Shown here in pieces: positions 1 to 64,000 of a stretch of DNA of 64,000 bases. A program made the translations under genes and the position numbers. How positions within the stretch are numbered: the stretch's first letter is position 1; each line of letters opens with the position of its first letter. Location: NCBI RefSeq assembly GCF_009914755.1, contig NC_060938.1. One strand, 5' to 3'. Origin of the DNA: the human T2T-CHM13v2.0 reference genome, Homo sapiens. The notes beneath the pieces were generated by a model. That model was not told the origin of the DNA. It ran no database searches and was given only the letters and a program-made list of their open reading frames with translations.

Positions 1-330
1 AACTTTGTAAACTTGCCTCCATTGCTTTCTGGTGTTAAACCATTGCTGTGGACAAGCCTGGGGACAGCTGCTTTCCCTTGGATGGATGAACTTTTTTTTT
101 TTCCTGCTTAGATTTCCTGATTCTTTCTTTAGTCTTGAACGTTGGTGACTTTACCGGGTTATGACTCAGTCACTATTTTTATTCATTAGTTTTTCTGAAT
201 CATAGTATGCCTTCTTGATGAGTAGATTTAATCGTTCCTTTGTTTCAAGGATTTATTCATTTTATGAGCACTTTTCTACTCCAGGTGTTGGTTTTTTCTT
301 TGGTGAAATAATCTGTTTTGTTCATTTCAT
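1..330 (-). mobile_element. Ancient L1M/HAL1-like LINE fragment
   Basis: T-rich sequence (ctccattgctttctggtg...ttgctgtggacaagcctg...tctttctttagtcttgaacgttgg) resembling the reverse strand of old L1/HAL1 ORF1-region consensus; highly diverged, boundaries approximate. Confidence 0.5.
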
Positions 331-1140
331 TGTGTACTGGAGGAGAAGAAAGTCTGTCATCTGGCCCCTTGCTGCCATCTGTCTGCACGTCAGTCTGTTG
401 TCATTTGCACTGTGCATTTGTCTATTTAAAACAATCCTACCCAGATGCCCCCTCCTCAGTGTCACCTTCCACCCTGGCAGGATGCCTTATGGCAATGCCA
501 CTTCTGAGATGGTCGTGGGAGTCAGCACCACTGGCCAGGTATGTGAATTTTCTGCTAACAATGGAAGAGTTTGAAAAACCATATATGAAGTACCATTAAC
601 CCCAAGCATGCAATCTATCCTTAGGAAGACTTCCTGGAAATTATGCTCACCTTTGGGGATGAGGCCATGATTCTGAGGTCAGTGCCATGCCATGGTCTAA
701 TAAAGTTTGCATTCAATGCTGTTTGTTTCTGTATGATCAATATTGTAAAGTCAGTCTCTTTGTCATGGACTCAGCTTTGGAGGGTTCCTGGACACAAGGC
801 CTGTGTAAGGAAAGGATCATTACTGTCAGCCTCGATGCTAATGTGAGATGAGGGAATGTGCCCTGCTCTGATCCAAATGCTGAGTTTCTGTGCACTTGGC
901 CTCTCCACCATCAGGTTCCCTGGCAGTGCTCCTTTAGACATGCACCCACCTTGGCAAAGACATTGAGGTCTGGATGGCTGCAGGGTCCGGGATGGAATGG
1001 TTGAATACAGGGCGTGTGCTTTCTTCTCAACCCTCTTGCAGTCCGTCTGCTAACCGTCAATGTTCACTGTCTCCTAGGGGGACTTCCTGGAGGAGGCCAA
1101 CTTTGGAGAACAGGCATTGACATTGGGTCTGCGCTAGCGT

Positions 1141-1224
1141 GTGGTACTTGAAGATAGGTTATCCGTGTTGCCTTCGCTTTATTTGTGACGAATCATACAC
1201 GGTTGACCTATTTTTCAGTACCAA
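1141..1224 (+). ncRNA. MIR154: pre-miR-154
   Basis: Hairpin with 5p TAGGTTATCCGTGTTGCCTTCG (1155-1176) and 3p AATCATACACGGTTGACCTATT (1191-1212), matching recalled mature sequences; family loop TTCGCTTTATTTGTGACGAAT. Confidence 0.97.
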
Positions 1225-1430
1225 ATCCCGCCTTGGAGGGCTTCCTGGAGCGGAGTCTTACTTCAGGGTGTCAGCTCCTCTCCAGGGTAAGGAAGGGGAC
1301 CATTGACCATAGCCGACCCAGCAGTGTGCCCTGGCCCTAACCCTGTGTGTGCCCCGTCCTTGGGGAGGTTTCTAGAGATGGTGCCACCTTTGGGGAAGAA
1401 GTGGAGCTTTTCCTATCAGAGCTACTCTGT

Positions 1431-1510
1431 GGTACTGGTGGAGAGGTCTTCCATGATGCATTCGATTTATTTTTTGACCAATCCTACATAGTGGACTCTT
1501 TTGAAAGCAT
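1431..1510 (+). pseudogene. Degenerate miR-154-family hairpin (miR-154b-like)
   Basis: GGTACT start, 5' arm AGAGGTCTTCCATGATGCATTCG (1442-1464), loop ATTTATTTTTTGACC, 3' arm AATCCTACATAGTGGACTCTTTT (1480-1502), then the AAATC..CCTT spacer motif; colinear with MIR154. Confidence 0.75.
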
Positions 1511-1958
1511 TAAATCTAGCCTTAAAGCACCCTCGGGTGGTGCCGAGTTTAGGAACTAGAACTGGTGTCTGAATGCCTGAACGCACGGCGAAGCTGACAG
1601 TGTGCACACTCTTCTTGGTGGGTCGTGCACCTGCAGGCGTCCTGCTTGCTTACCATGGCAGTTTCCTCGAAAGAGGCGGCAGTTCCCTCATCGGCTCACT
1701 GCATGTTTGACAAGACACCGTCTTGCTGTCTTCCCTGCTGCCCTCTCTTCATGTATCACAGATGGTGCTCTGCAGAGCTCTCTGCTGTGGCACTTCCCTC
1801 CCTGAATGGCTTCCTGCAAGAGGTGCTAATTGCAAGTAAGGGATGGAGTGCGGCCCGGACCGCAGAGCTTATTTCGTGGGTGGTGTGTTGCCACCTTCCT
1901 GACTCTCAGTATCCCGTCCGTCCTCAGGCCTGCTGCTGGGACGCGCTGGAAGCGAGCA

Positions 1959-2060
1959 CCCAAGTCAGGTACTCGAATGGAGGTTGTCCATGGTGTGTTC
2001 ATTTTATTTATGATGAGTATTACATGGCCAATCTCCTTTCGGTACTCAATTCTTCTTGGG
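1959..2060 (+). ncRNA. MIR496: pre-miR-496
   Basis: Hairpin with mature 3p TGAGTATTACATGGCCAATCTC (2014-2035). Confidence 0.96.
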
Positions 2061-2559
2061 AAACGTCACGAGGGGAAAGCCCAGCCGGCACCTGCGCAGG
2101 GTAAGGAAGTGGATCACCTCCGCATGACAGGTGCTCTCTGTGTGACTTACATCACTTGGCTCATATCCCGGCCATCATTAGGAGGAATTCCCCGAAATGA
2201 TGCTGACGTTTTAGTTGACATGGTGGTCTTCTAGTCGCATCCTTGAAGACTCGTCAGTGAATAAACCACATTTAGTCAACCTTTTTAGGTGTGAAATCAT
2301 CTTGGCTGTGTGGCACACTTTAGGGAAAGGAACTCCTGGCTGAATGGAAGACATCCACATTACGCCCTCAAATACCTTATCTTCTGGGTGACCTCTGGGA
2401 AGCAAGGGGTGAAGGGGGTTTCCTCAGCAGTGAGAATTAATGTTGTTTAAAGACACATTTCCATGGCACGACTCGGTTATTCCTACTGCAAGACGAGAAT
2501 TGTTAATAGCATTTATTACTACCTTATGTTGCCAGCTGTGTGCCCTTGGAAAATCCCTT

Positions 2560-2840
2560 CACCTATCAGCTCTCTGGGCCTCAGTCTCTTCCTCTGTAAA
2601 GCAGGGTTAACAGCGGAGTGGAAACGTGCTCTTTGTGAAGTGTCTAGACAGCGTCTGGCACGTGGCTGTAGGATAAGCATTGTTTCTGAGGATGGTCATT
2701 ATATGAATGTTATGTCATCTGCACTCATTGTCCTCTCGCCACTAGAATGGAAGCTCCCTGAGGGCAGAGTCCTTGTCTGTTTTGCCTGGTGCTGTGTCGC
2801 CAGATGTGCACAGTAGGTGTGATGCTGAATGAATGAATAG
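2560..2840. mobile_element. MIR fragment followed by L2 3' end
   Basis: MIR core (tctctgggcctcagtctcttcctctgtaaa) then L2 terminus (ccactagaatggaagctccctgagggcagag...gctgaatgaatgaat). Confidence 0.6.
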
Positions 2841-3435
2841 GCAGCGTGACCTGTTTTCTTGGTTGAACTCTCTTTGAGGCCTCCTGGAATGGAGTGCATG
2901 GAGTACAGTCACCTGAGCCTGTGCTGTCCCTGTGACGCAGCCCCACCCACCCTCTGAGGATGCTGCGCTGGACGAGGAGTCGCCAGCCTTCAGGTCGGGT
3001 CCTCCCTCAAACCCCTGTAGGCTGGACTGAACACGGTCACATGGTTCATTGGCAGCCCCCTTCTCTGTGTGAAATCCTGCTTCAGAGACTTCCAGAGGAG
3101 ATACCGGCTCTGGAGGTGGACCTTGGTGTTCCAGCCCCTCTAGGGTAGGTGACCAGGGTCTGACTCTAGCTCGGGCTGACCTGTGATGTGTGTGTGCATA
3201 GCCTCGCCCCCACTGCCTGCTCCAGGGCTACAGAAGCTGGTCCATGACCAACCATGTTCTGACCACTGCCTGGGGGGCTTCTCGGAGGTAGAGAGAGAGA
3301 GAGAGCAAGAGGGGAGAGAGCGAGCCAGCAAGCCAGCGAGCCTGCAGCTGGAGTCAGCAGGGAGGTCCCGCAGGCAATGCCGCCTTTGGTGAAGAGGCAT
3401 CTCGGTGTGTTCTTGCCCGTGCTGATGTTTGACCC

Positions 3436-3504
3436 TTGAGCAGAGGTTGCCCTTGGTGAATTCGCTTTATTTATGTTGAATCACACAAAGGCAACTTTTG
3501 TTTG
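3436..3504 (+). ncRNA. MIR377: pre-miR-377
   Basis: 5p AGAGGTTGCCCTTGGTGAATTC (3442-3463), 3p ATCACACAAAGGCAACTTTTGT (3480-3501). Confidence 0.97.
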
Positions 3505-4831
3505 AGTATCAAATCCTGCTTGGGATGGCTTCCGGGACCCAGTGGCAAGCTCAGGGGCATCTACACCCCTCCCGTGAGCAAGAATGGACGGGGTAGACGT
3601 GGGTGGTCTGCCCTCTGCGGTCCTCTGCGGTGGATGAGAACAGATGTCGCTCAGAGAACACAAGCTTCATTCATGATGGGGGCGGGGCTCGCGGCCCGGG
3701 GAGGATGGCGTTGGTGTCGCGTCGGCTTTAGCTCTTACCCTGGACCCTGTCTCTTTACATCACCATTTTGGCTGTGTTGATCCCAAAGACATTTTGACTC
3801 CACCATTTTTTTTTCGGAAGGTATTTGACCTCGCGGATACACAAAGAGCTCACACTTGGCAGGGTCTGTGACGAGTCTGCAGCCCCAGACCCCCATCTAG
3901 CTCACAAGCACTGTGCTTCTTTCTGCACCTTTCCTTGTCTCTATCTTTCTCTTTCTATCCCCCAACCAAACATTGTTCCCAATTTTCTCCTGGGTTATGA
4001 AACAAATAGAGGCTATCAGTATCTCATCCCATTTGTATTAAATAATACTGATAGAAATAATCAACACAAAATAAAACTAAAAACAGCTGAAACGGCACAG
4101 TGCTAAATGTGTTCAGTTGACTACAAATTGGCAGAGGAATCCAATTTTCTTGACAACATTTCAGCTGTGACATTTGACCTGGGGAAATAGAAAGCTGCCG
4201 ACGTGGCAGCCATGGAAGGAAATTCACGGTGGCGGCGGTGATAAACAGTGATATTTGATGTAGACAAGAACACATTGAGGAATCAAATCTTCATGCAGAT
4301 TTTTAAATGGAAAAAAATTGATCCTAATGAAAATGATTTGGGGAAAATAACAAGGGAAATAAAAGAAATGAAAACAGCTCAACAGCGCGGTCAGGAAAGC
4401 TAAACAGGGAATTGGATTAGTATAATGGCATTGGCTCTGAAAAACACGTTTCTATGAATATCAATGTTGGTACAATTCTTGTGAAGATGGTTACATTTGT
4501 GCGTGTTTACAGTGGAGTTGGTGGGGTCAGTAGGAACCTAGGGTCAAAAAATGGGATACAGTCTCCCCCTTTATGCAGTTGATCTTTTCTTGCTGCCCCA
4601 AACCTTCCCGAGAGCTTCCCGGAAAGGTGTGCTGACTTCAGGCGTGACACACTGGTAAGGCGTCCTCCCGGGGATCTGGGTGCATGTTGTCCCCAGAGCA
4701 TTCATACGTAAGTGACAGGCATCACCTGGTCTCCCTCCATCCCCACGGAGGGTTCTGGGTGAGACGCTGACTCCGGAGGGAAGCAGAAGTTCTACGGTCA
4801 GTGGGGTCTGGTCTTTCAGGACAGTTGCTTC

Positions 4832-5265
4832 TGTGAACTCAGAAAATCTGAGACAGCTCTTAGTTAATTTAGAAAGTTTATTTTGACAAGGTTGAGGATA
4901 CACCCGTAACACAGCTTCAGGAAGTACTGTGGTCAAGGCACAGCTTGGCTTTATACATTTTAGGGAGACATGAGACATCATTCAGCACATGTAAGAAGTA
5001 CATTGGTTTTGTCTGCAAAGGTGGGACAACTTGAAGCGAAGGCAGGAAGGAGGGAGCTTCCAGGTCACAGACAGGTGATACACAAATGATTACATTCTTT
5101 CGCGTTTCTCATGAGCCTTTCCAAAGGAGGCAAATCAGATACGCATCTGTCTCAGTGAGCAGAGGGATGACTTTGAATGGAATGAGAGGCAGGTTTATCC
5201 TGAGCAGCTTCCAGCTTGAGTTTTCCTTAGTGATTTTAGGGGCCCGCGATAACTTTCCTTTCACA
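4832..5265 (-). mobile_element. Solo ERV1 LTR, MER4A/MER4A1-like
   Basis: TGTGAA...TTCACA termini; 4-bp target-site duplication CTTC (4828-4831, 5266-5269); reverse complement matches recalled MER4A1 consensus. Confidence 0.85.
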
Positions 5266-5881
5266 CTTCCAAGGCTATTGATGAACACACAGGCATCCAG
5301 GAACATTCTGGGGTTCAGTCCTTCCTCAGACTCTGCTGTTGATACCTTACATGGTTCCATGCTGGCCCCAAGGACGTGCCCTTCGTTGGTGCCGAATGTC
5401 ATTTGGTCATAGAGGCTGAAAGTCATTCTGGAGTTGATGTTTCCAAGGTCAAAAACCTTGCTGGGGCTGTGGAAAGAGCTCGTTGTTTGCTGGCCTGCTT
5501 TGTTGGTGACCAGCATTGCACATGGCTTTCTTTTCAGATCAAACCCTACCTGGAGAATTTCCAGAAGCAACAGCACCCTCAGGAGGCGGCCTGCAGCCGG
5601 AGCCCTCTCCAGGGCAGGTGCCTGAGGGCCGCCCATGGGACAGGCCCGATTGTACCCACGGTGCATGTCATCTGTTCCACTCCTGCTGACTCCGGTGCGT
5701 TCCGGGACCACCTTGGGAGGTGATGCCTGCCCCAGGAAGGAGGCTCTGATGCAGGTCAGTGCCCATGGCTCCTGAAGGGAAGTCGTCTGTGACATCTTTT
5801 CTTTCTTTACAGCAGGCCTCGCATGGCTGGCCTCTTGCTCCACTTGTAGCAAGGCGCAGAGGGCTCTCTGAGCTCATGCCA

Positions 5882-5965
5882 ACGTCAGGGAAAGGATTCT
5901 GCTGTCGGTCCCACTCCAAAGTTCACAGAATGGGTGGTGGGCACAGAATCTGGACTCTGCTTGTG
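5882..5965 (+). ncRNA. MIR541: pre-miR-541
   Basis: 5p AAAGGATTCTGCTGTCGGTCCCACT (5891-5915), 3p TGGTGGGCACAGAATCTGGACT (5935-5956). Confidence 0.96.
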
Positions 5966-6686
5966 GCATCCATCGTCTGGCCCGATGCTTGCTGGCTGCC
6001 CGCTCCAGGAGGCACCTTCTGGGTGTTCTCTGAGTCTGGGGAAGGTTGGGTTCTGAGGTCAGGGCTGCCCTGACCCTTGTGAAGAGAAGACATCTGTGAC
6101 TCACCTGCTTTCTTCTGCTGCATTTATCCCCCCAGTCCCTTATTTTGAATGTCTCACTTGCTTTATGAGGCTAATCAGATGGTCAGCCAGCTGTTGATAA
6201 CTGTGAAGTTACTCTTTGAGGGATCCTGGGGTGATGCCTCTGTGGGCTGGAGATGGTGCTGGTGAGACCGCAGGTCTGGGGTCAGCGTTGTGCCCCGTTG
6301 AGCTCCCGCCAAAGGAATCCTCTGCTGGGAGGGAGGCTCTGTGCTTGTGCAGGGGTCCCTACAGGGTCACCCCCTCTCAGGGTCTGGGAATGAAAAGCGG
6401 GTGCGAGCAGGGTTTCATTTTCATCTTTAGCAAGGTGCCCAAGGAAGGTTGCCGTCTTTTCAGTATAAGATCCTACCTGGGTCTTGCACTCAACTTCTGG
6501 GAAGAGTCTCTAGATTCATTCTGGAAGGGGTTGGAATCGTTGGACTTGGTGATTGGGAACGTCCTTGGAGAGTGTGAGGCTCTGGGCTCTGAATGCCCAG
6601 ACCTTGTGCTGCCCTTGGGGGAGGGTCTTCTGCAAGCACAGCCGCCTGCAAGCATTCACCTTAGTCCGAGCATCTGAGCCTCTCCA

Positions 6687-6765
6687 TGGTACTCGGGGAG
6701 AGGTTACCCGAGCAACTTTGCATCTGGACGACGAATGTTGCTCGGTGAACCCCTTTTCGGTATCA
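6687..6765 (+). ncRNA. MIR409: pre-miR-409
   Basis: 5p AGGTTACCCGAGCAACTTTGCAT (6701-6723), 3p GAATGTTGCTCGGTGAACCCCT (6733-6754). Confidence 0.97.
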
Positions 6766-6833
6766 AATTCCACCAGGGAGGCCGTCTTGGAGGCTGGGGC
6801 ACCTCGGGGAAGGACGCCGGCATCAGCACCATT

Positions 6834-6924
6834 CTGGGGTACGGGGATGGATGGTCGACCAGTTGGAAAGTAATTGTTTCTAATGTACTTCACCTGGTCC
6901 ACTAGCCGTCCGTATCCGCTGCAG
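6834..6924 (+). ncRNA. MIR412: pre-miR-412
   Basis: 5p TGGTCGACCAGTTGGAAAGTAAT (6852-6874), 3p ACTTCACCTGGTCCACTAGCCGT (6887-6909). Confidence 0.96.
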
Positions 6925-6984
6925 CCTGTGGGGCCTGCGGGCCGGGGAGCCGATCGCGCTTCAGCTCAGCGCCTTTCCTGGTAC

Positions 6985-7054
6985 TTGAAGGGAGATCGAC
7001 CGTGTTATATTCGCTTTATTGACTTCGAATAATACATGGTTGATCTTTTCTCAG
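6985..7054 (+). ncRNA. MIR369: pre-miR-369
   Basis: 5p AGATCGACCGTGTTATATTCGC (6993-7014), 3p AATAATACATGGTTGATCTTT (7028-7048). Confidence 0.97.
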
Positions 7055-7298
7055 TATCAAATCTCACCTTGGAGGACCCGTTGGAGATGAAGCCCTTTTG
7101 AGGGTAGGAGCAGGACGGGTGCTTTGGAGTCGCTGCCTCAGTGGGGCCTGGTCACCGAGAGTGGGCCGGGCAGGGGTCTCTTTCCTGTCTCTGTGTCTTC
7201 TCACCTTTGATGTCCCATCCGTCCTCAGGACTGCTTCCCGGGGGCAGCGCTGGCACCACGGGACGCGGCAGCCACGTTCTTGAGCCGATGGCACTCTG

Positions 7299-7378
7299 GG
7301 TACCTGAGAAGAGGTTGTCTGTGATGAGTTCGCTTTTATTAATGACGAATATAACACAGATGGCCTGTTTTCAGTACC
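7299..7378 (+). ncRNA. MIR410: pre-miR-410
   Basis: 3p AATATAACACAGATGGCCTGT (7348-7368); family loop TTCGCTTTTATTAATGACG. Confidence 0.97.
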
Positions 7379-7819
7379 GCTACCGCCCGGTGGTGTGCGG
7401 GCGCCACGCCTGAGGCGGGACTTTCCAGGGTACGTGAATGCATGGGCTGGTGTGACATTTGTCATCCTTTCCCCTGACCCCCGCCATTGAATCATTTTGG
7501 GAGAGCTTTCGGGGGGCCATGTGGACTTTGGGGAAGATGCTAGGGTTGTGCACTGTGGTGGGGGGCGGTCATGAAGCTGATGAGCAATGGTGACGGGGCT
7601 CAGTCTGTTTTTCATGGCCAGTGTCATCGAGGCAGAGGACACGGGGGAGCTAGTCCCGCTGGAAGGCATCCTGCTGGAAGGCCACCCACCCCTCGCCAGG
7701 ATGTTGGGGGCGGCTGCATGCATTCCCTGCACCTGGGCTGCCTTCTGCTCATCTCAGTGCTGTGAGACCCTGGGTGGGAGCTGGTGCCTTGGGTGGCCGT
7801 GAGCGTGTGCTGCTCCTTG

Positions 7820-7900
7820 TGGTGCCTGAGGAGAGGTGGCCTGTGTTGCATTCACAGAAATCATGACACACAAGACACGAGCGGCCTCTCTTCAGTATCA
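7820..7900 (+). ncRNA. Candidate or degenerate miR-323-like hairpin between MIR410 and MIR656
   Basis: Well-paired lower stem CTGAGGAGAGGT/GCCTCTCTTCAG; 3' arm CACAAGACACGAGCGGCCTCT (7869-7889) is 16/21 identical to recalled miR-323a-3p; followed by GATCCCACCT spacer motif. Expression unknown. Confidence 0.6.
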
Positions 7901-8110
7901 GATCCCACCTGCATGATTCCTGCACCTGCTGATGTCGGGGAGGTCCGGTTGCGCGCCCTGTGGGCCCCCAGAGGCATGGCTGGTGGCCGAGCACGCGCTT
8001 GACTTCCACCTGCAGCCCTGTGCTGGCCTCCATCCTGGAGGCGGGTGGGTGGCAGGGCCCTTCCCTGTGGAAGAAGCCTCCTCCCTGGAGTCAGTGCTGC
8101 TCAGTGGTAC

Positions 8111-8188
8111 CTGAAATAGGTTGCCTGTGAGGTGTTCACTTTCTATATGATGAATATTATACAGTCAACCTCTTTCCGATATCGAATC
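8111..8188 (+). ncRNA. MIR656: pre-miR-656 (last annotated miRNA of the cluster)
   Basis: 3p AATATTATACAGTCAACCTCT (8153-8173). Confidence 0.96.
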
Positions 8189-9471
8189 CCACCTTGGATG
8201 CCTTCCTCTTTGCTGTCAACTCCAGGCAGCAGCTGGCTCTGCGCTGGTTGACCCTGTGGACTTTGTGTAGGACCTGTGTCACTTGGCCTGTTAATTTTCC
8301 AGCTCCACTCTGTTCTGGGGGGCTTTGGAAGTGTGACGGAATGGCATCCCCAATTCCAGTGTCAGCGGGAGCACCCGCCATGCCCTTGCTTCCGGTTGGC
8401 ACATCCCCCAGGCTGGGCTGGCTCTCAGCTACCCGATGCTTATGTCATATTTGCACCCCTGGCCTGCCCAGACTACAGGAAGATGACCAGAGGCCTGTTT
8501 GCAGCTGACCTGGAGACTTAGTGACTCCAGAACATGCTGCCCATGCCCAGGGTCCAGGGCTGAAGGCAAGGAGCACCTCAGGAGTGACCCCAAAGAATGA
8601 GCTAAGGCTGTCCTTTATCACTCATTGTTGATCAGTGAGCTCCTGGGCTCGGGAGATCTTCCTGAGCTGGGCTCCTGTCATCCCCTAGTTGAGACGTCGC
8701 TGCCTTGGAAGTCACAGCCTGTGCCTGCCCTCCCCCTTGTCCTCCTCCTCGGGACCGCTCCTCTCCATGCCTAGCATGGGAGTGGGGATCCCTGGCACCA
8801 TCCCTCTGGGCTGCCTGCTCCCACTCTCCCTCAGCACCCCTCTTCCCCAGCCCCTGGGCCACAGCCCTGCTGGAGAGGCCGCCCCACAGGCTAGGTCCCT
8901 CCAGCCTGTGGCACTTGGGTCTCCCTCCAGTGCCCCTCCCTCTGCCAGGGAGAGCATTTCCAAGTGCAGAGTCCAGCTGTTTAACTCCGCTGCCCAGGGC
9001 ACCTCTGCAGGCCCCTTCCCTTGGGCTTGGTACCAAAATGATCCGAGGACCCCCCAGGCCCTCAGAGTGGCAGCCCCCCTCTTCTTTTGGAGCCACAGCC
9101 TATCCCCCACGTGTTTTCATCCTTCATTCTGGCCTTGCACATGCCCCTCCTTCCGGAGCTGGGTCCTGGGCCGCCCTGCTCTGCCCTCGGCTGCCTCCTG
9201 TCCAGGCTCTGGCCCTTCCTTCCTTAAAGGCCCACATCCTTTGCATTTTCCTTTCCCAGGGGTTCACAATTCCCAAGGGGATGGAATGGCTCTTGTTCAG
9301 CAAGGTCATCCCTGATAACCCTATAAAAGCAGCTCCCCTTGCCTCTTCCCTATCACGTTCTACCAGTTGCCCCGTTACTGTTTTCTTCCTAGCTTACAGT
9401 TCTCTGAAATTGCCTAATGTTAATGTCTACCTTCTTTGTGCCCTAGACTGTGAGATTTCTCATTGGCAGAA

Positions 9472-9473
<2 letters not shown>

Positions 9474-9538
<65 letters not shown>
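9474..9538. repeat. (TC)n microsatellite
   Basis: About 32 perfect TC units. Confidence 0.98.
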
Positions 9539-9541
<3 letters not shown>

Positions 9542-11296
9542 CCCTGCTGTGTTCAGTAGCAGAACAGTGAGTGTTTGTTGATTGACTAATGGAGTCCCCA
9601 AAGGCAGGGACCGGATCAGATGAATTCCCAGGCAGGTGCTGGGCACAAAGCAGGCAGTCAATAAGATGTGGTGATGGAGTACATGAATATGTTAATTGAT
9701 TTTTAGAAATTCTTCCCATTTGTTCAAAGCTGTTTGGTTTTCTAGCTTTTTCTGCCCTTCCAGGATGAGGCTGAGATTAGCTGCAGGAGGCACGAGTCAG
9801 TTGGGTCTGGGTTCTCTCTTCCACTTGTCGGGGGGTGGGGGCACCAAAGCCCCAGAGGAAGTGACAGGCCCTGTGTTCCCCTGCAGATGCCGACTGATCG
9901 CGCCCCCGCCCCTCCAGCAAACGCCCCAGCGCTGAGAGCCAAATGCTCTGGGGAACTCCATCTGCAACGGGCTGGAGCGTGGTGTTAGGGCTCATATTTT
10001 ATGCATGGGGCTGACTAAATGGGAACATTTGGAGATGAAAATTGCTGTTAATGCATCTACACATCTTTGGAATATATTAAATGTGTGTGTGAGGGGAAGA
10101 GTGACATTAGCCTTATTTAATAGCTTCAATATAACCATCCCCGCACACCACGGCGTTAACAGGCACGGCCCCCCCCCCGAGTCTCCCAGGCCACCACTCA
10201 GGAAGAGTGCTGGGTGCATCACGCGCCACTTGAGAATTAGGGGGTGAGTCCGGCGTCGGCCCGGCATGCAGCAGCGTGCATGTTCCCCGCCGATTTCTAA
10301 CCCAAACACAGTGACCCTGTGCCACTTGATGCAGAATTTCATTAAAAGCAAAAATGATTGATTTATCTATTGTTTGCGGAGAAGAAAAAATAAACAAAGG
10401 GCCTTTCTCATCAGATAAGCCAAATAAGAACGTGTGCCCCACAGGTGGCCAGGATGAAAGTCTCCATGGACCCTTCAACCAGAGGCTCTGTGACTTGTCC
10501 CGTCTTCAGTGCGGTGTGTAAACCCTGCCGCCGGTCCAAGTTCACGAGGTGTGCTCCCTTCTCCAGTGCAAGGGCCCGGTTTATCCCCACTATGTCTCCT
10601 GGACGTGGTTGGGAAATTGAACAACCTGGACCTCCGTTCCCATTTCCTTGTTGTTTCAGCGGGAGATAAGAGGAGAAGTAATAGCTGTCGTGTTGGGGCG
10701 CTTGCCTTGGTCCTGGGCCCCATCAGCTGCTGTGAGGAGACAGTTTCTTTTCCATAGTTGAGGAAATGGAGCGCAGAGAGGTTGAGTGAGTCAACCAAGG
10801 TCACCCAGCTGGAGGTGGGGCAGGGTCTGGCTCCAGGCTGTGTGCTCTCACCCACCCTGCTTGCACGGGCTTTAGGAATAGCCCCTGTGTCCTGGAAGAC
10901 AGATCGCTCACCGAATGGGCCTCTTTTCTTGGTATCATATGATGAGGTAGGCTCACTTTCCCCCAGACTTAGCTTGCCAGAATATTCATGGTTTTTTCTC
11001 TGTACTCACCTGTCATCTCTCCAACTTGGTGCCATCACCCATGAAGTGGGATGCTTTGGTGCGTGTCTGGCCTGGGGAGAGGGCTGCTTGCTTTGTCAGA
11101 AGACTCAAAGCATGATGGGCATCCAAATACCAAAGACCTATGTTGACCTGTGTTTTTCACTCCGCTTGATGGCAGTTGAGGGCTATATTCACTGCCTCAG
11201 TTGCATGGAGTGAACAAGACCTAGTGAAGGTGGTGGGTGCGCTGAGACCATCTGGTTGATCTCTCCTGGGTGGGACCAGGTGCTCCCCTCACCACC

Positions 11297-14200
11297 CCCA
11301 CCCTTGTCTGTGTACCACCACTCTGCACAGACACGTTGGCTGGTGCAGTCCTGGAGACCCACGGAGCTCACGGTCGTCAGGGGTCCTCAAGGATTCAGAG
11401 AACCCCCAAATGTCAGGGCTGCTCCCTTCTTGTCCTGCCTCTCTGCTCACACCCTTGGACAGGTAAGAAAACTGAGGTCCACAGAGGGCAGGGTGCATTG
11501 CTGTGGCTTTTGTTCTGAGCACTGTCTCCCCAGCTTTGGGGTTGAGACTCTGGGGTCAAGACCCACCTCTGATGAACGAGCGGCTTCCTTCTTTGTAAAA
11601 ATTGAGGCGACCCAGACCAAGAAGGGCTGCAAAATCACCAAGCCAGGACCTCAATACCCAAGGGGCTGGGGTTTCGGCCACCCTGTGGCAGAGCTTTTAG
11701 AAGCCAGGGCCCTTGGCTCGGCAGTGCTGGCTCATAGTAGGTGCTTAGTTCATGCCTGTCTCCTTGGATGAAATCTGACCATAGACACCAGTGCAAAGCA
11801 GGTGTTCAACACAGGAGGGTGTACTGAACCCGATCTCTCTATCACCAGGAGGAAGCACACGGGAGGCACTCAGAGAACGTTTGTGGAATGAATAAATAAA
11901 AGCATATTTTGAGGGAATAAAGAAGCAGAAAAACAAAGAAGAATCTGGGGAAGATGGGCATAAATCTCCACCAAGTGCTGCCAAGGCTTCCCAGGCGAGG
12001 CTGCTGAAAAGACCCTGTGGAGGTAGAGGGACAATTTGTCATGGATGGGAATGGGCTTGAGGGCCGGGAAGCAGGGCATGATGGGGCCTCATTCATCATT
12101 TTCCCGTTATCCCAGCAGCGTGCAGGGGAGCAGGTACAGCACCTGCCTGTGCAGCTGCACTGCCTGCCCGAAGGCCCTAGGCCCTGGGCCAAGTGAGTGA
12201 CCAGAGGGGGACTGGGAATGGAAAGGACCTCAAGGAAGGACAAGCTGAGCTCTGGGAGGCCACCTCCTCCAGGAAGCCTTCCCTGATTCATCCTTCACAG
12301 GCAGTCTCAATTTGCAGTCAGATATCCACTGCTCTGATTCTTAGATCAGCAAGTATCTCCCTACCCAGACTGCAGGCTCTGCTGGGGCCGCGGCTGTTTC
12401 TGACTTGTGCACAATGGCATCCCTGTACCTAGCACAGGACTGAGTCCAGAGAAAGTGCTCAGTGATGCTTGTTGGCCTTGTCTCTCCTCTGTGGGCAGCA
12501 CAGGGCACCCGGCGGGTCCTGAGGGTGTGGACATCCCACGGCAGAGCCTGCGGTTGATCCCGACCATGAACCAAGGCCTGGGGCGGGGGTGGCCACATCA
12601 GGCCACTTCTGCCAGGAGAGATGTGGCTGTGAGCTGGGGGTCTGGCCTGTCCCCGGAGGCATTCCTTGGGTTTGCATCCATCAGAAGATCCACTGGTTGC
12701 CTCTATTTGGGCCTGGAGCAGGGATGGGATTTTTCCAAGGTACATGGGGTCTAGGGGAGACCCAGGCCCATTATTAGGGTCGGTCTTGAGAAGGCAGAGA
12801 TCAGGCCACCACTTTATTTGGTGTAGCTCCTCGCTCCATTGGTGTGTGCTGAGTGAATGAATGCATCAGGGACTCCTGCTTCCTGCCCAGAGCCCCCTCC
12901 GCACCCCACACAGCCTTGCTCCAAGGAGAAGGGGTCAGAGCCAACTGGACAGTGCTACAGCATGGGGAGCCTCGACCAGGCTCGGCCCTCGACGATGGGA
13001 TAGGCAGACAGCCCCCTGTGCAAGGCAGCTAGCTTGCAGGGTCCCGAGAGGCCAAAGGCCCTGGTCTTTCCTGGGGCAAGAGGCTGCTGAGAAGGTGCAC
13101 AGAGCCTGGGTGCAGGAAACCATCCAGAATGCTGCTTCCCGCCATCTGTGAGATCTTCGTTTTCTCTAACACTCAAAAATAGATGTTTCTGTTATGCTCT
13201 CTCGTTGGCAGGGGAGCGGCAGGACCTGCCAAGGCCTGGGGGAGCCCGCCAGCCTGCTGAGTTCTACTGTACAAACAGTTGGGGAGGGGGCGCTGTCTCT
13301 GTTAACTTGAAATTCCCCGATCAGTAAACATGCCAATTTAAAGTGTAATTAACTCAGGCCGGAAAAAATTCAGATTTGGACTGCTTTTCACAGTTGAGGT
13401 TGTTTTTCTTTTATTTATTTATCTCTTTCCGGGTGTGGTGGTATCTGTGGCTGGTTTTAGCCAGGAAAAATAGAAGGGGGACCGGGTGGGGAGGGGGCTG
13501 GTTGGGAGAGGAAAGGCTGGAAGGAAAGGAAGAGAAACGGGCGGGTGGCCTGACACCCAGCAGCCAGGTGTCTATAGGTTTTCTGTCCTGGGAGGGGGCT
13601 GTCAGGGTGATGCCCGCCTGCAGAGAGGGGGTCATTCTGCGAGGTTGGGCTGCAGACCCCTGTGCCAGCGGGCCTGGTGATTCGGAAATGATGGGGCACT
13701 GTGGAGAGACCCCAGGAAAACACCCAGTGCTGCTTTTGACATTCTCTCTCCATCTCCCCTTTCAGCGGCTGCTCTGCCTGGGATAAACACATTTCAAGAG
13801 TCTCAGTCCCCGCTTTGCCACCATCTCCTCCTCTGATCTCCTTTCCTGCTTCAAAAGACTCCAGAATCTTCTCGGTTCTCAGAGAAGGCTGAATCCACCT
13901 ATGACCTAGTGGGAGCACCCTGTGCCGAAACTGTTTACCTTCTGGTCCCCGGAGCCATGGGTCACGACCTGGGCCTCATGTAGGCCCGCTCCTCAGCAGA
14001 CCCCAATCTGCGGCTTCTCCCACCTCACTGGGGAAGAAGGAGAGCCCTGGGGATGTGGAGAAGCCACCCCCCACCCCGCCACATCCCCCACATCTTACAG
14101 AATCTCGATTGAATCCCCGGGGGCACATCCCTCAGCAGGACAGCAACAGTCTTTGCCGCAGCCTGGGGAGGGCTGTGCTGGGGATGAGCGCCGAGTGGCC

Positions 14201-14340
14201 GTGGACTAAGTGAAGGAAATGACCATGCTCTTCTCCCAGCTGGATGGCGAGGCCGGGCAGGAACCGCGGAATTCCTGCTCTTCGTTTTCAAACACTTTGC
14301 TGTCAAGCTATTTGAATAATAAATACACATTATAAAAATG
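11297..14340 (+). ncRNA. MEG9: Probable MEG9 (MIRG) lncRNA terminal exons
   Basis: Position downstream of MIR656 is recalled from annotation. Sequence support: donor CAG|GTAAGA (11462/3), acceptor ...ttatcccag| (12115), donor AA|GTGAGT (12192/3), acceptor ...ctcccctttcag| (13765), poly(A) signal at 14318. Exon structure and 5' boundary are approximate. Confidence 0.55.
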
Positions 14341-14365
14341 TAAATATGTTTGTGTGTCTGTATGT
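14318..14365 (+). terminator. Polyadenylation signal with GU-rich downstream element
   Basis: AATAAA at 14318-14323, then TGTTTGTGTGTCTGTATGTT about 25 nt downstream. Confidence 0.7.
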
Positions 14366-17300
14366 TCGGAGATGATGTTTGTTAAGCGGGAGGTTTAACA
14401 ACGGAGGCCATCTGCCTTCAGCAGGGATTCGCACAGAATGTCACTGGCCTTCGCCCAACAAGCACTTTGCAGGGAGCAACCTCCTGAAGTCGGGGCTCAC
14501 TCCTGGGTCCCCCTCCACTGCATGCGAGCCCCCCGTTCCAAGGCAGGAGCCAGGGTCACGAAAATGCATGCTTCTTCATCAATCCGAGGTCTCAAACGGC
14601 TCCCCCAGCCCCACTGCCTGCCCGTTCCAGGCCTGGGGCTGGCAGCCTGGGCCCCACGAGGGGGCAGAGGCCAGAGCCCGGCGGCAGAGCCCGTGCCCAC
14701 GCCTCGCTGCTGCCAGCCTCCGCTTGGTCACGACACAGCCAGGCTGACTCAGACACAGCCCCAAGCGGGAGCCTCATAAATGACATCATTACCTATGAAA
14801 CCTGCCGTGTAGTGCGCTAGCAGGGAAGGACACACTCTGGCCGCCCGGTGACTCACACTGTTTTCCCCAGAGCCTTCCTGCTCCACCGCCTGGGTCTGAG
14901 CTGGCTGGGCAGGGGGAGGGGGCACTCAGCTTGGCCTCACTCCCCCGCTCTGCTGCAAATGCAAAAGCAATCGGCCAGGCAGCCACCATCCTGCTGAGGG
15001 CTGTGTGTGGGGGTGGCGGGGAGGAGGGGGGGCACCATCTCTCCGGCCTCCCTCTGCAGCCCCAGTGGCGCTCCAGAGGGACTGTCAGTTGCCTATGACA
15101 GGGGAGGAAACTGAGGCCTAAAGAGGCCCAATGCCTGGCCTCACAGATCCCACAGGGGAGGGTGGCTTCGGCTCATGCTGGGAACCCCCAGGGAGACCCT
15201 TCGGCGAACCCAGCCGCTGGGCAAAGCTGCAAAACCTCTGGCTGTTCCTGCTGGGCCTGAGACTCCAGCTTCTCCTGAGCTCCTTTGGTGCAGCCAACTC
15301 CTCCTGCTGAAAAACACTTCTACTCTTGAAAGTGGTGGCCTTGCCAACCCAAGATGTCCCCACCAGGTGGGGGGCACTGTAGGGGAATGCTAGTTTTTTT
15401 TTCTTCAATTAAAAAAAAGTAAAACAAATAAAATGGGACCTGTTGGGTATGGCCTTCAGAGTCGGAGGACTTGGGTTAAGATCCAGCCTTTGTCATTTAC
15501 TGGTACTGTGGTTTTCTTGTATCTGGCCTCCACCTCCTAGGCAGGATGAGAGTTAAATGCCTGTTAGGTTCACGTTAAACTGGGGCTCCCCCTCAGTGAT
15601 CCATGGTTGGGGAGGACCCCCACCAATCCTGAGGTCGCTGTGCACCTGCAGCCCAGACCTCACCCTGGCCCGGGGACCTGGCCTGATGGTCCAGCCCCCC
15701 ACACACTGCTGGCTCTGGGGCTGTGCCCTCCTGATACGCCCCCAGCACCTGATGGCATCCCCCAAACAGAACAAGAACCGCAAACAGCAACAGCCCGTTT
15801 TTGCTCTTAGGAAGCTCAGAGCAGCATCTATGCCAAAATCGTTCACACTCTGGTCCCCGGAGCTACAGGTCACAAGCTGGTCCTCACCCAGACCCGCTCC
15901 TCAGCAGCCTCCATCCCTGACCCTGGTTTCCTGGGGACTCTGCTCCGCTGACTTCTGAGCTGTGGGAGCTGTAAGGGAGAGGAGTGGGCCACAGACTTGA
16001 TGGGAGGATACAGAGGTAGAAATTCAAGTCAGGGCCACAGAGTTGTGTTCAAAACTGGGAACATGACCTGGGCTTGGCACAGAGCCTGGCGCCTGGGATG
16101 AGTGGAGAGGGAGAATTGGAGGGCACTGGGATTGGTAATCCTCAATGCATCTTAGGCAAATGAGCTCGGGGTCACAGGGCAGGATACATGGGACCAAGGA
16201 ACACTGGTCAGCCATCAGTGCTGTGACCCAGGCGGGCTTGAGGTACAGTGGGGGGTCCCAGGACTGGCAGGCCCCACAGAGTAGCCTTCCCTGAGTTTGT
16301 CTGAGCCAAAAATCCCAGCAAAGGGCTTTGTGGCCCGTTGCCACTTTCACCCTGGTAGCTCCACCCCATCTCCCCCTTTGCCATGAACTCACAGCTCTCC
16401 TGCGAGGCCACAACCCATGCCAAGACTTTCAATGGGTTAAGGAATGTGCACATCTCTAAATGACCACACGTGCCCTGTCATGTACACGTGCACACACACT
16501 GACATGCATTTGAGGAATGGGGGCATTCTCTGTGCCTGAGCAGAGGCCAGGGACCCTGGATGGGTAGGAAAGAGTCGAGGGAGTTGGGCAGCAGAAGCAC
16601 GTGCTGGTAGGGATGGCAAGGAGCCCTGGACGTTGGTGGTGGGTGGGTGCTGTATCAGGACCTGGGCTAGAAGAAAGGCTTGGGATCAGAGTGGACCCAG
16701 TTCTCTTTGAAGCATAGCTTTCTTCTGGTTCTTTGTAAGACCAAAGCAACTGACACCTGTGCAGCTGTCCCTGGGTGACTTTGTCTGATATCACACAGCC
16801 ACAGGACTCTCTCTCTGTCCCAGTCACTACTGAAGCTGACTCTGCGCTCTCTCCCCGGTGATGAGGCCTCTCTTCTCACAGATGGGTGATTTCTCACTCT
16901 CATCCAGTTCCCCTCCTGGCCACACTCATTTTCTTATTGAGGCGCAGGGGGTACCACCCCTGGTTTGGGGACTGTTCGGCTGGCCACACCCCCTCTTTGG
17001 TGGGTAGCAGAGGAAGTGACACTTCTGACTAAAAAGACTGGGGTCACACTGCCCAAGAATTGAGTGGAGTTTCTTGCACAGAAAGAGTTTGTTTTCCAAA
17101 AGACAAAGAAGTTTCTAAGCCTCAGGAAGGGATGCTGAAAAGTCAGTGGACTGAAGCTGGCCAGGTTTCACCCCCAACTTGGGCACTAACCCTGAGGATG
17201 GGTGTGGGGGCAAAGGTGGCATCAATGCTGCCAGAGCCTCATGCTCCAACACACCGGAGCCACTAGCCCAGCTCGCCCATGCCTGTGACCTTGGGGCTGT

Positions 17301-18849
17301 CACTTGAACCCTCTGGGCTTCCGTGTCCTCATAATAGGATCTGGGTTCTTGAGAGAGAGACACCAAAGCATGCCCGGAACAGAGCCCAGCAGCCCACTCC
17401 TCCTCCGTCACCCCAGGCCTCTCTGCCAACCTTCTCTGCCTCTCCCATTTCAGCCCCATACCTGGTTTAGACCCTAGGGGGATGCTGGGTGCACAGAACA
17501 GACCACCTGCGCTTGGGCCATGGCTGCTGGGTACTGGCCTCTTCCCTAATGAGGGAGGAAGGAGTGAGGAGAGCCCTCAGAGGGGCCATGGGCAGTCCCG
17601 GGGTGCAGAGGCTGAGTCCCGAGGAAGTGGGGGCTCCTGCCGCCTCTCCGCAGGGTCCTGGCTGTGTCAGGTGGGGCTGTTGTTTCTCTCGTCTGCTGTC
17701 ATCTTCCCTTTGCCATTTCCCTCGCGGGGCTGACATTTTCCTGGCAGGTCCAGGAGGAAGGAGGGTGACAGCTGCACAGACAGCCCCGGTGAGGGGGCAA
17801 GCCCGGCCTGTACTAAGGCTGTCTCTTCCCCCCGCTTGGGGAAAAGAACGGGTGCAGACCACCCCTTCCATGGAGGGGTAACTTCATGGGTTTCCCCCGA
17901 AAACCCCAAAACTTGGAACTGCTGCGGGGTTTCCACCTACCCTGCCTGTGTCCGGCACAGAGCAGCCTCCAACGGTCGCCTAAAAGGCGGGCAGCAGTCC
18001 CGTTTGTCTCCAATATCCTCCCTCTCCAGGATTCTCAGAGCACTTGTGATGGCAGCAAACTGAGTCTCAGCGAGGGGTTCACTGGCCCTGCACGGCTCCC
18101 GGCACTTTGTAACCTATAACGAGACGAGGACCGTGAGGATGTATTCATATTTCACGCATTCAGCTTCTATTTAACTATGTCTCCGAGCACGCGTGCTCTG
18201 AACTATGACCCCACAGAGAGACCACCACCTCCCCGCAACTGCCTGGCAGGGCGCACCAGGCTGCAGAGACAAAGGAATGGGACCTTTAGAAGCCTGGACC
18301 AGTTACTGGCACTGGGCGCCCACCTCTGGGTTGGGGAAAATGCCGTGTGCCCAGTGCAGCCCCAAGATGCTTCCTGGCCAAGAGGACCCCGTTCGTCAAG
18401 GCCTTTACACCCCTTATCTCCCCCAATGCCCTTTCCTGGCAGCCAGCCAGTGGTTCCACCTTTCCCCTTTTCAGCCAAAAAAAAGTAAACGCAGGCCAGA
18501 GAAGCCACCTGCCTGCGGTCCCACAGCCCGAGGTGGAGGCGGAGGGGGTGCTGCCACTCCAAATCTGGGCGCCCCCACCCCAGTGCCCCCCTCCCGAGAA
18601 TAGAGCCCAGAGCCAGAAGAAATCCGCCCTTGGGGCCAGGCTGGGTGGACATGGAGAGGGGGTAGAGGAATGCCGGCGGGAGGTACTGAAGGCTGCGGGG
18701 GTGAGGGGGGTTGAGGGGTCCCCAGGGGTCCCTGCCCTGCAGTTCTTTGGGGTTCACAGATTGGAAAAGCTGGTGCCCTTCTGAGGGTGGGTGGGGGTGG
18801 CGGCAGAGGCAGAATAAAACCCCCTCCCCTAGAGCCGGGGTGGCTCAGC

Positions 18850-19450
18850 GGAATCATCGAGAATGAGACCGCTGGTTGCTAATGGGCTTGGGGAAAATGG
18901 GATGCAATTTCCCCGGTGTTTTTCAGGCCCAGAGCTATTGAATAAATGAAGTGCGCGCCGGCGGAGTCAGTAACTCACTGCGCGGCTCCCGGCAGGCGGG
19001 GGCGGAGTGGGGGCCGCAGAACCGGACGTGCCTGGCGAGGTTCAGAGGCGCTAGCGGTGTGGTGGGTGGGCAGCGCCGGGATGGCTGGAGGGAGGGGCTA
19101 CGGGGGGAGGCGCTGCCGATCCCACACTGATCTGGCGGGGAGGAGGGAGGGGCGGATGGGGTTTGCTGGAGAACTTGACCTTGCTTCGCTCCCCTCAAGG
19201 GGCAGCTGCTGGGAGACCAAGTGTCACCGGCTGGCAATCAGGGCCCCAAGCCTGGAGACTTCTGGACAAGCGGAGGCAAGCCGACCATGACGGCTTGGGT
19301 GCAGGGAGCAGGTGTCTGAGCCTTTGACGTAGACTTCCCGAGCCCCCACTGCACGGTGCAGGGGAGGGGCGGCGCAGGGAGGAGAGCGGGTTTCCGAGAG
19401 CCGCACATTTACCAGACATCACAGCCACCCCTCCGCTGAGCTGGGGGCTG
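18850..19450. promoter_or_regulatory. CpG-rich promoter-like island
   Basis: Dense CpG (GCGCGCCGGCGG, CGCGG), GC boxes GGGGCGG near 19000, 19150 and 19366, and a TGACGT CRE-like site at 19325-19330. Confidence 0.6.
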
Positions 19451-20740
19451 CTCTGGGTTCGGGATCTGCAGCTCACAGAGCCCCTGCAACGCTGTCCCAC
19501 CCCCAGCCTCCAGAAGAGGATGGAGGACTGCCAGACCGGCTCAGGCCTGGGGGGGGGGGGTGAGGGGCTGCCGTGGGCTTCAGGGCCCCCACACCCTGTT
19601 GGAGCACCCTAGGGGGACGGCAGACCGCCTCGCTCTCTGCCTGGTTCCTCTGGGTATTTGCTGGGTGACCCTGGGCAGACTCCTGGTTTCTCTGGGCCTC
19701 CAGTTTCCAGGTGGAAAATGGACCATGCACCCATTGGGTCCTCCTGGCTCCAGCTGTTCACCTCTGTGCTCATGCAGACACTCACTCCACTCCGTTGGCC
19801 CCATAATTTCCAGAGCCCCCAGCATCCACTTTGGACCCTTGTTCAAGAAAGCCCCCAGCTCTGAGTAGCTAGGCTCTTCTCACACCTTCTAGAACACACA
19901 GCCAAGCCAATGAGGGGGACAGGTGCTCCCCCAAGATCTTTCTCCCAGCCCCAGTGAGGTCCATGGGAGTCCTCCTCTTTCTCACTCTCAGTACCCCCAC
20001 TCTTTTGACTCTAGGGGATCTTCCCCTCCTTCCAAAGCCCCAGCCCCCTTCCTCCAGGAAGCTGCCGGAGGGTGCAGGGAGCTGTATAAGCCTGGACCAA
20101 CAGAAGGGTAAAAATGCTTGAAAAATTTAGATCTCAGGATCCCGGCCTTCTAAAGCCAAAACTTCGTACAAAAGATATCATGGAGTGACAGCAGATCTGA
20201 GTTGGTGGCTCAGTGGGGCTTGGCACAGGGTACACTGGGATGAATGCCTGATCCCAAGAGCCACTAAGCCCACCTGCTTGCCCACAGTTCCCGAATGTCT
20301 CTGGGGAGACCCCACCTCCCCTGCTGGGCACTGCACCAAACTCTGGGTCCCCAGGGAAAATGCTTCTGAACTGCAGTTTCCACAAATGCAAGAGGACCAA
20401 AGGCTGCGTATCTGCTCTGCAGCACGCCTGTGCCTGTGGCTCCTTGGTGGGCAGGGCTCGCTGTACAGGGTGCTCACCCTTGCCTTTCCCGAGAGCAGGG
20501 CAGGGCAGAGCACTAGAAGATGGTCTCGCCCAAGGCTCTTCCCCCTGGGAGGACGGCAAGCCCGATGTGTCTCCATTGGTGGGGAGCTTGGGGGTGGGGG
20601 TGGGGTGGCGCTTCTGTGCTCCGGTGCCCCACAGGCCTCACCTCATCATTCCCAGGCATCTCATCTCATTTCCAGATAAGCGCAGAGTGATGACACCGTA
20701 AGCCCAGAGCCCCACAGCTGGGGTCAAAGCCCTTCAGTCC

Positions 20741-23539
20741 CATAGAATGAGTTAGGGAAAATTTCTTCCTCTTTGATTTTTTTGAAATAGTTTCAGGAGT
20801 ATTAGTATTAGTTCTTTGTATGTTTGGTAGGAGTTGACTGTGAATCCATCCAGTCCTAGACTTTTCTTTGTTGGGAGACTTTTTATTACTGATTCAATGT
20901 TGCTACTTGTTTTTGGGCTTTTCAGGTTTTCTGTTTCTTCCTGATTCAGTCTTGGTAGGTGGCATATTTCTAGGAATTTATCCATTCCCTCAAGGTTTCC
21001 CAGTATTACCCTGATACCAAAACCAGACAAAGACACAACGAAAAATAATAATAAAACTACAGGCCAGTGTTCCTGAAAAACATAGACACCAACATCCTTA
21101 ACAAGATACTAGCAAATCAAATCCAACAACACATCAGAAAGATAACATACCATGATCACGTGGGATTTATACCTGATGTAAATGCAAGAATGGTTTGACA
21201 TATGTAATGCATGTGCTACATCACATCAACAGAATGAAGGACAAAAACCGTGTGGTCATCTTAATAGATTCAGGAAAAGCATTTAATAAAATTCAACATC
21301 CCTGCATGCTAAAAACTCTCAACAAACTGCACATACAAGGAACATACCTCAAAATAATAAAGGCCATCTACAACAAACCCATAGTTACATCACTCTGAAT
21401 GGGGAAAAGTTGAAAGCTCTTCCACTAAGCACTGGAGGAAGACAAGGATGCCCACTCTCACCATTCCTCTTCAAGACAGTACTGGAAGTCCTAGCCAGAG
21501 CAATCAAGCAAGAGAACCCAATAAAAGGCATCCAGATTAGAAAATAGGACGTCAAATTGTCCCTCTTTGCTTATGATATGACCTTGTATCTAGAAAAATC
21601 TAAAGACTCCTCCAAAAAACACAGATTTGATACATGAATTTAGTGAAGTTGCAGGATACAAAATCAATGTACAAAAATCAGTAATGTTTCTATACACCAA
21701 TGATGATTTAGTTGAGAAAGAAATTAAGAAGGCAATCCCATTTACAAAAGCTACCAAAACAAACAAACAAACAAACAAAAACAAAAAAACCCACCTAGGA
21801 ATAGCTTTGACCAAGGAGGTGAAAGATCTCTGCAAGCAAAACCAAAAAACACTGATGAAAGAAATTGGAGATTACACAAATAAACAATATGGTCATTAAA
21901 ATGACCATATTGCTCAAAGCAATCTATACATTCAATGCAATCCTCATCAAAATACTAATGTCATTCTTCACAGAATTAGGAAAAACAATCCTAAAATTCT
22001 TATGGAACCAAAAAAAGAGCTCAGATATCCAAAGCAATCCTGAGCAAAAAGAACAAAGCTATAGACGTCCCACTACTTGACTTTAAAATATATTACAGGG
22101 CCATAGTAACCAAAACAGCATGATACTGGTATAAAAATAGACACAGTTAGGGCAATGTAACAAAATGCAGAACCCAGAACTAAAGCCACATATTTATAGC
22201 CAACTGATCTTTGACAAACTCCACAGGAACTTACATTAGAATGCTTGGAAAATTGCATAGCCACATGCAGAAGAATGAAACTGGACCCCTATCTCTCACC
22301 ATATACAAAAATCAACTTAAAATGGATTAAAGAATTGAATGTAAGTCCTGAAACTATACAAATACCAGAAGAGAAAATTCTTCTGGACATTGGTCTAAGC
22401 AAATAATTTGTGAGTAAAACTCAAAAGCACATGCAACAAAAACAAAAACAGACAAATGGGGCTTAATTAAACTAAAAAGCTTATTCACAGCTAAAGAAAC
22501 AATCAACAGGGTGAAAAGACAACCTGTTGAATGGGAGAAAATATTTGCAAACTATTCAGCCAAAAGGGGCTAATATTCAGCATATGCAAGGAACTCAAAC
22601 AGCTTGACAGGAAAAAAATGATAATTCCACTAAAAAGTGGGCAAAGGACACGAATAGACATTTCTCAAAAGAAGACATACAAATGGCCAACAGGTATATG
22701 AAAAAATGCTCAGCATCACTAATCATCAGGGAAATGCAAATCAAAACCACAATGAGATATCATCTTACCCCAGTCAGAATGGCTATTAATAAAAAGACAA
22801 AAAATAACAGATGTTGGCGAGGATACAGGGAAAAGGGAGCTTGTACACTATTGGTGAGAATGTAAACTAGTGCAGTCACTGTGGAAAACAGTACAGAGAT
22901 TTCTCAAAAAACTGAAAAGAGAATTGTCATTTGCTCCAACAATCCCACTACTGGGTATCTACCCAAAGGAAGAGAAATCAGTATTTCAAATAGGCACCTG
23001 CCCTCACACGTCCATTGCAGCACTGCTCACAATAGCAAAGATATGGAATCAACCTAAGTGTCTATCAGTAGAAGAACAGATAAAGAAAATGTGGTATATA
23101 TACACAATGGATTACCATCTGGCCATAAAAAAGAATGAAATTATGTCATTTTTAGTAACACGGATGGAACTGGAGGTTATTATGTTAAGTGAAATAAGCC
23201 AGGCGCAGAAAAACAAATATCTGTTGTTCTCACTTGTATGTGGGAGCTAAACAGTTTGAACACATGGAGGTAGAGAGTAGAAAAATAGATAACAGAGACT
23301 GGGAAGGGGAGTGGGGAAGAAGGGAGAGGATGAAGAGAAGTGAGTTAAAGGTACAAACCTACAGTAAGATAGGAGGAATACATTCGATGTTTGATAGCAG
23401 AGTAGGATGACTATACTAAGAAAATGTATTGTACTTGGGTGACGGATACCCTAAATACTCTGACTTGATGACTTTGCATTATATACATATAAAATATTTC
23501 TCATGTACTCCATAAATTTGTACAAATAAAACCAAAAGT
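20741..23539 (+). mobile_element. 5'-inverted (twin-primed) L1, L1MA4-like
   Basis: 20741-~21000 is minus-strand ORF2 (MDKFLE..LPRLNQEE..LPTKKS.G.DGFT); ~21000-23530 is plus-strand ORF2 remnant and 3' UTR ending in AATAAA; TSD AAAGCCCTTCAGTC (20726-20739) / AAAGCCCTCCAGCC (23540-23553). Confidence 0.9.
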
Positions 23540-24109
23540 AAAGCCCTCCAGCCAGAGCCCACTGGGACCCACCTGTAGCTACGCAGTTTGAGCTCATTAC
23601 ATGTTGCAGAGAGAGAGAGCACGCCCTGCAGGGAAGCGCCAGGCATGCATCGGGGAGTTAGAAAGAACTCGTGCACACACAGGGCCAGAGCTGGGGGCTT
23701 GGGGGAGGATGTAAAGAAGCAGGAGATCCCTCAAGTGTGGATGCTGTCAGAACTCAGGGTGGTTCTACGATCAAGCATCTCGACAAAGCTCATCTGCTGT
23801 GGGCAGAGCAGAATGGAGAACCCGTAAAGCAGCTGCCGCCACTCACTTTTGCCAACAAAGGGACGGGCTGGGATTTTGAGGGTGGCACAGTGACCTTGCT
23901 TTTGTCTGTGTTTGGACAAAGAGTGGCCTAGCCTTGGTCTAATTCTGTCACAGTCTCAGAGACACTTGTCTGAGGTTGGTTCCTGCGAGATGGCTCCTGT
24001 CCAACAGGAGAATAACTTGGCCCAGATCAGGTTCCAGTGCTTCACGGGAGCAGAGGCCGCTTGGTTTTCTCTTCCTCACTGGTAAAGACTGAGGCCAGGC
24101 TTCAACCAG

Positions 24110-24340
24110 GTAGTGACAACTGTCACTACAGGGCACATCCTGTGCATGGCATCGTTCTAAGCATCTTAGGAACGTAGCTTCATTGAATCCTCATCCCAGC
24201 TCCACGGGGACTGTGGGGTGTTATTGCCATCCCCTCTTTACTTATGAGCAGAGGACAGAGGGGTTAAGTAACTTGCCCAGGTCACACAGCTTCCAAGTGG
24301 CAAGCTGGGATTTGCACTCAGGCCCTCCGGCTCCACAGTC
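24110..24340. mobile_element. MIR SINE
   Basis: ttgaatcctcatccc...ttacttatgagcagagg...taacttgcccaggtcacacagc...gggatttgcactcagg. Confidence 0.7.
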
Positions 24341-24477
24341 TCAGCCCACTGAGAGGATGAGAGACCTGGGGGAGTGGCAAGGACCTGGGGGTCCCTCCTC
24401 AGCACAGCCCAGGGTAGCTGGAGGTGGAGATGTGAGACTGTGTTTGGAGCACAGGTTAGAGGACCTGAAATCCCAGG

Positions 24478-25090
24478 TGTGCTTGACCAAATAATAGCCC
24501 CAAAGATGTGCACGTCCTAATCCCCAGAAGCTGGGGACAGCCTCAAATATGTCCACATCCTAATCCCCAGAAGCTGGGGACAGCCCCAAAGATGTCCATG
24601 TCCTAATCCCCAGAAGCTGGGGACATGCTGCTTTGCTGCTTTACAGGGCTAAAGGGACTTTGCCAATGTGCCTAAGTTAAGGATCTTGTGACTGGCATAT
24701 GATCCTGGACTACCTGAGTGGGCTCAGTGTAATCACAGCATCCTTATAAGAGGGAGGCAGGAGAGCGAGAGTCACAAAAGGGGAAGGAGATCAGGCAACA
24801 GCGGTAGAGGTCAAGAGACAGACTGGACGATGCTATGCTGCTGGCTTTGAAGATGGGGGAAGGGGCCATGAACCAAGGAGTGCAGGTGGCCTCTAGCAGC
24901 TGCAATGGTAAGAAAAGGAATTCTATTCTAGGCCTCCAGAAGGAACGCAGCCCTGCCAATGCCTTGGTTTTAACCCGGCGAGAACCATTTTGAACTTCTG
25001 ACCTCCAGATCTGTAAGATAATAAATTCGTGTTGTTTTAAAGCCACTAAATTTGTGGTAAGTTTTACAGCAGCACAGGGAAAGTTATACA
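24478..25090 (+). mobile_element. MLT1D-like MaLR solo LTR with an internal 3x43-bp tandem repeat
   Basis: TGT...ACA termini; 5-bp TSD CCAGG (24473-24477, 25091-25095); MLT1 consensus motifs. Confidence 0.85.
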
Positions 25091-26835
25091 CCAGGCTTCA
25101 AATCCACAGGACCGAGGACCACTCGGGGCACCCCCTTCCTGCTGGATCTACCACTGCCCAAGGCTAAGTGAAAGGAAGGATTGGGAAGACCCTCCTACCC
25201 CACCTCCCGACCGGGGCCACCAGGGTCATAGGATCGGGGCTCCAGGTCCAAGCTTCGGTGCCATCCAGAATGCAATATCAACAATCACATGGGGGTTGGT
25301 GGAAGCCGACAGTCACAGAGCGCCTTGTGCTGGGTGCTGCTCACGCAGTCATCCATCCTCCACCCTGCCCTCTGGGGGCGGGAACTGGAATCAAGCCTGT
25401 TGTCAGAGGGCTTCCCCGGCGTGCCCAGAGTGGAACGGCTGGTGGCTGGACCTGGCCCCAGACTTGTCTCACTGGCTTGAGCCCATGCTTTTAACCACAG
25501 CTCCACATGGGCCCCTCAAGCTGGGTGTTTGCCTTTGTCTGGTGGGGTGGAGGGCTTACCTGCTTACTCCCCAACTCAGCAAATGGTGACTGTCCCCCGT
25601 TCCCCTCTGTGCCTGGCTCTAGGCTGGGCCCTAGGCACAAGAACCTTGGCAGGTTGTGCAGGCAGGTGCTGAGAGGGAGGAAGAGTCCACCCCAAACCCA
25701 GGAACGGTGCCAGGGGAGGAATGGCTTCACTAGACACCAGGGTGGAGAGGTGACATCCTAGGCAGAAGGAAGAGCACATGCAGAGGGGCTGATCTGTACA
25801 ATGGCACAGCCTCTGTGAGGAGCTGGGATGTGCCTGGAAGGACTGGGGCTCAGGTTTTAGGGAGGGAGAAGCTTGAAGCTGGACACAAAGCCAGGGCCAG
25901 TTGTCATCACAAACATATATGGCCAATGCTGGGCCCAAAGACTGGTAACGTTCCCTTCAGACCATCTGACTTACTCAGAAGCCCCATTTTGTGGAGCCCA
26001 GAGAGGTGACCAGGAAAAAAACCTGCTCTCTAGGGGAAGCAACTCCTCACTCTGCCCGGCGACATCCACAAACCAACCCACTTCCACAGAGCTTTCCCGT
26101 CCCGACTAGGGCCGGGAGAGATGAGCCTTCTCACTCCTTTGCTTATTTGTTTTTCACTGATAAATAAATACTGGATATATTTATCATGTATAACATATTG
26201 CTTGGATATATGTATACATTGTGGAATGGCTAAATCAAGCTAATCCACATATGCATTACCTCACATACTTATATTTTTGTAGTGAGAACACTTAACATCT
26301 ACTTTCTAAGCAATTGTCAACGACACAATGTGTTGTTGTTAACGATAATCACCATGTTGTATAACAGATCTCTTGAACTTATTCCTACAGTCTGAATGAA
26401 ATTTCGTGTTTTCTGATCCACATCTTCTAAATGCCTCCACCACCAGCCTCTGGTAACCACCATTTTACCCTCTACTTCTGTGAGTCTGGCTCTTCTTGAT
26501 TCCACATATAAGTGAGATCAGGCAGTATTTGCCTTTCTGTGCCTGGCTTATTTCACTTCACATGACATCCACCAGCTTCATCCATGTTGTTGACGATGAC
26601 AGGATCCCTTTCTTTTTTGAGGCTGAATAATACTTCATGGTTTATATATACCACATTGTTTTTATTCGTACACTGATGGATACTTAGGTTGATTCTATAG
26701 CTGGGTTATTGTGAATGGTGCTGCAATGCACATGAGAGGCCAGATAACCTCTTTGACATCCTGATTGCATTATATATATATATACACACACACATATGCA
26801 CACATACACAAAAGTGGGATTGCTGGATCCTGTGG

Positions 26836-27537
<702 letters not shown>

Positions 27538-28792
27538 TGTGGTAATTCTGTCTGCAGTTTTTGAAGAGTCTCCATATGTTTTCCACAATGGCTGCACCAA
27601 TCTACATTCCCACCAAGAGTGTGCAAGGGTTTTCTTTTTCCACATCCTCACCGAAACTTGTTATCTTTCATCTTTTTGATAATAATCATTCTAGCAGTTG
27701 TGAGGTAGTAGCTCATCATGGTTTTAATTTGTATTCCATTGATGATTAGTGGTGTTAAGCATTTTTTCATATATCTGTTGGCCATTTGTATGTCTTCTTT
27801 TGAGAATTATCTATTCTGATCCTTTACCCATCTTTGAATCAGGGTATTTGTTTTCTGGCTGTTGAATTGTTTGAGTTCTTTATATATTTTGGGTATTAAC
27901 CCTTATAAGTTAGAGGGCTTGCAGATATATTCTTCCATTCCATAGATTGTCTCTTCAATCTGCTGTTTCCTTTGCTGTGCAGAAGCTTTTTAATTTGATA
28001 CAATCCTATTTGTCTATTTTTATATTTGTTCCTGTTGTTTTGGGGTCATAGCCAAAGAATCATTGCCCAGATCAATGTCATAGAGCTTTTCCCTTATGTT
28101 TTCTTCTAGTAGTTTTACAGTTTTGGGTCTTATGTGAAGGTCTTTAACCCATTTTGAGTTGATTTTTGTATATGGTGTGAGATGAGGGTCTAACTTCATT
28201 CTTCTGCATATGGATATCCAACTTTCCCAATGCCGTTTTTTGAAGAAACTGTCATTTCCCCATGTGTGTTCATGGCATCTTTGTCAAAATTCAATTGACC
28301 GTAAATGAGTGAATTTTTTTCTGGGGTAAACATTCCCATTCTGAGGGTCACACCTGCAAAGGGGCTGCAGGGCAGACACGTACTGGAGCCCTGGGATTCA
28401 GGCAGCCCTCTCTTCCCATGTAGGGTCATGGCTGGAGATATCCTGGGCTCCAGAAGACTGTAGAACTAATGGGTCAGCACAGGATGGGTGTGGGCAGTTC
28501 CCGGGCTGGTGGATCCATGGCAGGTGCTGAGGGGGAACTTCAGGGACCCTGGCACTCAACTGCCCACTGAGGTGGCCATGCCAAGGAGCTGGGTCAGCTG
28601 GGTTGGTAAGCTTTCTTGGTCCAAGGAGGACTGTGAGGCTTTCTGAACTATTTTGGGATGGGGAAACTGTGCTCATAGCAGATGGGGCTGGAGAGGTGGG
28701 TAGGGGTCGAGTGTTTCTGGGAACCAAAAAGGACTGTGACATATGCACGCTTTCCCACCCAGGAGTTCACTCCAGATGCTGTTGGGGTATGA

Positions 28793-28841
28793 GTGTGTGT
28801 GTGTGTGTGTGGGGTGTGTGTGTGTGTGTGTGTGTGTGTGT
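28793..28841. repeat. Interrupted (TG)n microsatellite
   Basis: TG runs split by GGG. Confidence 0.95.
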
Positions 28842-30670
28842 TGCAGGGGTAAGGGTGGGTGAGGGGGCAGCAGAGAGTCCATACAGATGATTCTTCCCCT
28901 GTCCAGGTAGAGATGGAGTGACTGGATCCAGGAGACTAAAAGAAGCTGGCGGATCCATGCACTGCTGAGATAAGAGAAATGATCCACTCGAAGTGGATGC
29001 TGGGGCCTTAGGGGAGTAACGCAGGCCAGCGGCTGGCTCCTGGCTTGGTCCCTAAGTGCACTCTGGAGCTATTGGTGAGAGGAGGAAGCAGCAGGAGGGA
29101 CAGGTATGGGGAGCTGACGATTAACTCATGGCCCTCCTTGTTCAGCAGGTAAGTGTGAGAAGGCATCAAGGCCAGGAGCCCCTCCTCTGGGTTTGCTTCT
29201 GCAAACCTAGTCCAGTCCCTTGCGATTAGGCCCCCTAGTGCAGAGATGGTGGCAGTGGCCAAGCAGCCTGGACTTGGGCTGGGGGGCAGAGTGGAAAAAC
29301 TGGGGTGAGTGTCCCCGTTCATTGTCATATCACATCACTGTTAAAGAGTTGTTTGCTCAGATAAACTCTCTAACAGTGGGGGTCCATAAAGCACCACTGC
29401 ACATGGCTTTGACCCTGGAGCAACGTGCAGGAGGCAGTGTGGACACCAAGTCCTGCTCACAGGCTCAGCCCTGAAGGCAAGAGGCTCAGCCCTGGACACC
29501 CGCTGTGTGCTTCCAGCACTACGGCCTTTGGAGACTTGTTTGGCACCCATCAAAAACCACAAGAAGATTGCCAGTGGTAAAACATCACATAAACATTGCT
29601 TCTTGCAAAATACTGGAAATAACAATCCCGGCATTACCAAGCAGTGAAACAAGGCCTATGTATGGTGCAGAGCCCAGGGCTCGCCGCATGGCATGTCCTG
29701 CCAGCCTTGAGCTCCTGCCCTCTGTGGCCAGATTCCTCAATGGCCACTTGGAGCAGGGAAGGGAAACAGAGACCAGGGAACCCAGGGGACAGGAATCTCT
29801 TTCCCTTTCTGCCAGTAGGAAGTGTTTATGGCCCAGAACTGACCTGAGCCTGGCGAGCTCACGAGCTACCGTGGCCAGTAGGCCTTTGCCTTTGGGGTGG
29901 AAACCATGCTTGGAATCTGCTGGGTGATCAGGACCAGGTTCAAGGATGGGCCCTTGGCCTTGGTGAGCAGAGGCCCAGAGGCCTGGGCCTGGCAGGGCCT
30001 GGCAGGGCCTGGCAGGACACAGAGCCCGCTCCATCTCAGGCATTCTTGGAGCTTTACGCCGGAGAGTGCTCTCACATGCTGTGAGAGGGGAGTCCAGGGG
30101 AGTCCAGTGTAGGCATTTCTCTATCTGTTTAGCTCAGGTGCAAATGGCACCCATTCAGAGGTGAAGGTTCTTGCCCAGGGCCACAGAGGAAATGGGGGGC
30201 TCCTATCCTGTGCCCATCAGCCCCTCGCTGCACTTTGTGCACTTTAGTGGGCATGACTGGGAGATTCTGGGAAGCCGCATGTGGCAGGAATTCTCTGCCA
30301 TGAAACAGAACCAAGTGCTAAGTGGTCCTTGCAGAGAAATTAGATGACATGGATAAGGAAAATTAGAAGCACATTGAAGAATTAAATCGTTTTGAAACCT
30401 GCCCCTCCCTGTCTGCTTCTTCTTCCCAGCACTCAGCAATATTCTTGGTTAATGTGAAGTTACAGCCACATTTATTTTCTTAACTGACAAGTAATAATTG
30501 TATATATTTATGGGGTATGATATGTTAAATTAAAACAGAGACTAGGCCTGAAGAATTCCTGAGCAAACAAAACCACTTAGGTCTCGTAAGTGACCTGAAC
30601 CTTGCTTGATTTGCAACCATAAGCAAAACTTAAGCTATTTCTTGAAAATACCTGTATTGAAGAACAACAG

Positions 30671-30975
30671 AGTGGCTCACCCCTGTAATCCCGGCACTTA
30701 GGGAGGCCAAGGCGGGTGGATAACCTGAGGTTGGGAGTTCAAGATCAGCCCGGCCAACATGGTGAAACCCTGTCTCTACTAAAAATACAAAAATTAGCCC
30801 GATGTGGTGGTGGGTATCTGTAATCCCTGCTACTCAGGAGGCTGAGGCAAGAGAATTGCTTGAACCCAGGGGGGTGGAGGTTGTAGTGAGCCGAGATCAC
30901 GCCTCTGCACTCCAGCCCATGTGACAGAGTGAGATTCCATCTCAAAAAAAAAAAAAACAAAAAACAAAAAACAAA
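30671..30975 (+). mobile_element. AluS inserted in the 5' LTR
   Basis: Slightly 5'-truncated dimer with an A/AAAC tail; absent from the 3' LTR. Confidence 0.93.
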
Positions 30976-31600
30976 ATTTAAGCTCAGCCAACTGGAAGTA
31001 GCCAATAAACTAATAATTATATAACTAAGGAGTTTCCAACTGGATAAAACAAATATGGCAACAGTTTAACTGTAACCAATCAAATACTTGCTTAACTTCT
31101 GTGTCCATCCTTTAAAAGCCCTCCTTTTGCAGTTCCTCAGTGGAGCTCCTAAACCACTCTTGGTTTGGAGCTGCCTGATTCATGAATTGTTGTTTGTTCA
31201 AATAAACTCTTTAAAATTTTATTGTGCCTCAGTTTACCATTTTAAAAGTTTGGTGTTCAGAGTGGGAGCTAAAGGAGACCCCTGACAACTCCCAGGAGCA
31301 ATGAATAACCAGACACAGGCACCTACTGGACCCGCTGTGGCGATCGCAGGGTAAGCCTCTCTTGGATGTTGAGCTTTGCAACTTGTATCCTGAGCTGTTT
31401 GACTTCCTTTGAACAACTTTTATTCTGGAGGTCAAACTGGGTCTGATAGGGACTGGACTAGGTCCAGGGTAGTGCTCTGTTTCTGGGATAGGCCTGGAAT
31501 CCAAGTTGGAATCTGGAGGTCAAACTAAGTGTTCAACAAAAACTGGATTGGATCCAGTTGAAAGCCTCAGGTAAGTAAAGTTTTAGAAAAACAAAGTATT

Positions 31601-31800
31601 ATGGGTTCTTCAGAATCTGAGAGGCCCAGGACTCCTCCATTTAGAACTCCAGCTAATTTTGTGTTTGAAACTATGAAACTATCTAGGGACCCAGCATCTG
31701 TGCCTTTCTAGAGAAATGGATGCAACTCAGGAAGATAATTGAAACTTAGAGTGATCATATTGGGGAAACTTTTATTCTAGATGTAATTATTTGTCTATGG
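31601..31800 (+). pseudogene. Retroviral gag (matrix) relic
   Basis: ATGGGTTCTTCAGAATCT encodes MGSSES (MGxxxS myristoylation pattern); frameshifted downstream pieces read CAFLEKW and YWGNF. Confidence 0.55.
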
Positions 31801-31848
31801 GTACATTTTTAAAAAGTGATCCCAAATGCCTCGGAAACAATGAGATAC

Positions 31849-32147
<299 letters not shown>

Positions 32148-32916
32148 GAGATACATTTTTGATTGGTATACAGAGGTTTCCAAAAGACAGAATGACTCAA
32201 AAAATAATCTCTCTAAAGGAATCTCTACAGCACACTAATAAAAAATTATTCTGAATCTACTAACCTCTTTAATAGTCTTTAGTCTTGCTTCTTCCATCTG
32301 AATCTCCTCAACACTAACTTCCTTAAAAAATTAGATCCTTAAATGAACCAGTTGTACCTGCAACAACTAAATTTAATTCTTGGTCTTGCACACAACTCTG
32401 AGCTATTATAAAAGCAACCACCTAAGGCTAAAACAGATAAAGACTCACTGGAAATAGACTGGATATCTCCTCCGTTACTCACCTATAATTCAGTCTACAG
32501 TCTTATTAAGACTGACTCCTGATAAGAGAGGAATATGCCCCAAAATTCCTTATGAGAGAAAACTTCACGTCCTTTTCCTCTGCCTTTGAGATGTCTAAAT
32601 CTTTGAAATGCAGACTTCAGGGAAATGACTCATCAGAAGGAAAGCATAAAGAGAAACTTTTTAGAAATAAATGGTAAATGAAAAATCTTAAAAGTCCTTT
32701 TCACAAATATTAATAAAAGGCTTTAGCCATCTGAGCAGGTAACTTTAACTGCCAGAGACACAATTTGGATCCAACTAGTGAGTTTTATATTATTATACCT
32801 GAAATGTGGCTAAAATGACAGAACAGACTCCATGAATCTCTGTTTGCATCTGCCTGTATCTTTATGTATGGCTATATATATACATATATACAAAATATAT
32901 GCATATATATATATGA

Positions 32917-33515
32917 AAATCAGTAGTATTTTTATTTTTTAAAGATTAAAGTCATTAGGAACTTGAAAACCATTGGGGTTAATTCCTTTCTCTTCTGAGA
33001 AAATACTATTTTATTCATGCACTTATTTTTTCTTTAAACAAATTAGATCTCTTTCAATATTATTTCTAACAATACCATCCAGATATATCATTTCTAATAA
33101 TAACATCCACATATGTAGAATAATATTACATATAAATTATTTGTATGTCTGGCCATATACATATAGACAAACATACATATAAATAATTTATATGTATATA
33201 TACATATAAATGTATATAGGCATATATGTAATTTATATGTATGTATACACATATATAGCCGTACATATATGTATATAATTTTATGTAATATTATTCTGCA
33301 TATAATGATATTATATATGGATGTTATTATTAGAAATGATATATCTGGATGGTATTCCTAGAAATAATATTGAAAGAAGTCTGTTTAGTTTGTCTAAAGG
33401 AAAAGTAAATTCATGTATAAAATAAGTATTTTCTCAGAAGAGAAAGGAACTAACCCCACTGATTTTCAAGTTTCTAATGACTTTAATCTTTAATAAATAA
33501 AAGTATTTGTGATTT
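32917..33515. repeat. ~600-bp imperfect palindrome (inverted duplication)
   Basis: For example AAAGATTAAAGTCATTAGGAACTTGAAAA (32941) pairs with TTTTCAAGTTTCTAATGACTTTAATCTTT (33463-33491); symmetry continues to a ~4-nt loop near 33206-33209. Confidence 0.93.
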
Positions 33516-34733
33516 AGTTAAAAAAGTATATTCCATCTAGCTTTACTAGTTGAATAAGCTTATGTCATCTTTGTTACAAAATTTGTCAACAAGAAAAATA
33601 ACATGAGATGACAGCTACTTTTATTTAGTGTTATAATATGTCTAAAAACAATTTCCAACATCTTCTTGATAACTTGAAACCTTAAAACTATACTAAGTTA
33701 AATTAAGTGGTAGGTATTCATTAAATATCTAGACCATTTCCAAATAATACAAACTGCTAAAACATTAATTCCTGAACATAAGTTTAAGCTTACATATCTT
33801 TTGCTTCTTATTAGGAGGAATTAGAGGTATCTGGGTTTACTGGCAGGCATGTCCAGTGCTATGAAGAAACATATGCTATTTAAAAATTATGAAATTGTGC
33901 ACTGTCTGATTTTCACTGGATATAAAGTTTAGTAAGTGTTAAGGATCTTAATTAATATACGTAATTAAAACTACTATAAATAATAAGGATGAAGAAAACA
34001 AGTGTATATGAAAAATATACACACAAAATGGATACTTTAATAATATGTTAAAAATACCTTAATAAGGAAAAGTATACAAGGTATGTGTTTTCATTAGGGG
34101 AAAAATAATAATTTTGTCTTAAAGCAAGGTGGCTGACTGTTCCAGAAGGAAAAGGAAGAAAATGAGTGAGACAAAAACTAAATGATATAGAAAGTTGTAG
34201 GTCTGTGAAAAGGGAGTTTTATTAAGATTAGATAAATTTTATTTCTAACGGTTAAAAAATAAGCTAAGTAAATACTAATACAAAGCTAGAATTGGGTTCT
34301 CTCTGTGGTAAAAGGATGAAGTTTTCTTGCAATATTGGTCTGTTGTTGATTATAAAATGTTTTTTCTTTACCCTTTAAGTAATTGGCCCAGAAAACAAAC
34401 ATCTTGTGTTTTATCAAATAATTTCTTATGCCACATGTAGTCTTTTATTAGGTCTTAGATTGTTTCAGAAAAGTGAGTCTTTTTAAGACTGAAAGAGCTA
34501 AGTGTTTTGTTTTTTTTTTTTACAACTATGTAGTTTTCTGCATTTGCCTTCAAAATCGTTTGTCATTTTGGTATTGTTTCGCAGTGACCTATGATCCTAT
34601 TTAATCAAATGTTTGAAACTTTCTGACATTTTTGATAGCTTCCTAAATCAAATTCTGAATTAAGTCTTTTTGACCTTGAATTAGCTTTGGGAGTTTCCAG
34701 AAGGGTCCCTAGAATATCTCAGAAGAATTTTTC

Positions 34734-35017
34734 GGCTAAGCATGGTGACTCACGCTTGTAGTCCCAGCACTTTGGGAGGCTGAAGTGGGCAGATCGCCTT
34801 AGCCCAGGAGTTCAAGACTAGCCTGGGCAACATGAAGAAAAACCAGTCACTACAAAAAATACTAAAATTAGTCAGGCGTGGTGGCATGTGCCTGTAGTTC
34901 TAACTGAGATGGGAGAATTGCTTAAGCTTGGGAGGTCAAGGCTGTAGTGGGCAGTGATCGCACCAGCGCACTCCAACCTGGGTGACAGAGTGAAATCCTG
35001 TCTCAAAAAAAAAAAAA
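34734..35017 (+). mobile_element. AluJ
   Basis: Diverged dimer with J-type positions; TSD AAGAATTTTTC. Confidence 0.9.
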
Positions 35018-35739
35018 GAATTTTTCTCCTTTATAAAAATAAATATTAAACTAATTAGGCTTATTAACTGTAAGAGAGGCATTGCTAAGTAATAAGCGAT
35101 GCTAAACCTTCTTAAATTTATATTTTAATTTATACCAATTTGTTGATATGAGTATTACAGAAATTGTATGAAATTGCTAAAAATCTGATATGTCCTAATA
35201 TAGTGTTATCTATTATAATTGTGATTATTATCATAAAATATTAGATGTCACCAAAATAACCACATTTTCTTATCAGTTGCATGATAGGAAATTTCAAGAG
35301 AGTCATGAAAAAGACTGACAAGTACAGGTTTCTGATAATGTTAAGATCATACTATTGGACTGGGTGAGAATTTCCGGAACTGTAATGAAAAACTGATGGA
35401 TTCATAAAGCTGCTAACCCAATATCAAACAGAACAAAAATTAATTACATGGGATCAAGTTAACTGAAGATAATTATAATCTCTATGACTGTTTGTTGGAA
35501 ACATTGCTTGTTCTTCAATGCCTTTGTATTTTAGATTTAATAAACTCCTTTTCTCTTTTCTCTTAAGCTGTCTAAAAGTTATAGCGGTGATAAAATATAC
35601 TTTTGTAAACAAAAATGGAGCATTTATTTTTTTCTCCATACCTGATTCCTCCAGAATTTGGGGAACTCATATTAAATATTTTTATTTTCATGGCAATATG
35701 GGTGTTTGCTTAGGTTCAATAAGAATCTGTGCTCCTTGA

Positions 35740-36038
35740 GGCTGGGCACAGTGGCTCACACCTCTAATCCCAGCACTCTGGGAGGCAGAGGCAGGTGGAT
35801 CACCTGAGGCCAGGAGTTCAAGACCAGCCTGGCCAACATGGTAAAACCCGGTCTTTACTAGAAATACAAAAATTAGCCAGGGGTGGTGGTGCATGCCTGT
35901 AATCCCAGCTACTCAGGAGGGTGAGGCACTAGAATCTCTCGAACCCAGGAGGCGGAGGCCGCAGTGAGCCGAGATTGCACCATTGCACTCCAGCCTGGGT
36001 GACAGGGTGAGACTCCATCTCGGAGTGGGGCAGAGGGG
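35740..36038 (+). mobile_element. AluS with a G-rich tail
   Basis: Full dimer; TSD AGAATCTGTGCTCCTTG / AGAATCTGTACTTCTTG. Confidence 0.93.
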
Positions 36039-36301
36039 AGAATCTGTACTTCTTGTAGCAGGCCATAATTGGGAAAGTCTTTGGCTTGGCTTCTTAGCTT
36101 AGAGAGGTTTGTAGAGGTCTAATATGACATTTCTCCTCACCAGATAGTTTTAAAAAAACTAAAGTTGACTGATAGAAAATCAATAAAGTTCCTTGAATAT
36201 GTAAAGGAAAATGAAATTCTCAGTCCCCCGACCCACTGAATGGATGCCCCCGTTGGCCAAGGGGAACACAAAGAAACCTTAAAAACGAGTTCAGGCCATG
36301 G

Positions 36302-36846
36302 TGTAATGCCCAACCTTGTTTTTACTAACCCTGTTCTTAGACTCTCCCTTCCCTTTAATCACCTAGCCTTGTTTCCACCTGAATTGACTCTCAGCTAAGA
36401 GAGCCAGACAGACTCCATCTTGGCTCTTTCACTGGCAGCCCCTTCCTCAAGGACTTAACCTTTGCAAGCTGACTCCCAGCACATCCAAGAGTGATAAGAT
36501 ACTGTGGCGAGCAATACCCGCAGTTCCCAGGAATTCATCCGATTGATAACGCCCAAAGCCCCCCGCGTCTATCACCTTGTAATAGTCTTAAAGCCCCTGC
36601 ACCTGGAACTGTTTACTTTCCTGTAACCATTTATCCTTTTAACTTTTTTGCCTACTTTACTTCTGTAAAATTGTTTTAACTAGAACTCCCTCCCCTTTCT
36701 AAACCAAAGTATAAAAGAAAATCTAGCCCCTTCTTCGGGGCCAAGAGAACTTTGAGCGTTAGCTGTCTCTTGGCCGCCGGCTAAATAAACGGACTCTTAA
36801 TTCGTCTCAAAGTGTGGCGTTTTCTCTAACTTGCTCAGGTACAACA
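36302..36846 (+). mobile_element. LTR6 (HERV-S71) solo LTR
   Basis: TGTAATGCCCAACCTTG...CAGGTACAACA; TATAAAA at 36710, AATAAA at 36784; TSD ATGG/ATGT; many CpGs retained. Confidence 0.8.
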
Positions 36847-36987
36847 ATGTTGGGAAGCTGGGGGGGTCAGACCTGCCTTGTCATGCAGGTTCAGCCCATG
36901 GTGGGAAGCTGGGGGGTCAGACCTGCCTTATCATGTGAGTTCAAGCCATGATGGGAAGTTGGGGGGTCAGACCTGCTTTGTCATGCC
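36847..36987. repeat. ~3x50-bp tandem repeat inside MER4D
   Basis: Unit ATGnTGGGAAGyTGGGGGGTCAGACCTGCyTTrTCATG.. repeated three times. Confidence 0.9.
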
Positions 36988-38403
36988 CTCCTCCCTTTGG
37001 GGTTCAGGCACAACTGACCAGCATTAACATTGAAATTGAGAACATAAGACTGACAAAACAGACTCTTTGTAGCAATAGAATATCTAACTCCAACCTGGCT
37101 CTGCTGTAGTGTTGTATGACAGATAGCAGGCTCTGTAGAGAATCAGAGTATTTACCGCCCAAAGATATTTTCTTTGAAATATTTTGAAGTGGCCCTGTGA
37201 AGCATCTTTTGTGGGGGGAAATTTGCATTCTGTAGAGAATCTTTTTCCCCTTCTAGGTCTTTTTCAGAGAGGCTGACACCTTTTAAGGTCATTTAAGGTA
37301 GGTTTTAAGGTAAACGTCATAAGAGGCATTTACTGTCTATTCTCTCTGAAGCCTGTTACTTAGTGGCTTCATCTACATGACGAGAACCTTGGCTTTCACA
37401 ACCCTCCTTATCTTAAATTAAGCATTTCTTTATGCTGACTTCAACTTTTCAGGCAAATAGGTTAACTCTTTTAACTAACTACCAGTCAGAAAACCTCTGA
37501 TTCCACCTATGATCTGGAAGCCCCTCTCCCTACTTCAAGATGTCCCATGTTTACCAGCTGAACCACTGATATGTGTTGGTTTATGTCTTTGCCTGTAACT
37601 TCTGTCTCTCTAAAATGTATACAATCAAGTTGTAAGCCAACTACTCTGGGGACGTGTTCTCAGGACCTCCTGAGGCTGTGTTGCTGGCCATGGTCACTCA
37701 TATTTGGCTCAGAATAAGTCTCTACATATTTTACAGTGTTTGGCTTTTTTCATCAACAGATACTACCAAAGCACCGACTAAAATATTATATTTTTAAAAA
37801 TACACAGAATTACTATTCTTGTTACACTTACATAAATAATGAGGCCAAGTTAATTGAAACTGGACTTATTAAAAAAATCTTACTGTAATTACCTTTGGTA
37901 AAAATGGGAGTGTCTGTTAAAAAGATTCTATTTTAATAGAAACCTATGGAGCATCTGTGGTCAAATTCTAGTCCTGTTCATTTTCTTTGAGGTTTTATTA
38001 CCCATCTGTAAACGGGAGTGAATTCCGATTTCTTCTAGTTTAGTAAAAAGCTAAAAGTTCCTTTGTCCTAAGCTCTGCAAGCTGAAACTGGAGGACTTTA
38101 AACTTCAGAAAAATCACTATAGCAGACCATCTATGGGCAATGTTCATGCCTGCTGCTATATGGGTCACTTGGAGAGTTCACCAGAGGAGTATCTGATGAC
38201 ATAAGCAGAGATATTCTAACTGCAAATCAGGAAAATCCATTAGATTACAGCTGCCATGCTCATCCCCCCTCTAAAGATGTTTCAAACTCAAATCTAGAAA
38301 TCTCAACTAGCTGTCCTTCTGACTCAAACTCTAAGATCACAGTATACTCCAAATATTAATCTTTGTTTTTAGTTTACTCTCATAGGATGACAGCTTGAAT
38401 TTC

Positions 38404-38830
38404 CTTCAAGCAATACAATCTGAAATGAACAATTTAGCTTCCATAGGCTAACTTCCATAGAAGTTCTTGATCTGGTAAGAAGAAGTAGTTTATGCTCGTT
38501 TTAATAAAAAATGTTGCTTCTATGTCCATAAATTAGAAATCGTTGCCCCAAATTAAAAGGCTTTTCATTAACAAATACATTTCTCATCAAATAGGTACTG
38601 CTTCCTCGTTGGATTTATTCAGTTGGTTAAATCTTGACTCCTGGGATCTCTGCTCCAGGGAATTTTTCAGCCAATAGTTCTTGGCTATTATCCTCCTTAG
38701 TCATTGTATTCATTCTCCTTAGTCATTGTATTCACTTCCCTGTAGTCCTTGTATCCTTGTGAGGATTTTAAATACTTTCCAGTAGCCACTCACACCTCAA
38801 ATGATTGCCATCAGGATTAGACAATTTAGA
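38404..38830 (+). pseudogene. Retroviral env TM-subunit relic
   Basis: Frameshifted translation LQAIQSEMNNLASI..VLDL..LC..NKKCCFYVH..LDLFSWLNL matches the heptad, immunosuppressive domain, CX6CC and membrane-proximal layout of gamma-type Env. Confidence 0.7.
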
Positions 38831-39940
38831 GACCTGAACCACCTGACCACTCAAGTCTTACAATGAATGTTCAATTTTGGATAATAATGATAACGTGACC
38901 TTACATCCCAATGCAGCTGTTGATAATGATAATGCCTACAAGACTGCTCCAGTGACTATATCAATAGTGGCAGCTGAGAGTAAGCTATGCTGTCTGGTCA
39001 CACCCTCAGCATGCTGAGAGGGTGAACAAAGGGGAGTGAGGTGTGGGGTTGTTAAAGTAAGTGAAGATGGAGATTGGGCCTGATGAATTCCTGAGAGGAC
39101 AAAACCAGTTAGGTCTCATAAGTGACCTCAACCTTGCTTTATTTGCAAACATAAGCAAAACTTAAGCTATTTCTTTTAAATACCTACTTTTTTTTTTAAA
39201 AAAAGAGCTTAAGCTCAACCAATTAGAAGTATCCAACAAACTTATAATTATATAACTAGTGACTTTCCAACAGGATAGACCAAAAAATGCAACGGCATAG
39301 CTGTGTTTAATCAAATATTTTCTTTGCTTTTCTTCTATGTTTGTTCTGTAAAAGCCTCACTCTTGCATTCCCTTGGAGGAGGTCCCGAACTCCTTCTGGT
39401 TTGGAGGTGCCCAATCCATGAATCATTGCTTGCTCAAATAAACTCTTCAAAATTTTATGTGCCTCAGTTTACTTTTTAGAAAACTGCAATGTTTTCATAC
39501 ACGCATACACATGAAATAATTAAATCAAGCTAATTAACAAATCCATCACCTCACATACTTATATTTTATGGTAAGGCCATTTAAAATAAACCCTTCTAGC
39601 AATTTTGAAATATACAATACATTATTATTAACTATAGTCAAAATGCTGTGCAATAGATCTCTAAAACGTATTCCTTACATCTCACTGAAACTTTGCACCT
39701 TTGGCCCAACATCTCCACATTCCCCAGTTCCAACGCTCCAGCCCCTGGCAATCACCACCCTACTCTCTGGTGCTGTGAGTTCCTCTTTTCTAGATTCCAC
39801 ATATAAGTGAGAACATGAAGTCTTTGTCTTTCTGTGCCTGGCTTATTTCACTTAACATAATGTCCTCCAGGCTCATCCATTTCATAAATGACAGGATTTC
39901 CTTCTTTTATAAGCTAAATAGTATTCCACTTTGTATATGT

Positions 39941-40287
39941 TGTTGTCAGTGGCGATGTGGGTGGTGATTGGGGCTGGCGTTGCGGGCAGTGAAATAATTT
40001 ACTGAAACAGCAGTAAGTTAAAGAAAACAAGTTTATTAGAGAGAAAGTATGTTTCAAGGGAGCAACAGGCAGCACAGCAGAGAAGGGGCTTGTCTACCAA
40101 GAAGCAGAGGCTGGAGGGAAGTTTTATAAGGTGGTGCTGCTGGGGCTATGTGCAGAATGAGGTATTCGGGAACAGGATGCTGTGCCAGTGGGTTGTCTGT
40201 GATTAGCCATTTCCCAGAACAATTGTTCTCTCCCTCTCCTGGGGCCTCTTCCTCACTGTTGCTTACTTATCTTATCAGGACTCCACA
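39941..40287 (-). mobile_element. Solo LTR (ERVL-type by 5-bp TSD; family unassigned)
   Basis: TG...CA termini, reverse-strand AATAAA and TATAAA, TSD TATGT/TATTT; interrupts L1. Confidence 0.7.
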
Positions 40288-42305
40288 TATTTGTCAGATT
40301 TCGTTTATCCATTATCCACTGATGCATACTTAGGTTGATTTCATATCTTGGCTAATGTGGATAGTGCTGTAATGTATTTCTTTGACATATTATTTTGTAT
40401 CCTTTGGATGTATACTCAGAAGTGATGTTCCTGGATCATATGGTAGTTCTATTTTTAGTTTTTTGAAGAATCATAGTGTGTTCCAAAAGGCTGTACTAAG
40501 TTACAATCCCACCAACAGTGTGCAAGGGTTTCCTTTTCCTGACATCCTCATCAACACTTTTGGTAAGTGTTTCATCATCTTTTTGATAATAGCCATTTTA
40601 ACAGGTGTGAGGTAATATCTCACTGTGGTTTTAATTTGCATTTCCTTGATGATTTAGTGACAATGAGCATTGCTTTATATACCTGCTGACCATTCGTATG
40701 TCTTCTTTTGAGAAATGTTTCTTCAAGTCCTTTGTCCAATTTAATCAGGTTGATTTCTTGCTGTTGGGCTGAGTTTCTTATATATTAACCTCTTATGAGA
40801 TGTATGGTTTGCAAATATGTTCTCCCATTTCTTAGGTTGCTTTCACCCTTTTGATTGTTTCCTTTGCTGTGCAGAAGCTTTGTAGTTTGGTGTAATCTCA
40901 CTTGTCTGTTTTTGCTTTTCTTACCTGTGGTTTTGGGGTCACATCCAAAAACATCATTGCCTAGACGAATGTCGTGAAACTTTTTTCTTATGTTTATTTC
41001 TAGTAGTTTTAGTTTTAGGTCTTATATTGAAGTCTTTAACCCGTTTTGAGTAGATCTTTGTAATAATATATGATATGAGATGAGGGTCTAATTTAATTCT
41101 TCTGTATGTGGATATCCAGCTTTCCTAAGATCATTTACTAAAGAGACTGTCATTTTCCCATTATGTGTTCTTGACATCTTTGTTGAAAATGAATTGACCG
41201 TAAATGCATGGCTCTGCATGGCTATTTCTAGGCTCTCTATTCTGTTCCATTAATCTATGTGTCTTTTTTTTTGTGCCAGTACCATGCTGTTTTGATTACT
41301 GTAGCTTTGTAGTAGATTTTGAAATTAGATAGTGCGATGCCTTTGAGTTTGTTCCTTTTGGTCAAGGTTACTTTGGCTATTTGAGGTCTTCTGTGGTTCC
41401 ACGTAAATTTTAGGATTATTTTTTCTGTTTCTGTGAAAAATGATATTGGAATTTTGATATGGGATACACTGAATCTGTGGATCATTTTGAGTCATATGGG
41501 CATTTTAATAATATTGATTTTCAATCAATGAACACAGGATTTAAAAAAAATTTTTTTATCTTCTTCAATTGCATTCATCAATATTTTCTAGTTTTTACTC
41601 TTAAATATTTTATTTTATAGCTATTGTAAATGAAATTGTTTTCTTAATTTTTTTCCAGATCATTTGTTATTAGTGTATAGAAACACTACTAAGTTTTGCA
41701 TCTTGTATCCTACAACTTTACTGAATTTGTTTATTAGTTCTAACAGCTTTTGATGAAGTGTTCAAGGTAATCAGTATATAAGGTAATTTAATCAGCAAAT
41801 ATTTTCACTTCTTCCTTTCCTATTTGTATGCCTTCTATTTCTTTTTCTTGCTTAATTGCTCTGGCTAGGACTTCTAGTACTCATTGAATAGGAGTGGGCA
41901 GCCCCATTTCTAACTCAGTGATTTAAAGGGGCTATCCAGGGCCTGACACTGCACTGAAGAAACCCAGGCTGGCTCTCCTGTCCAGACTTGGTTCTGAGTT
42001 CCCTGTCAAGAGCCAAGTGTTTGCCATGCACTGTGAGCTGTGGTTACCATCCCATTTCTCTGATCTGCAAACTGAACTTGAGCTGTTAAAGGCCTGACAT
42101 CTCAGAGGGCAGATACTGCAGAGCTGAGACTCCACCCCAGGTAGGTCTGACCCCCCAACCTGGGCTAACCTCTTGCCATGTTGCCCCAACTTAGGTCATT
42201 CCACATTCATGAAACCGAGTTCTGCACTGGCCCTTCCTGGCTCTTCTGACAACCTTCCTGTTGAGGGCATCCCTGCCTCACAGCCTTGCTCTGCCCTTCT
42301 GCTCC

Positions 42306-42355
42306 CACTCTCTCTGCTGTCCATGGGCTCACTCTCTCTGCTGTCCATGGGCTCA
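42306..42355. repeat. 2x24-bp tandem duplication
   Basis: CACTCTCTCTGCTGTCCATGGGCT twice, perfect. Confidence 0.95.
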
Positions 42356-42435
42356 TCATGCCTTCCCTTTACACACCTGTGGTCACCCGGGCACCCCCCC
42401 CCCCCCCCACCAAGGCCAATGAGTCTGTTGAGAAA

Positions 42436-43146
42436 TGTCATGGACTAGCCTGTGCCCTCCAAATTCATATGTTGAAGTCCTAAGCCCTAGTATCTTGGAA
42501 TGTGACCTCATTTGGAATTGGGAGATGGGGTCTTTACAGAGATAATCAAATTAACATGAGGCCATTAGGGTGGGCCCTAGTCCCATGTGTCTGGTGTTCT
42601 TACAAGAAGGGGTAATTTCAAAGGGGTAAGCTCTGGTATTTGACAGTACAGTAGGGAAATTATAGTTAACAATAATTTTTGTGTATATTATTCAAGATAA
42701 CTAGAAGAGAAGATTTGTAATATTCCCAACATAAAGAAAAGATAAATATTTGAGATGATGGATATCTTAATAATCCTGATTTACTCATTATTTTCTATAA
42801 AAGTATCAAAACACCACGTGTACCCTCAAAATATGTACAACTGTGATATACTCATAAAAATACATGGATAATTGTCACCAAAGGCCAAGAAAAAAAGAAG
42901 GGGAAAGGAGAAATTTGGACACAGTTACACACACATGTGGGGAATGCCAAAGATTGCCAGTGTACCACCAGAAGCTGGAGAGAAGCCTGGCACAAGTTCT
43001 AACTCACAGCCCACAGAAAGAGCCCAGCCTGCTAACACCTTGGTCTCAGACTCCCAACTTCCAAAACTGTGAGGCAATCCATTCCTGCTGCCTAAGTCAT
43101 TCAGGGTGTGATACTTTGTCATGGTTGCCTGAGCAAACAGATCCCA
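42436..43146 (+). mobile_element. MLT1A/B-like LTR with an inserted L1MA 3' fragment (42619-~42900)
   Basis: MLT1 motifs (ccaaattcatatgttgaagtcctaa; aaatttggacacag) flank an L1 3' UTR piece. Confidence 0.75.
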
Positions 43147-43160
43147 GGAGACAGGTCTGA

Positions 43161-44057
<897 letters not shown>

Positions 44058-47000
44058 TGAATCCTATGTGGCTGTTGACTGGGAGCTAAGACTGCTGTCC
44101 ACATTCCCTCCAGAGCCCTCCCACAGCCCCATGATGGACCCAGCCCACTTTACAGATGGAAAAACTAAGATACAGATTGGACAAGGCCCTGGCCTGGAAA
44201 GAGGCACAGCCAGGGTCCAGCCTTGCTTTCCCTGACTCCAGGCCCTGAAGGCCCTGAACCATTTTTATAGCAGGAGGGTTTCGGGAGCCCCAGGGAGCCC
44301 TGGGGGGATCGGGGCAGCTCCAGAGAGGAGGCAGCGCTTGAGCAGTGTCTCAGGCAGGGACTGGAGCTCGGAGGCCAGCATGGGGCAGCCCTGCTGGTGG
44401 CGTGAGGAATGCCGAGTCCCTGTCTGGGGATGTGCTCCAGGGGGTTCCAGGGCACCAGATGGGCTGCAGGTGGCAAGCAGGCACACAGTGTCTCGGCTGT
44501 GGTCTGGACACACTGGAACGTGGGTGGTGAGAACCTGGGCCAGGGCCAGGCCTGCTGTCCGGTGGTGACTCTCCCTGGAGTCCTGGCTGCTAGTGGGCCT
44601 TGCTGTGGGTCATTTGAGGCCAATTCCTCTAAATGGGGAAGGTAGGATGTGGGGGAGGGCAGGGAAGGCTGTGTCTCGGGACAAGAGTTATGGGGTCTGA
44701 GTCTTACCAGGTGAGTTGAGCTGGGACAGAGTCAGGTGAAACGTTGGGGGAACACCCTCACCGATGTTGGCTAGGAGGGGCCGAGGCTGCAGGCCCAGGC
44801 TGCTGGTGCAGGCTCAGTGGGGCCCTCCCTGCAGGAACTTCAAATACATCGCTAACGCGTCCCCCGCACTGCAGCTGGCTCCCTCAACACTCCAGCCTCT
44901 CTGCCTGGGCCGGCCACTCCCTTCCAACCAGGCGTCCTTCCACTTCGCTGCCCCGCTCAGCTATCACCCTCACCACAGAGCCTGTCCAGCCCACCCGAGG
45001 CGCTCCCTGCCTCTGGCCAGCTCAGGCTGTGTGTGGGGCATGTGGAAGGCACCATCTTCCCACTCAGGGGTTGCACCGCGGGGGCTCTGGTTGTAGGGAT
45101 GACATCATCATTCTCCTCCCCAGCTCACTGCCGCTTGAAACCAGTCGGCCCTGACCTTTCTTACCCCGACACCCCGCAGGACCCGCGGCAGCTGGGCGCC
45201 ACGTTACTGATGTCCCTCCGCCTCCCCCAGAGGCAGCAGAGCGACTTGCAGAGGGCCATTGGCCGATCTGTGGCCTGGCTCCCCTTGCTGTCTGCACCAT
45301 CTCCAGCAGGCCCTGAGGCTCGTGCCTCAGTCTCCTCCATACGAGGGGAGAGTCAGCTACAGACACACAGGAGTGGATCATTCTAAAAGAGTGCCTGGTG
45401 GAAAGCAAATGCCTAGTAAAATTCACCATTATGATTGGCTGTCATCCCAGCCCCACACTAGGTCATGCCTCCTCCTCTCCCATGGGCAGAAGGCTAAGCA
45501 GGAGCCAGGCCCAGAGGTAGGATGGCTATGGGCCTGTGTGGACGGCCCGTCCATCCCAGACAGGGTGTGGGCTGTGTGGGGCCCCAACAGGCAGGGCTTT
45601 GCAGTAACTGAGGAGCTCAGAATTTCATCTGGGGGTGAAAGGAGCAGGTGAGAGCTTGAATCAGGGCTTTCAAAGCCTGGGGTGAAGGAACAACTGCAGG
45701 TGCGGGAAGCATCAGATGCTCCAGGGCGAGCCTGCCAAGTGGGCTAGGTCACTGCTCTCAGGGCCTGGGACCCTGAACTCCAGGCCTCTACAAGGCAGAT
45801 TTCTTAGGGATAGAAGGGTAAGCAGTGGGGTGAAGAACACTCACAGTTCAGAAGCTAAGAAACAGGCAGGCCCTTTGAGACCCTTCCCAGGTTTCTCACC
45901 TGACAGGTGGGGAAACAGAGCAGAGTCAAACTTAGGGGCAGGGCGGTGTCCCAAGCCCTTCACTATGGGCAAGTGGAGAGCCCCGGGCCCCCACAGAGCC
46001 CACCTATGCATGGAAGACTCAGACCCCCACTCTGACCCCGCTGCTCTCAAGTCTGTTTGATTCACAAATGCCATGGGGCCTCTGAGAATGTGGGGGGTTA
46101 GTGGTCCTGGGGGTGAGTGATTTGCTCGGTGGGGACAGCTGGGGCTGAGCCTTGTCTCTTGGGACAGCAGGAAAACCCGTCTTTTACCTGCTGCCACTGA
46201 CCTTCTGAGAGTCTTTGGTCAAACCCTCATTCTCTCCAGGCACAGATTCCTGCCCTGAACCAAGGGCTGGGGGCCAAATCCCTGAGGTCACTGCCAGCTC
46301 AGAATCCTGTGGGCAGGAGTCAGGTCACCAAGATGGCAGAGTAGAAGGTAACAGCCTTCTCGTCCCCACAAAAACACAAATATAGAAAGCTGTGCATGAA
46401 CCAAAATGGTCCCAGAAGGGCTCAGGGACCCATTGAAAAATCTGCAGCAACCCAGCGGAGAAAAAAAAAAAAAAGGAGAATATTACACAGAAAGGATCAC
46501 CAGTGAGACTGGCACATCTGAGATGCCAGGAGAAGGCTAGGAACAAAGAAGAAAGATGAGGCCATTGGTATGAGCCACAGAGTGGGTGCCACCATGGTCT
46601 CCAGTGGTCTGCTCCACAGAGGATACTGCCATCTCTTGCTACGGAGGTTACCAGCAGCTGTTCCTGCCGGGGAACCCCAGAGAGGGAGATGCAGCTGTAA
46701 ACCTCCTCCCCGCACCCAAAGAGCAGCCACTGGTGTGCTGCTTCAGGCAAGGAGCTACCACCTCTCCCAACTTTGCGTGTGCCTCTTACCCACAAGCCGC
46801 AGCCACTCCATGAGTGCACATACTCCAGACTCAGCTCTGTGGCTGCACTGCACTCACTTAGAACTCAGACTGCCTAGCCATTGCCATAGTGAGCTATTTC
46901 ACACACTAGGCCCTGGAGACAAGGTCTCTCCCCATGTGCTTGCACTGTGGTCACCACTCAGCAAAGAAAAGCCCGAGATCTGATGGCTTCACTGCTGAAT

Positions 47001-47425
47001 TCTGCCAAATATGTAAAGAACAATGAATACTAATCCTTCTCAAACTCTTCAAAAAAATAGAAGGGAAGGGAATATCTCTACACACATTTTATGAGGTCAG
47101 CATTACTCTGATATCAAAGCCAGAGAAGGGCACTACAAGAAAATAAATTTACAGGCTAATATCTCTGATAAACATTCTAAAAAAAATACTGAAAAATCTA
47201 ATTCAACAGCAGATTAAAAGGATCACCCACCATGAGCAAGTGGGATTTATCCCTGGGATGCAAGGATAGTTTAGCATTTATAAATCAATAAATATAATAT
47301 ATCACATTAACAGAATGAAGAACAAAAACCATATCTCAACAGATGCATAAAAGACACTCAACAAAATCCAACATCCTTTCATGATAAAAAAAAAAAAAAC
47401 CTCTCAACATATTGGGTATAGAAGG

Positions 47426-47790
47426 TGATATGGTTTGGCTGTGTCCCCACCCAAATCTCATCTTGAACTGTAGCTCCCATAATTCCCTCATGTTGTGGGA
47501 GGGACCCAGTGGAAGGTAACTGAATCATGGGGGTGGTATCCCGCATACTGTTCTTGTGGTAGTGGATAAGTCCCACAAGACCTGATGGTTTTATAAGGGG
47601 AAACCCTTTTCACTTGGCTCTCTCATTCTCTCTCTTGCTGCTGCCATGTAAGATGTGCCTTTCACCTTCTGCCATGATTTTGAGGCCTTCCCAGCCACGT
47701 GGAACTGTGAGTCCATTAAATCTCATTTTCTTTATAAATTACCCAGTCTCGGGTGTGTCTTTATTAGAAGCATGAAAACAAACTCATACA
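47426..47790 (+). mobile_element. THE1 (C-like) solo LTR
   Basis: TGATATGGTTTGGCTGTGTCCCC...ATACA; TSD GAAGG on both sides. Confidence 0.92.
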
Positions 47791-48252
47791 GAAGGTACGT
47801 ACCTCAACACAATAAAGGCCATACACAACAATCCCAAAGCTAATATTATATGCAACTGTGAAAAGTTGAAATATTTTCCTTTGTAATCAGGAACAAGAAA
47901 GGGATGCCCACTCTCACCACTTCTATTCAACGTAATACTAGAAGTCCTAGTCAGAGCAATAAGGAAAGAGAGAGAAATAAAAGACATCCAAGATGGAAGG
48001 GAAGAAGTAAAATTGTCTCTGCAGACATGTTCTTCTATATAGAAAACCTTCAAGAATTCACCAAAAAAGTCACTAAACCAATACACAAATTCAGTAAAGT
48101 GGCAGGAGGCAACAATCAACATATAAAAATCAGTAGTATTTCCATACACTGGTAACAAACCATCTGGAAAAAATCAAGAAAATAATCCCATTTACAATAG
48201 CTACAAAAATACTAAAATACTTAGAAATAAACTTAAGCAGGTGAATGATCTG

Positions 48253-48627
48253 TGTACTAGTCCGTTTTCACACTGCTGTAAATAAATGCCCAAGACTGGG
48301 TAATCTATAAACAAAAGAGGTATAATTGGCTCATAGTTCCACAGGGATGGGCAGGCCTCAGGAAACTTACAATCATAGTGGAAGGCGAAGTGGAAGCAGG
48401 CACCTTCTTCACAGCACGACAGGAGAGAGGAGAGCAGGAGAAACTGCTACTTATAAAACCATCAGGTCTCATGAGAACTCACTCACTCTCATGATGACAG
48501 CATGGGTGAAACCACCCCCATGATCCAATCATCTCCCACCAGGTTCCTCCCTCAACACTGGGAGATTACAATTTGGATTACAATTCAAGATGAGATTTGA
48601 GTGGAGACACAGGGCCAAGCCATATCA
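48253..48627 (-). mobile_element. THE1 (D-like) solo LTR
   Basis: Reverse of TGATATGG...; TSD ATCTG/CTCTG. Confidence 0.9.
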
Positions 48628-49170
48628 CTCTGTACACTGAAAACTATACAATATTGATGAAGGAAATTGAAGAAGACACAAAGAAAAGGAATGATAGCTC
48701 TTGTTCATAAATTGGAAGACTTAATCCCATTAAAATGTTTATACTATCCAAAGCAATCTGCAGGTTCAATGCCTTGCCATATTAAAATTCCAATGTCATT
48801 TTTCACACAAAGAGAAAAAATAATCCTAAAATCTGTATGGAACCACAGAAAAAAACCAAATGGCCAAAGTAAGCTTGACCAAAAAGAGCAAACACAGAGG
48901 CATTGCACTACCTCATTTTAAAATCTACTACAAAGCTATAGTAATTAAAACAGCATAGTACTGGCACACACAAAAAGATACATAGACGAGTGGAACAAAA
49001 TGAAGAGCCTAGAAATAAATCCACATAGTTACAGTCAATTCATTTTCAGCAAAGATGTTAAGAATCACAATGGGGAAATAACAGTCTCTTCAACAAAGGG
49101 TGTTGGGAAGACTGGATATCCACATGCAGAAGAAGGAAATTAGAGCCTCATCTCCCAGCATATCTAAAAA

Positions 49171-49832
49171 TTTTCTGAATTAGTGATATGCAGTATGATA
49201 CTCCCTCATGACACAGGCCAGTGACAGAGAGCTGTAGCTTCCAGTCAGCTACGCAATCGCGAGGTTAAATAACCAATACTCTACTGGGTACTGTGTTGCC
49301 AGCATTTGGAGGGTAATAATGAAAAGAGGAAACAAACCGTGCTGTCAGAATTTGGTGTCTTCCAGTGGAACACTTGTGCCTGCTAATCCATTGACAAGTG
49401 TGGTGTGGATGCCCCAGTACCTTCCCCCAGCTTGTCTCGAGCCCCAACAGGAGAGAGAGAAATGGATGATCCTGTGGCTGTAGCATCCCTACCATGCAGC
49501 AATTGATTGTAGTTCCACGCTTCCCATACTCTTCAGGCCCACTGCGCTTGCAACTGTGAACATTCATTGAGGAGCCATACAACCATTCTGTTTGTCACTT
49601 TCAGCACAGCCTTCAATAAATTACATGAGATGTGGAATGCTTTCCTATAAAATGGGCTATGGGCCAATGTGAGTGTTTGGAATGTGTTTAAGGCAGACTA
49701 GGCTAACCTGTGAGGTTTGGTAGGTTAGGTGTATTAAATGCATTTTTTATTTATGGCATTTTCAACTTATAATATTTTCAACTCTCAACTTACAACCAGG
49801 ATGTAGTCCCATTGTAAGCCAAAGAGCATCCG
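49171..49832. mobile_element. Tigger4-like DNA transposon fragment
   Basis: Ends in CCCATTGTAAGCCAAAGAGCATCCG followed by TA, resembling the Tigger4 terminal inverted repeat and TA target. Confidence 0.7.
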
Positions 49833-52126
49833 TATAGCAAAACATCATGTTGAACACCATAAACATGCAATTTGTATCAGGCAATCAAAAATAATACATA
49901 AATAAATAAACAAATAAGGGAATCCTCCAGGAGGCCGATGACTCCTGGCAGTAAGGGACCTTGGGCAGGCTGCCCTCCTCTTTAGGCCTCAGTCTACCCA
50001 CCCTTGGGTGAATTAGTCTAGTTCCCCCTGGCTGATGGGTTGGTCCCTGCCATGGCTGGAAGGAGATGGTAAGAAGCCCCTGGACGAGGCAGATGCTTGC
50101 CTCAAATTCACTCTCTGGCCAACTGCCAAACAGAGCTGCTGGGGGACCCACCCAGGGCCTGTTCCCACCTCCAAATAACTGCAAACCTAGCTTGCCTGGC
50201 CCGCAGTGGGGTGGGGTGGCCAGACACTAGGATGGGATTCTTGCTTCTCAAGAGACTCGGTGCCTTACCCCTCAGTTTCCTCATCTGTACAATGGGTTGA
50301 CACTGGGATTTCAGCATCACCGTGAGCATGGTATGCAAGCACCATCCGCGGGCTGGACACCCACCCAGGGCGCCCCTAGGGCTCCCAGGAAACAAACAAA
50401 GGAATGCAAGCACCAGCTCAACACCCACGTGCAGCTGGCACCCAAAGGTTACTGACTCCATCCTCACCCTGGTCAGCCAGTCGGAGCTCAGGGCTGGGTA
50501 GGACAGCCTCACTCCCGGAGCACGGGGCCCCCTGGCCTGGGCCAGGCCTCATCCATTCCAGCAGCCACCTGGCCTCAAGGTTGCCCAGCCTCCAGAGTGC
50601 CGTCTCTCCACTTTCTCTGAGTCATTGTGTGATTTTGGTAGTTGCTTCTCCCAGAGCTGATGGTGGAGCTGCTGATTCCCCATGGCGGCCGCATGCCTGT
50701 CCAGACCATCTCCTCTGTGAGAAAGCGGAGAGGGTTGTTTCTCTGGTCCTGGGCCACATGCCCCGGAATTGACAGTGTCATAGCCTCCCACCTGCTCTGC
50801 CATTCCCCCGGCCTTTCTCAGGTCTTGGAGATAGGCCGGTGTGCCCAGAGAGGCCCATGCACTCAGGACCTGCCAGGCTGTCCCGCCAGGGTCAGTGTCA
50901 CATTTGCCCGGCCCAGTGGGGAAAGGTACATTGGTCTTCCAGAAATAAAGAATCCTGGAAAACCAGAGATTCGCAGGTGCGTGCTGGGTGCTCTTGAGGC
51001 TGAGGAATGAGACGCTTCGGAACAAATGTTCTTCCAAAGGCTCCTCTCCTACTTTGCTGAGATCCTCATGACGGATTTGAGGATCAGGGAAGGGGACGAG
51101 GGAATGGTGTGCACTGGGCCCTCACTCCTGTCGGGAATGTCACCTGCACTTAGTCCTTGCCAAGTAGGAGGAGGGTCGATGCTACAGCCCATTTTACAGA
51201 TGAAGAAATGGAGGCTCACAGATGGGAAGTGAATGGCAGCTGGTCTGAGAGAGAGCCAGGCATCACCTAATATGAGCTTGGGAGGTGAGGCTGATTCCCT
51301 GCTTGGGGCCAGGGGCTGGGAACCACCCTTTTTTGACCTAAGAACCCTGCAGGACCTCAGGCCATGATAAATTCTCTTGCTGTGCTCATCCCACACCTGA
51401 AGAGCGGCTTGAGCAAAGACTTGGAGGTGGGAAGGACCCTGTTTGTTCTGGGACTAGCACAGAGATGAGATCAGCTGGAGTGGCGGGGAGGATCCTAAGC
51501 GCTGGGAGCCTGTGTAGCCATGGGAATTGGGATGTTTGCAGAAGCCACCTGGCTGTGCAAGAGGAAGGTGACAAGGCAGGTCAGAAGAGAAGCTGCAGCA
51601 GCGGGGACAGAGCTCTGGATGGGAGGAGGGGCCTGGGTGTGCCGCAGAGAAAATGGCTCCTGTAGGTGGGGGACCAAGGGTCTCCAGTGCGGCCGTGACC
51701 AGTAAGAGGAGGCCAGGGAAGGTGCTGGTGGGGACCTTGATGACAGTGGTGTCGGCAGAGTGCAGGGGGTGACAATGGCCTGGTGGGCAGACAGGGGACC
51801 AGAGACCTAGGCCCTCCTCCAGAGGCGGCAGGAGGAGGACCCGGGGTCAGTGGCGGGCTTAGGGGACAGGGGCTGAGTGTACTCAGGGCTGTGAGGGAGA
51901 CTCCAGCCCCAGTTCCCATTTCTCAGATAAGGACAATGAGGCCCAAACCCAGGGCCAGAGAGGAGGCCGTGCACCCTCAGGTGTCAGACCTGTGGCTGAG
52001 GCCCTTTTCCGGACCCTTTCGCAGGAAGGCAGGGGCTGCTGCCTTTCCCTCTGCTCCAGCAGGTCTGGAGTGGGGCCTGGAATGAGCATTTCTAAGAAGT
52101 TCCCAGCAGGCAACCACTTTGGGTAG

Positions 52127-52127
<1 letters not shown>

Positions 52128-52172
<45 letters not shown>
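52128..52172. repeat. (CA)n microsatellite
   Basis: About 22 CA units. Confidence 0.98.
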
Positions 52173-52174
<2 letters not shown>

Positions 52175-53676
52175 TAGATGGAGACAGAGAGGTGGAGAAA
52201 GAGAGGAACAGGCACAGAGGGAGACAGAGGGCACCTCGATGAACATTGCCCCGCTGGTGCCTCTGCTGGTACCTGTTTTTGGCCTGGCTGTGAATCAGGG
52301 GAGTGACGGGAAGCAGGAGGGCTGGGGACACCAGGTGCCGCCGTGTCAGGGCCTGGGACTGGTGTGGAGAGCAGGCACCCCCATGCTACATCCCAGGGCC
52401 TAGTTTTCCTGACCCAGGATGGTCGGGTGCAGGTGCCCAGGCCTCCGTGGCTGCAGGGGACATTGGCTGGTGGGGGACAAGCAGGGATGCTCCGTGCCAC
52501 CTGCAGTGCTCGGGCCAGATGCTGGGTGGCCGAGGACATGCTCTTGGCAGGCCCAGAAAGGGCGTTTTGTGGCACGGGCTCACTCTGCTCCCATGAGAGA
52601 CCCCGTTGGGCCCAGCAGCCTCATGACCACCAGGGCAGGGCAGTTTTCCCAGAGGAGCCGGTTACACCGCCCTCCCACCTCTGTCACCAGGTCTGTGGAT
52701 GCACGGTGGACAGGTGCCCAGCAGAGCAGGGGGAGCTCTGCCCCAGGGCTTCTGGGCCTCAGCCTGGGGACACTTTCCCAGGCTGACCCTGGTGGCCCAG
52801 GGCCCTGTGTGTGGGCAGCAGAGACCCCAGCCCACCCTGGGGAAGGGCGCAGTCATGTCTCCCGTGTGGCCCAGTGGTCCCCCTTGGTGCCTATCATTGG
52901 CAGGGCCACAAAGAGGGTTTTGTTGACCCCTCGACGAGGGCAGGCACGTGGAGGGTGGGGGCGGCGGCCCCTTTCATCTTCCAGGCCCCTAATTACCCCT
53001 TTCTCTGGCCTGGACCAAGATGCCTTTAAATAGCAACAGTCATGGGGCCAAGGGGGACTGACGGGAGCTGAGGGGCGCGGGGCCTCTGAGGCTGCTCACA
53101 AAGGAGTGAACATTCGCTCTTGGGGATGAAAGAGCTGGGACCCAAAAATAGACTGAGAGGTTCCGGCCTCACCTCGTGGCCCGGGACACCCTGAGCCTCC
53201 TCTCTGAGTGCGAGGCCCCTCCGCGCCCCCACCCTTCCTCAGGCAGGCGTCGACCTGGGGACATTCTAGAAAAGCCTGCTTGGCCCCAGGGCAGTGGCAG
53301 CTGTGCAGTGGGCGTCAGCCAGCGAGGCCCCCCCTCCTTGTCCTTGCCCTTGCCCTTGCCTCTGCCGTTTCCTAGGCCTGAACCGCCTCCTTCCTTCCCC
53401 TTCCTCCTTCGCCGAGGAGCCCGTCTTTGTCTTTCCGGGGCTGGCTCTGATGCCACCTGCCCCAGCCTTCCCTCACCACCCAGGCTGAGCTGGGGCTGGG
53501 GCCTCTCCTTCCCCCTGCCCGGGGGCCATGCCCTGATGTCTGTCACTGTCTCCCACCAGCCCAGCACTCCTGGATGGCAGGGCTGTTGTCTGAGCTCTTG
53601 GCCCCAGAACGGTGCCTGGCACTCAGAGAGGGAAGAAGGGAATGAAGGAAACCCCAACTCTAAACCCACCCCCCAC

Positions 53677-53844
53677 GCCCCAGCCTCACTTTTCTCTTTC
53701 TCTCTATGCCAGGCCCTCCCCAGGTCTGCCCCCTCTTCCTCGGCCCTGTCTGTGCCCTGCGCCCCAGCCTCACCCTTCTCTTTCTCTGTATGCCAGCCCC
53801 TCCCCAGGTCTGCCCCCTTTTCCTCGGCCCTGTCTGTGCCCCCC
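53677..53844. repeat. 2x84-bp tandem duplication
   Basis: GCCCCAGCCTCAC..TTCTCTTTCTCT.TATGCCAG..CCTCCCCAGGTCTGCCCCC..TCCTCGGCCCTGTCTGTGCCC at 53677 and 53761. Confidence 0.92.
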
Positions 53845-54770
53845 ACCTTCAATACGTGCTCTGGAGTCCCCACCCTTGGGGATGCGGACACTTCAAGGGC
53901 TCGTGGGGGCCCATTCTGGAGCTTGCCATAGTGTCCACTGTGGCTGTGACGGAGGTGGCCTCCAGGGAAACCCACCCCTACAGGCCTGTGCCCCTCACAA
54001 TGCTTCCGCAGGGATGGCAGGCTGCGGCCGAGTCCCCTCAGGCTCCTCTTCAGGGGGCAGGGAGAGCACGTGGACAGGGACAGGGCCTTTCAGGACTGTA
54101 GGGGCCCCAGGAACTGCCTGGGAACACGGCCTGGAGGGAGGGCCCCCGGGCGTTTGTGCCTTGAAGTGGCGCAGTCCCTGTGGCCCATGCACACCCGCAT
54201 GCTTAGAGGATGTGCAGGCACCGGACATGCCCCACGCTGGGTTCTGAGGCCGCAACAGTAAAGCGGGCACCGTCCCTGCCTTGGTGGGCTCTGGGGCTAG
54301 TGGATCCGGCTGACAGTGCAGGCAGCTGTGGCCCCCTCAGGGTGGCGCAGGGACCTGGCGATAGGGTAAGGAAAGTTCTGAGGCCCTGGAGGGACAGGCC
54401 AGGAAGCAAGAAGGATGTGGAGCATGCAGGGGCCTGCTGGGGCCTGCGGGCCCAGGCGGGTGGGCAAGGGGGCAGCTCCACTTGCTCATGAGGATGGTGT
54501 GTTGACAGAGATGAGGTGGGTGGGGCTGCAGGCCCCTGAAAGCAGGCATTGAGCCAAGTAGAGGTGGTAGCTATCCACTGACACCCTCCAGCCCCCTTGG
54601 GACAGACTTCTGCCAGGAGCTGGATTTGGGGAGGTGGGAGCAGGGCCGTGCCTCAGCCTCCTGCGGGCTTCAGTGGTCCTGGAGATTGATCTGGTGGGAA
54701 CAGATAAATCCAGGGCAGAAGCTCAGAGCTGGGAGGATGGGGCCACCATCTCCTCCATCCTTGGCATCAC

Positions 54771-55234
54771 TGGTGGCGGCAGAATAAACGCCCCCCAACC
54801 ATGTCCACACCCTAGTCCCCGGGACCTGGGCATGTGCCACCTCATGTGTGAAAAGAGACTCTCCAGATGGGGCTCACAGTCAAGACCCTGAGATGGGAGG
54901 TCATCCTGGGTCATCCGGGTGGGCCGCATGTAATCACCAGGGTCCTTATGAGAGAGACAGAGGTCAGAGGAGGAGACATGACGGGGGAGGCAGAGGTCTG
55001 AGGGATGAGACCACTGGCCAAGGAGCACAGGCGGCCTCTAGAAGCTGAAGAAGGCAAGGAAAGGGATTCTCCCCTGCGGCCTCCGGGAGGAACCAGCCCT
55101 GCCCGCACCTGGAACGTAGCCCAGGGAGAGCCATTTTGGACATCCTACCTCAGAAGTGTAAGATAATAAATCTGTGTTGTTTTAAGTCACTAAGTTTGTG
55201 GCAATTTGTTACGGCAGCCACAGGAAAGTCACCA
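54771..55234 (+). mobile_element. MLT1C/D-like solo LTR
   Basis: MLT1 3' motif AGATAATAAATCTGTGTTGTTTTAAGTCACTAAGTTTGTGG; TSD ATCAC/ATCAT. Confidence 0.8.
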
Positions 55235-56848
55235 ATCATCCCTCAGACCCACGCCTTTCCAGGACACCAGACTCCCTGTGCTGGTCCCCAGGTGAAGCCA
55301 CCTGCACAGCCACTCTCGAAGGCCAGAGCTTTAGTCTCCCCATGGCCAGGCCCAAACTCCCTGCTTCTGATGATGGGGCCATTATCCCCTGCAGGACAGC
55401 TCTGGAAGAGCCTTCGGCACCTCTCCTGGCAGCTCCTGGCAGGGCTCCGCCCGCGGGGGCTGGAGGGTGTCGGTGGATGACTGAGGTCTCCAGCGCAGCA
55501 ACAGCGCCTGTGCCTGCAGACCGTATTCTTAAGGCCATCAATCACAGGAGAGGTGCTGACAGTGTTTTGGGCCCCTTTCAAGCCCTAAACCACCAAAACC
55601 CAAACAACACTGGCCTCCAGATTCCACCTTGAGGTCAGGCTGCCACTGCTGCCTGGAGCCCCCAGGTCCCGGAGGCCAGCTCCACCAGGAACCTCGGTGA
55701 GAGCCTTCCCAGGCAGACCCAGACACGTTCTGGGTCTGGCCACTGTGCTTTCCAGGAGGACTGGAGCCTGGCCATTGGCTTCCTTCTGGAGCTCTGGCCT
55801 CCAGCTGTAATACTCAAGGGAAATTCAAAGAGAATCCCCCAGAGAGGTCCTTGGGGAATAAACTTGGCCCCAATTGCATTTGGGGCAGAGCAGCAAATTT
55901 GGGAGGAGACAGTCGGGATCCAGGAAGGCCCCGCTTCAATTGGCCTCCTAAGAGAACAGAGCCTCTGACTGGACCCCGGCGTCTGTTTCTGCAGGTAAGA
56001 CATCTGCCAGGTTGTAGGAGGCTTCATCCTGGGGTGTGGAGTCTGGGAGCAGTGCCAGACTGGGGAGCTGCAGGCCACGTCACCCAGCACCCCCTGGGCA
56101 GTTCCCAGGGTGGTCTGGGAGTGGCCTCTGCCTCAGCCCTCCTGACTACTGGGCAGGGCCATGCACCTCCTTCTCCATCTCTCCACGGTTTGGGGCTCAG
56201 TGGAGAAAGCGTGGTTGGGGTGGGGAGGTCGGACAGGCTGTGTTCCAGTCCTGGTTCCCCCATGCCCAGGAGCTCATCATCCACCTCTCTCACAACATCC
56301 TTCCCAAACACCAGGCTGCAGCCAACATCCAGCTTTGCTGCCCGGAGCCCCTGGTCCCCCTTCAGGGCCCCGGACACACTTGTTATGCCTCGTCCCCCAT
56401 CCATCGTCCCCACTGGATTGTGTTCCCATGGCTGGGCATGGCTCACAGTCCCTGCTGAATAGTCAGGGTCCAGCATCAGCTTCCACACTGGGTCCCTTCC
56501 CTTTCCTGCTCAATCTGTCCTCATTTCCTTCTGCATTCAGGATAAACCCAGATCTGGTGTCCAGGCCCACCCAAGCACCCTGCAGCTGCTCCATCCCACA
56601 CCTCCTCCTGTTGTCATCCTGTGGCCACCCGGCCTCCCATCCAGTCCAGAGCCAGCCGCCTCCCAGTCTCAGGCCTTTGTCCCCGCTGTCCCTCCTGCTG
56701 GAACTGCGTTCCCCAAGTTCTCCTTCCAAGGCGGCTCCCGTCTCCTTCTGCATCTCGTTCTGACTCAGCTGAAGCACAGCTCCTGCAGGAGGCTCTGCCC
56801 ACAGTGTGCTTGCGCAGGTGCGCTGCTGGCTTCGCTCATAGCACACTG

Positions 56849-57150
56849 ACATCTTTTGCAACAACATGGATGGAACTGGAAGCCATTATCTTAAGTGAAA
56901 TATAGCAGACGCAGAGGGTCAAAGACCGCATGTTCTCACTTATAAGTGGGAGCTAAACAATGCATACGCATGGATACAGGGTGTGGAGTGAGAGGCACTG
57001 GAGACTTGGAAGGGTGGGAGGGGGATGCGGGACGAGAAACTGCTTAATGGGTACAAATGTATACTGCTTAGGTGATGGCTACACTAACGGCACAGACCTC
57101 ACCACCGTGCAATGTTAATGGAATGCCCTGGACCCCTAAATCTATTTTTT
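56849..57150 (+). mobile_element. L1PB-like 3' end fragment
   Basis: Encodes SFATTWMELEAIILSEI (L1 ORF2 C-terminus), followed by 3' UTR. Confidence 0.85.
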
Positions 57151-58929
57151 GAAGTGTAATGGCCTTTTGTGTCTTCTGGTTCCCCTATGTGGTCCCTCCC
57201 TGGAGAGAATATCACTCTCAAGGGAAGAAATGTCCCAGTTTGCTCCCGCCCATCTCCTCGGTGCCCGGTGCCCCTGGGTGGAAGGCAGGTGCCCAGGCAG
57301 CATTAGCGGAATGGGGGACCAAGGAGGAAGAGCCAGTGAGTGGGTGGACATGGAGTCCCCCAGCTAGGGACCCTACAAACACCTTTGGGGAAAATCACTG
57401 ACCGACCTCGGCTGCAGGCAACCAGGGTCTTTCAGCAAACTAAAATAGTTACCAAATTCACTCAACTCAGGACCTGAGCTGTCTAGAATAGAGTATAGAT
57501 AAATCGGTGGACAGGCGGGAAAATCTAAGGTCATTTCCCTGATGTAGCAACAGTCCCTAGGGGAGAGGAGGGGGCCAGCCTCTGCCTCCAGGGCCTGTTT
57601 CACTGTTAGGGCACTGTCCCCTCTCATCCCAGGGCTGCAGGAGGCCATGAAGGAGGTGAGAGAGGCAGAGGTGTGGTCATGGTTTCCCTCCTTGCTCTCA
57701 GCACCCAGTGGCTCCTTAAGCTGTTGTTGGGGGTGGGGGTGTCTGGAGGTTTTGTTTATTGCACAGCAGGCGGTCACCTCCAGAGTTCTATGGAATGGAT
57801 TTCAGAGCTGCTTCCTGGGATCACAAACTCTTTGGAGTTCAAGGGTGCAGAGGCATCTAACATGTGGGAACCCTATGGACTTGCAAGATCTTCTTTTCTC
57901 AGCAAAGGAGCACAGCAGCGGAAGACACGGGTGGGATGAGAAATTGCAGCAGTTGAGCACACGCTCACAGTGGCCCTGCCGGTCTGCACAGGCAGCTCAG
58001 CTGCTCCAGGACCCAGTTCTATCTACCACTCATGGACACTGAGTGACCCTCAAGCCCCCCTCCCTTCCCACTCCAAGCACTCCAAGCTCAGTGCTCTTGC
58101 AGCGCTGGTGGAATTGAAGTCACATTTTCAGAAGAGTCACGGATTCTGATGCTGAGGACTGGGGCTTTATGTCTGTGCTGCTGCCACCATTGTGCACAAA
58201 CCTCCGGATCCCAAATCTCTCAGGACAGGCTTGCGGCACCGTCTGACCTGACCGTGAACAGCATCAGCTCCTCTCCCACCTGCCCTCCAGGAGCAGGGAA
58301 TTCACAGGCCTGGAACGCTCCAGAGCTCTGCGTCTCAGGCAAGACTCCGATACTCTCCAGCTTTGTCGGGCTCCTTTTTTCCCACCAGACTGCACAAAAG
58401 GAAGCTGAATCTGGCATGCCACCCACCACCCTGGGCCTCCAGCAAGCTCGGCCTCCTGAGGCCAGAGATGGGACTTGTTGGGGGAGAGGGGCCAGAAGGC
58501 TCGACTCTCCAGGATCCAGTTCTGTCTGTCACTTGCAATCTGACTTTGGGCAAACCCCTGCTCTCTGAGTCCCGGTTCCGCTGTCAGATAAGCTGGGATG
58601 ATGTTCATCTCCAAGTGGTTGTAAGGGTTAAATGAGGGCATGGACATGTTTTACAGATTGGGAAGGAATAGAAAAATGATTATTATGGTTGTCCTTGTAA
58701 GTGACTGCTTCTCAAAAGCACACAGAGGCTACCTTAAGAGATTTATTTTCCTTCCCTTTTATTTTGAGCTTGACTTTGGAGAACTGAAAATATTCAGAGC
58801 CAGAAGGATCTGGGGAGGTTATTAAGCCTGAACTAAAGCCTTGACAGGTTGTGGTTCTAAAATTGCCAGCCAGTGAACAGGCCTGCTCTCCCACCCTCCC
58901 CCTTTCTCCCTATCTTCATGCATACCTCC

Positions 58930-59590
58930 CTGCATTCATATAATCACCCATCCATTCGTTCATCCACCCATGTGTCCATCATCCATCCATCTGTCCATCT
59001 TCCATCCATCCAACTCTCCATGTGTCCATCCATCCACTCACCCATTCATCTGCTTCTCTCTCCCTCCATCATTCCATTCATCCATTTTCCTTCCATATAT
59101 CTACGTATTCTTCCATCCATCCATCCATCCATCCAACCATCCATCCATCCATCCATCCACTTTTCCACCCATCCATCCATTCATTCATCCACCCATCCAT
59201 GCATCCATCCATCCATCCATCCATGCACCCATCCATCCATCTCTCCATGTGTCCATCCATCCACCCACCCATTCATTTGCTTCTTTCTCCCTCCATCATT
59301 CCATTCATCCATTTTCCTTCCATATATCTGTATATTCTCCCATCCTTCCATCCACTTTTCTATTCGTCCATCCATCCATCCATCCATCCATCCACCCATC
59401 CATCCATCTCTCCATGTGTCCATCCATCCACCCACCCATTCATCTGCTTCTTTCTCCCTCTGTCATTCCATTCATCCTTTTCTCCTTCCATATATCTATA
59501 TATTCCTCCATCTGTCAATCCACTTTTCCATACATCCTTATGCCCATCCATCCATCCATTCATCTCCCCATTTATCCACCTCCCTCCATC
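58930..59590. repeat. (CCAT)n-based complex repeat with higher-order units
   Basis: CCAT arrays interleaved with three copies of a ~108-bp block. Confidence 0.93.
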
Positions 59591-59969
59591 TCTCCTTCCA
59601 GCACTCACAAACACTGCCTTCATGTTTGGCACAGGGAACCCAGACTTAGATCCATCCCCCACTGGAGCCTGGACAGCCATAGGACATAGGCCTCAACTAA
59701 ATGTGAAACTTCAGAATGGGGAGTGGGTGTGGGGGAACCCACAGGGGTTCAGAGAGGAACTTTAGCACTAGCCAGGGAAGGGCTATGGTCCTAGAAGAGT
59801 TAACTCCACTCTTCTGGCAGCTACCCAAAGAGCTAGAGAATCTGAGCATGTCCCTCCTCCCCCATCCCTGGCCCACCTTGGCATCTTTCTGCTCTGCCGA
59901 GGCGAAAGCCACCTTCACTCTGCAATTTAATCCCAGTTCCCATAGCTCTGCAAGTTTCCTAGACTCGAA

Positions 59970-60330
59970 GACAAAGATAAAAACATCATAATAACCACAG
60001 TGAGACAAAAAATAATAATCCCAGTGCTGAAAAAAATGAGATGCTGTCGCTTACATCTTGATAAACTGTAAAATTTATCTTCTTGTGCCGATCTTCCCTT
60101 CTCTATTTCATTTACAGTGGATTTTTAATAAAAAAAAGTTGATAAAAATCAAAGCAACATAATCAAAATAGAAAAGTTTGACATTTATAGATGTTGTTTA
60201 TTACTATAGTGTTTTAAGGTATTAAAAAGGCACACCAAAATTAGTTTCTTATCAAATGTCAAATTTTCATCAAGTTCTCGCCTACAAACTATTTCAACTT
60301 TGTTCTTTGGAACAGAGTTGAGTGTCTCCA
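59970..60330. promoter_or_regulatory. AT-rich, non-repetitive enhancer-like island
   Basis: Sharp AT-rich unique segment in GC-rich DNA with ATCAAAG (TCF/LEF), TGATAA/CTTATC (GATA), TGTTTAT (FOX) and TGACA/TGTCA (TALE) motifs; inference only. Confidence 0.4.
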
Positions 60331-63300
60331 TGAGCACGTGGGGGAGAGTCCCTGAGGACTTGCAGTGTTGTTTCTCCCCGCATCATCACTCCACTAAAAG
60401 AATTAACACGACGTGTTGTCTTCCTAATAAGCTTTAAGAAGGAGTTTGCTTTTCTTGTTCTTTTTCCCCTGCTTTAGAGGCAGATGTGTTGCTGTTTGTG
60501 TATCTTATACACTAGAAGGAAACTGCAATGGTGGAAAGGTCTCCTGACCTTGGCCCAGTTCAGAACTGTCCCAAATGACCCCATCTTGACTCCGAACGAG
60601 CCCATCCCTTCCGCATGTACAGCTGTGCAAAGAAAGACGCTGTCTCCGTGGAGCCAACAGCAGCCCTGGGCGGTACCAGGGGCAGGGTCTCAGGTTGGAG
60701 TTTAATTGCTTGGAACAGAGATCAGCTTTAATCAGCTTGAGCAAGGAGGGAGGAGGCCCTAGACAAAGACCAGGCCCGGGGGGCACAGTGAACATGGGGT
60801 GTCTGGGAGCCAAGAGCGAGCCCCAGGAGCGTGAAGACAGTCGGGCGTGGCCAGGATGTGACGGGGCTGGGCTTTCCCTTCTTAGAGATGAGGGCTGGAT
60901 CGCCGGGAGGGGCCAGCTCCAAGGCAGGAGGCCAGGGCTGCCATCCTTCTCGAACATATCCACGGACACCGTGAAGGTGTGGTCAGGGGCAGAGCTGGGC
61001 AGTCGGAGGAGCTAGGGTTTGCATCCATCGTGTACCACTCCACGTGTGTCCTGACCAGATCACTTTCCCGGCTGAGTCTTAGTTTCCCAATTACCTGAAC
61101 TCCCTCGGCCTCAGTTTTCTCATCTGTCAAATGAACAGAATGATTCTTTTGCCTGAAAGGGGAGCAAGCACTGGGTATTCATTCTTCCTGCACCTCGGAT
61201 CTCCTCTAGTTTGGGGATCTGCGAGCCCGTGGTTGAGCGGGATATGAACTCAGGCTCCTGCCCCCAAAGGAGTCTTTCTCCTCCTCCCCCCACCTCCTGC
61301 TTTCCTGTCCTGCTCGGCAGGCAGCCTCGGGTTGCAGAGGTGAGTCCTGCTTTTCTCCCTCCCACACCGTGCTTTCCCTTAACTCCCCAGCCCCAGGGAG
61401 AGGCAGCATTCTACATTTCAGAACCTTCTGAAGGGGGTTGTGTCCTTCTTCCAGAGCTAACTCTCTTGAGAGTGCTCTGAGCTGGACAGCTGGTGGGTGG
61501 AAGACAGGCAAGACAGCGATGCCAAGAGACACAGCATTTCCAGATGATTAGAGGAAAAGAAGCAAAGGATGTTGCTCGTCTCAGAAAAATCTGTGCAAAC
61601 AGCCGTCAGGGAAATAGCTTCCCATGAAAGTCCCACGAATGAAAAACAAGAGGAACGAGGCGTCCACTGATCCCAGAACAGACAGGAGGAGCATGGCAGA
61701 GACAATTAGGATCTATTAGCCCTGCCCCTCTTCTAAACAGCCACCGGGGGACAGCCTGTGCTGGGCCCAAGAACACAGCGATGGCCAGACGGGCCCTGAC
61801 CCTGCGTGACCATCCCGTGCGGCTCAGGGAGACAGTACTCAAACCTCAGGGGACCGGCAGGTGCGTGACATCCAGGAGGGAAAGCCATGCACTGCGGAGG
61901 TTTAAAGATGGCGGGAATAAACTCTGCGACTTTGGGTTTAGAAAACACACTGTATTCAGAGGCAGCCAGAGACGATTTATAACATGCCATATTAGGGAAC
62001 TTATAATAGCATCTAACAAGCAAAACCTCCGCATTTCAGTGGCTTCATGTAACACCGTTAATTCTTGCTTCCTGAACAGCTCCATGTGGTGCTTCTGGTG
62101 GGCAGGTGGCCCTCTTCCTGGCTGACTCAGGGACCCCTGTGGCTCTGCTGTTCAGGGAGAGTCAGAGCCCTCTGTGTGCAGCTGGCAAAGGAGGAAAGTG
62201 GCCAGGGGGATGGCCCAGCCCTATCTCAGAAACCTCAGCCCGGAAGTGGCCCACTTCCCTTCCACTCACAGTCTTTTTGAGAACAAGCTTGTGCCTGTGC
62301 CTGGAAGCGAGGAGGGCTGGAACTGGGGCCCTGCTGGGAAGCCCTGTATCTGCAGAACTCTGTCCCGTGGGGGCCAGGGGACACAGATTTTTGCAGCCCT
62401 CTGATGCTGAAGCCTTTCTGGGGCTGGGATGACCCAATGCCCACCTGGACCGTGAACTTCCTGGTGACCCTCTGAGACAACTTCCTGGGCAGAGTTGATC
62501 ATCATGGAGTCAGTGCAAGTCTGGGAACAGTGGCCTGAAACTGCGCAGCTCCAGTGTGTCGGTGAGCGCCGTCCTCCCAGGGCTCAGGGGAGGGCAGATG
62601 AGAAACCAGAAGATCCGCAGAGCAGGAGGCTCCACCGGAGGCCCGAGCCAGGGCCACCCAGAGGAACGGGCCCTGGCTGGGGACAGAAGCCTGCTGGTGT
62701 GCTCACTGCGTTTCCTTCCCCTTTGTCCCCCAGCTTTTAAACGGGTTTGAGGAAGTCTCAGGGCTACGTCAGCTGTGCTAGGGGAGCCAACGAGGGCAAC
62801 TGGGCTGAAGCGAGCAGTGAATCCGAGAGGAAGTTCAGGACAAGGGGCCCTCCGTGCGGCTGAACAGGGATCCCTCCCTGGCTGCCCTTCAGTTGGGCCC
62901 TTCTCTCTGAGCTCTTCTCCACGAGACTCCACCACGGCCTGCTGAACTCAGTTTTAGCAGAGAATCCTAAGTGAGCTGATTGAGAATCCCCTCCCCTTGA
63001 CAAATGATTGAATTCCACGTCATCATTTTCCATCCACAGCCCCTCCCTTTGCCCATGGGCTGTCAATCCCCAGGTGTCCCCACTGTGTTCAGAGCTGAGT
63101 CCATCTCTGTCCCTGCTGTAATACTCTTGAGTCAAGTCTTCCTCACCATTTGTAGCTGGTCCGGGGCACCCCACCGAGAGTAGGAGACAATTCTTCCCAT
63201 CTAGAACATTCCTTCCAGGCTCAGGACCAGTCTTGCCTGCTGGGGGATAGGGGCTGCCAAGAGGGGCTTTTCCAACATGGGCAGTGGTATGGGAGCTTGG

Positions 63301-64000
63301 GCCGACCGTGGCGGACTGGAGGGCAGGCATTTTGGGTGGGAACGGTGCTCACCTAAGGCTCCTTCTGCCAAGCCCCTTCTGGCCTCTGCCAGGACGGGAT
63401 GTGACAGAGTGCATCTGTGCCCGGCTGCTCAGGGCAGAGTGGGGCAGGGCAGCGTCCCTGGGGAGCAGAACCCCAGGCCTCCGCATGAGAGTGCTTCAGG
63501 GGCACCCGGGCACCCTTCTTTGAAGGTTCTTTCTGTTTTTAAGCCTCTTTTAAGCTGCCCAAGTGCCAGCTGAGGCTATTTTGGGATCAGCCATTCATCC
63601 CAGGGCTGTCTGGCCCTTCTGAAAACTCTCATTAAATTGTTCATCGACAGGAACCAAATACTTGGCCCCAGGGCCTCCAGGCCTCCCCCGATGTGTGGCC
63701 TCCTGGGGTCCTTGCCCGAGAGGCTGAGGGGGAACCTGGCTGGCCACCAAGGCCTTGTAAGTATCTTCTCCCTCAGAAATCCAAGTCTGTCTTCCAAAAC
63801 ACCCCCACCCCCGCCACTGAGTTCATGAATATTCCCTCTGTGGACACACAATTCGAACTTGCGCGCACACGGCCCACCCACCACCTGAGGGAGGGACGGC
63901 TTCCAGTAAGTAATTACTCAACACAGCGATCCCAGGACACGACCTCGGAATGGGAGAGCGGAGGCCTTTGTTGGTTCAGAGCGAAGTGGGGTGTTCCCAG

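What the first reader, a model, noticed from the sequence alone, without database searches (positions are those of the whole stretch)
600..8210. The miRNA cluster is a degenerate tandem array of hairpin plus ~45-nt spacer motif, with more units than annotated miRNAs
Seen: a motif approximating AAATCy(n)CCTTGGAGGnCTTCCTGGAnnnnTGCynmCTTTGGGGAAG follows most hairpins (1223, 1512, 2048, 3511, 6765, 7059, 7901, 8184). It also occurs where no miRNA is annotated (about 612, 1071, 1355, 1795, 2173, 3072, 4600, 5540, 6470, 7492). The hairpins share GGTACyTGA at the base, a TTCGCTTTATT..TGACGAAT loop and TTTTCAGTAyC at the 3' base, while the seeds vary (AATCATA, AATAATA, AATATAA, AATATTA). Established: this eutherian cluster is thought to have arisen by amplification of a hairpin-plus-motif unit. 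Inference: orphan motif copies mark dead or unrecognised hairpins, so the array records miRNA birth and death. Motif persistence beside dead hairpins may mean the motif has its own role in RNA processing.
Basis: partly seen in the sequence, partly recalled or inferred. Interest (0 to 1): 0.7.

Follow-up and report, generated by a model that had tools for sequence, protein, structure and literature searches.

The report
Decayed microRNA repeat array, mostly fossils
This stretch is the end of the well-known chromosome 14 microRNA cluster, a worn-down tandem array in which most units are dead hairpins; the shared spacer is likely a leftover apart from a short processing signal, and miR-541 likely arose by pairing that spacer with half of a dead hairpin.

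Summary
The observation largely holds. The motif is the first ~50 nt of a ~70-80-nt linker in a ~155-nt array of alternating miR-154-type (A) and miR-379-type (B) hairpin slots: about 172 detectable units in 45 kb, about 30 in this window against 9 annotated miRNAs. Orphan copies mark dead hairpins. The motif does not outlast them: beside dead slots, motif and hairpin are equally decayed (p=0.83), and it has no shared fold. Mainly its first ~13 nt are better kept beside live hairpins; they hold a CNNC (SRSF3) element 16-18 nt after the Drosha cut. The array story is in print (Glazov 2008, recalled, not held). One extra: miR-541 sits 37 nt out of register; its 3p arm is a B-type 5p arm and its 5p arm is linker, a likely hairpin-shift birth.

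The parts
464..8311 (+). 3' end of the miR-379/miR-656 (C14MC, MIR-154/MIR-376) tandem array; ~155-nt unit = ~82-nt hairpin slot + ~50-nt motif + ~20-30-nt spacer; about 30 detectable units here, 9 annotated miRNAs
   Evidence: the array runs ~36.7 kb upstream of the window and is absent from 9 further upstream 10-kb loci
534..1561 (+). near-continuous chain: B slot 534 (weak), motif 611, A slot 692, motif 767, motif 913 (weak), B slot 982, motif 1065, MIR154 (A, 1141), motif 1223, shortened slot, motif 1350, A slot 1429, motif 1512
   Evidence: map; scores
1223..1272 (+). motif copy after MIR154; CNNC starts at +16 and +17 from the annotated 3p end
   Evidence: 34.4 bits
1429..1511 (+). unannotated mir-154-type hairpin, structurally dead in human
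   Evidence: Rfam mir-154 45 bits, cut-off 52; fold z +0.54
1792..1841 (+). orphan motif copy; no slot detected upstream
   Evidence: 18.2 bits; slot p=0.19
2098..2179 (+). dead B-type slot after the MIR496 linker; donor-like word at its 5' base (2101)
   Evidence: 18.8 bits; fold z +0.6
3072..3121 (+). orphan motif copy; weak B slot follows at 3142
   Evidence: 22.7 bits
3511..3560 (+). motif copy after MIR377; CNNC at +15
   Evidence: 29.2 bits
4515..4649 (+). slot that still folds as one long stem, plus orphan motif at 4600
   Evidence: fold z −2.13; motif 17.0 bits; slot p=0.04
5461..5897 (+). chain of dead slots A 5461, B 5611, A 5765 with motifs 5541, 5693, 5848; slot spacing 150-154 nt
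5882..5965 (+). MIR541, 37 nt out of array register: 5p arm 5891-5915 lies on the motif tail and spacer, 3p arm 5935-5956 on the 5' arm of a B-type slot starting at 5919
   Evidence: fold z −2.79 in the shifted register vs +0.05 in the array register
6686..7108 (+). MIR409 (A) - motif 6765 - MIR412 (B) - decayed linker - MIR369 (A) - motif 7059: three live slots in register
7215..7538 (+). motif 7215, MIR410 (A, 7297; no motif after it), weak B slot 7410, orphan motif 7489
7819..7900 (+). unannotated mir-154-type hairpin that still folds like a pre-miRNA stem with an enlarged loop; candidate unrecognised or recently dead miRNA
   Evidence: Rfam 42.2 bits; profile 51.7 bits; −36.7 kcal/mol, z −3.31
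8104..8311 (+). MIR656 (A), partial motif 8184, dead B slot 8230: last detectable unit

Best explanation
This is the 3' end of a decayed tandem array of ~155-nt units (hairpin slot plus linker) in which most hairpins are dead; the linker motif is likely a neutral leftover of the amplification except for its first ~13 nt, which carry a CNNC element predicted to help SRSF3 place Drosha on the live hairpin just upstream. Shown: array, period, A/B alternation, dead slots in register, equal decay of dead hairpin and motif, CNNC at +16 to +18. Inferred: amplification of an A-linker-B-linker dimer of ~300 nt, then loss of pairing in most slots. Because the ancestral unit already had a CNNC at the right distance, each new copy would have been born processing-competent, and selection then kept stem and proximal flank only where the miRNA was useful. 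Established knowledge: CNNC 16-18 nt from the cut recruits Drosha through SRSF3 (PMC6004053, passages).
For: Motif enrichment with independent training. 126 copies in 45 kb; 55 of 125 gaps are 120-179 nt, with harmonics near 300, 450 and 600. 36 of 44 adjacent A/B slot pairs alternate. Dead slots sit upstream of orphans and do not fold. Equal decay beside dead slots. No consensus structure in 42 or 89 copies; fold z near 0. CG/TG/CA mixtures at two or three column pairs, as expected of CpG decay. The live-minus-dead difference is +0.22 to +0.33 for windows starting at columns 1-8, peaks at the CNNC window (col 6), and lies between −0.11 and +0.10 from column 13 on. CNNC at +16 to +18 in 7 of 9 annotated miRNAs; 32 of 42 live vs 35 of 74 dead units, p=0.002; background 17%; A family 20 of 25 vs 9 of 21, p=0.011.
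Against: All tests compare paralogues in one genome; no cross-species conservation was available. 'Live' upstream means an Rfam cut-off match, not verified expression. Columns 13-28 show a small live excess in some tests (p=0.02 against the dead-unit consensus; B family p=0.039). The CNNC excess is not significant in the B family (8 of 12 vs 25 of 51, p=0.22). Neighbouring proximal columns are raised almost as much as CNNC, so the signal is a proximal flank effect, not CNNC alone. Alignments next to dead hairpins are less sure, though the ungapped subset still gives 31 of 37 vs 26 of 44, p=0.014.
Confidence: 0.72

Rival explanations
1. The whole ~50-nt motif is a functional RNA element (protein-binding or cluster-assistance signal) kept even beside dead hairpins.
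For: The motif scores higher after live than after dead hairpins (median 22.3 vs 10.3 bits, p=7e-6); small live excess in columns 13-28; the 155-nt period lies in the 120-250-nt range given as optimal for cluster assistance (PMC13686912, passages).
Against: Beside dead slots it is no better kept than the dead hairpin; no invariant column and no structure; distal columns equal in live and dead units; absent after miR-410 and miR-412, which are annotated miRNAs.
Confidence: 0.12
2. The motif is wholly neutral; the apparent retention beside live hairpins comes from better alignment and from training on live units.
For: Whole-motif identity to family-specific dead-unit consensus does not differ significantly (A 0.622 vs 0.593, p=0.12; B p=0.09).
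Against: The excess sits in the first ~13 columns, survives a dead-only consensus (A family p=0.003) and an ungapped subset, and coincides with a known element at its known distance.
Confidence: 0.12
3. The unit was an exon-intron repeat: the linker acts as a small exon and B-type slots as intron-like units, so splicing competes with Drosha across the array.
For: Donor-like words at the 5' base of 12 of 63 B-type slots vs 1 of 46 A-type and about 3% of random positions; branch-point-like word near the 3' end of 23 of 63 B vs 2 of 46 A slots; mouse miR-412 (B-type) overlaps a used 3' splice site of Mirg (PMC8465124, PMC13686912, passages).
Against: Donor density in the cluster (1.41 per kb) equals that outside (1.41) and on the − strand (1.56); the donor matrix was recalled and approximate; the given annotation has no exons in the array; junction placement is reported as not conserved across mammals (PMC13686912, passage).
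Confidence: 0.05

Closest known systems
miR-379/miR-656 cluster repeat unit (Glazov et al. 2008, Mol Biol Evol 25:939; not held, content recalled; seen only as cited in PMC6346411, PMC2500034, PMC7564603, PMC2408620)
   Same: Same locus. Recalled: tandem amplification of a precursor plus a ~45-nt motif, and an original array of more than 250 precursors, most now inactive. The span measured here would hold 288 slots at 155 nt.
   Different: I could not check whether that paper reports the A/B alternation, the CNNC placement, the equal-decay test or the miR-541 register shift.
MirGeneDB MIR-154/MIR-376 cluster; Rfam clan CL00149
   Same: 33 MIR-154 and 5 MIR-376 human genes with lineage-specific losses and gains (10.1101/2024.09.27.615356, passage); window hairpins hit RF00641.
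   Different: MirGeneDB lists MIR-134 and MIR-541 as families of their own and Rfam puts mir-541 in no clan. Here miR-134 scores as an in-register B-type slot (36.2 bits, left out of training) and miR-541 as a shifted one.
CNNC / SRSF3 pri-miRNA element (PMC6004053, passages)
   Same: CNNC starts at +16 to +18 in 7 of 9 annotated miRNAs.
   Different: Here it is part of an amplified repeat unit and survives in 35 of 74 dead units; binding not tested.
Hairpin shifting (de Wit et al. 2009, not held; definition seen in PMC3308325, passage)
   Same: One arm lost and a new arm born from flanking sequence; fits miR-541.
   Different: That review cites it for worm miRNAs; here the new arm comes from the array's own linker.
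C19MC and C2MC imprinted miRNA arrays (PMC6346411, passages)
   Same: Large imprinted arrays shaped by birth and death.
   Different: Those grew with Alu or B1 elements and, for C19MC, repeated exons; this unit is a short head-to-tail hairpin-linker repeat.

Membership tests
miR-379/miR-656 (C14MC) tandem array | mir-154-clan hairpins on one strand at 14q32 | tested here: met
   all 46 RF00641 matches among 57 scored candidates lie within chr14:95.258-95.303 Mb (lower bound)
miR-379/miR-656 (C14MC) tandem array | repeated hairpin-plus-motif unit with a regular period | tested here: met
miR-379/miR-656 (C14MC) tandem array | excess of inactive precursor units | tested here: met
   74 of 116 hairpin slots are neither over an Rfam cut-off nor annotated in register; 16 of 18 unannotated window slots do not fold
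miR-379/miR-656 (C14MC) tandem array | eutherian-only, maternally expressed | not testable with these tools
   from literature (PMC6346411, PMC2408620, passages)
CNNC/SRSF3 element | CNNC 16-18 nt 3' of the Drosha cut | tested here: met
   7 of 9 annotated miRNAs
CNNC/SRSF3 element | SRSF3 binding and stimulation of cleavage | not testable with these tools
   needs CLIP or processing assays
Structured cis-regulatory RNA (whole motif) | conserved secondary structure with covariation | tested here: not met
   0 predicted pairs in 42 copies; fold z near 0 in 89 copies
Hairpin-shifted miRNA (miR-541) | one arm homologous to the opposite arm of a paralogue | tested here: met
   miR-541-3p starts 16 nt into the B slot, as miR-412-5p does; B 5' half p=0.0004; holds without miR-654 in training, p=0.0014
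Hairpin-shifted miRNA (miR-541) | partner arm derived from flanking sequence | tested here: met
   5p arm aligns to motif tail and spacer; spacer p=0.007, upstream motif p=0.0015
Hairpin-shifted miRNA (miR-541) | order of events shown by outgroup species | not testable with these tools
   no other mammalian genome available
bona fide miRNA (unannotated hairpin 7819-7900) | stable single stem-loop | tested here: met
   z −3.31, 0 of 200 shuffles as stable; loop enlarged
bona fide miRNA (unannotated hairpin 7819-7900) | mature and star reads with precise ends | not testable with these tools
   no small-RNA data

The most novel reading that the evidence does not exclude
The linker is raw material for new miRNAs: miR-541, listed as a family of its own, was born inside the array by hairpin shifting. 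The 5' arm of a dying miR-379/654-type hairpin became its 3p arm, and the linker upstream became its 5p arm. With miR-134 also an in-register B-type slot, both families that MirGeneDB sets apart in the cluster descend from the same 155-nt unit, whose built-in CNNC made each new copy processing-ready.
Probability: 0.65. Interest if true: 0.48.

Novelty: already known. Interest (0 to 1): 0.3.

Why it matters
The main finding re-derives a published model of how this placental-mammal miRNA cluster arose, so it is not new. The added value is modest but concrete. It narrows the 'motif has a role' idea to a ~13-nt CNNC-bearing flank that is easy to test. It gives a slot-by-slot map for assigning miRNAs lost in humans but alive in other mammals. 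And it offers a clear mammalian candidate for hairpin shifting (miR-541), which bears on how new seeds arise and on family nomenclature.

Tried and rejected
Whole-motif RNA structure: none. STAT/BCL6-like palindrome: the motif core looks palindromic, but TTCNNNGAA occupies its columns in only 2 of 116 units; cluster density is 0.62 vs 0.33 per kb outside; not pursued. Basal UG at −14: 3 of the 8 miRNAs with an annotated 5p arm; not a consistent feature. Splice-unit model: donors are in register but not enriched. Motif in the 90 kb of upstream loci tested: background level only. Elsewhere in the genome: one 78-nt linker query found only itself, an insensitive test, so the linker's origin stays open. 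Site 6470 rejected as a motif copy; 2173 unsupported alone. Mapping dead human slots to sheep miR-154b/3955/3957/3958: these names are expressed in lamb muscle (PMC9677349, passages) but no positions were seen, so no assignment is made. Glazov 2008, Seitz 2004 and de Wit 2009 are not held. mir-544 (upstream) was dropped from training as unrelated to the unit (judged by eye). Ten literature searches listed no paper whose title, shown abstract or passages read describe the motif, its CNNC or the origin of miR-541. Only 30 of 108 hits were listed, most subscription papers are not covered, and no supplements were read.
Full report
Locus. The window starts inside the imprinted 14q32 miR-379/miR-656 cluster. 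Rfam finds the 9 annotated hairpins over their cut-offs and two more mir-154-type hairpins below cut-off, at 1430-1512 (45 bits) and 7820-7900 (42.2 bits). I fetched the 50 kb upstream and located its hairpins with Rfam, so that all profiles could be trained outside the window. 34 of the 35 + strand matches over cut-off were used; mir-544 was dropped.

Is the motif real? The upstream-trained profile gives 20 peaks of 12 bits or more on the + strand of 1-8300, none on the − strand, 0.7 on average in 60 dinucleotide shuffles and 0.83 per 8.3 kb in the rest of the window. nhmmer and an Infernal sequence model agree on the stronger copies (the latter included 7 window copies in training). The motif is clear after 5 of 9 annotated miRNAs.

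Anatomy. Over the whole cluster there are 126 motif copies in 45 kb. 55 of 125 gaps fall at 120-179 nt, and pairwise distances peak again near 300, 450 and 600. The unit is a ~82-nt hairpin slot, the ~50-nt motif and a ~20-30-nt spacer, so the motif is simply the front of the linker between slots. Hairpin-only profiles find 116 slots (42 live, 74 not); the same scan gives 1 and 3 hits in 55 kb of flanking + and − strand. Counting either part, 172 units are visible, 30 of them in this window; the span would hold 288. Slots come in two types, miR-154-like (A) and miR-379/654/412-like (B), and 36 of 44 adjacent A/B pairs alternate, which points to a ~300-nt dimer as the amplified block (inference). 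The array begins near window −36.7 kb and ends near 8.3 kb; nine further upstream 10-kb loci show background only.

Do orphans mark dead hairpins? Yes. Of 19 motif copies of 10 bits or more that do not follow an annotated miRNA, 10 have an in-register hairpin-like slot upstream at p<0.05, against about 1 expected; 9 do not. The 9 annotated hairpins fold at z −2.4 to −7.0. Of 18 unannotated slots, 16 lie between −1.0 and +1.5, and two still fold: 7819 (z −3.3) and 4520 (z −2.1). These two are the only candidates for unrecognised or recently lost miRNAs.

Does the motif have its own role? Three tests say mostly not. (a) To avoid ascertainment bias I took each motif copy and scored the next slot and the next motif. 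Where the slot is not live (104 cases), hairpin and motif identity exceed the null equally (0.551 vs 0.470 and 0.540 vs 0.456; p=0.83). Where it is live (22), the hairpin reaches 0.764 and the motif 0.600. (b) There is no invariant column and no consensus fold. (c) Columns 29-50 are equally decayed after live and dead hairpins. The motif does score higher after live hairpins (median 22.3 vs 10.3 bits), but the excess sits mainly in the first ~13 columns and peaks on a CNNC. With annotated arm ends, a CNNC starts at +16 to +18 in 7 of 9 miRNAs; miR-377 has it at +15 and miR-412 at +13. By alignment it is present in 32 of 42 live and 35 of 74 dead units (p=0.002; background 17%). That is the position at which SRSF3 recruits Drosha (PMC6004053, passages). 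Against: the B family alone is not significant (p=0.22), neighbouring columns are raised almost as much, columns 13-28 show a small live excess in two tests, 'live' upstream is an Rfam proxy, and no cross-species data were available.

miR-541. In its annotated register miR-541 does not resemble either hairpin type (−7.8 and −19.9 bits). A B-type slot scores 15.1 bits starting 37 nt further on, at 5919, continuing the chain 5461, 5611, 5765 at 150-154 nt spacing. A joint motif-spacer-slot-motif profile scores 26.4 against −23 ± 8 in 40 shuffles. miR-541-3p starts 16 nt into the slot, exactly where miR-412-5p starts in its slot, and miR-541-5p lies on the motif tail and spacer. The call holds without miR-654, or without miR-654, -668 and -134, in training (p=0.0014, 0.0028). 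The slot's old 3' half (p=0.12) and the downstream motif (p=0.17) are not significant alone. The shifted hairpin folds (z −2.8), the in-register one does not (z +0.05). This fits hairpin shifting as defined in PMC3308325 (passage); the order of events is inferred. MirGeneDB 3.0 treats MIR-541 and MIR-134 as separate families (passage); miR-134 scores 36.2 bits as an in-register B slot when left out of training. Searches listed no paper describing this origin, but their coverage is limited.

Splice-like words. Donor-like words sit at the 5' base of 12 of 63 B slots (1 of 46 A slots; about 3% at random), but overall donor density is not raised (recalled approximate matrix). I read them as inherited sequence that is sometimes used, as for mouse miR-412, whose hairpin overlaps a 3' splice site (PMC8465124, PMC6097652, PMC13686912, passages).

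What is known. Tandem duplication with birth and death is stated in PMC2500034 and PMC6346411 (passages), and lineage-specific losses in MirGeneDB 3.0 (passage). Glazov et al. 2008 is not held; from recall it reports the hairpin-plus-motif unit and more than 250 original precursors, most inactive. The finding is therefore already known. What I could not find in print are the equal-decay result, the CNNC localisation and the miR-541 shift; Glazov's text or supplements, which I did not see, may contain some of them.

Verdict. Observation confirmed with corrections; dead-unit inference supported; independent role of the whole motif not supported. Interest 0.3, carried mainly by miR-541 and the sharpened test.

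Noticed in passing
window 5842-6050: MIR541 is 37 nt out of array register; its arms map to linker and to a B-type 5' arm (likely hairpin shift).
   Followed up: yes
L012:6071-6143 (window −3929): mir-134, listed as its own family, scores as an in-register B-type slot (36.2 bits, left out of training).
   Followed up: partly
window 3260-3396: Two partial motif copies (3266-3291, 3362-3396) lie either side of a (GA)n tract just upstream of MIR377.
   Followed up: partly
window 539, 1287, 2101, 3145, 4655, 7430: Donor-like splice words, several at the 5' base of B-type slots; cluster-wide donor density is not raised.
   Followed up: partly
L010:6699-6780, L010:6379-6460, L009:6614-6695, L010:8447-8528: Strong upstream hairpin relics under the Rfam cut-offs (profile 72.5, 48.9, 54.6, 57.3 bits); candidates for miRNAs lost in human or unannotated.
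   Followed up: no
window 2280-2880, 3700-4500 and 4780-5300: Gaps in the array with few or no units, probably insertions or heavier decay; not identified.
   Followed up: no
window 18352-18401 (+) and 12252-12295 (−): Best motif-like scores outside the array (20.6 and 15.2 bits); no hairpin slot was sought there; possibly chance.
   Followed up: no
window 6979-7059 (−): Rfam mir-3578 matches over cut-off antisense to MIR369 (87.8 bits); likely a reflection of hairpin symmetry.
   Followed up: no

What the first reader, a model, noticed from the sequence alone, without database searches (positions are those of the whole stretch)
1180..7900. The repeat unit looks like a splice cassette: 3' splice site in the hairpin base, mini-exon, then a 5' splice site
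Seen: the 3' basal stem reads as a pyrimidine tract plus CAG in MIR154 (CCTATTTTTCAG| 1218), MIR369 (TCTTTTCTCAG| 7054), MIR410 (CCTGTTTTCAG| 7374) and in relics (5537, 6463, 7895). The loop TGAC lies about 30 nt upstream, a typical branch-point distance. A donor-like AGG|GTA follows at a similar spacing: GTAAGG 1287 (68-nt exon), GTAGGA 7104 (49 nt), GTACGT 7430 (55 nt). MIR496 keeps the donor (GTAAGG 2101) but its CAG has become CGG; MIR409 also has CGG. Established: miR-412 in Mirg is reported to overlap a 3' splice site, with splicing competing with Microprocessor. Inference: this may be the ancestral design of the whole family. The spacer motif would be a mini-exon, and splicing versus Drosha cropping would act as a per-hairpin switch that tunes individual miRNAs from one polycistronic transcript.
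Basis: partly seen in the sequence, partly recalled or inferred. Interest (0 to 1): 0.8.

Follow-up and report, generated by a model that had tools for sequence, protein, structure and literature searches.

The report
Splice-like motifs flanking tandem microRNA hairpins
The splice-site look-alikes next to these human chromosome 14 microRNA hairpins are real, but they are mostly the two strands of each hairpin's conserved base in a roughly 150-base tandem repeat, and only a few seem to have become true splice sites of the host RNA.

Summary
The pattern extends over the whole miR-379/656 cluster: 22 of 32 mir-154-type hairpins have AG at the same basal-stem position.

The mini-exon reading is poorly supported. 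The AG lies inside the basal stem: its G is paired in 31 of 32 copies and its predicted unpaired probability is 0.02. It scores only around the 84th percentile as an acceptor. A strong in-stem acceptor plus a strong donor occurs in 1 of 32 units.

The cluster is a tandem array of about 100 modules, each a hairpin plus a 60-nt spacer. I found 101 spacer copies, and their consensus carries no donor.

Strong acceptors sit about 60-70 nt upstream of hairpins instead. Paired with downstream donors they bracket the hairpin in 10 of 32 units, against 3-5% expected. Published mouse data fit this: miR-485 and miR-410 are exonic, and mouse transcripts use a donor 52 nt after mir-410, matching human 7430.

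My verdict is structural by-product plus local recruitment as host-gene splice sites. A family-wide splice-versus-Drosha switch remains untested. No human junction data could be examined.

The parts
1142..1223 (+). MIR154 hairpin. The in-stem pyrimidine run plus CAG ends at 1218.
   Evidence: Rfam mir-154, 98.2 bits. Acceptor score 0.6, 91st percentile.
1215..1268 (+). Spacer-element copy after MIR154. It holds a CNNC motif starting 16-17 nt after the 3p end.
   Evidence: nhmmer E = 6.4e-12. CNNC offsets.
1287..1292 (+). Donor-like GTAAGG, 68 nt after the in-stem AG.
   Evidence: Donor score 4.9, 99th percentile.
1057..1077 (+). Acceptor-like pyrimidine run plus TAG, about 65 nt upstream of MIR154, inside a spacer copy at 1068-1113.
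   Evidence: Acceptor score 2.8, 96th percentile. Spacer copy.
1430..1512 (+). Decayed mir-154-type hairpin.
   Evidence: Rfam 45 bits, below the 52-bit gathering score.
1907..1927 (+). Acceptor-like CCTCAG, 40 nt upstream of MIR496.
   Evidence: Acceptor score 2.6, 95th percentile.
1967..2047 (+). MIR496 hairpin. The in-stem position reads CGG.
   Evidence: Rfam 77.3 bits. Sequence.
2101..2106 (+). Donor-like GTAAGG after MIR496.
   Evidence: Donor score 4.9, 99th percentile.
3430..3556 (+). MIR377 hairpin (in-stem GAG) plus its spacer copy at 3504-3556.
   Evidence: Rfam 69 bits. Spacer E = 7.4e-11.
5538..5585 (+). Spacer copy behind a decayed hairpin.
   Evidence: nhmmer E = 0.001. Acceptor score 3.7, 97th percentile.
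6460..6506 (+). Spacer copy.
   Evidence: nhmmer E = 0.0027. Acceptor at the 88th percentile.
6687..6814 (+). MIR409 hairpin (in-stem CGG) plus its spacer copy at 6757-6814.
   Evidence: Rfam 61 bits. Spacer E = 5.7e-07.
6837..6924 (+). MIR412 hairpin. CTGCAG at 6919-6924 is the human counterpart of the 3' splice site reported for mouse miR-412, and it lies in the unpaired tail beyond the stem.
   Evidence: Rfam mir-412, 105.5 bits, last 7 model positions unpaired. Acceptor score -0.2, 88th percentile. Mouse site described in reviews.
6979..7108 (+). MIR369 hairpin (CAG ends at 7054), its spacer copy at 7051-7108, and the donor-like GTAGGA at 7104.
   Evidence: Rfam 81.3 bits. Acceptor 2.9 (96th percentile) and donor 2.0 (94th percentile). 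Spacer.
7208..7228 (+). Acceptor-like CCTCAG, 70 nt upstream of MIR410.
   Evidence: Acceptor score 2.7, 96th percentile.
7298..7379 (+). MIR410 hairpin. The in-stem CAG ends at 7374.
   Evidence: Rfam 68.2 bits. Acceptor score -1.3, 84th percentile.
7430..7435 (+). Donor-like GTACGT. The candidate exon would end 51 nt after the annotated MIR410 hairpin, and the donor used in mouse has the same geometry.
   Evidence: Donor score 3.0, 96th percentile. Mouse exons end at chr12:109743847 and mmu-mir-410 is at 109743715-109743795.
7820..7943 (+). Decayed hairpin (CAG ends at 7895) plus its spacer copy at 7892-7943.
   Evidence: Rfam 42.2 bits. Spacer E = 2e-05.
8105..8229 (+). MIR656 hairpin (the in-stem position reads GA) plus its spacer copy at 8179-8229.
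   Evidence: Rfam 64.4 bits. Spacer.

Best explanation
The region is the distal end of a tandem array of about 100 modules, each roughly 150 nt long and made of one hairpin plus one 60-nt spacer.

The acceptor look-alike (pyrimidine run plus CAG) is the 3' strand of the conserved basal stem. Its G is the first base of a basal GUAC palindrome and its A pairs with a U on the 5' strand. It is followed, at the distance where the CNNC processing motif is described (recalled from the literature), by a CNNC inside the conserved AAATCC-type flank. This part is shown.

The donor look-alikes are not a conserved column of the module. They are copy-specific GTs, either in the G-rich end of the spacer (consensus CAGGGAAG) or further downstream.

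Because the module supplies pyrimidine-rich and G-rich segments, single changes easily create splice sites, and the host non-coding RNA (Mirg/MEG9) has recruited some of them. This step is inferred. The best-supported arrangement is an acceptor 60-70 nt upstream of a hairpin and a donor 46-81 nt downstream of it, so that the hairpin lies inside the exon. Drosha cropping would then cut the exon, not compete with an in-stem splice site.
For: - Module structure. Iterated nhmmer finds 101 plus-strand spacer copies between -36588 and 8229, typically 130-165 nt apart where copies are adjacent. It finds 1 hit on the minus strand and 0 in the other 48 kb of the window. There are 44 hairpins at or above an Rfam gathering score and 64 hairpin-profile hits.
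- Stem constraint. Rfam's mir-154 structure pairs both bases of the AG. The G is paired in 31 of 32 copies (27 C:G, 2 U:A, 2 U.G). The A is paired in 26 of 32. The predicted unpaired probability of the AG has a median of 0.02.
- CNNC starts 15-17 nt after the annotated 3p end in 8 of 9 hairpins of the window.
- No ancestral donor. GT occurs in spacer columns 52-58 in 8 of 68 copies that cover those columns.
- Strong acceptors (95th percentile or above) cluster 137-160 nt before the in-stem AG in 14 units. A hairpin-spanning acceptor/donor pair occurs in 10 of 32 units, against 0.03-0.05 for random anchors. The mini-exon pair occurs in 1 of 32.
- The upstream acceptors are predicted to be more accessible, with a median unpaired probability of 0.21.
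- Mouse. The miR-485 precursor is exonic and the Mirg cDNA starts where it is cropped (PMC2632752, passages). miR-410 is exonic and miR-541 intronic (review PMC8465124, passages). C2C12 and CT26 assemblies in the paper's mouse GTF (the study used DROSHA inhibition) splice from 109743847 to 109748125 (PMC4561498 supplementary mouse GTF). mmu-mir-410 coordinates come from PMC4331712. MIR485 and MIR410 are both among the 10 units with a spanning pair.
Against: - No human RNA evidence was examined. RefSeq lists no exon in 1-11317 (table given with the finding), so even the hairpin-containing exons are unconfirmed in human.
- The human GTF of PMC4561498 holds no exon start or end beginning 10149-10153. 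That range rests on hg19 coordinates for the cluster that I recalled, and the file was cut when stored.
- The two mouse assemblies start inside or 7 nt before the mir-410 hairpin, so they say nothing about the acceptor.
- The weight matrices are crude and recalled. The human counterpart of the reported mouse miR-412 acceptor scores only at the 88th percentile, so a modest score does not exclude use of the in-stem AGs.
- The -3 C is kept as a UxC mismatch in 17 of 32 copies, and the A is kept opposite a C in 4 copies. Pairing alone does not predict either.
- Copies are related. The ten spanning-pair units include two pairs of near-identical neighbouring copies (-18941/-18176 and -15644/-14423), so the binomial p-values overstate significance.
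Confidence: 0.6

Rival explanations
1. The in-stem AG is a working 3' splice site, the spacer is a mini-exon closed by the downstream GT, and splicing competes with Drosha at each hairpin. This would be the ancestral design of the family.
For: - AG occurs in 22 of 32 copies, and 17 of the 22 read YAG.
- A branch-point-like yTnAy lies upstream in 29 of 32 copies, against 0.27 at random.
- Donors are enriched downstream.
- The -3 C is conserved as a mismatch.
- One unit (MIR485, at -3201) has both a strong in-stem acceptor (4.3) and a strong donor (5.9) 48 nt apart.
- Precedent: mouse miR-412.
Against: - The AG is paired, with unpaired probability 0.02.
- It is lost in 10 of 32 copies; the G partner still pairs in 9 of those 10 and the A partner in 6, both in 5.
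- Median acceptor percentile is 84, and only 5 of 32 units reach the 95th percentile.
- The spacer consensus has no donor.
- A strong acceptor/donor pair occurs in 1 of 32 units.
- Mouse miR-410 and miR-485 are exonic.
- No RefSeq exon border lies here.
Confidence: 0.12
2. Pure by-product. None of the splice-like motifs in 1180-7900 is used in human. They only reflect hairpin base composition and shared ancestry, and the primary transcript is simply cropped.
For: - No RefSeq exon lies in 1-11317 (table given with the finding).
- No exon was found in the human assemblies of PMC4561498, as far as the stored file reaches.
- Both motifs lie in or next to the conserved stem.
Against: - A donor at the position matching 7430 is used in mouse.
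- Hairpin-spanning acceptor/donor pairs are 6-10 times more frequent than at random anchors.
- Mouse Mirg/Meg9 cDNAs have many exons across this stretch.
Confidence: 0.25
3. Mirtron-like reading. Each hairpin is itself a short intron running from the 5' basal G|GTAC to the 3' basal CAG, and the spacers are the exons.
For: GT sits at the 5' base in 27 of 32 copies and AG at the 3' base in 22 of 32. The distance of about 75 nt is near the minimum intron size.
Against: - The 5' basal GT scores at a median of -1.7 (76th percentile), with a maximum of 0.2.
- The splice points would lie 13 nt and 5-6 nt outside the annotated mature ends, so splicing would not produce the pre-microRNA (table given with the finding).
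Confidence: 0.03

Closest known systems
Splice-site-overlapping microRNAs, in particular mouse miR-412 in Mirg (Melamed et al. 2013). That paper is not held here. I know it only through passages of reviews PMC8465124 and PMC13686912 and of PMC6097652.
   Same: It is the same locus and host transcript. An AG preceded by pyrimidines lies at the 3' foot of a hairpin, and splicing and cropping are mutually exclusive at that site.
   Different: Judged from the human counterpart, that AG lies in the unpaired tail about 7 nt beyond the stem. No exon border is annotated at them, and published human lists of such microRNAs contain none from this cluster (PMC3794580 Table 1).
C19MC host gene: a tandem unit of one repeated exon plus one intronic hairpin (Bortolin-Cavaille et al. 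2009, PMC2691840, passages read).
   Same: It is a large tandem microRNA array inside a non-coding Pol II transcript, with a repeat unit that carries splice sites.
   Different: In C19MC the repeated exon was shown by cDNA and RT-PCR ladders and the hairpins are intronic. Here nothing is shown for human, and the best candidates put the hairpin inside the exon. That paper states that flanks at C14MC may no longer be detectable as repeats, whereas 101 spacer copies are detectable here.
Canonical Microprocessor substrates with basal and flanking primary-sequence motifs (basal UG, downstream CNNC). Motif positions are recalled from the literature, not taken from a call.
   Same: UG forms the first two bases of the stem in 24 of 32 copies, and CNNC starts 15-17 nt after the 3p end in 8 of 9. 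This accounts for the first third of the conserved spacer.
   Different: It does not account for the rest of the spacer (CCTTGGAGG, CTTCCTGGAG and the CAGGGAAG block), nor for the survival of spacers where the hairpin has decayed.
Mirtrons
   Same: A hairpin bounded by a GT and a pyrimidine run plus AG.
   Different: The hairpin ends do not coincide with the mature ends, and the 5' site is weak.

Membership tests
mir-154 precursor family (Rfam RF00641) | Match to the covariance model at or above the 52-bit gathering score | tested here: met
   Seven window hairpins score 61-98.2 bits (MIR154, 496, 377, 409, 369, 410, 656). Two relics score 45 and 42.2 bits, below the cut-off. The whole chromosome region gives 32 plus-strand matches at E of 0.001 or better.
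Splice-site-overlapping microRNA | A splice site supported by annotation or transcripts lies within the pri-microRNA hairpin | tested here: not met
   The RefSeq table given with the finding has no exon border in 1-11317. The human GTF of PMC4561498 has none in the range searched; that file was cut when stored, and the range rests on recalled hg19 coordinates. RNA-seq junctions could not be examined.
Splice-site-overlapping microRNA | Consensus AG (or GT) dinucleotide with adequate context inside the hairpin | tested here: inconclusive
   AG is present in 22 of 32 copies, at a median 84th percentile, with 5 at or above the 95th. The human counterpart of the reported mouse miR-412 site itself scores at the 88th percentile.
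Splice-site-overlapping microRNA | Inverse relation between splicing at the site and mature microRNA output | not testable with these tools
   This needs expression and junction data or minigenes.
Tandem host-gene unit of the C19MC type (repeated exon plus hairpin) | The repeat unit extends beyond the hairpin | tested here: met
   101 plus-strand spacer copies, 1 minus-strand hit, and 0 in the rest of the window.
Tandem host-gene unit of the C19MC type (repeated exon plus hairpin) | Repeated exons joined in cDNA, with hairpins in the introns | not testable with these tools
   Only indirect mouse evidence is available: one donor used after mir-410, and the miR-485 and miR-410 hairpins reported as exonic.
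Mirtron | Hairpin ends coincide with the splice sites | tested here: not met
   The AG lies 5-6 nt beyond the 3p end and the GT 11-12 nt before the 5p start (table given with the finding). The 5' site scores at a median of -1.7.

The most novel reading that the evidence does not exclude
The whole miR-379/656 array is built from one ~150-nt module whose stem foot and spacer double as splice signals. Exon definition around or at individual hairpins then competes with Microprocessor, so that alternative splicing of the host RNA sets the output of many individual microRNAs from one imprinted transcript, not just that of miR-412. The retention of about 100 spacers, including those next to dead hairpins, would reflect this splicing role.
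Probability: 0.12. Interest if true: 0.7.

Novelty: new member of a known kind. Interest (0 to 1): 0.35.

Why it matters
Mature microRNAs from this imprinted cluster differ widely in level although they share one primary transcript, and how they are tuned individually is an open question. If splice signals built into the repeat module took part, splice-switching oligonucleotides could adjust single cluster members.

The evidence here points the other way for the in-stem AG. It does give concrete, testable candidate junctions, namely hairpin-containing exons in 10 units. It also gives a description of the array as about 100 hairpin-plus-spacer modules. I did not find that description in the papers I could search. 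Seitz 2004 and Melamed 2013 were not held, Glazov 2008 was not looked for, and any of the three may contain it.

Tried and rejected
- Melamed 2013 and Seitz 2004 are not held, so the mouse Mirg exon map relative to each hairpin was not seen.
- In the supplementary files of PMC4561498, the human GTF had no exon coordinate beginning 10149-10153. The hg19 range was recalled and the files were cut when stored. The BodyMap GTF, which would include brain, could not be read.
- The mouse GTF held only one transcript model in the distal cluster, seen in two cell lines.
- I considered whether the donors at 1287, 2101 and 7430 are the 5' base (GGTAC) of the next, decayed hairpin. The spacing (132-145 nt from the previous hairpin start) and local similarity by eye fit this. 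The hairpin profile found no copy there at E of 0.05 or better, so the idea is left as unproven.
- I considered whether the upstream acceptors are strictly homologous to the miR-412 site. MAFFT aligns them in one column, but ungapped counting puts the miR-412 AG about 5 nt earlier. I therefore say only that they fall in the same segment of the spacer.
- The mirtron reading was rejected.
- One search failed because a search term was too long and was re-sent. The script stopped on an indexing bug, which was fixed.


Full report
**What is there**

The window is the distal part of the human chr14 miR-379/656 cluster.
- The pyrimidine run plus CAG ends at 1218, 7054 and 7374, and at 5537, 6463 and 7895 in the relics.
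- GT-starting hexamers begin at 1287, 2101, 7104 and 7430, giving spacings of 68, 49 and 55 nt.
- MIR496 and MIR409 read CGG at the same position.

Rfam finds nine mir-154-type matches in 1-16000. Seven are above the gathering score, and two are relics at 1430-1512 and 7820-7900. It also finds mir-412 and mir-541.

**Extension to the whole cluster**

The window's own genome is held. A search with the mir-154 model gave 32 plus-strand matches over about 44 kb, and I fetched the 44 kb upstream of the window.
- The AG sits at one model position in 22 of 32 copies (14 CAG, 3 TAG, 4 GAG, 1 AAG). The other ten read GG (5), CG (2), AA (2) or GA (1).
- I scored sites with weight matrices built from splice-site base frequencies that I recalled. 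They are not MaxEntScan.
- As a control, the 11 RefSeq splice sites of MEG9, LOC105370670 and LINC02285 in the window fall at the 88th-99.8th percentile of background.
- The 22 in-stem AGs have a median at the 84th percentile, and 5 reach the 95th.
- The best donor 25-115 nt downstream reaches 2 bits in 16 of 32 units (random anchors 0.20-0.22) and 4 bits in 7 of 32 (random 0.07-0.10).

**The AG belongs to the stem**

In Rfam's mir-154 consensus structure both bases of the AG are paired with positions 7 and 6 of the 5' strand, and the base before it is unpaired.
- Across the 32 copies the G is paired in 31 (27 C:G, 2 U.G, and 2 U:A where both sides changed).
- The A is paired in 26 (20 U:A, 4 U.G, 2 C:G).
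- Folding each unit in a context from 200 nt upstream to 60 nt downstream gives a median unpaired probability of 0.02 for the AG and 0.19 for its pyrimidine run.
- CNNC starts 15-17 nt after the annotated 3p end in 8 of 9 window hairpins. That matches where the CNNC processing motif is described (recalled) and explains the conserved AAATCC-type start of the flank.
- The loop TGAC is part of a conserved AU-rich loop. For that reason yTnAy matches are present in 29 of 32 copies, against 0.27 in random windows.

The -3 position is mostly C opposite U, a mismatch that pairing does not explain (17 of 32). In four copies the A is kept opposite a C.

**The repeat module**

Aligning the flanks shows a conserved spacer after the hairpin. 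Three rounds of nhmmer found 101 plus-strand copies from -36588 to 8229. There was 1 hit on the minus strand and none in window 16001-64000 on either strand. Where copies are adjacent they lie typically 130-165 nt apart, so the basic module is a hairpin plus a spacer of about 60 nt. I counted 44 hairpins at or above an Rfam gathering score and 64 hairpin-profile hits, so many spacers outlive their hairpin.

The spacer consensus ends in CAGGGAAG, which is not a donor. A GT occurs in those columns in 8 of 68 copies that cover them. MAFFT aligns the donors after MIR485, MIR496, MIR369 and MIR410 to this block. Those after MIR154 and several upstream hairpins lie 20-30 nt further on. A donor is thus not part of the consensus module. 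The GT-bearing copies in this block sit in the distal part of the array that corresponds to mouse Mirg.

**Where the strong splice signals are**

A profile of all sites at or above the 95th percentile around the 32 hairpins shows acceptors clustering 137-160 nt before the in-stem AG in 14 units. That is 60-70 nt upstream of the hairpin. Donors lie 46-81 nt after the AG.

The upstream alignment shows that these acceptors lie in the CCTTGGAGG segment of the preceding spacer, behind a decayed 379/411/412-type 3' arm. MAFFT places the CTGCAG of MIR412 in the same column, though ungapped counting puts it about 5 nt earlier. An AG in this spacer segment occurs in 4 of 29 copies that follow an intact hairpin and in 22 of 57 others (Fisher p = 0.025).

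A strong upstream acceptor together with a strong downstream donor brackets the hairpin in 10 of 32 units: -18941, -18176, -15644, -14423, -12706, -6171, -3201, 1142, 1967 and 7298. Random anchors give 0.03-0.05 (binomial p = 2e-6 to 1e-8, inflated by relatedness). A strong in-stem acceptor plus a strong donor occurs in 1 of 32 units, at MIR485. The upstream acceptors are also predicted to be more open, with a median unpaired probability of 0.21.

**Literature and transcript evidence**

- I could not read Melamed 2013 or Seitz 2004.
- PMC6097652 calls mmu-miR-412 unconserved.
- In the mouse GTF supplied with PMC4561498, a study that used DROSHA inhibition to assemble primary transcripts, C2C12 and CT26 models have exons chr12:109743748 (or 109743708)-109743847, 109748125-109748293 and 109749095-109749280 (or 109749285).
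- mmu-mir-410 is at 109743715-109743795 (table in PMC4331712). The exon therefore contains the hairpin and ends 52 nt after it. In human, an exon ending at 7429 would end 51 nt after MIR410 (7378).
- The human GTF of the same paper has no exon coordinate in the range I searched. That range rests on recalled hg19 coordinates, and the files were cut when stored.
- RefSeq lists no exon in 1-11317 (table given with the finding).
- PMC2691840 describes the repeated-exon host gene of C19MC and says that C14MC flanks may no longer be detectable as repeats.
- The human list of splice-site-overlapping microRNAs in PMC3794580 (Table 1) holds none from this cluster.
- Full-text searches for a description of this module or cassette found none.

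**Verdict**

The motifs are real. The acceptor look-alike is the paired 3' strand of the stem foot, and the donor look-alikes are copy-specific.

The specific mini-exon, and a family-wide splice-versus-Drosha switch at the in-stem AG, are not supported. The evidence against is stem pairing, loss with compensation, modest scores, 1 of 32 strong pairs, and exonic hairpins in mouse. They are not excluded either: the human counterpart of the site reported in mouse scores no better (88th percentile), and no human junction data could be examined.

The better-supported reading is that the module supplied raw material for host-gene splice sites, most often placing the hairpin inside a candidate exon. 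This is a modest refinement of known biology for this locus.

Noticed in passing
window -36588..8229 (chr14:95257412-95302229), plus strand: There are 101 copies of a ~60-nt spacer element but only 64 detectable hairpin copies, so spacers remain recognisable next to hairpins that have decayed beyond detection. Either the spacer decays more slowly or it has a role of its own.
   Followed up: partly
spacer copies, e.g. window 607-664, and -32462..-32401 (L031): The centre of the spacer (CTTCCTGGAG, reading TTCCTGGAA in some copies) is nearly palindromic. From memory, it resembles a TTCnnnGAA-type STAT site at the DNA level. Copies in neighbouring spacers could also pair with each other in RNA. 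Neither idea was tested.
   Followed up: no
L033:7402-7465 (window -6598..-6535); L032:5450-5521; L032:5215-5301: Three further hairpin matches: mir-379 family at 64.2 bits (above its gathering score of 56), mir-368 family at 96.4 bits, and a mir-654-like match at 62.1 bits (just under 63.5). I had no annotation for that stretch, so I cannot say whether they are named genes.
   Followed up: no
window 11318-11331: RefSeq MEG9 exon 1 starts at 11318, 13 nt before a pyrimidine-rich CACAG acceptor-like site ending at 11330 (91st percentile). The annotated 'first exon' may be an internal exon reached from donors inside the microRNA array, as in the mouse models.
   Followed up: partly
L032:2020-2436 and 7074-7352 (chr14:95272020-95277352): Matches to Metazoa_SRP and mir-1268, which are typical of Alu elements, lie inside the cluster, although the region has been described as Alu-poor (PMC2691840).
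   Followed up: no
window 3283-3300: A short (GA)n run lies just upstream of MIR377, in a G/A-rich stretch.
   Followed up: no
minus strand of most hairpins, e.g. window 6979-7059: The antisense strand matches Rfam mir-3578, at 87.8 bits for MIR369 antisense (above its gathering score of 78). This reflects the near-symmetry of these hairpins.
   Followed up: no
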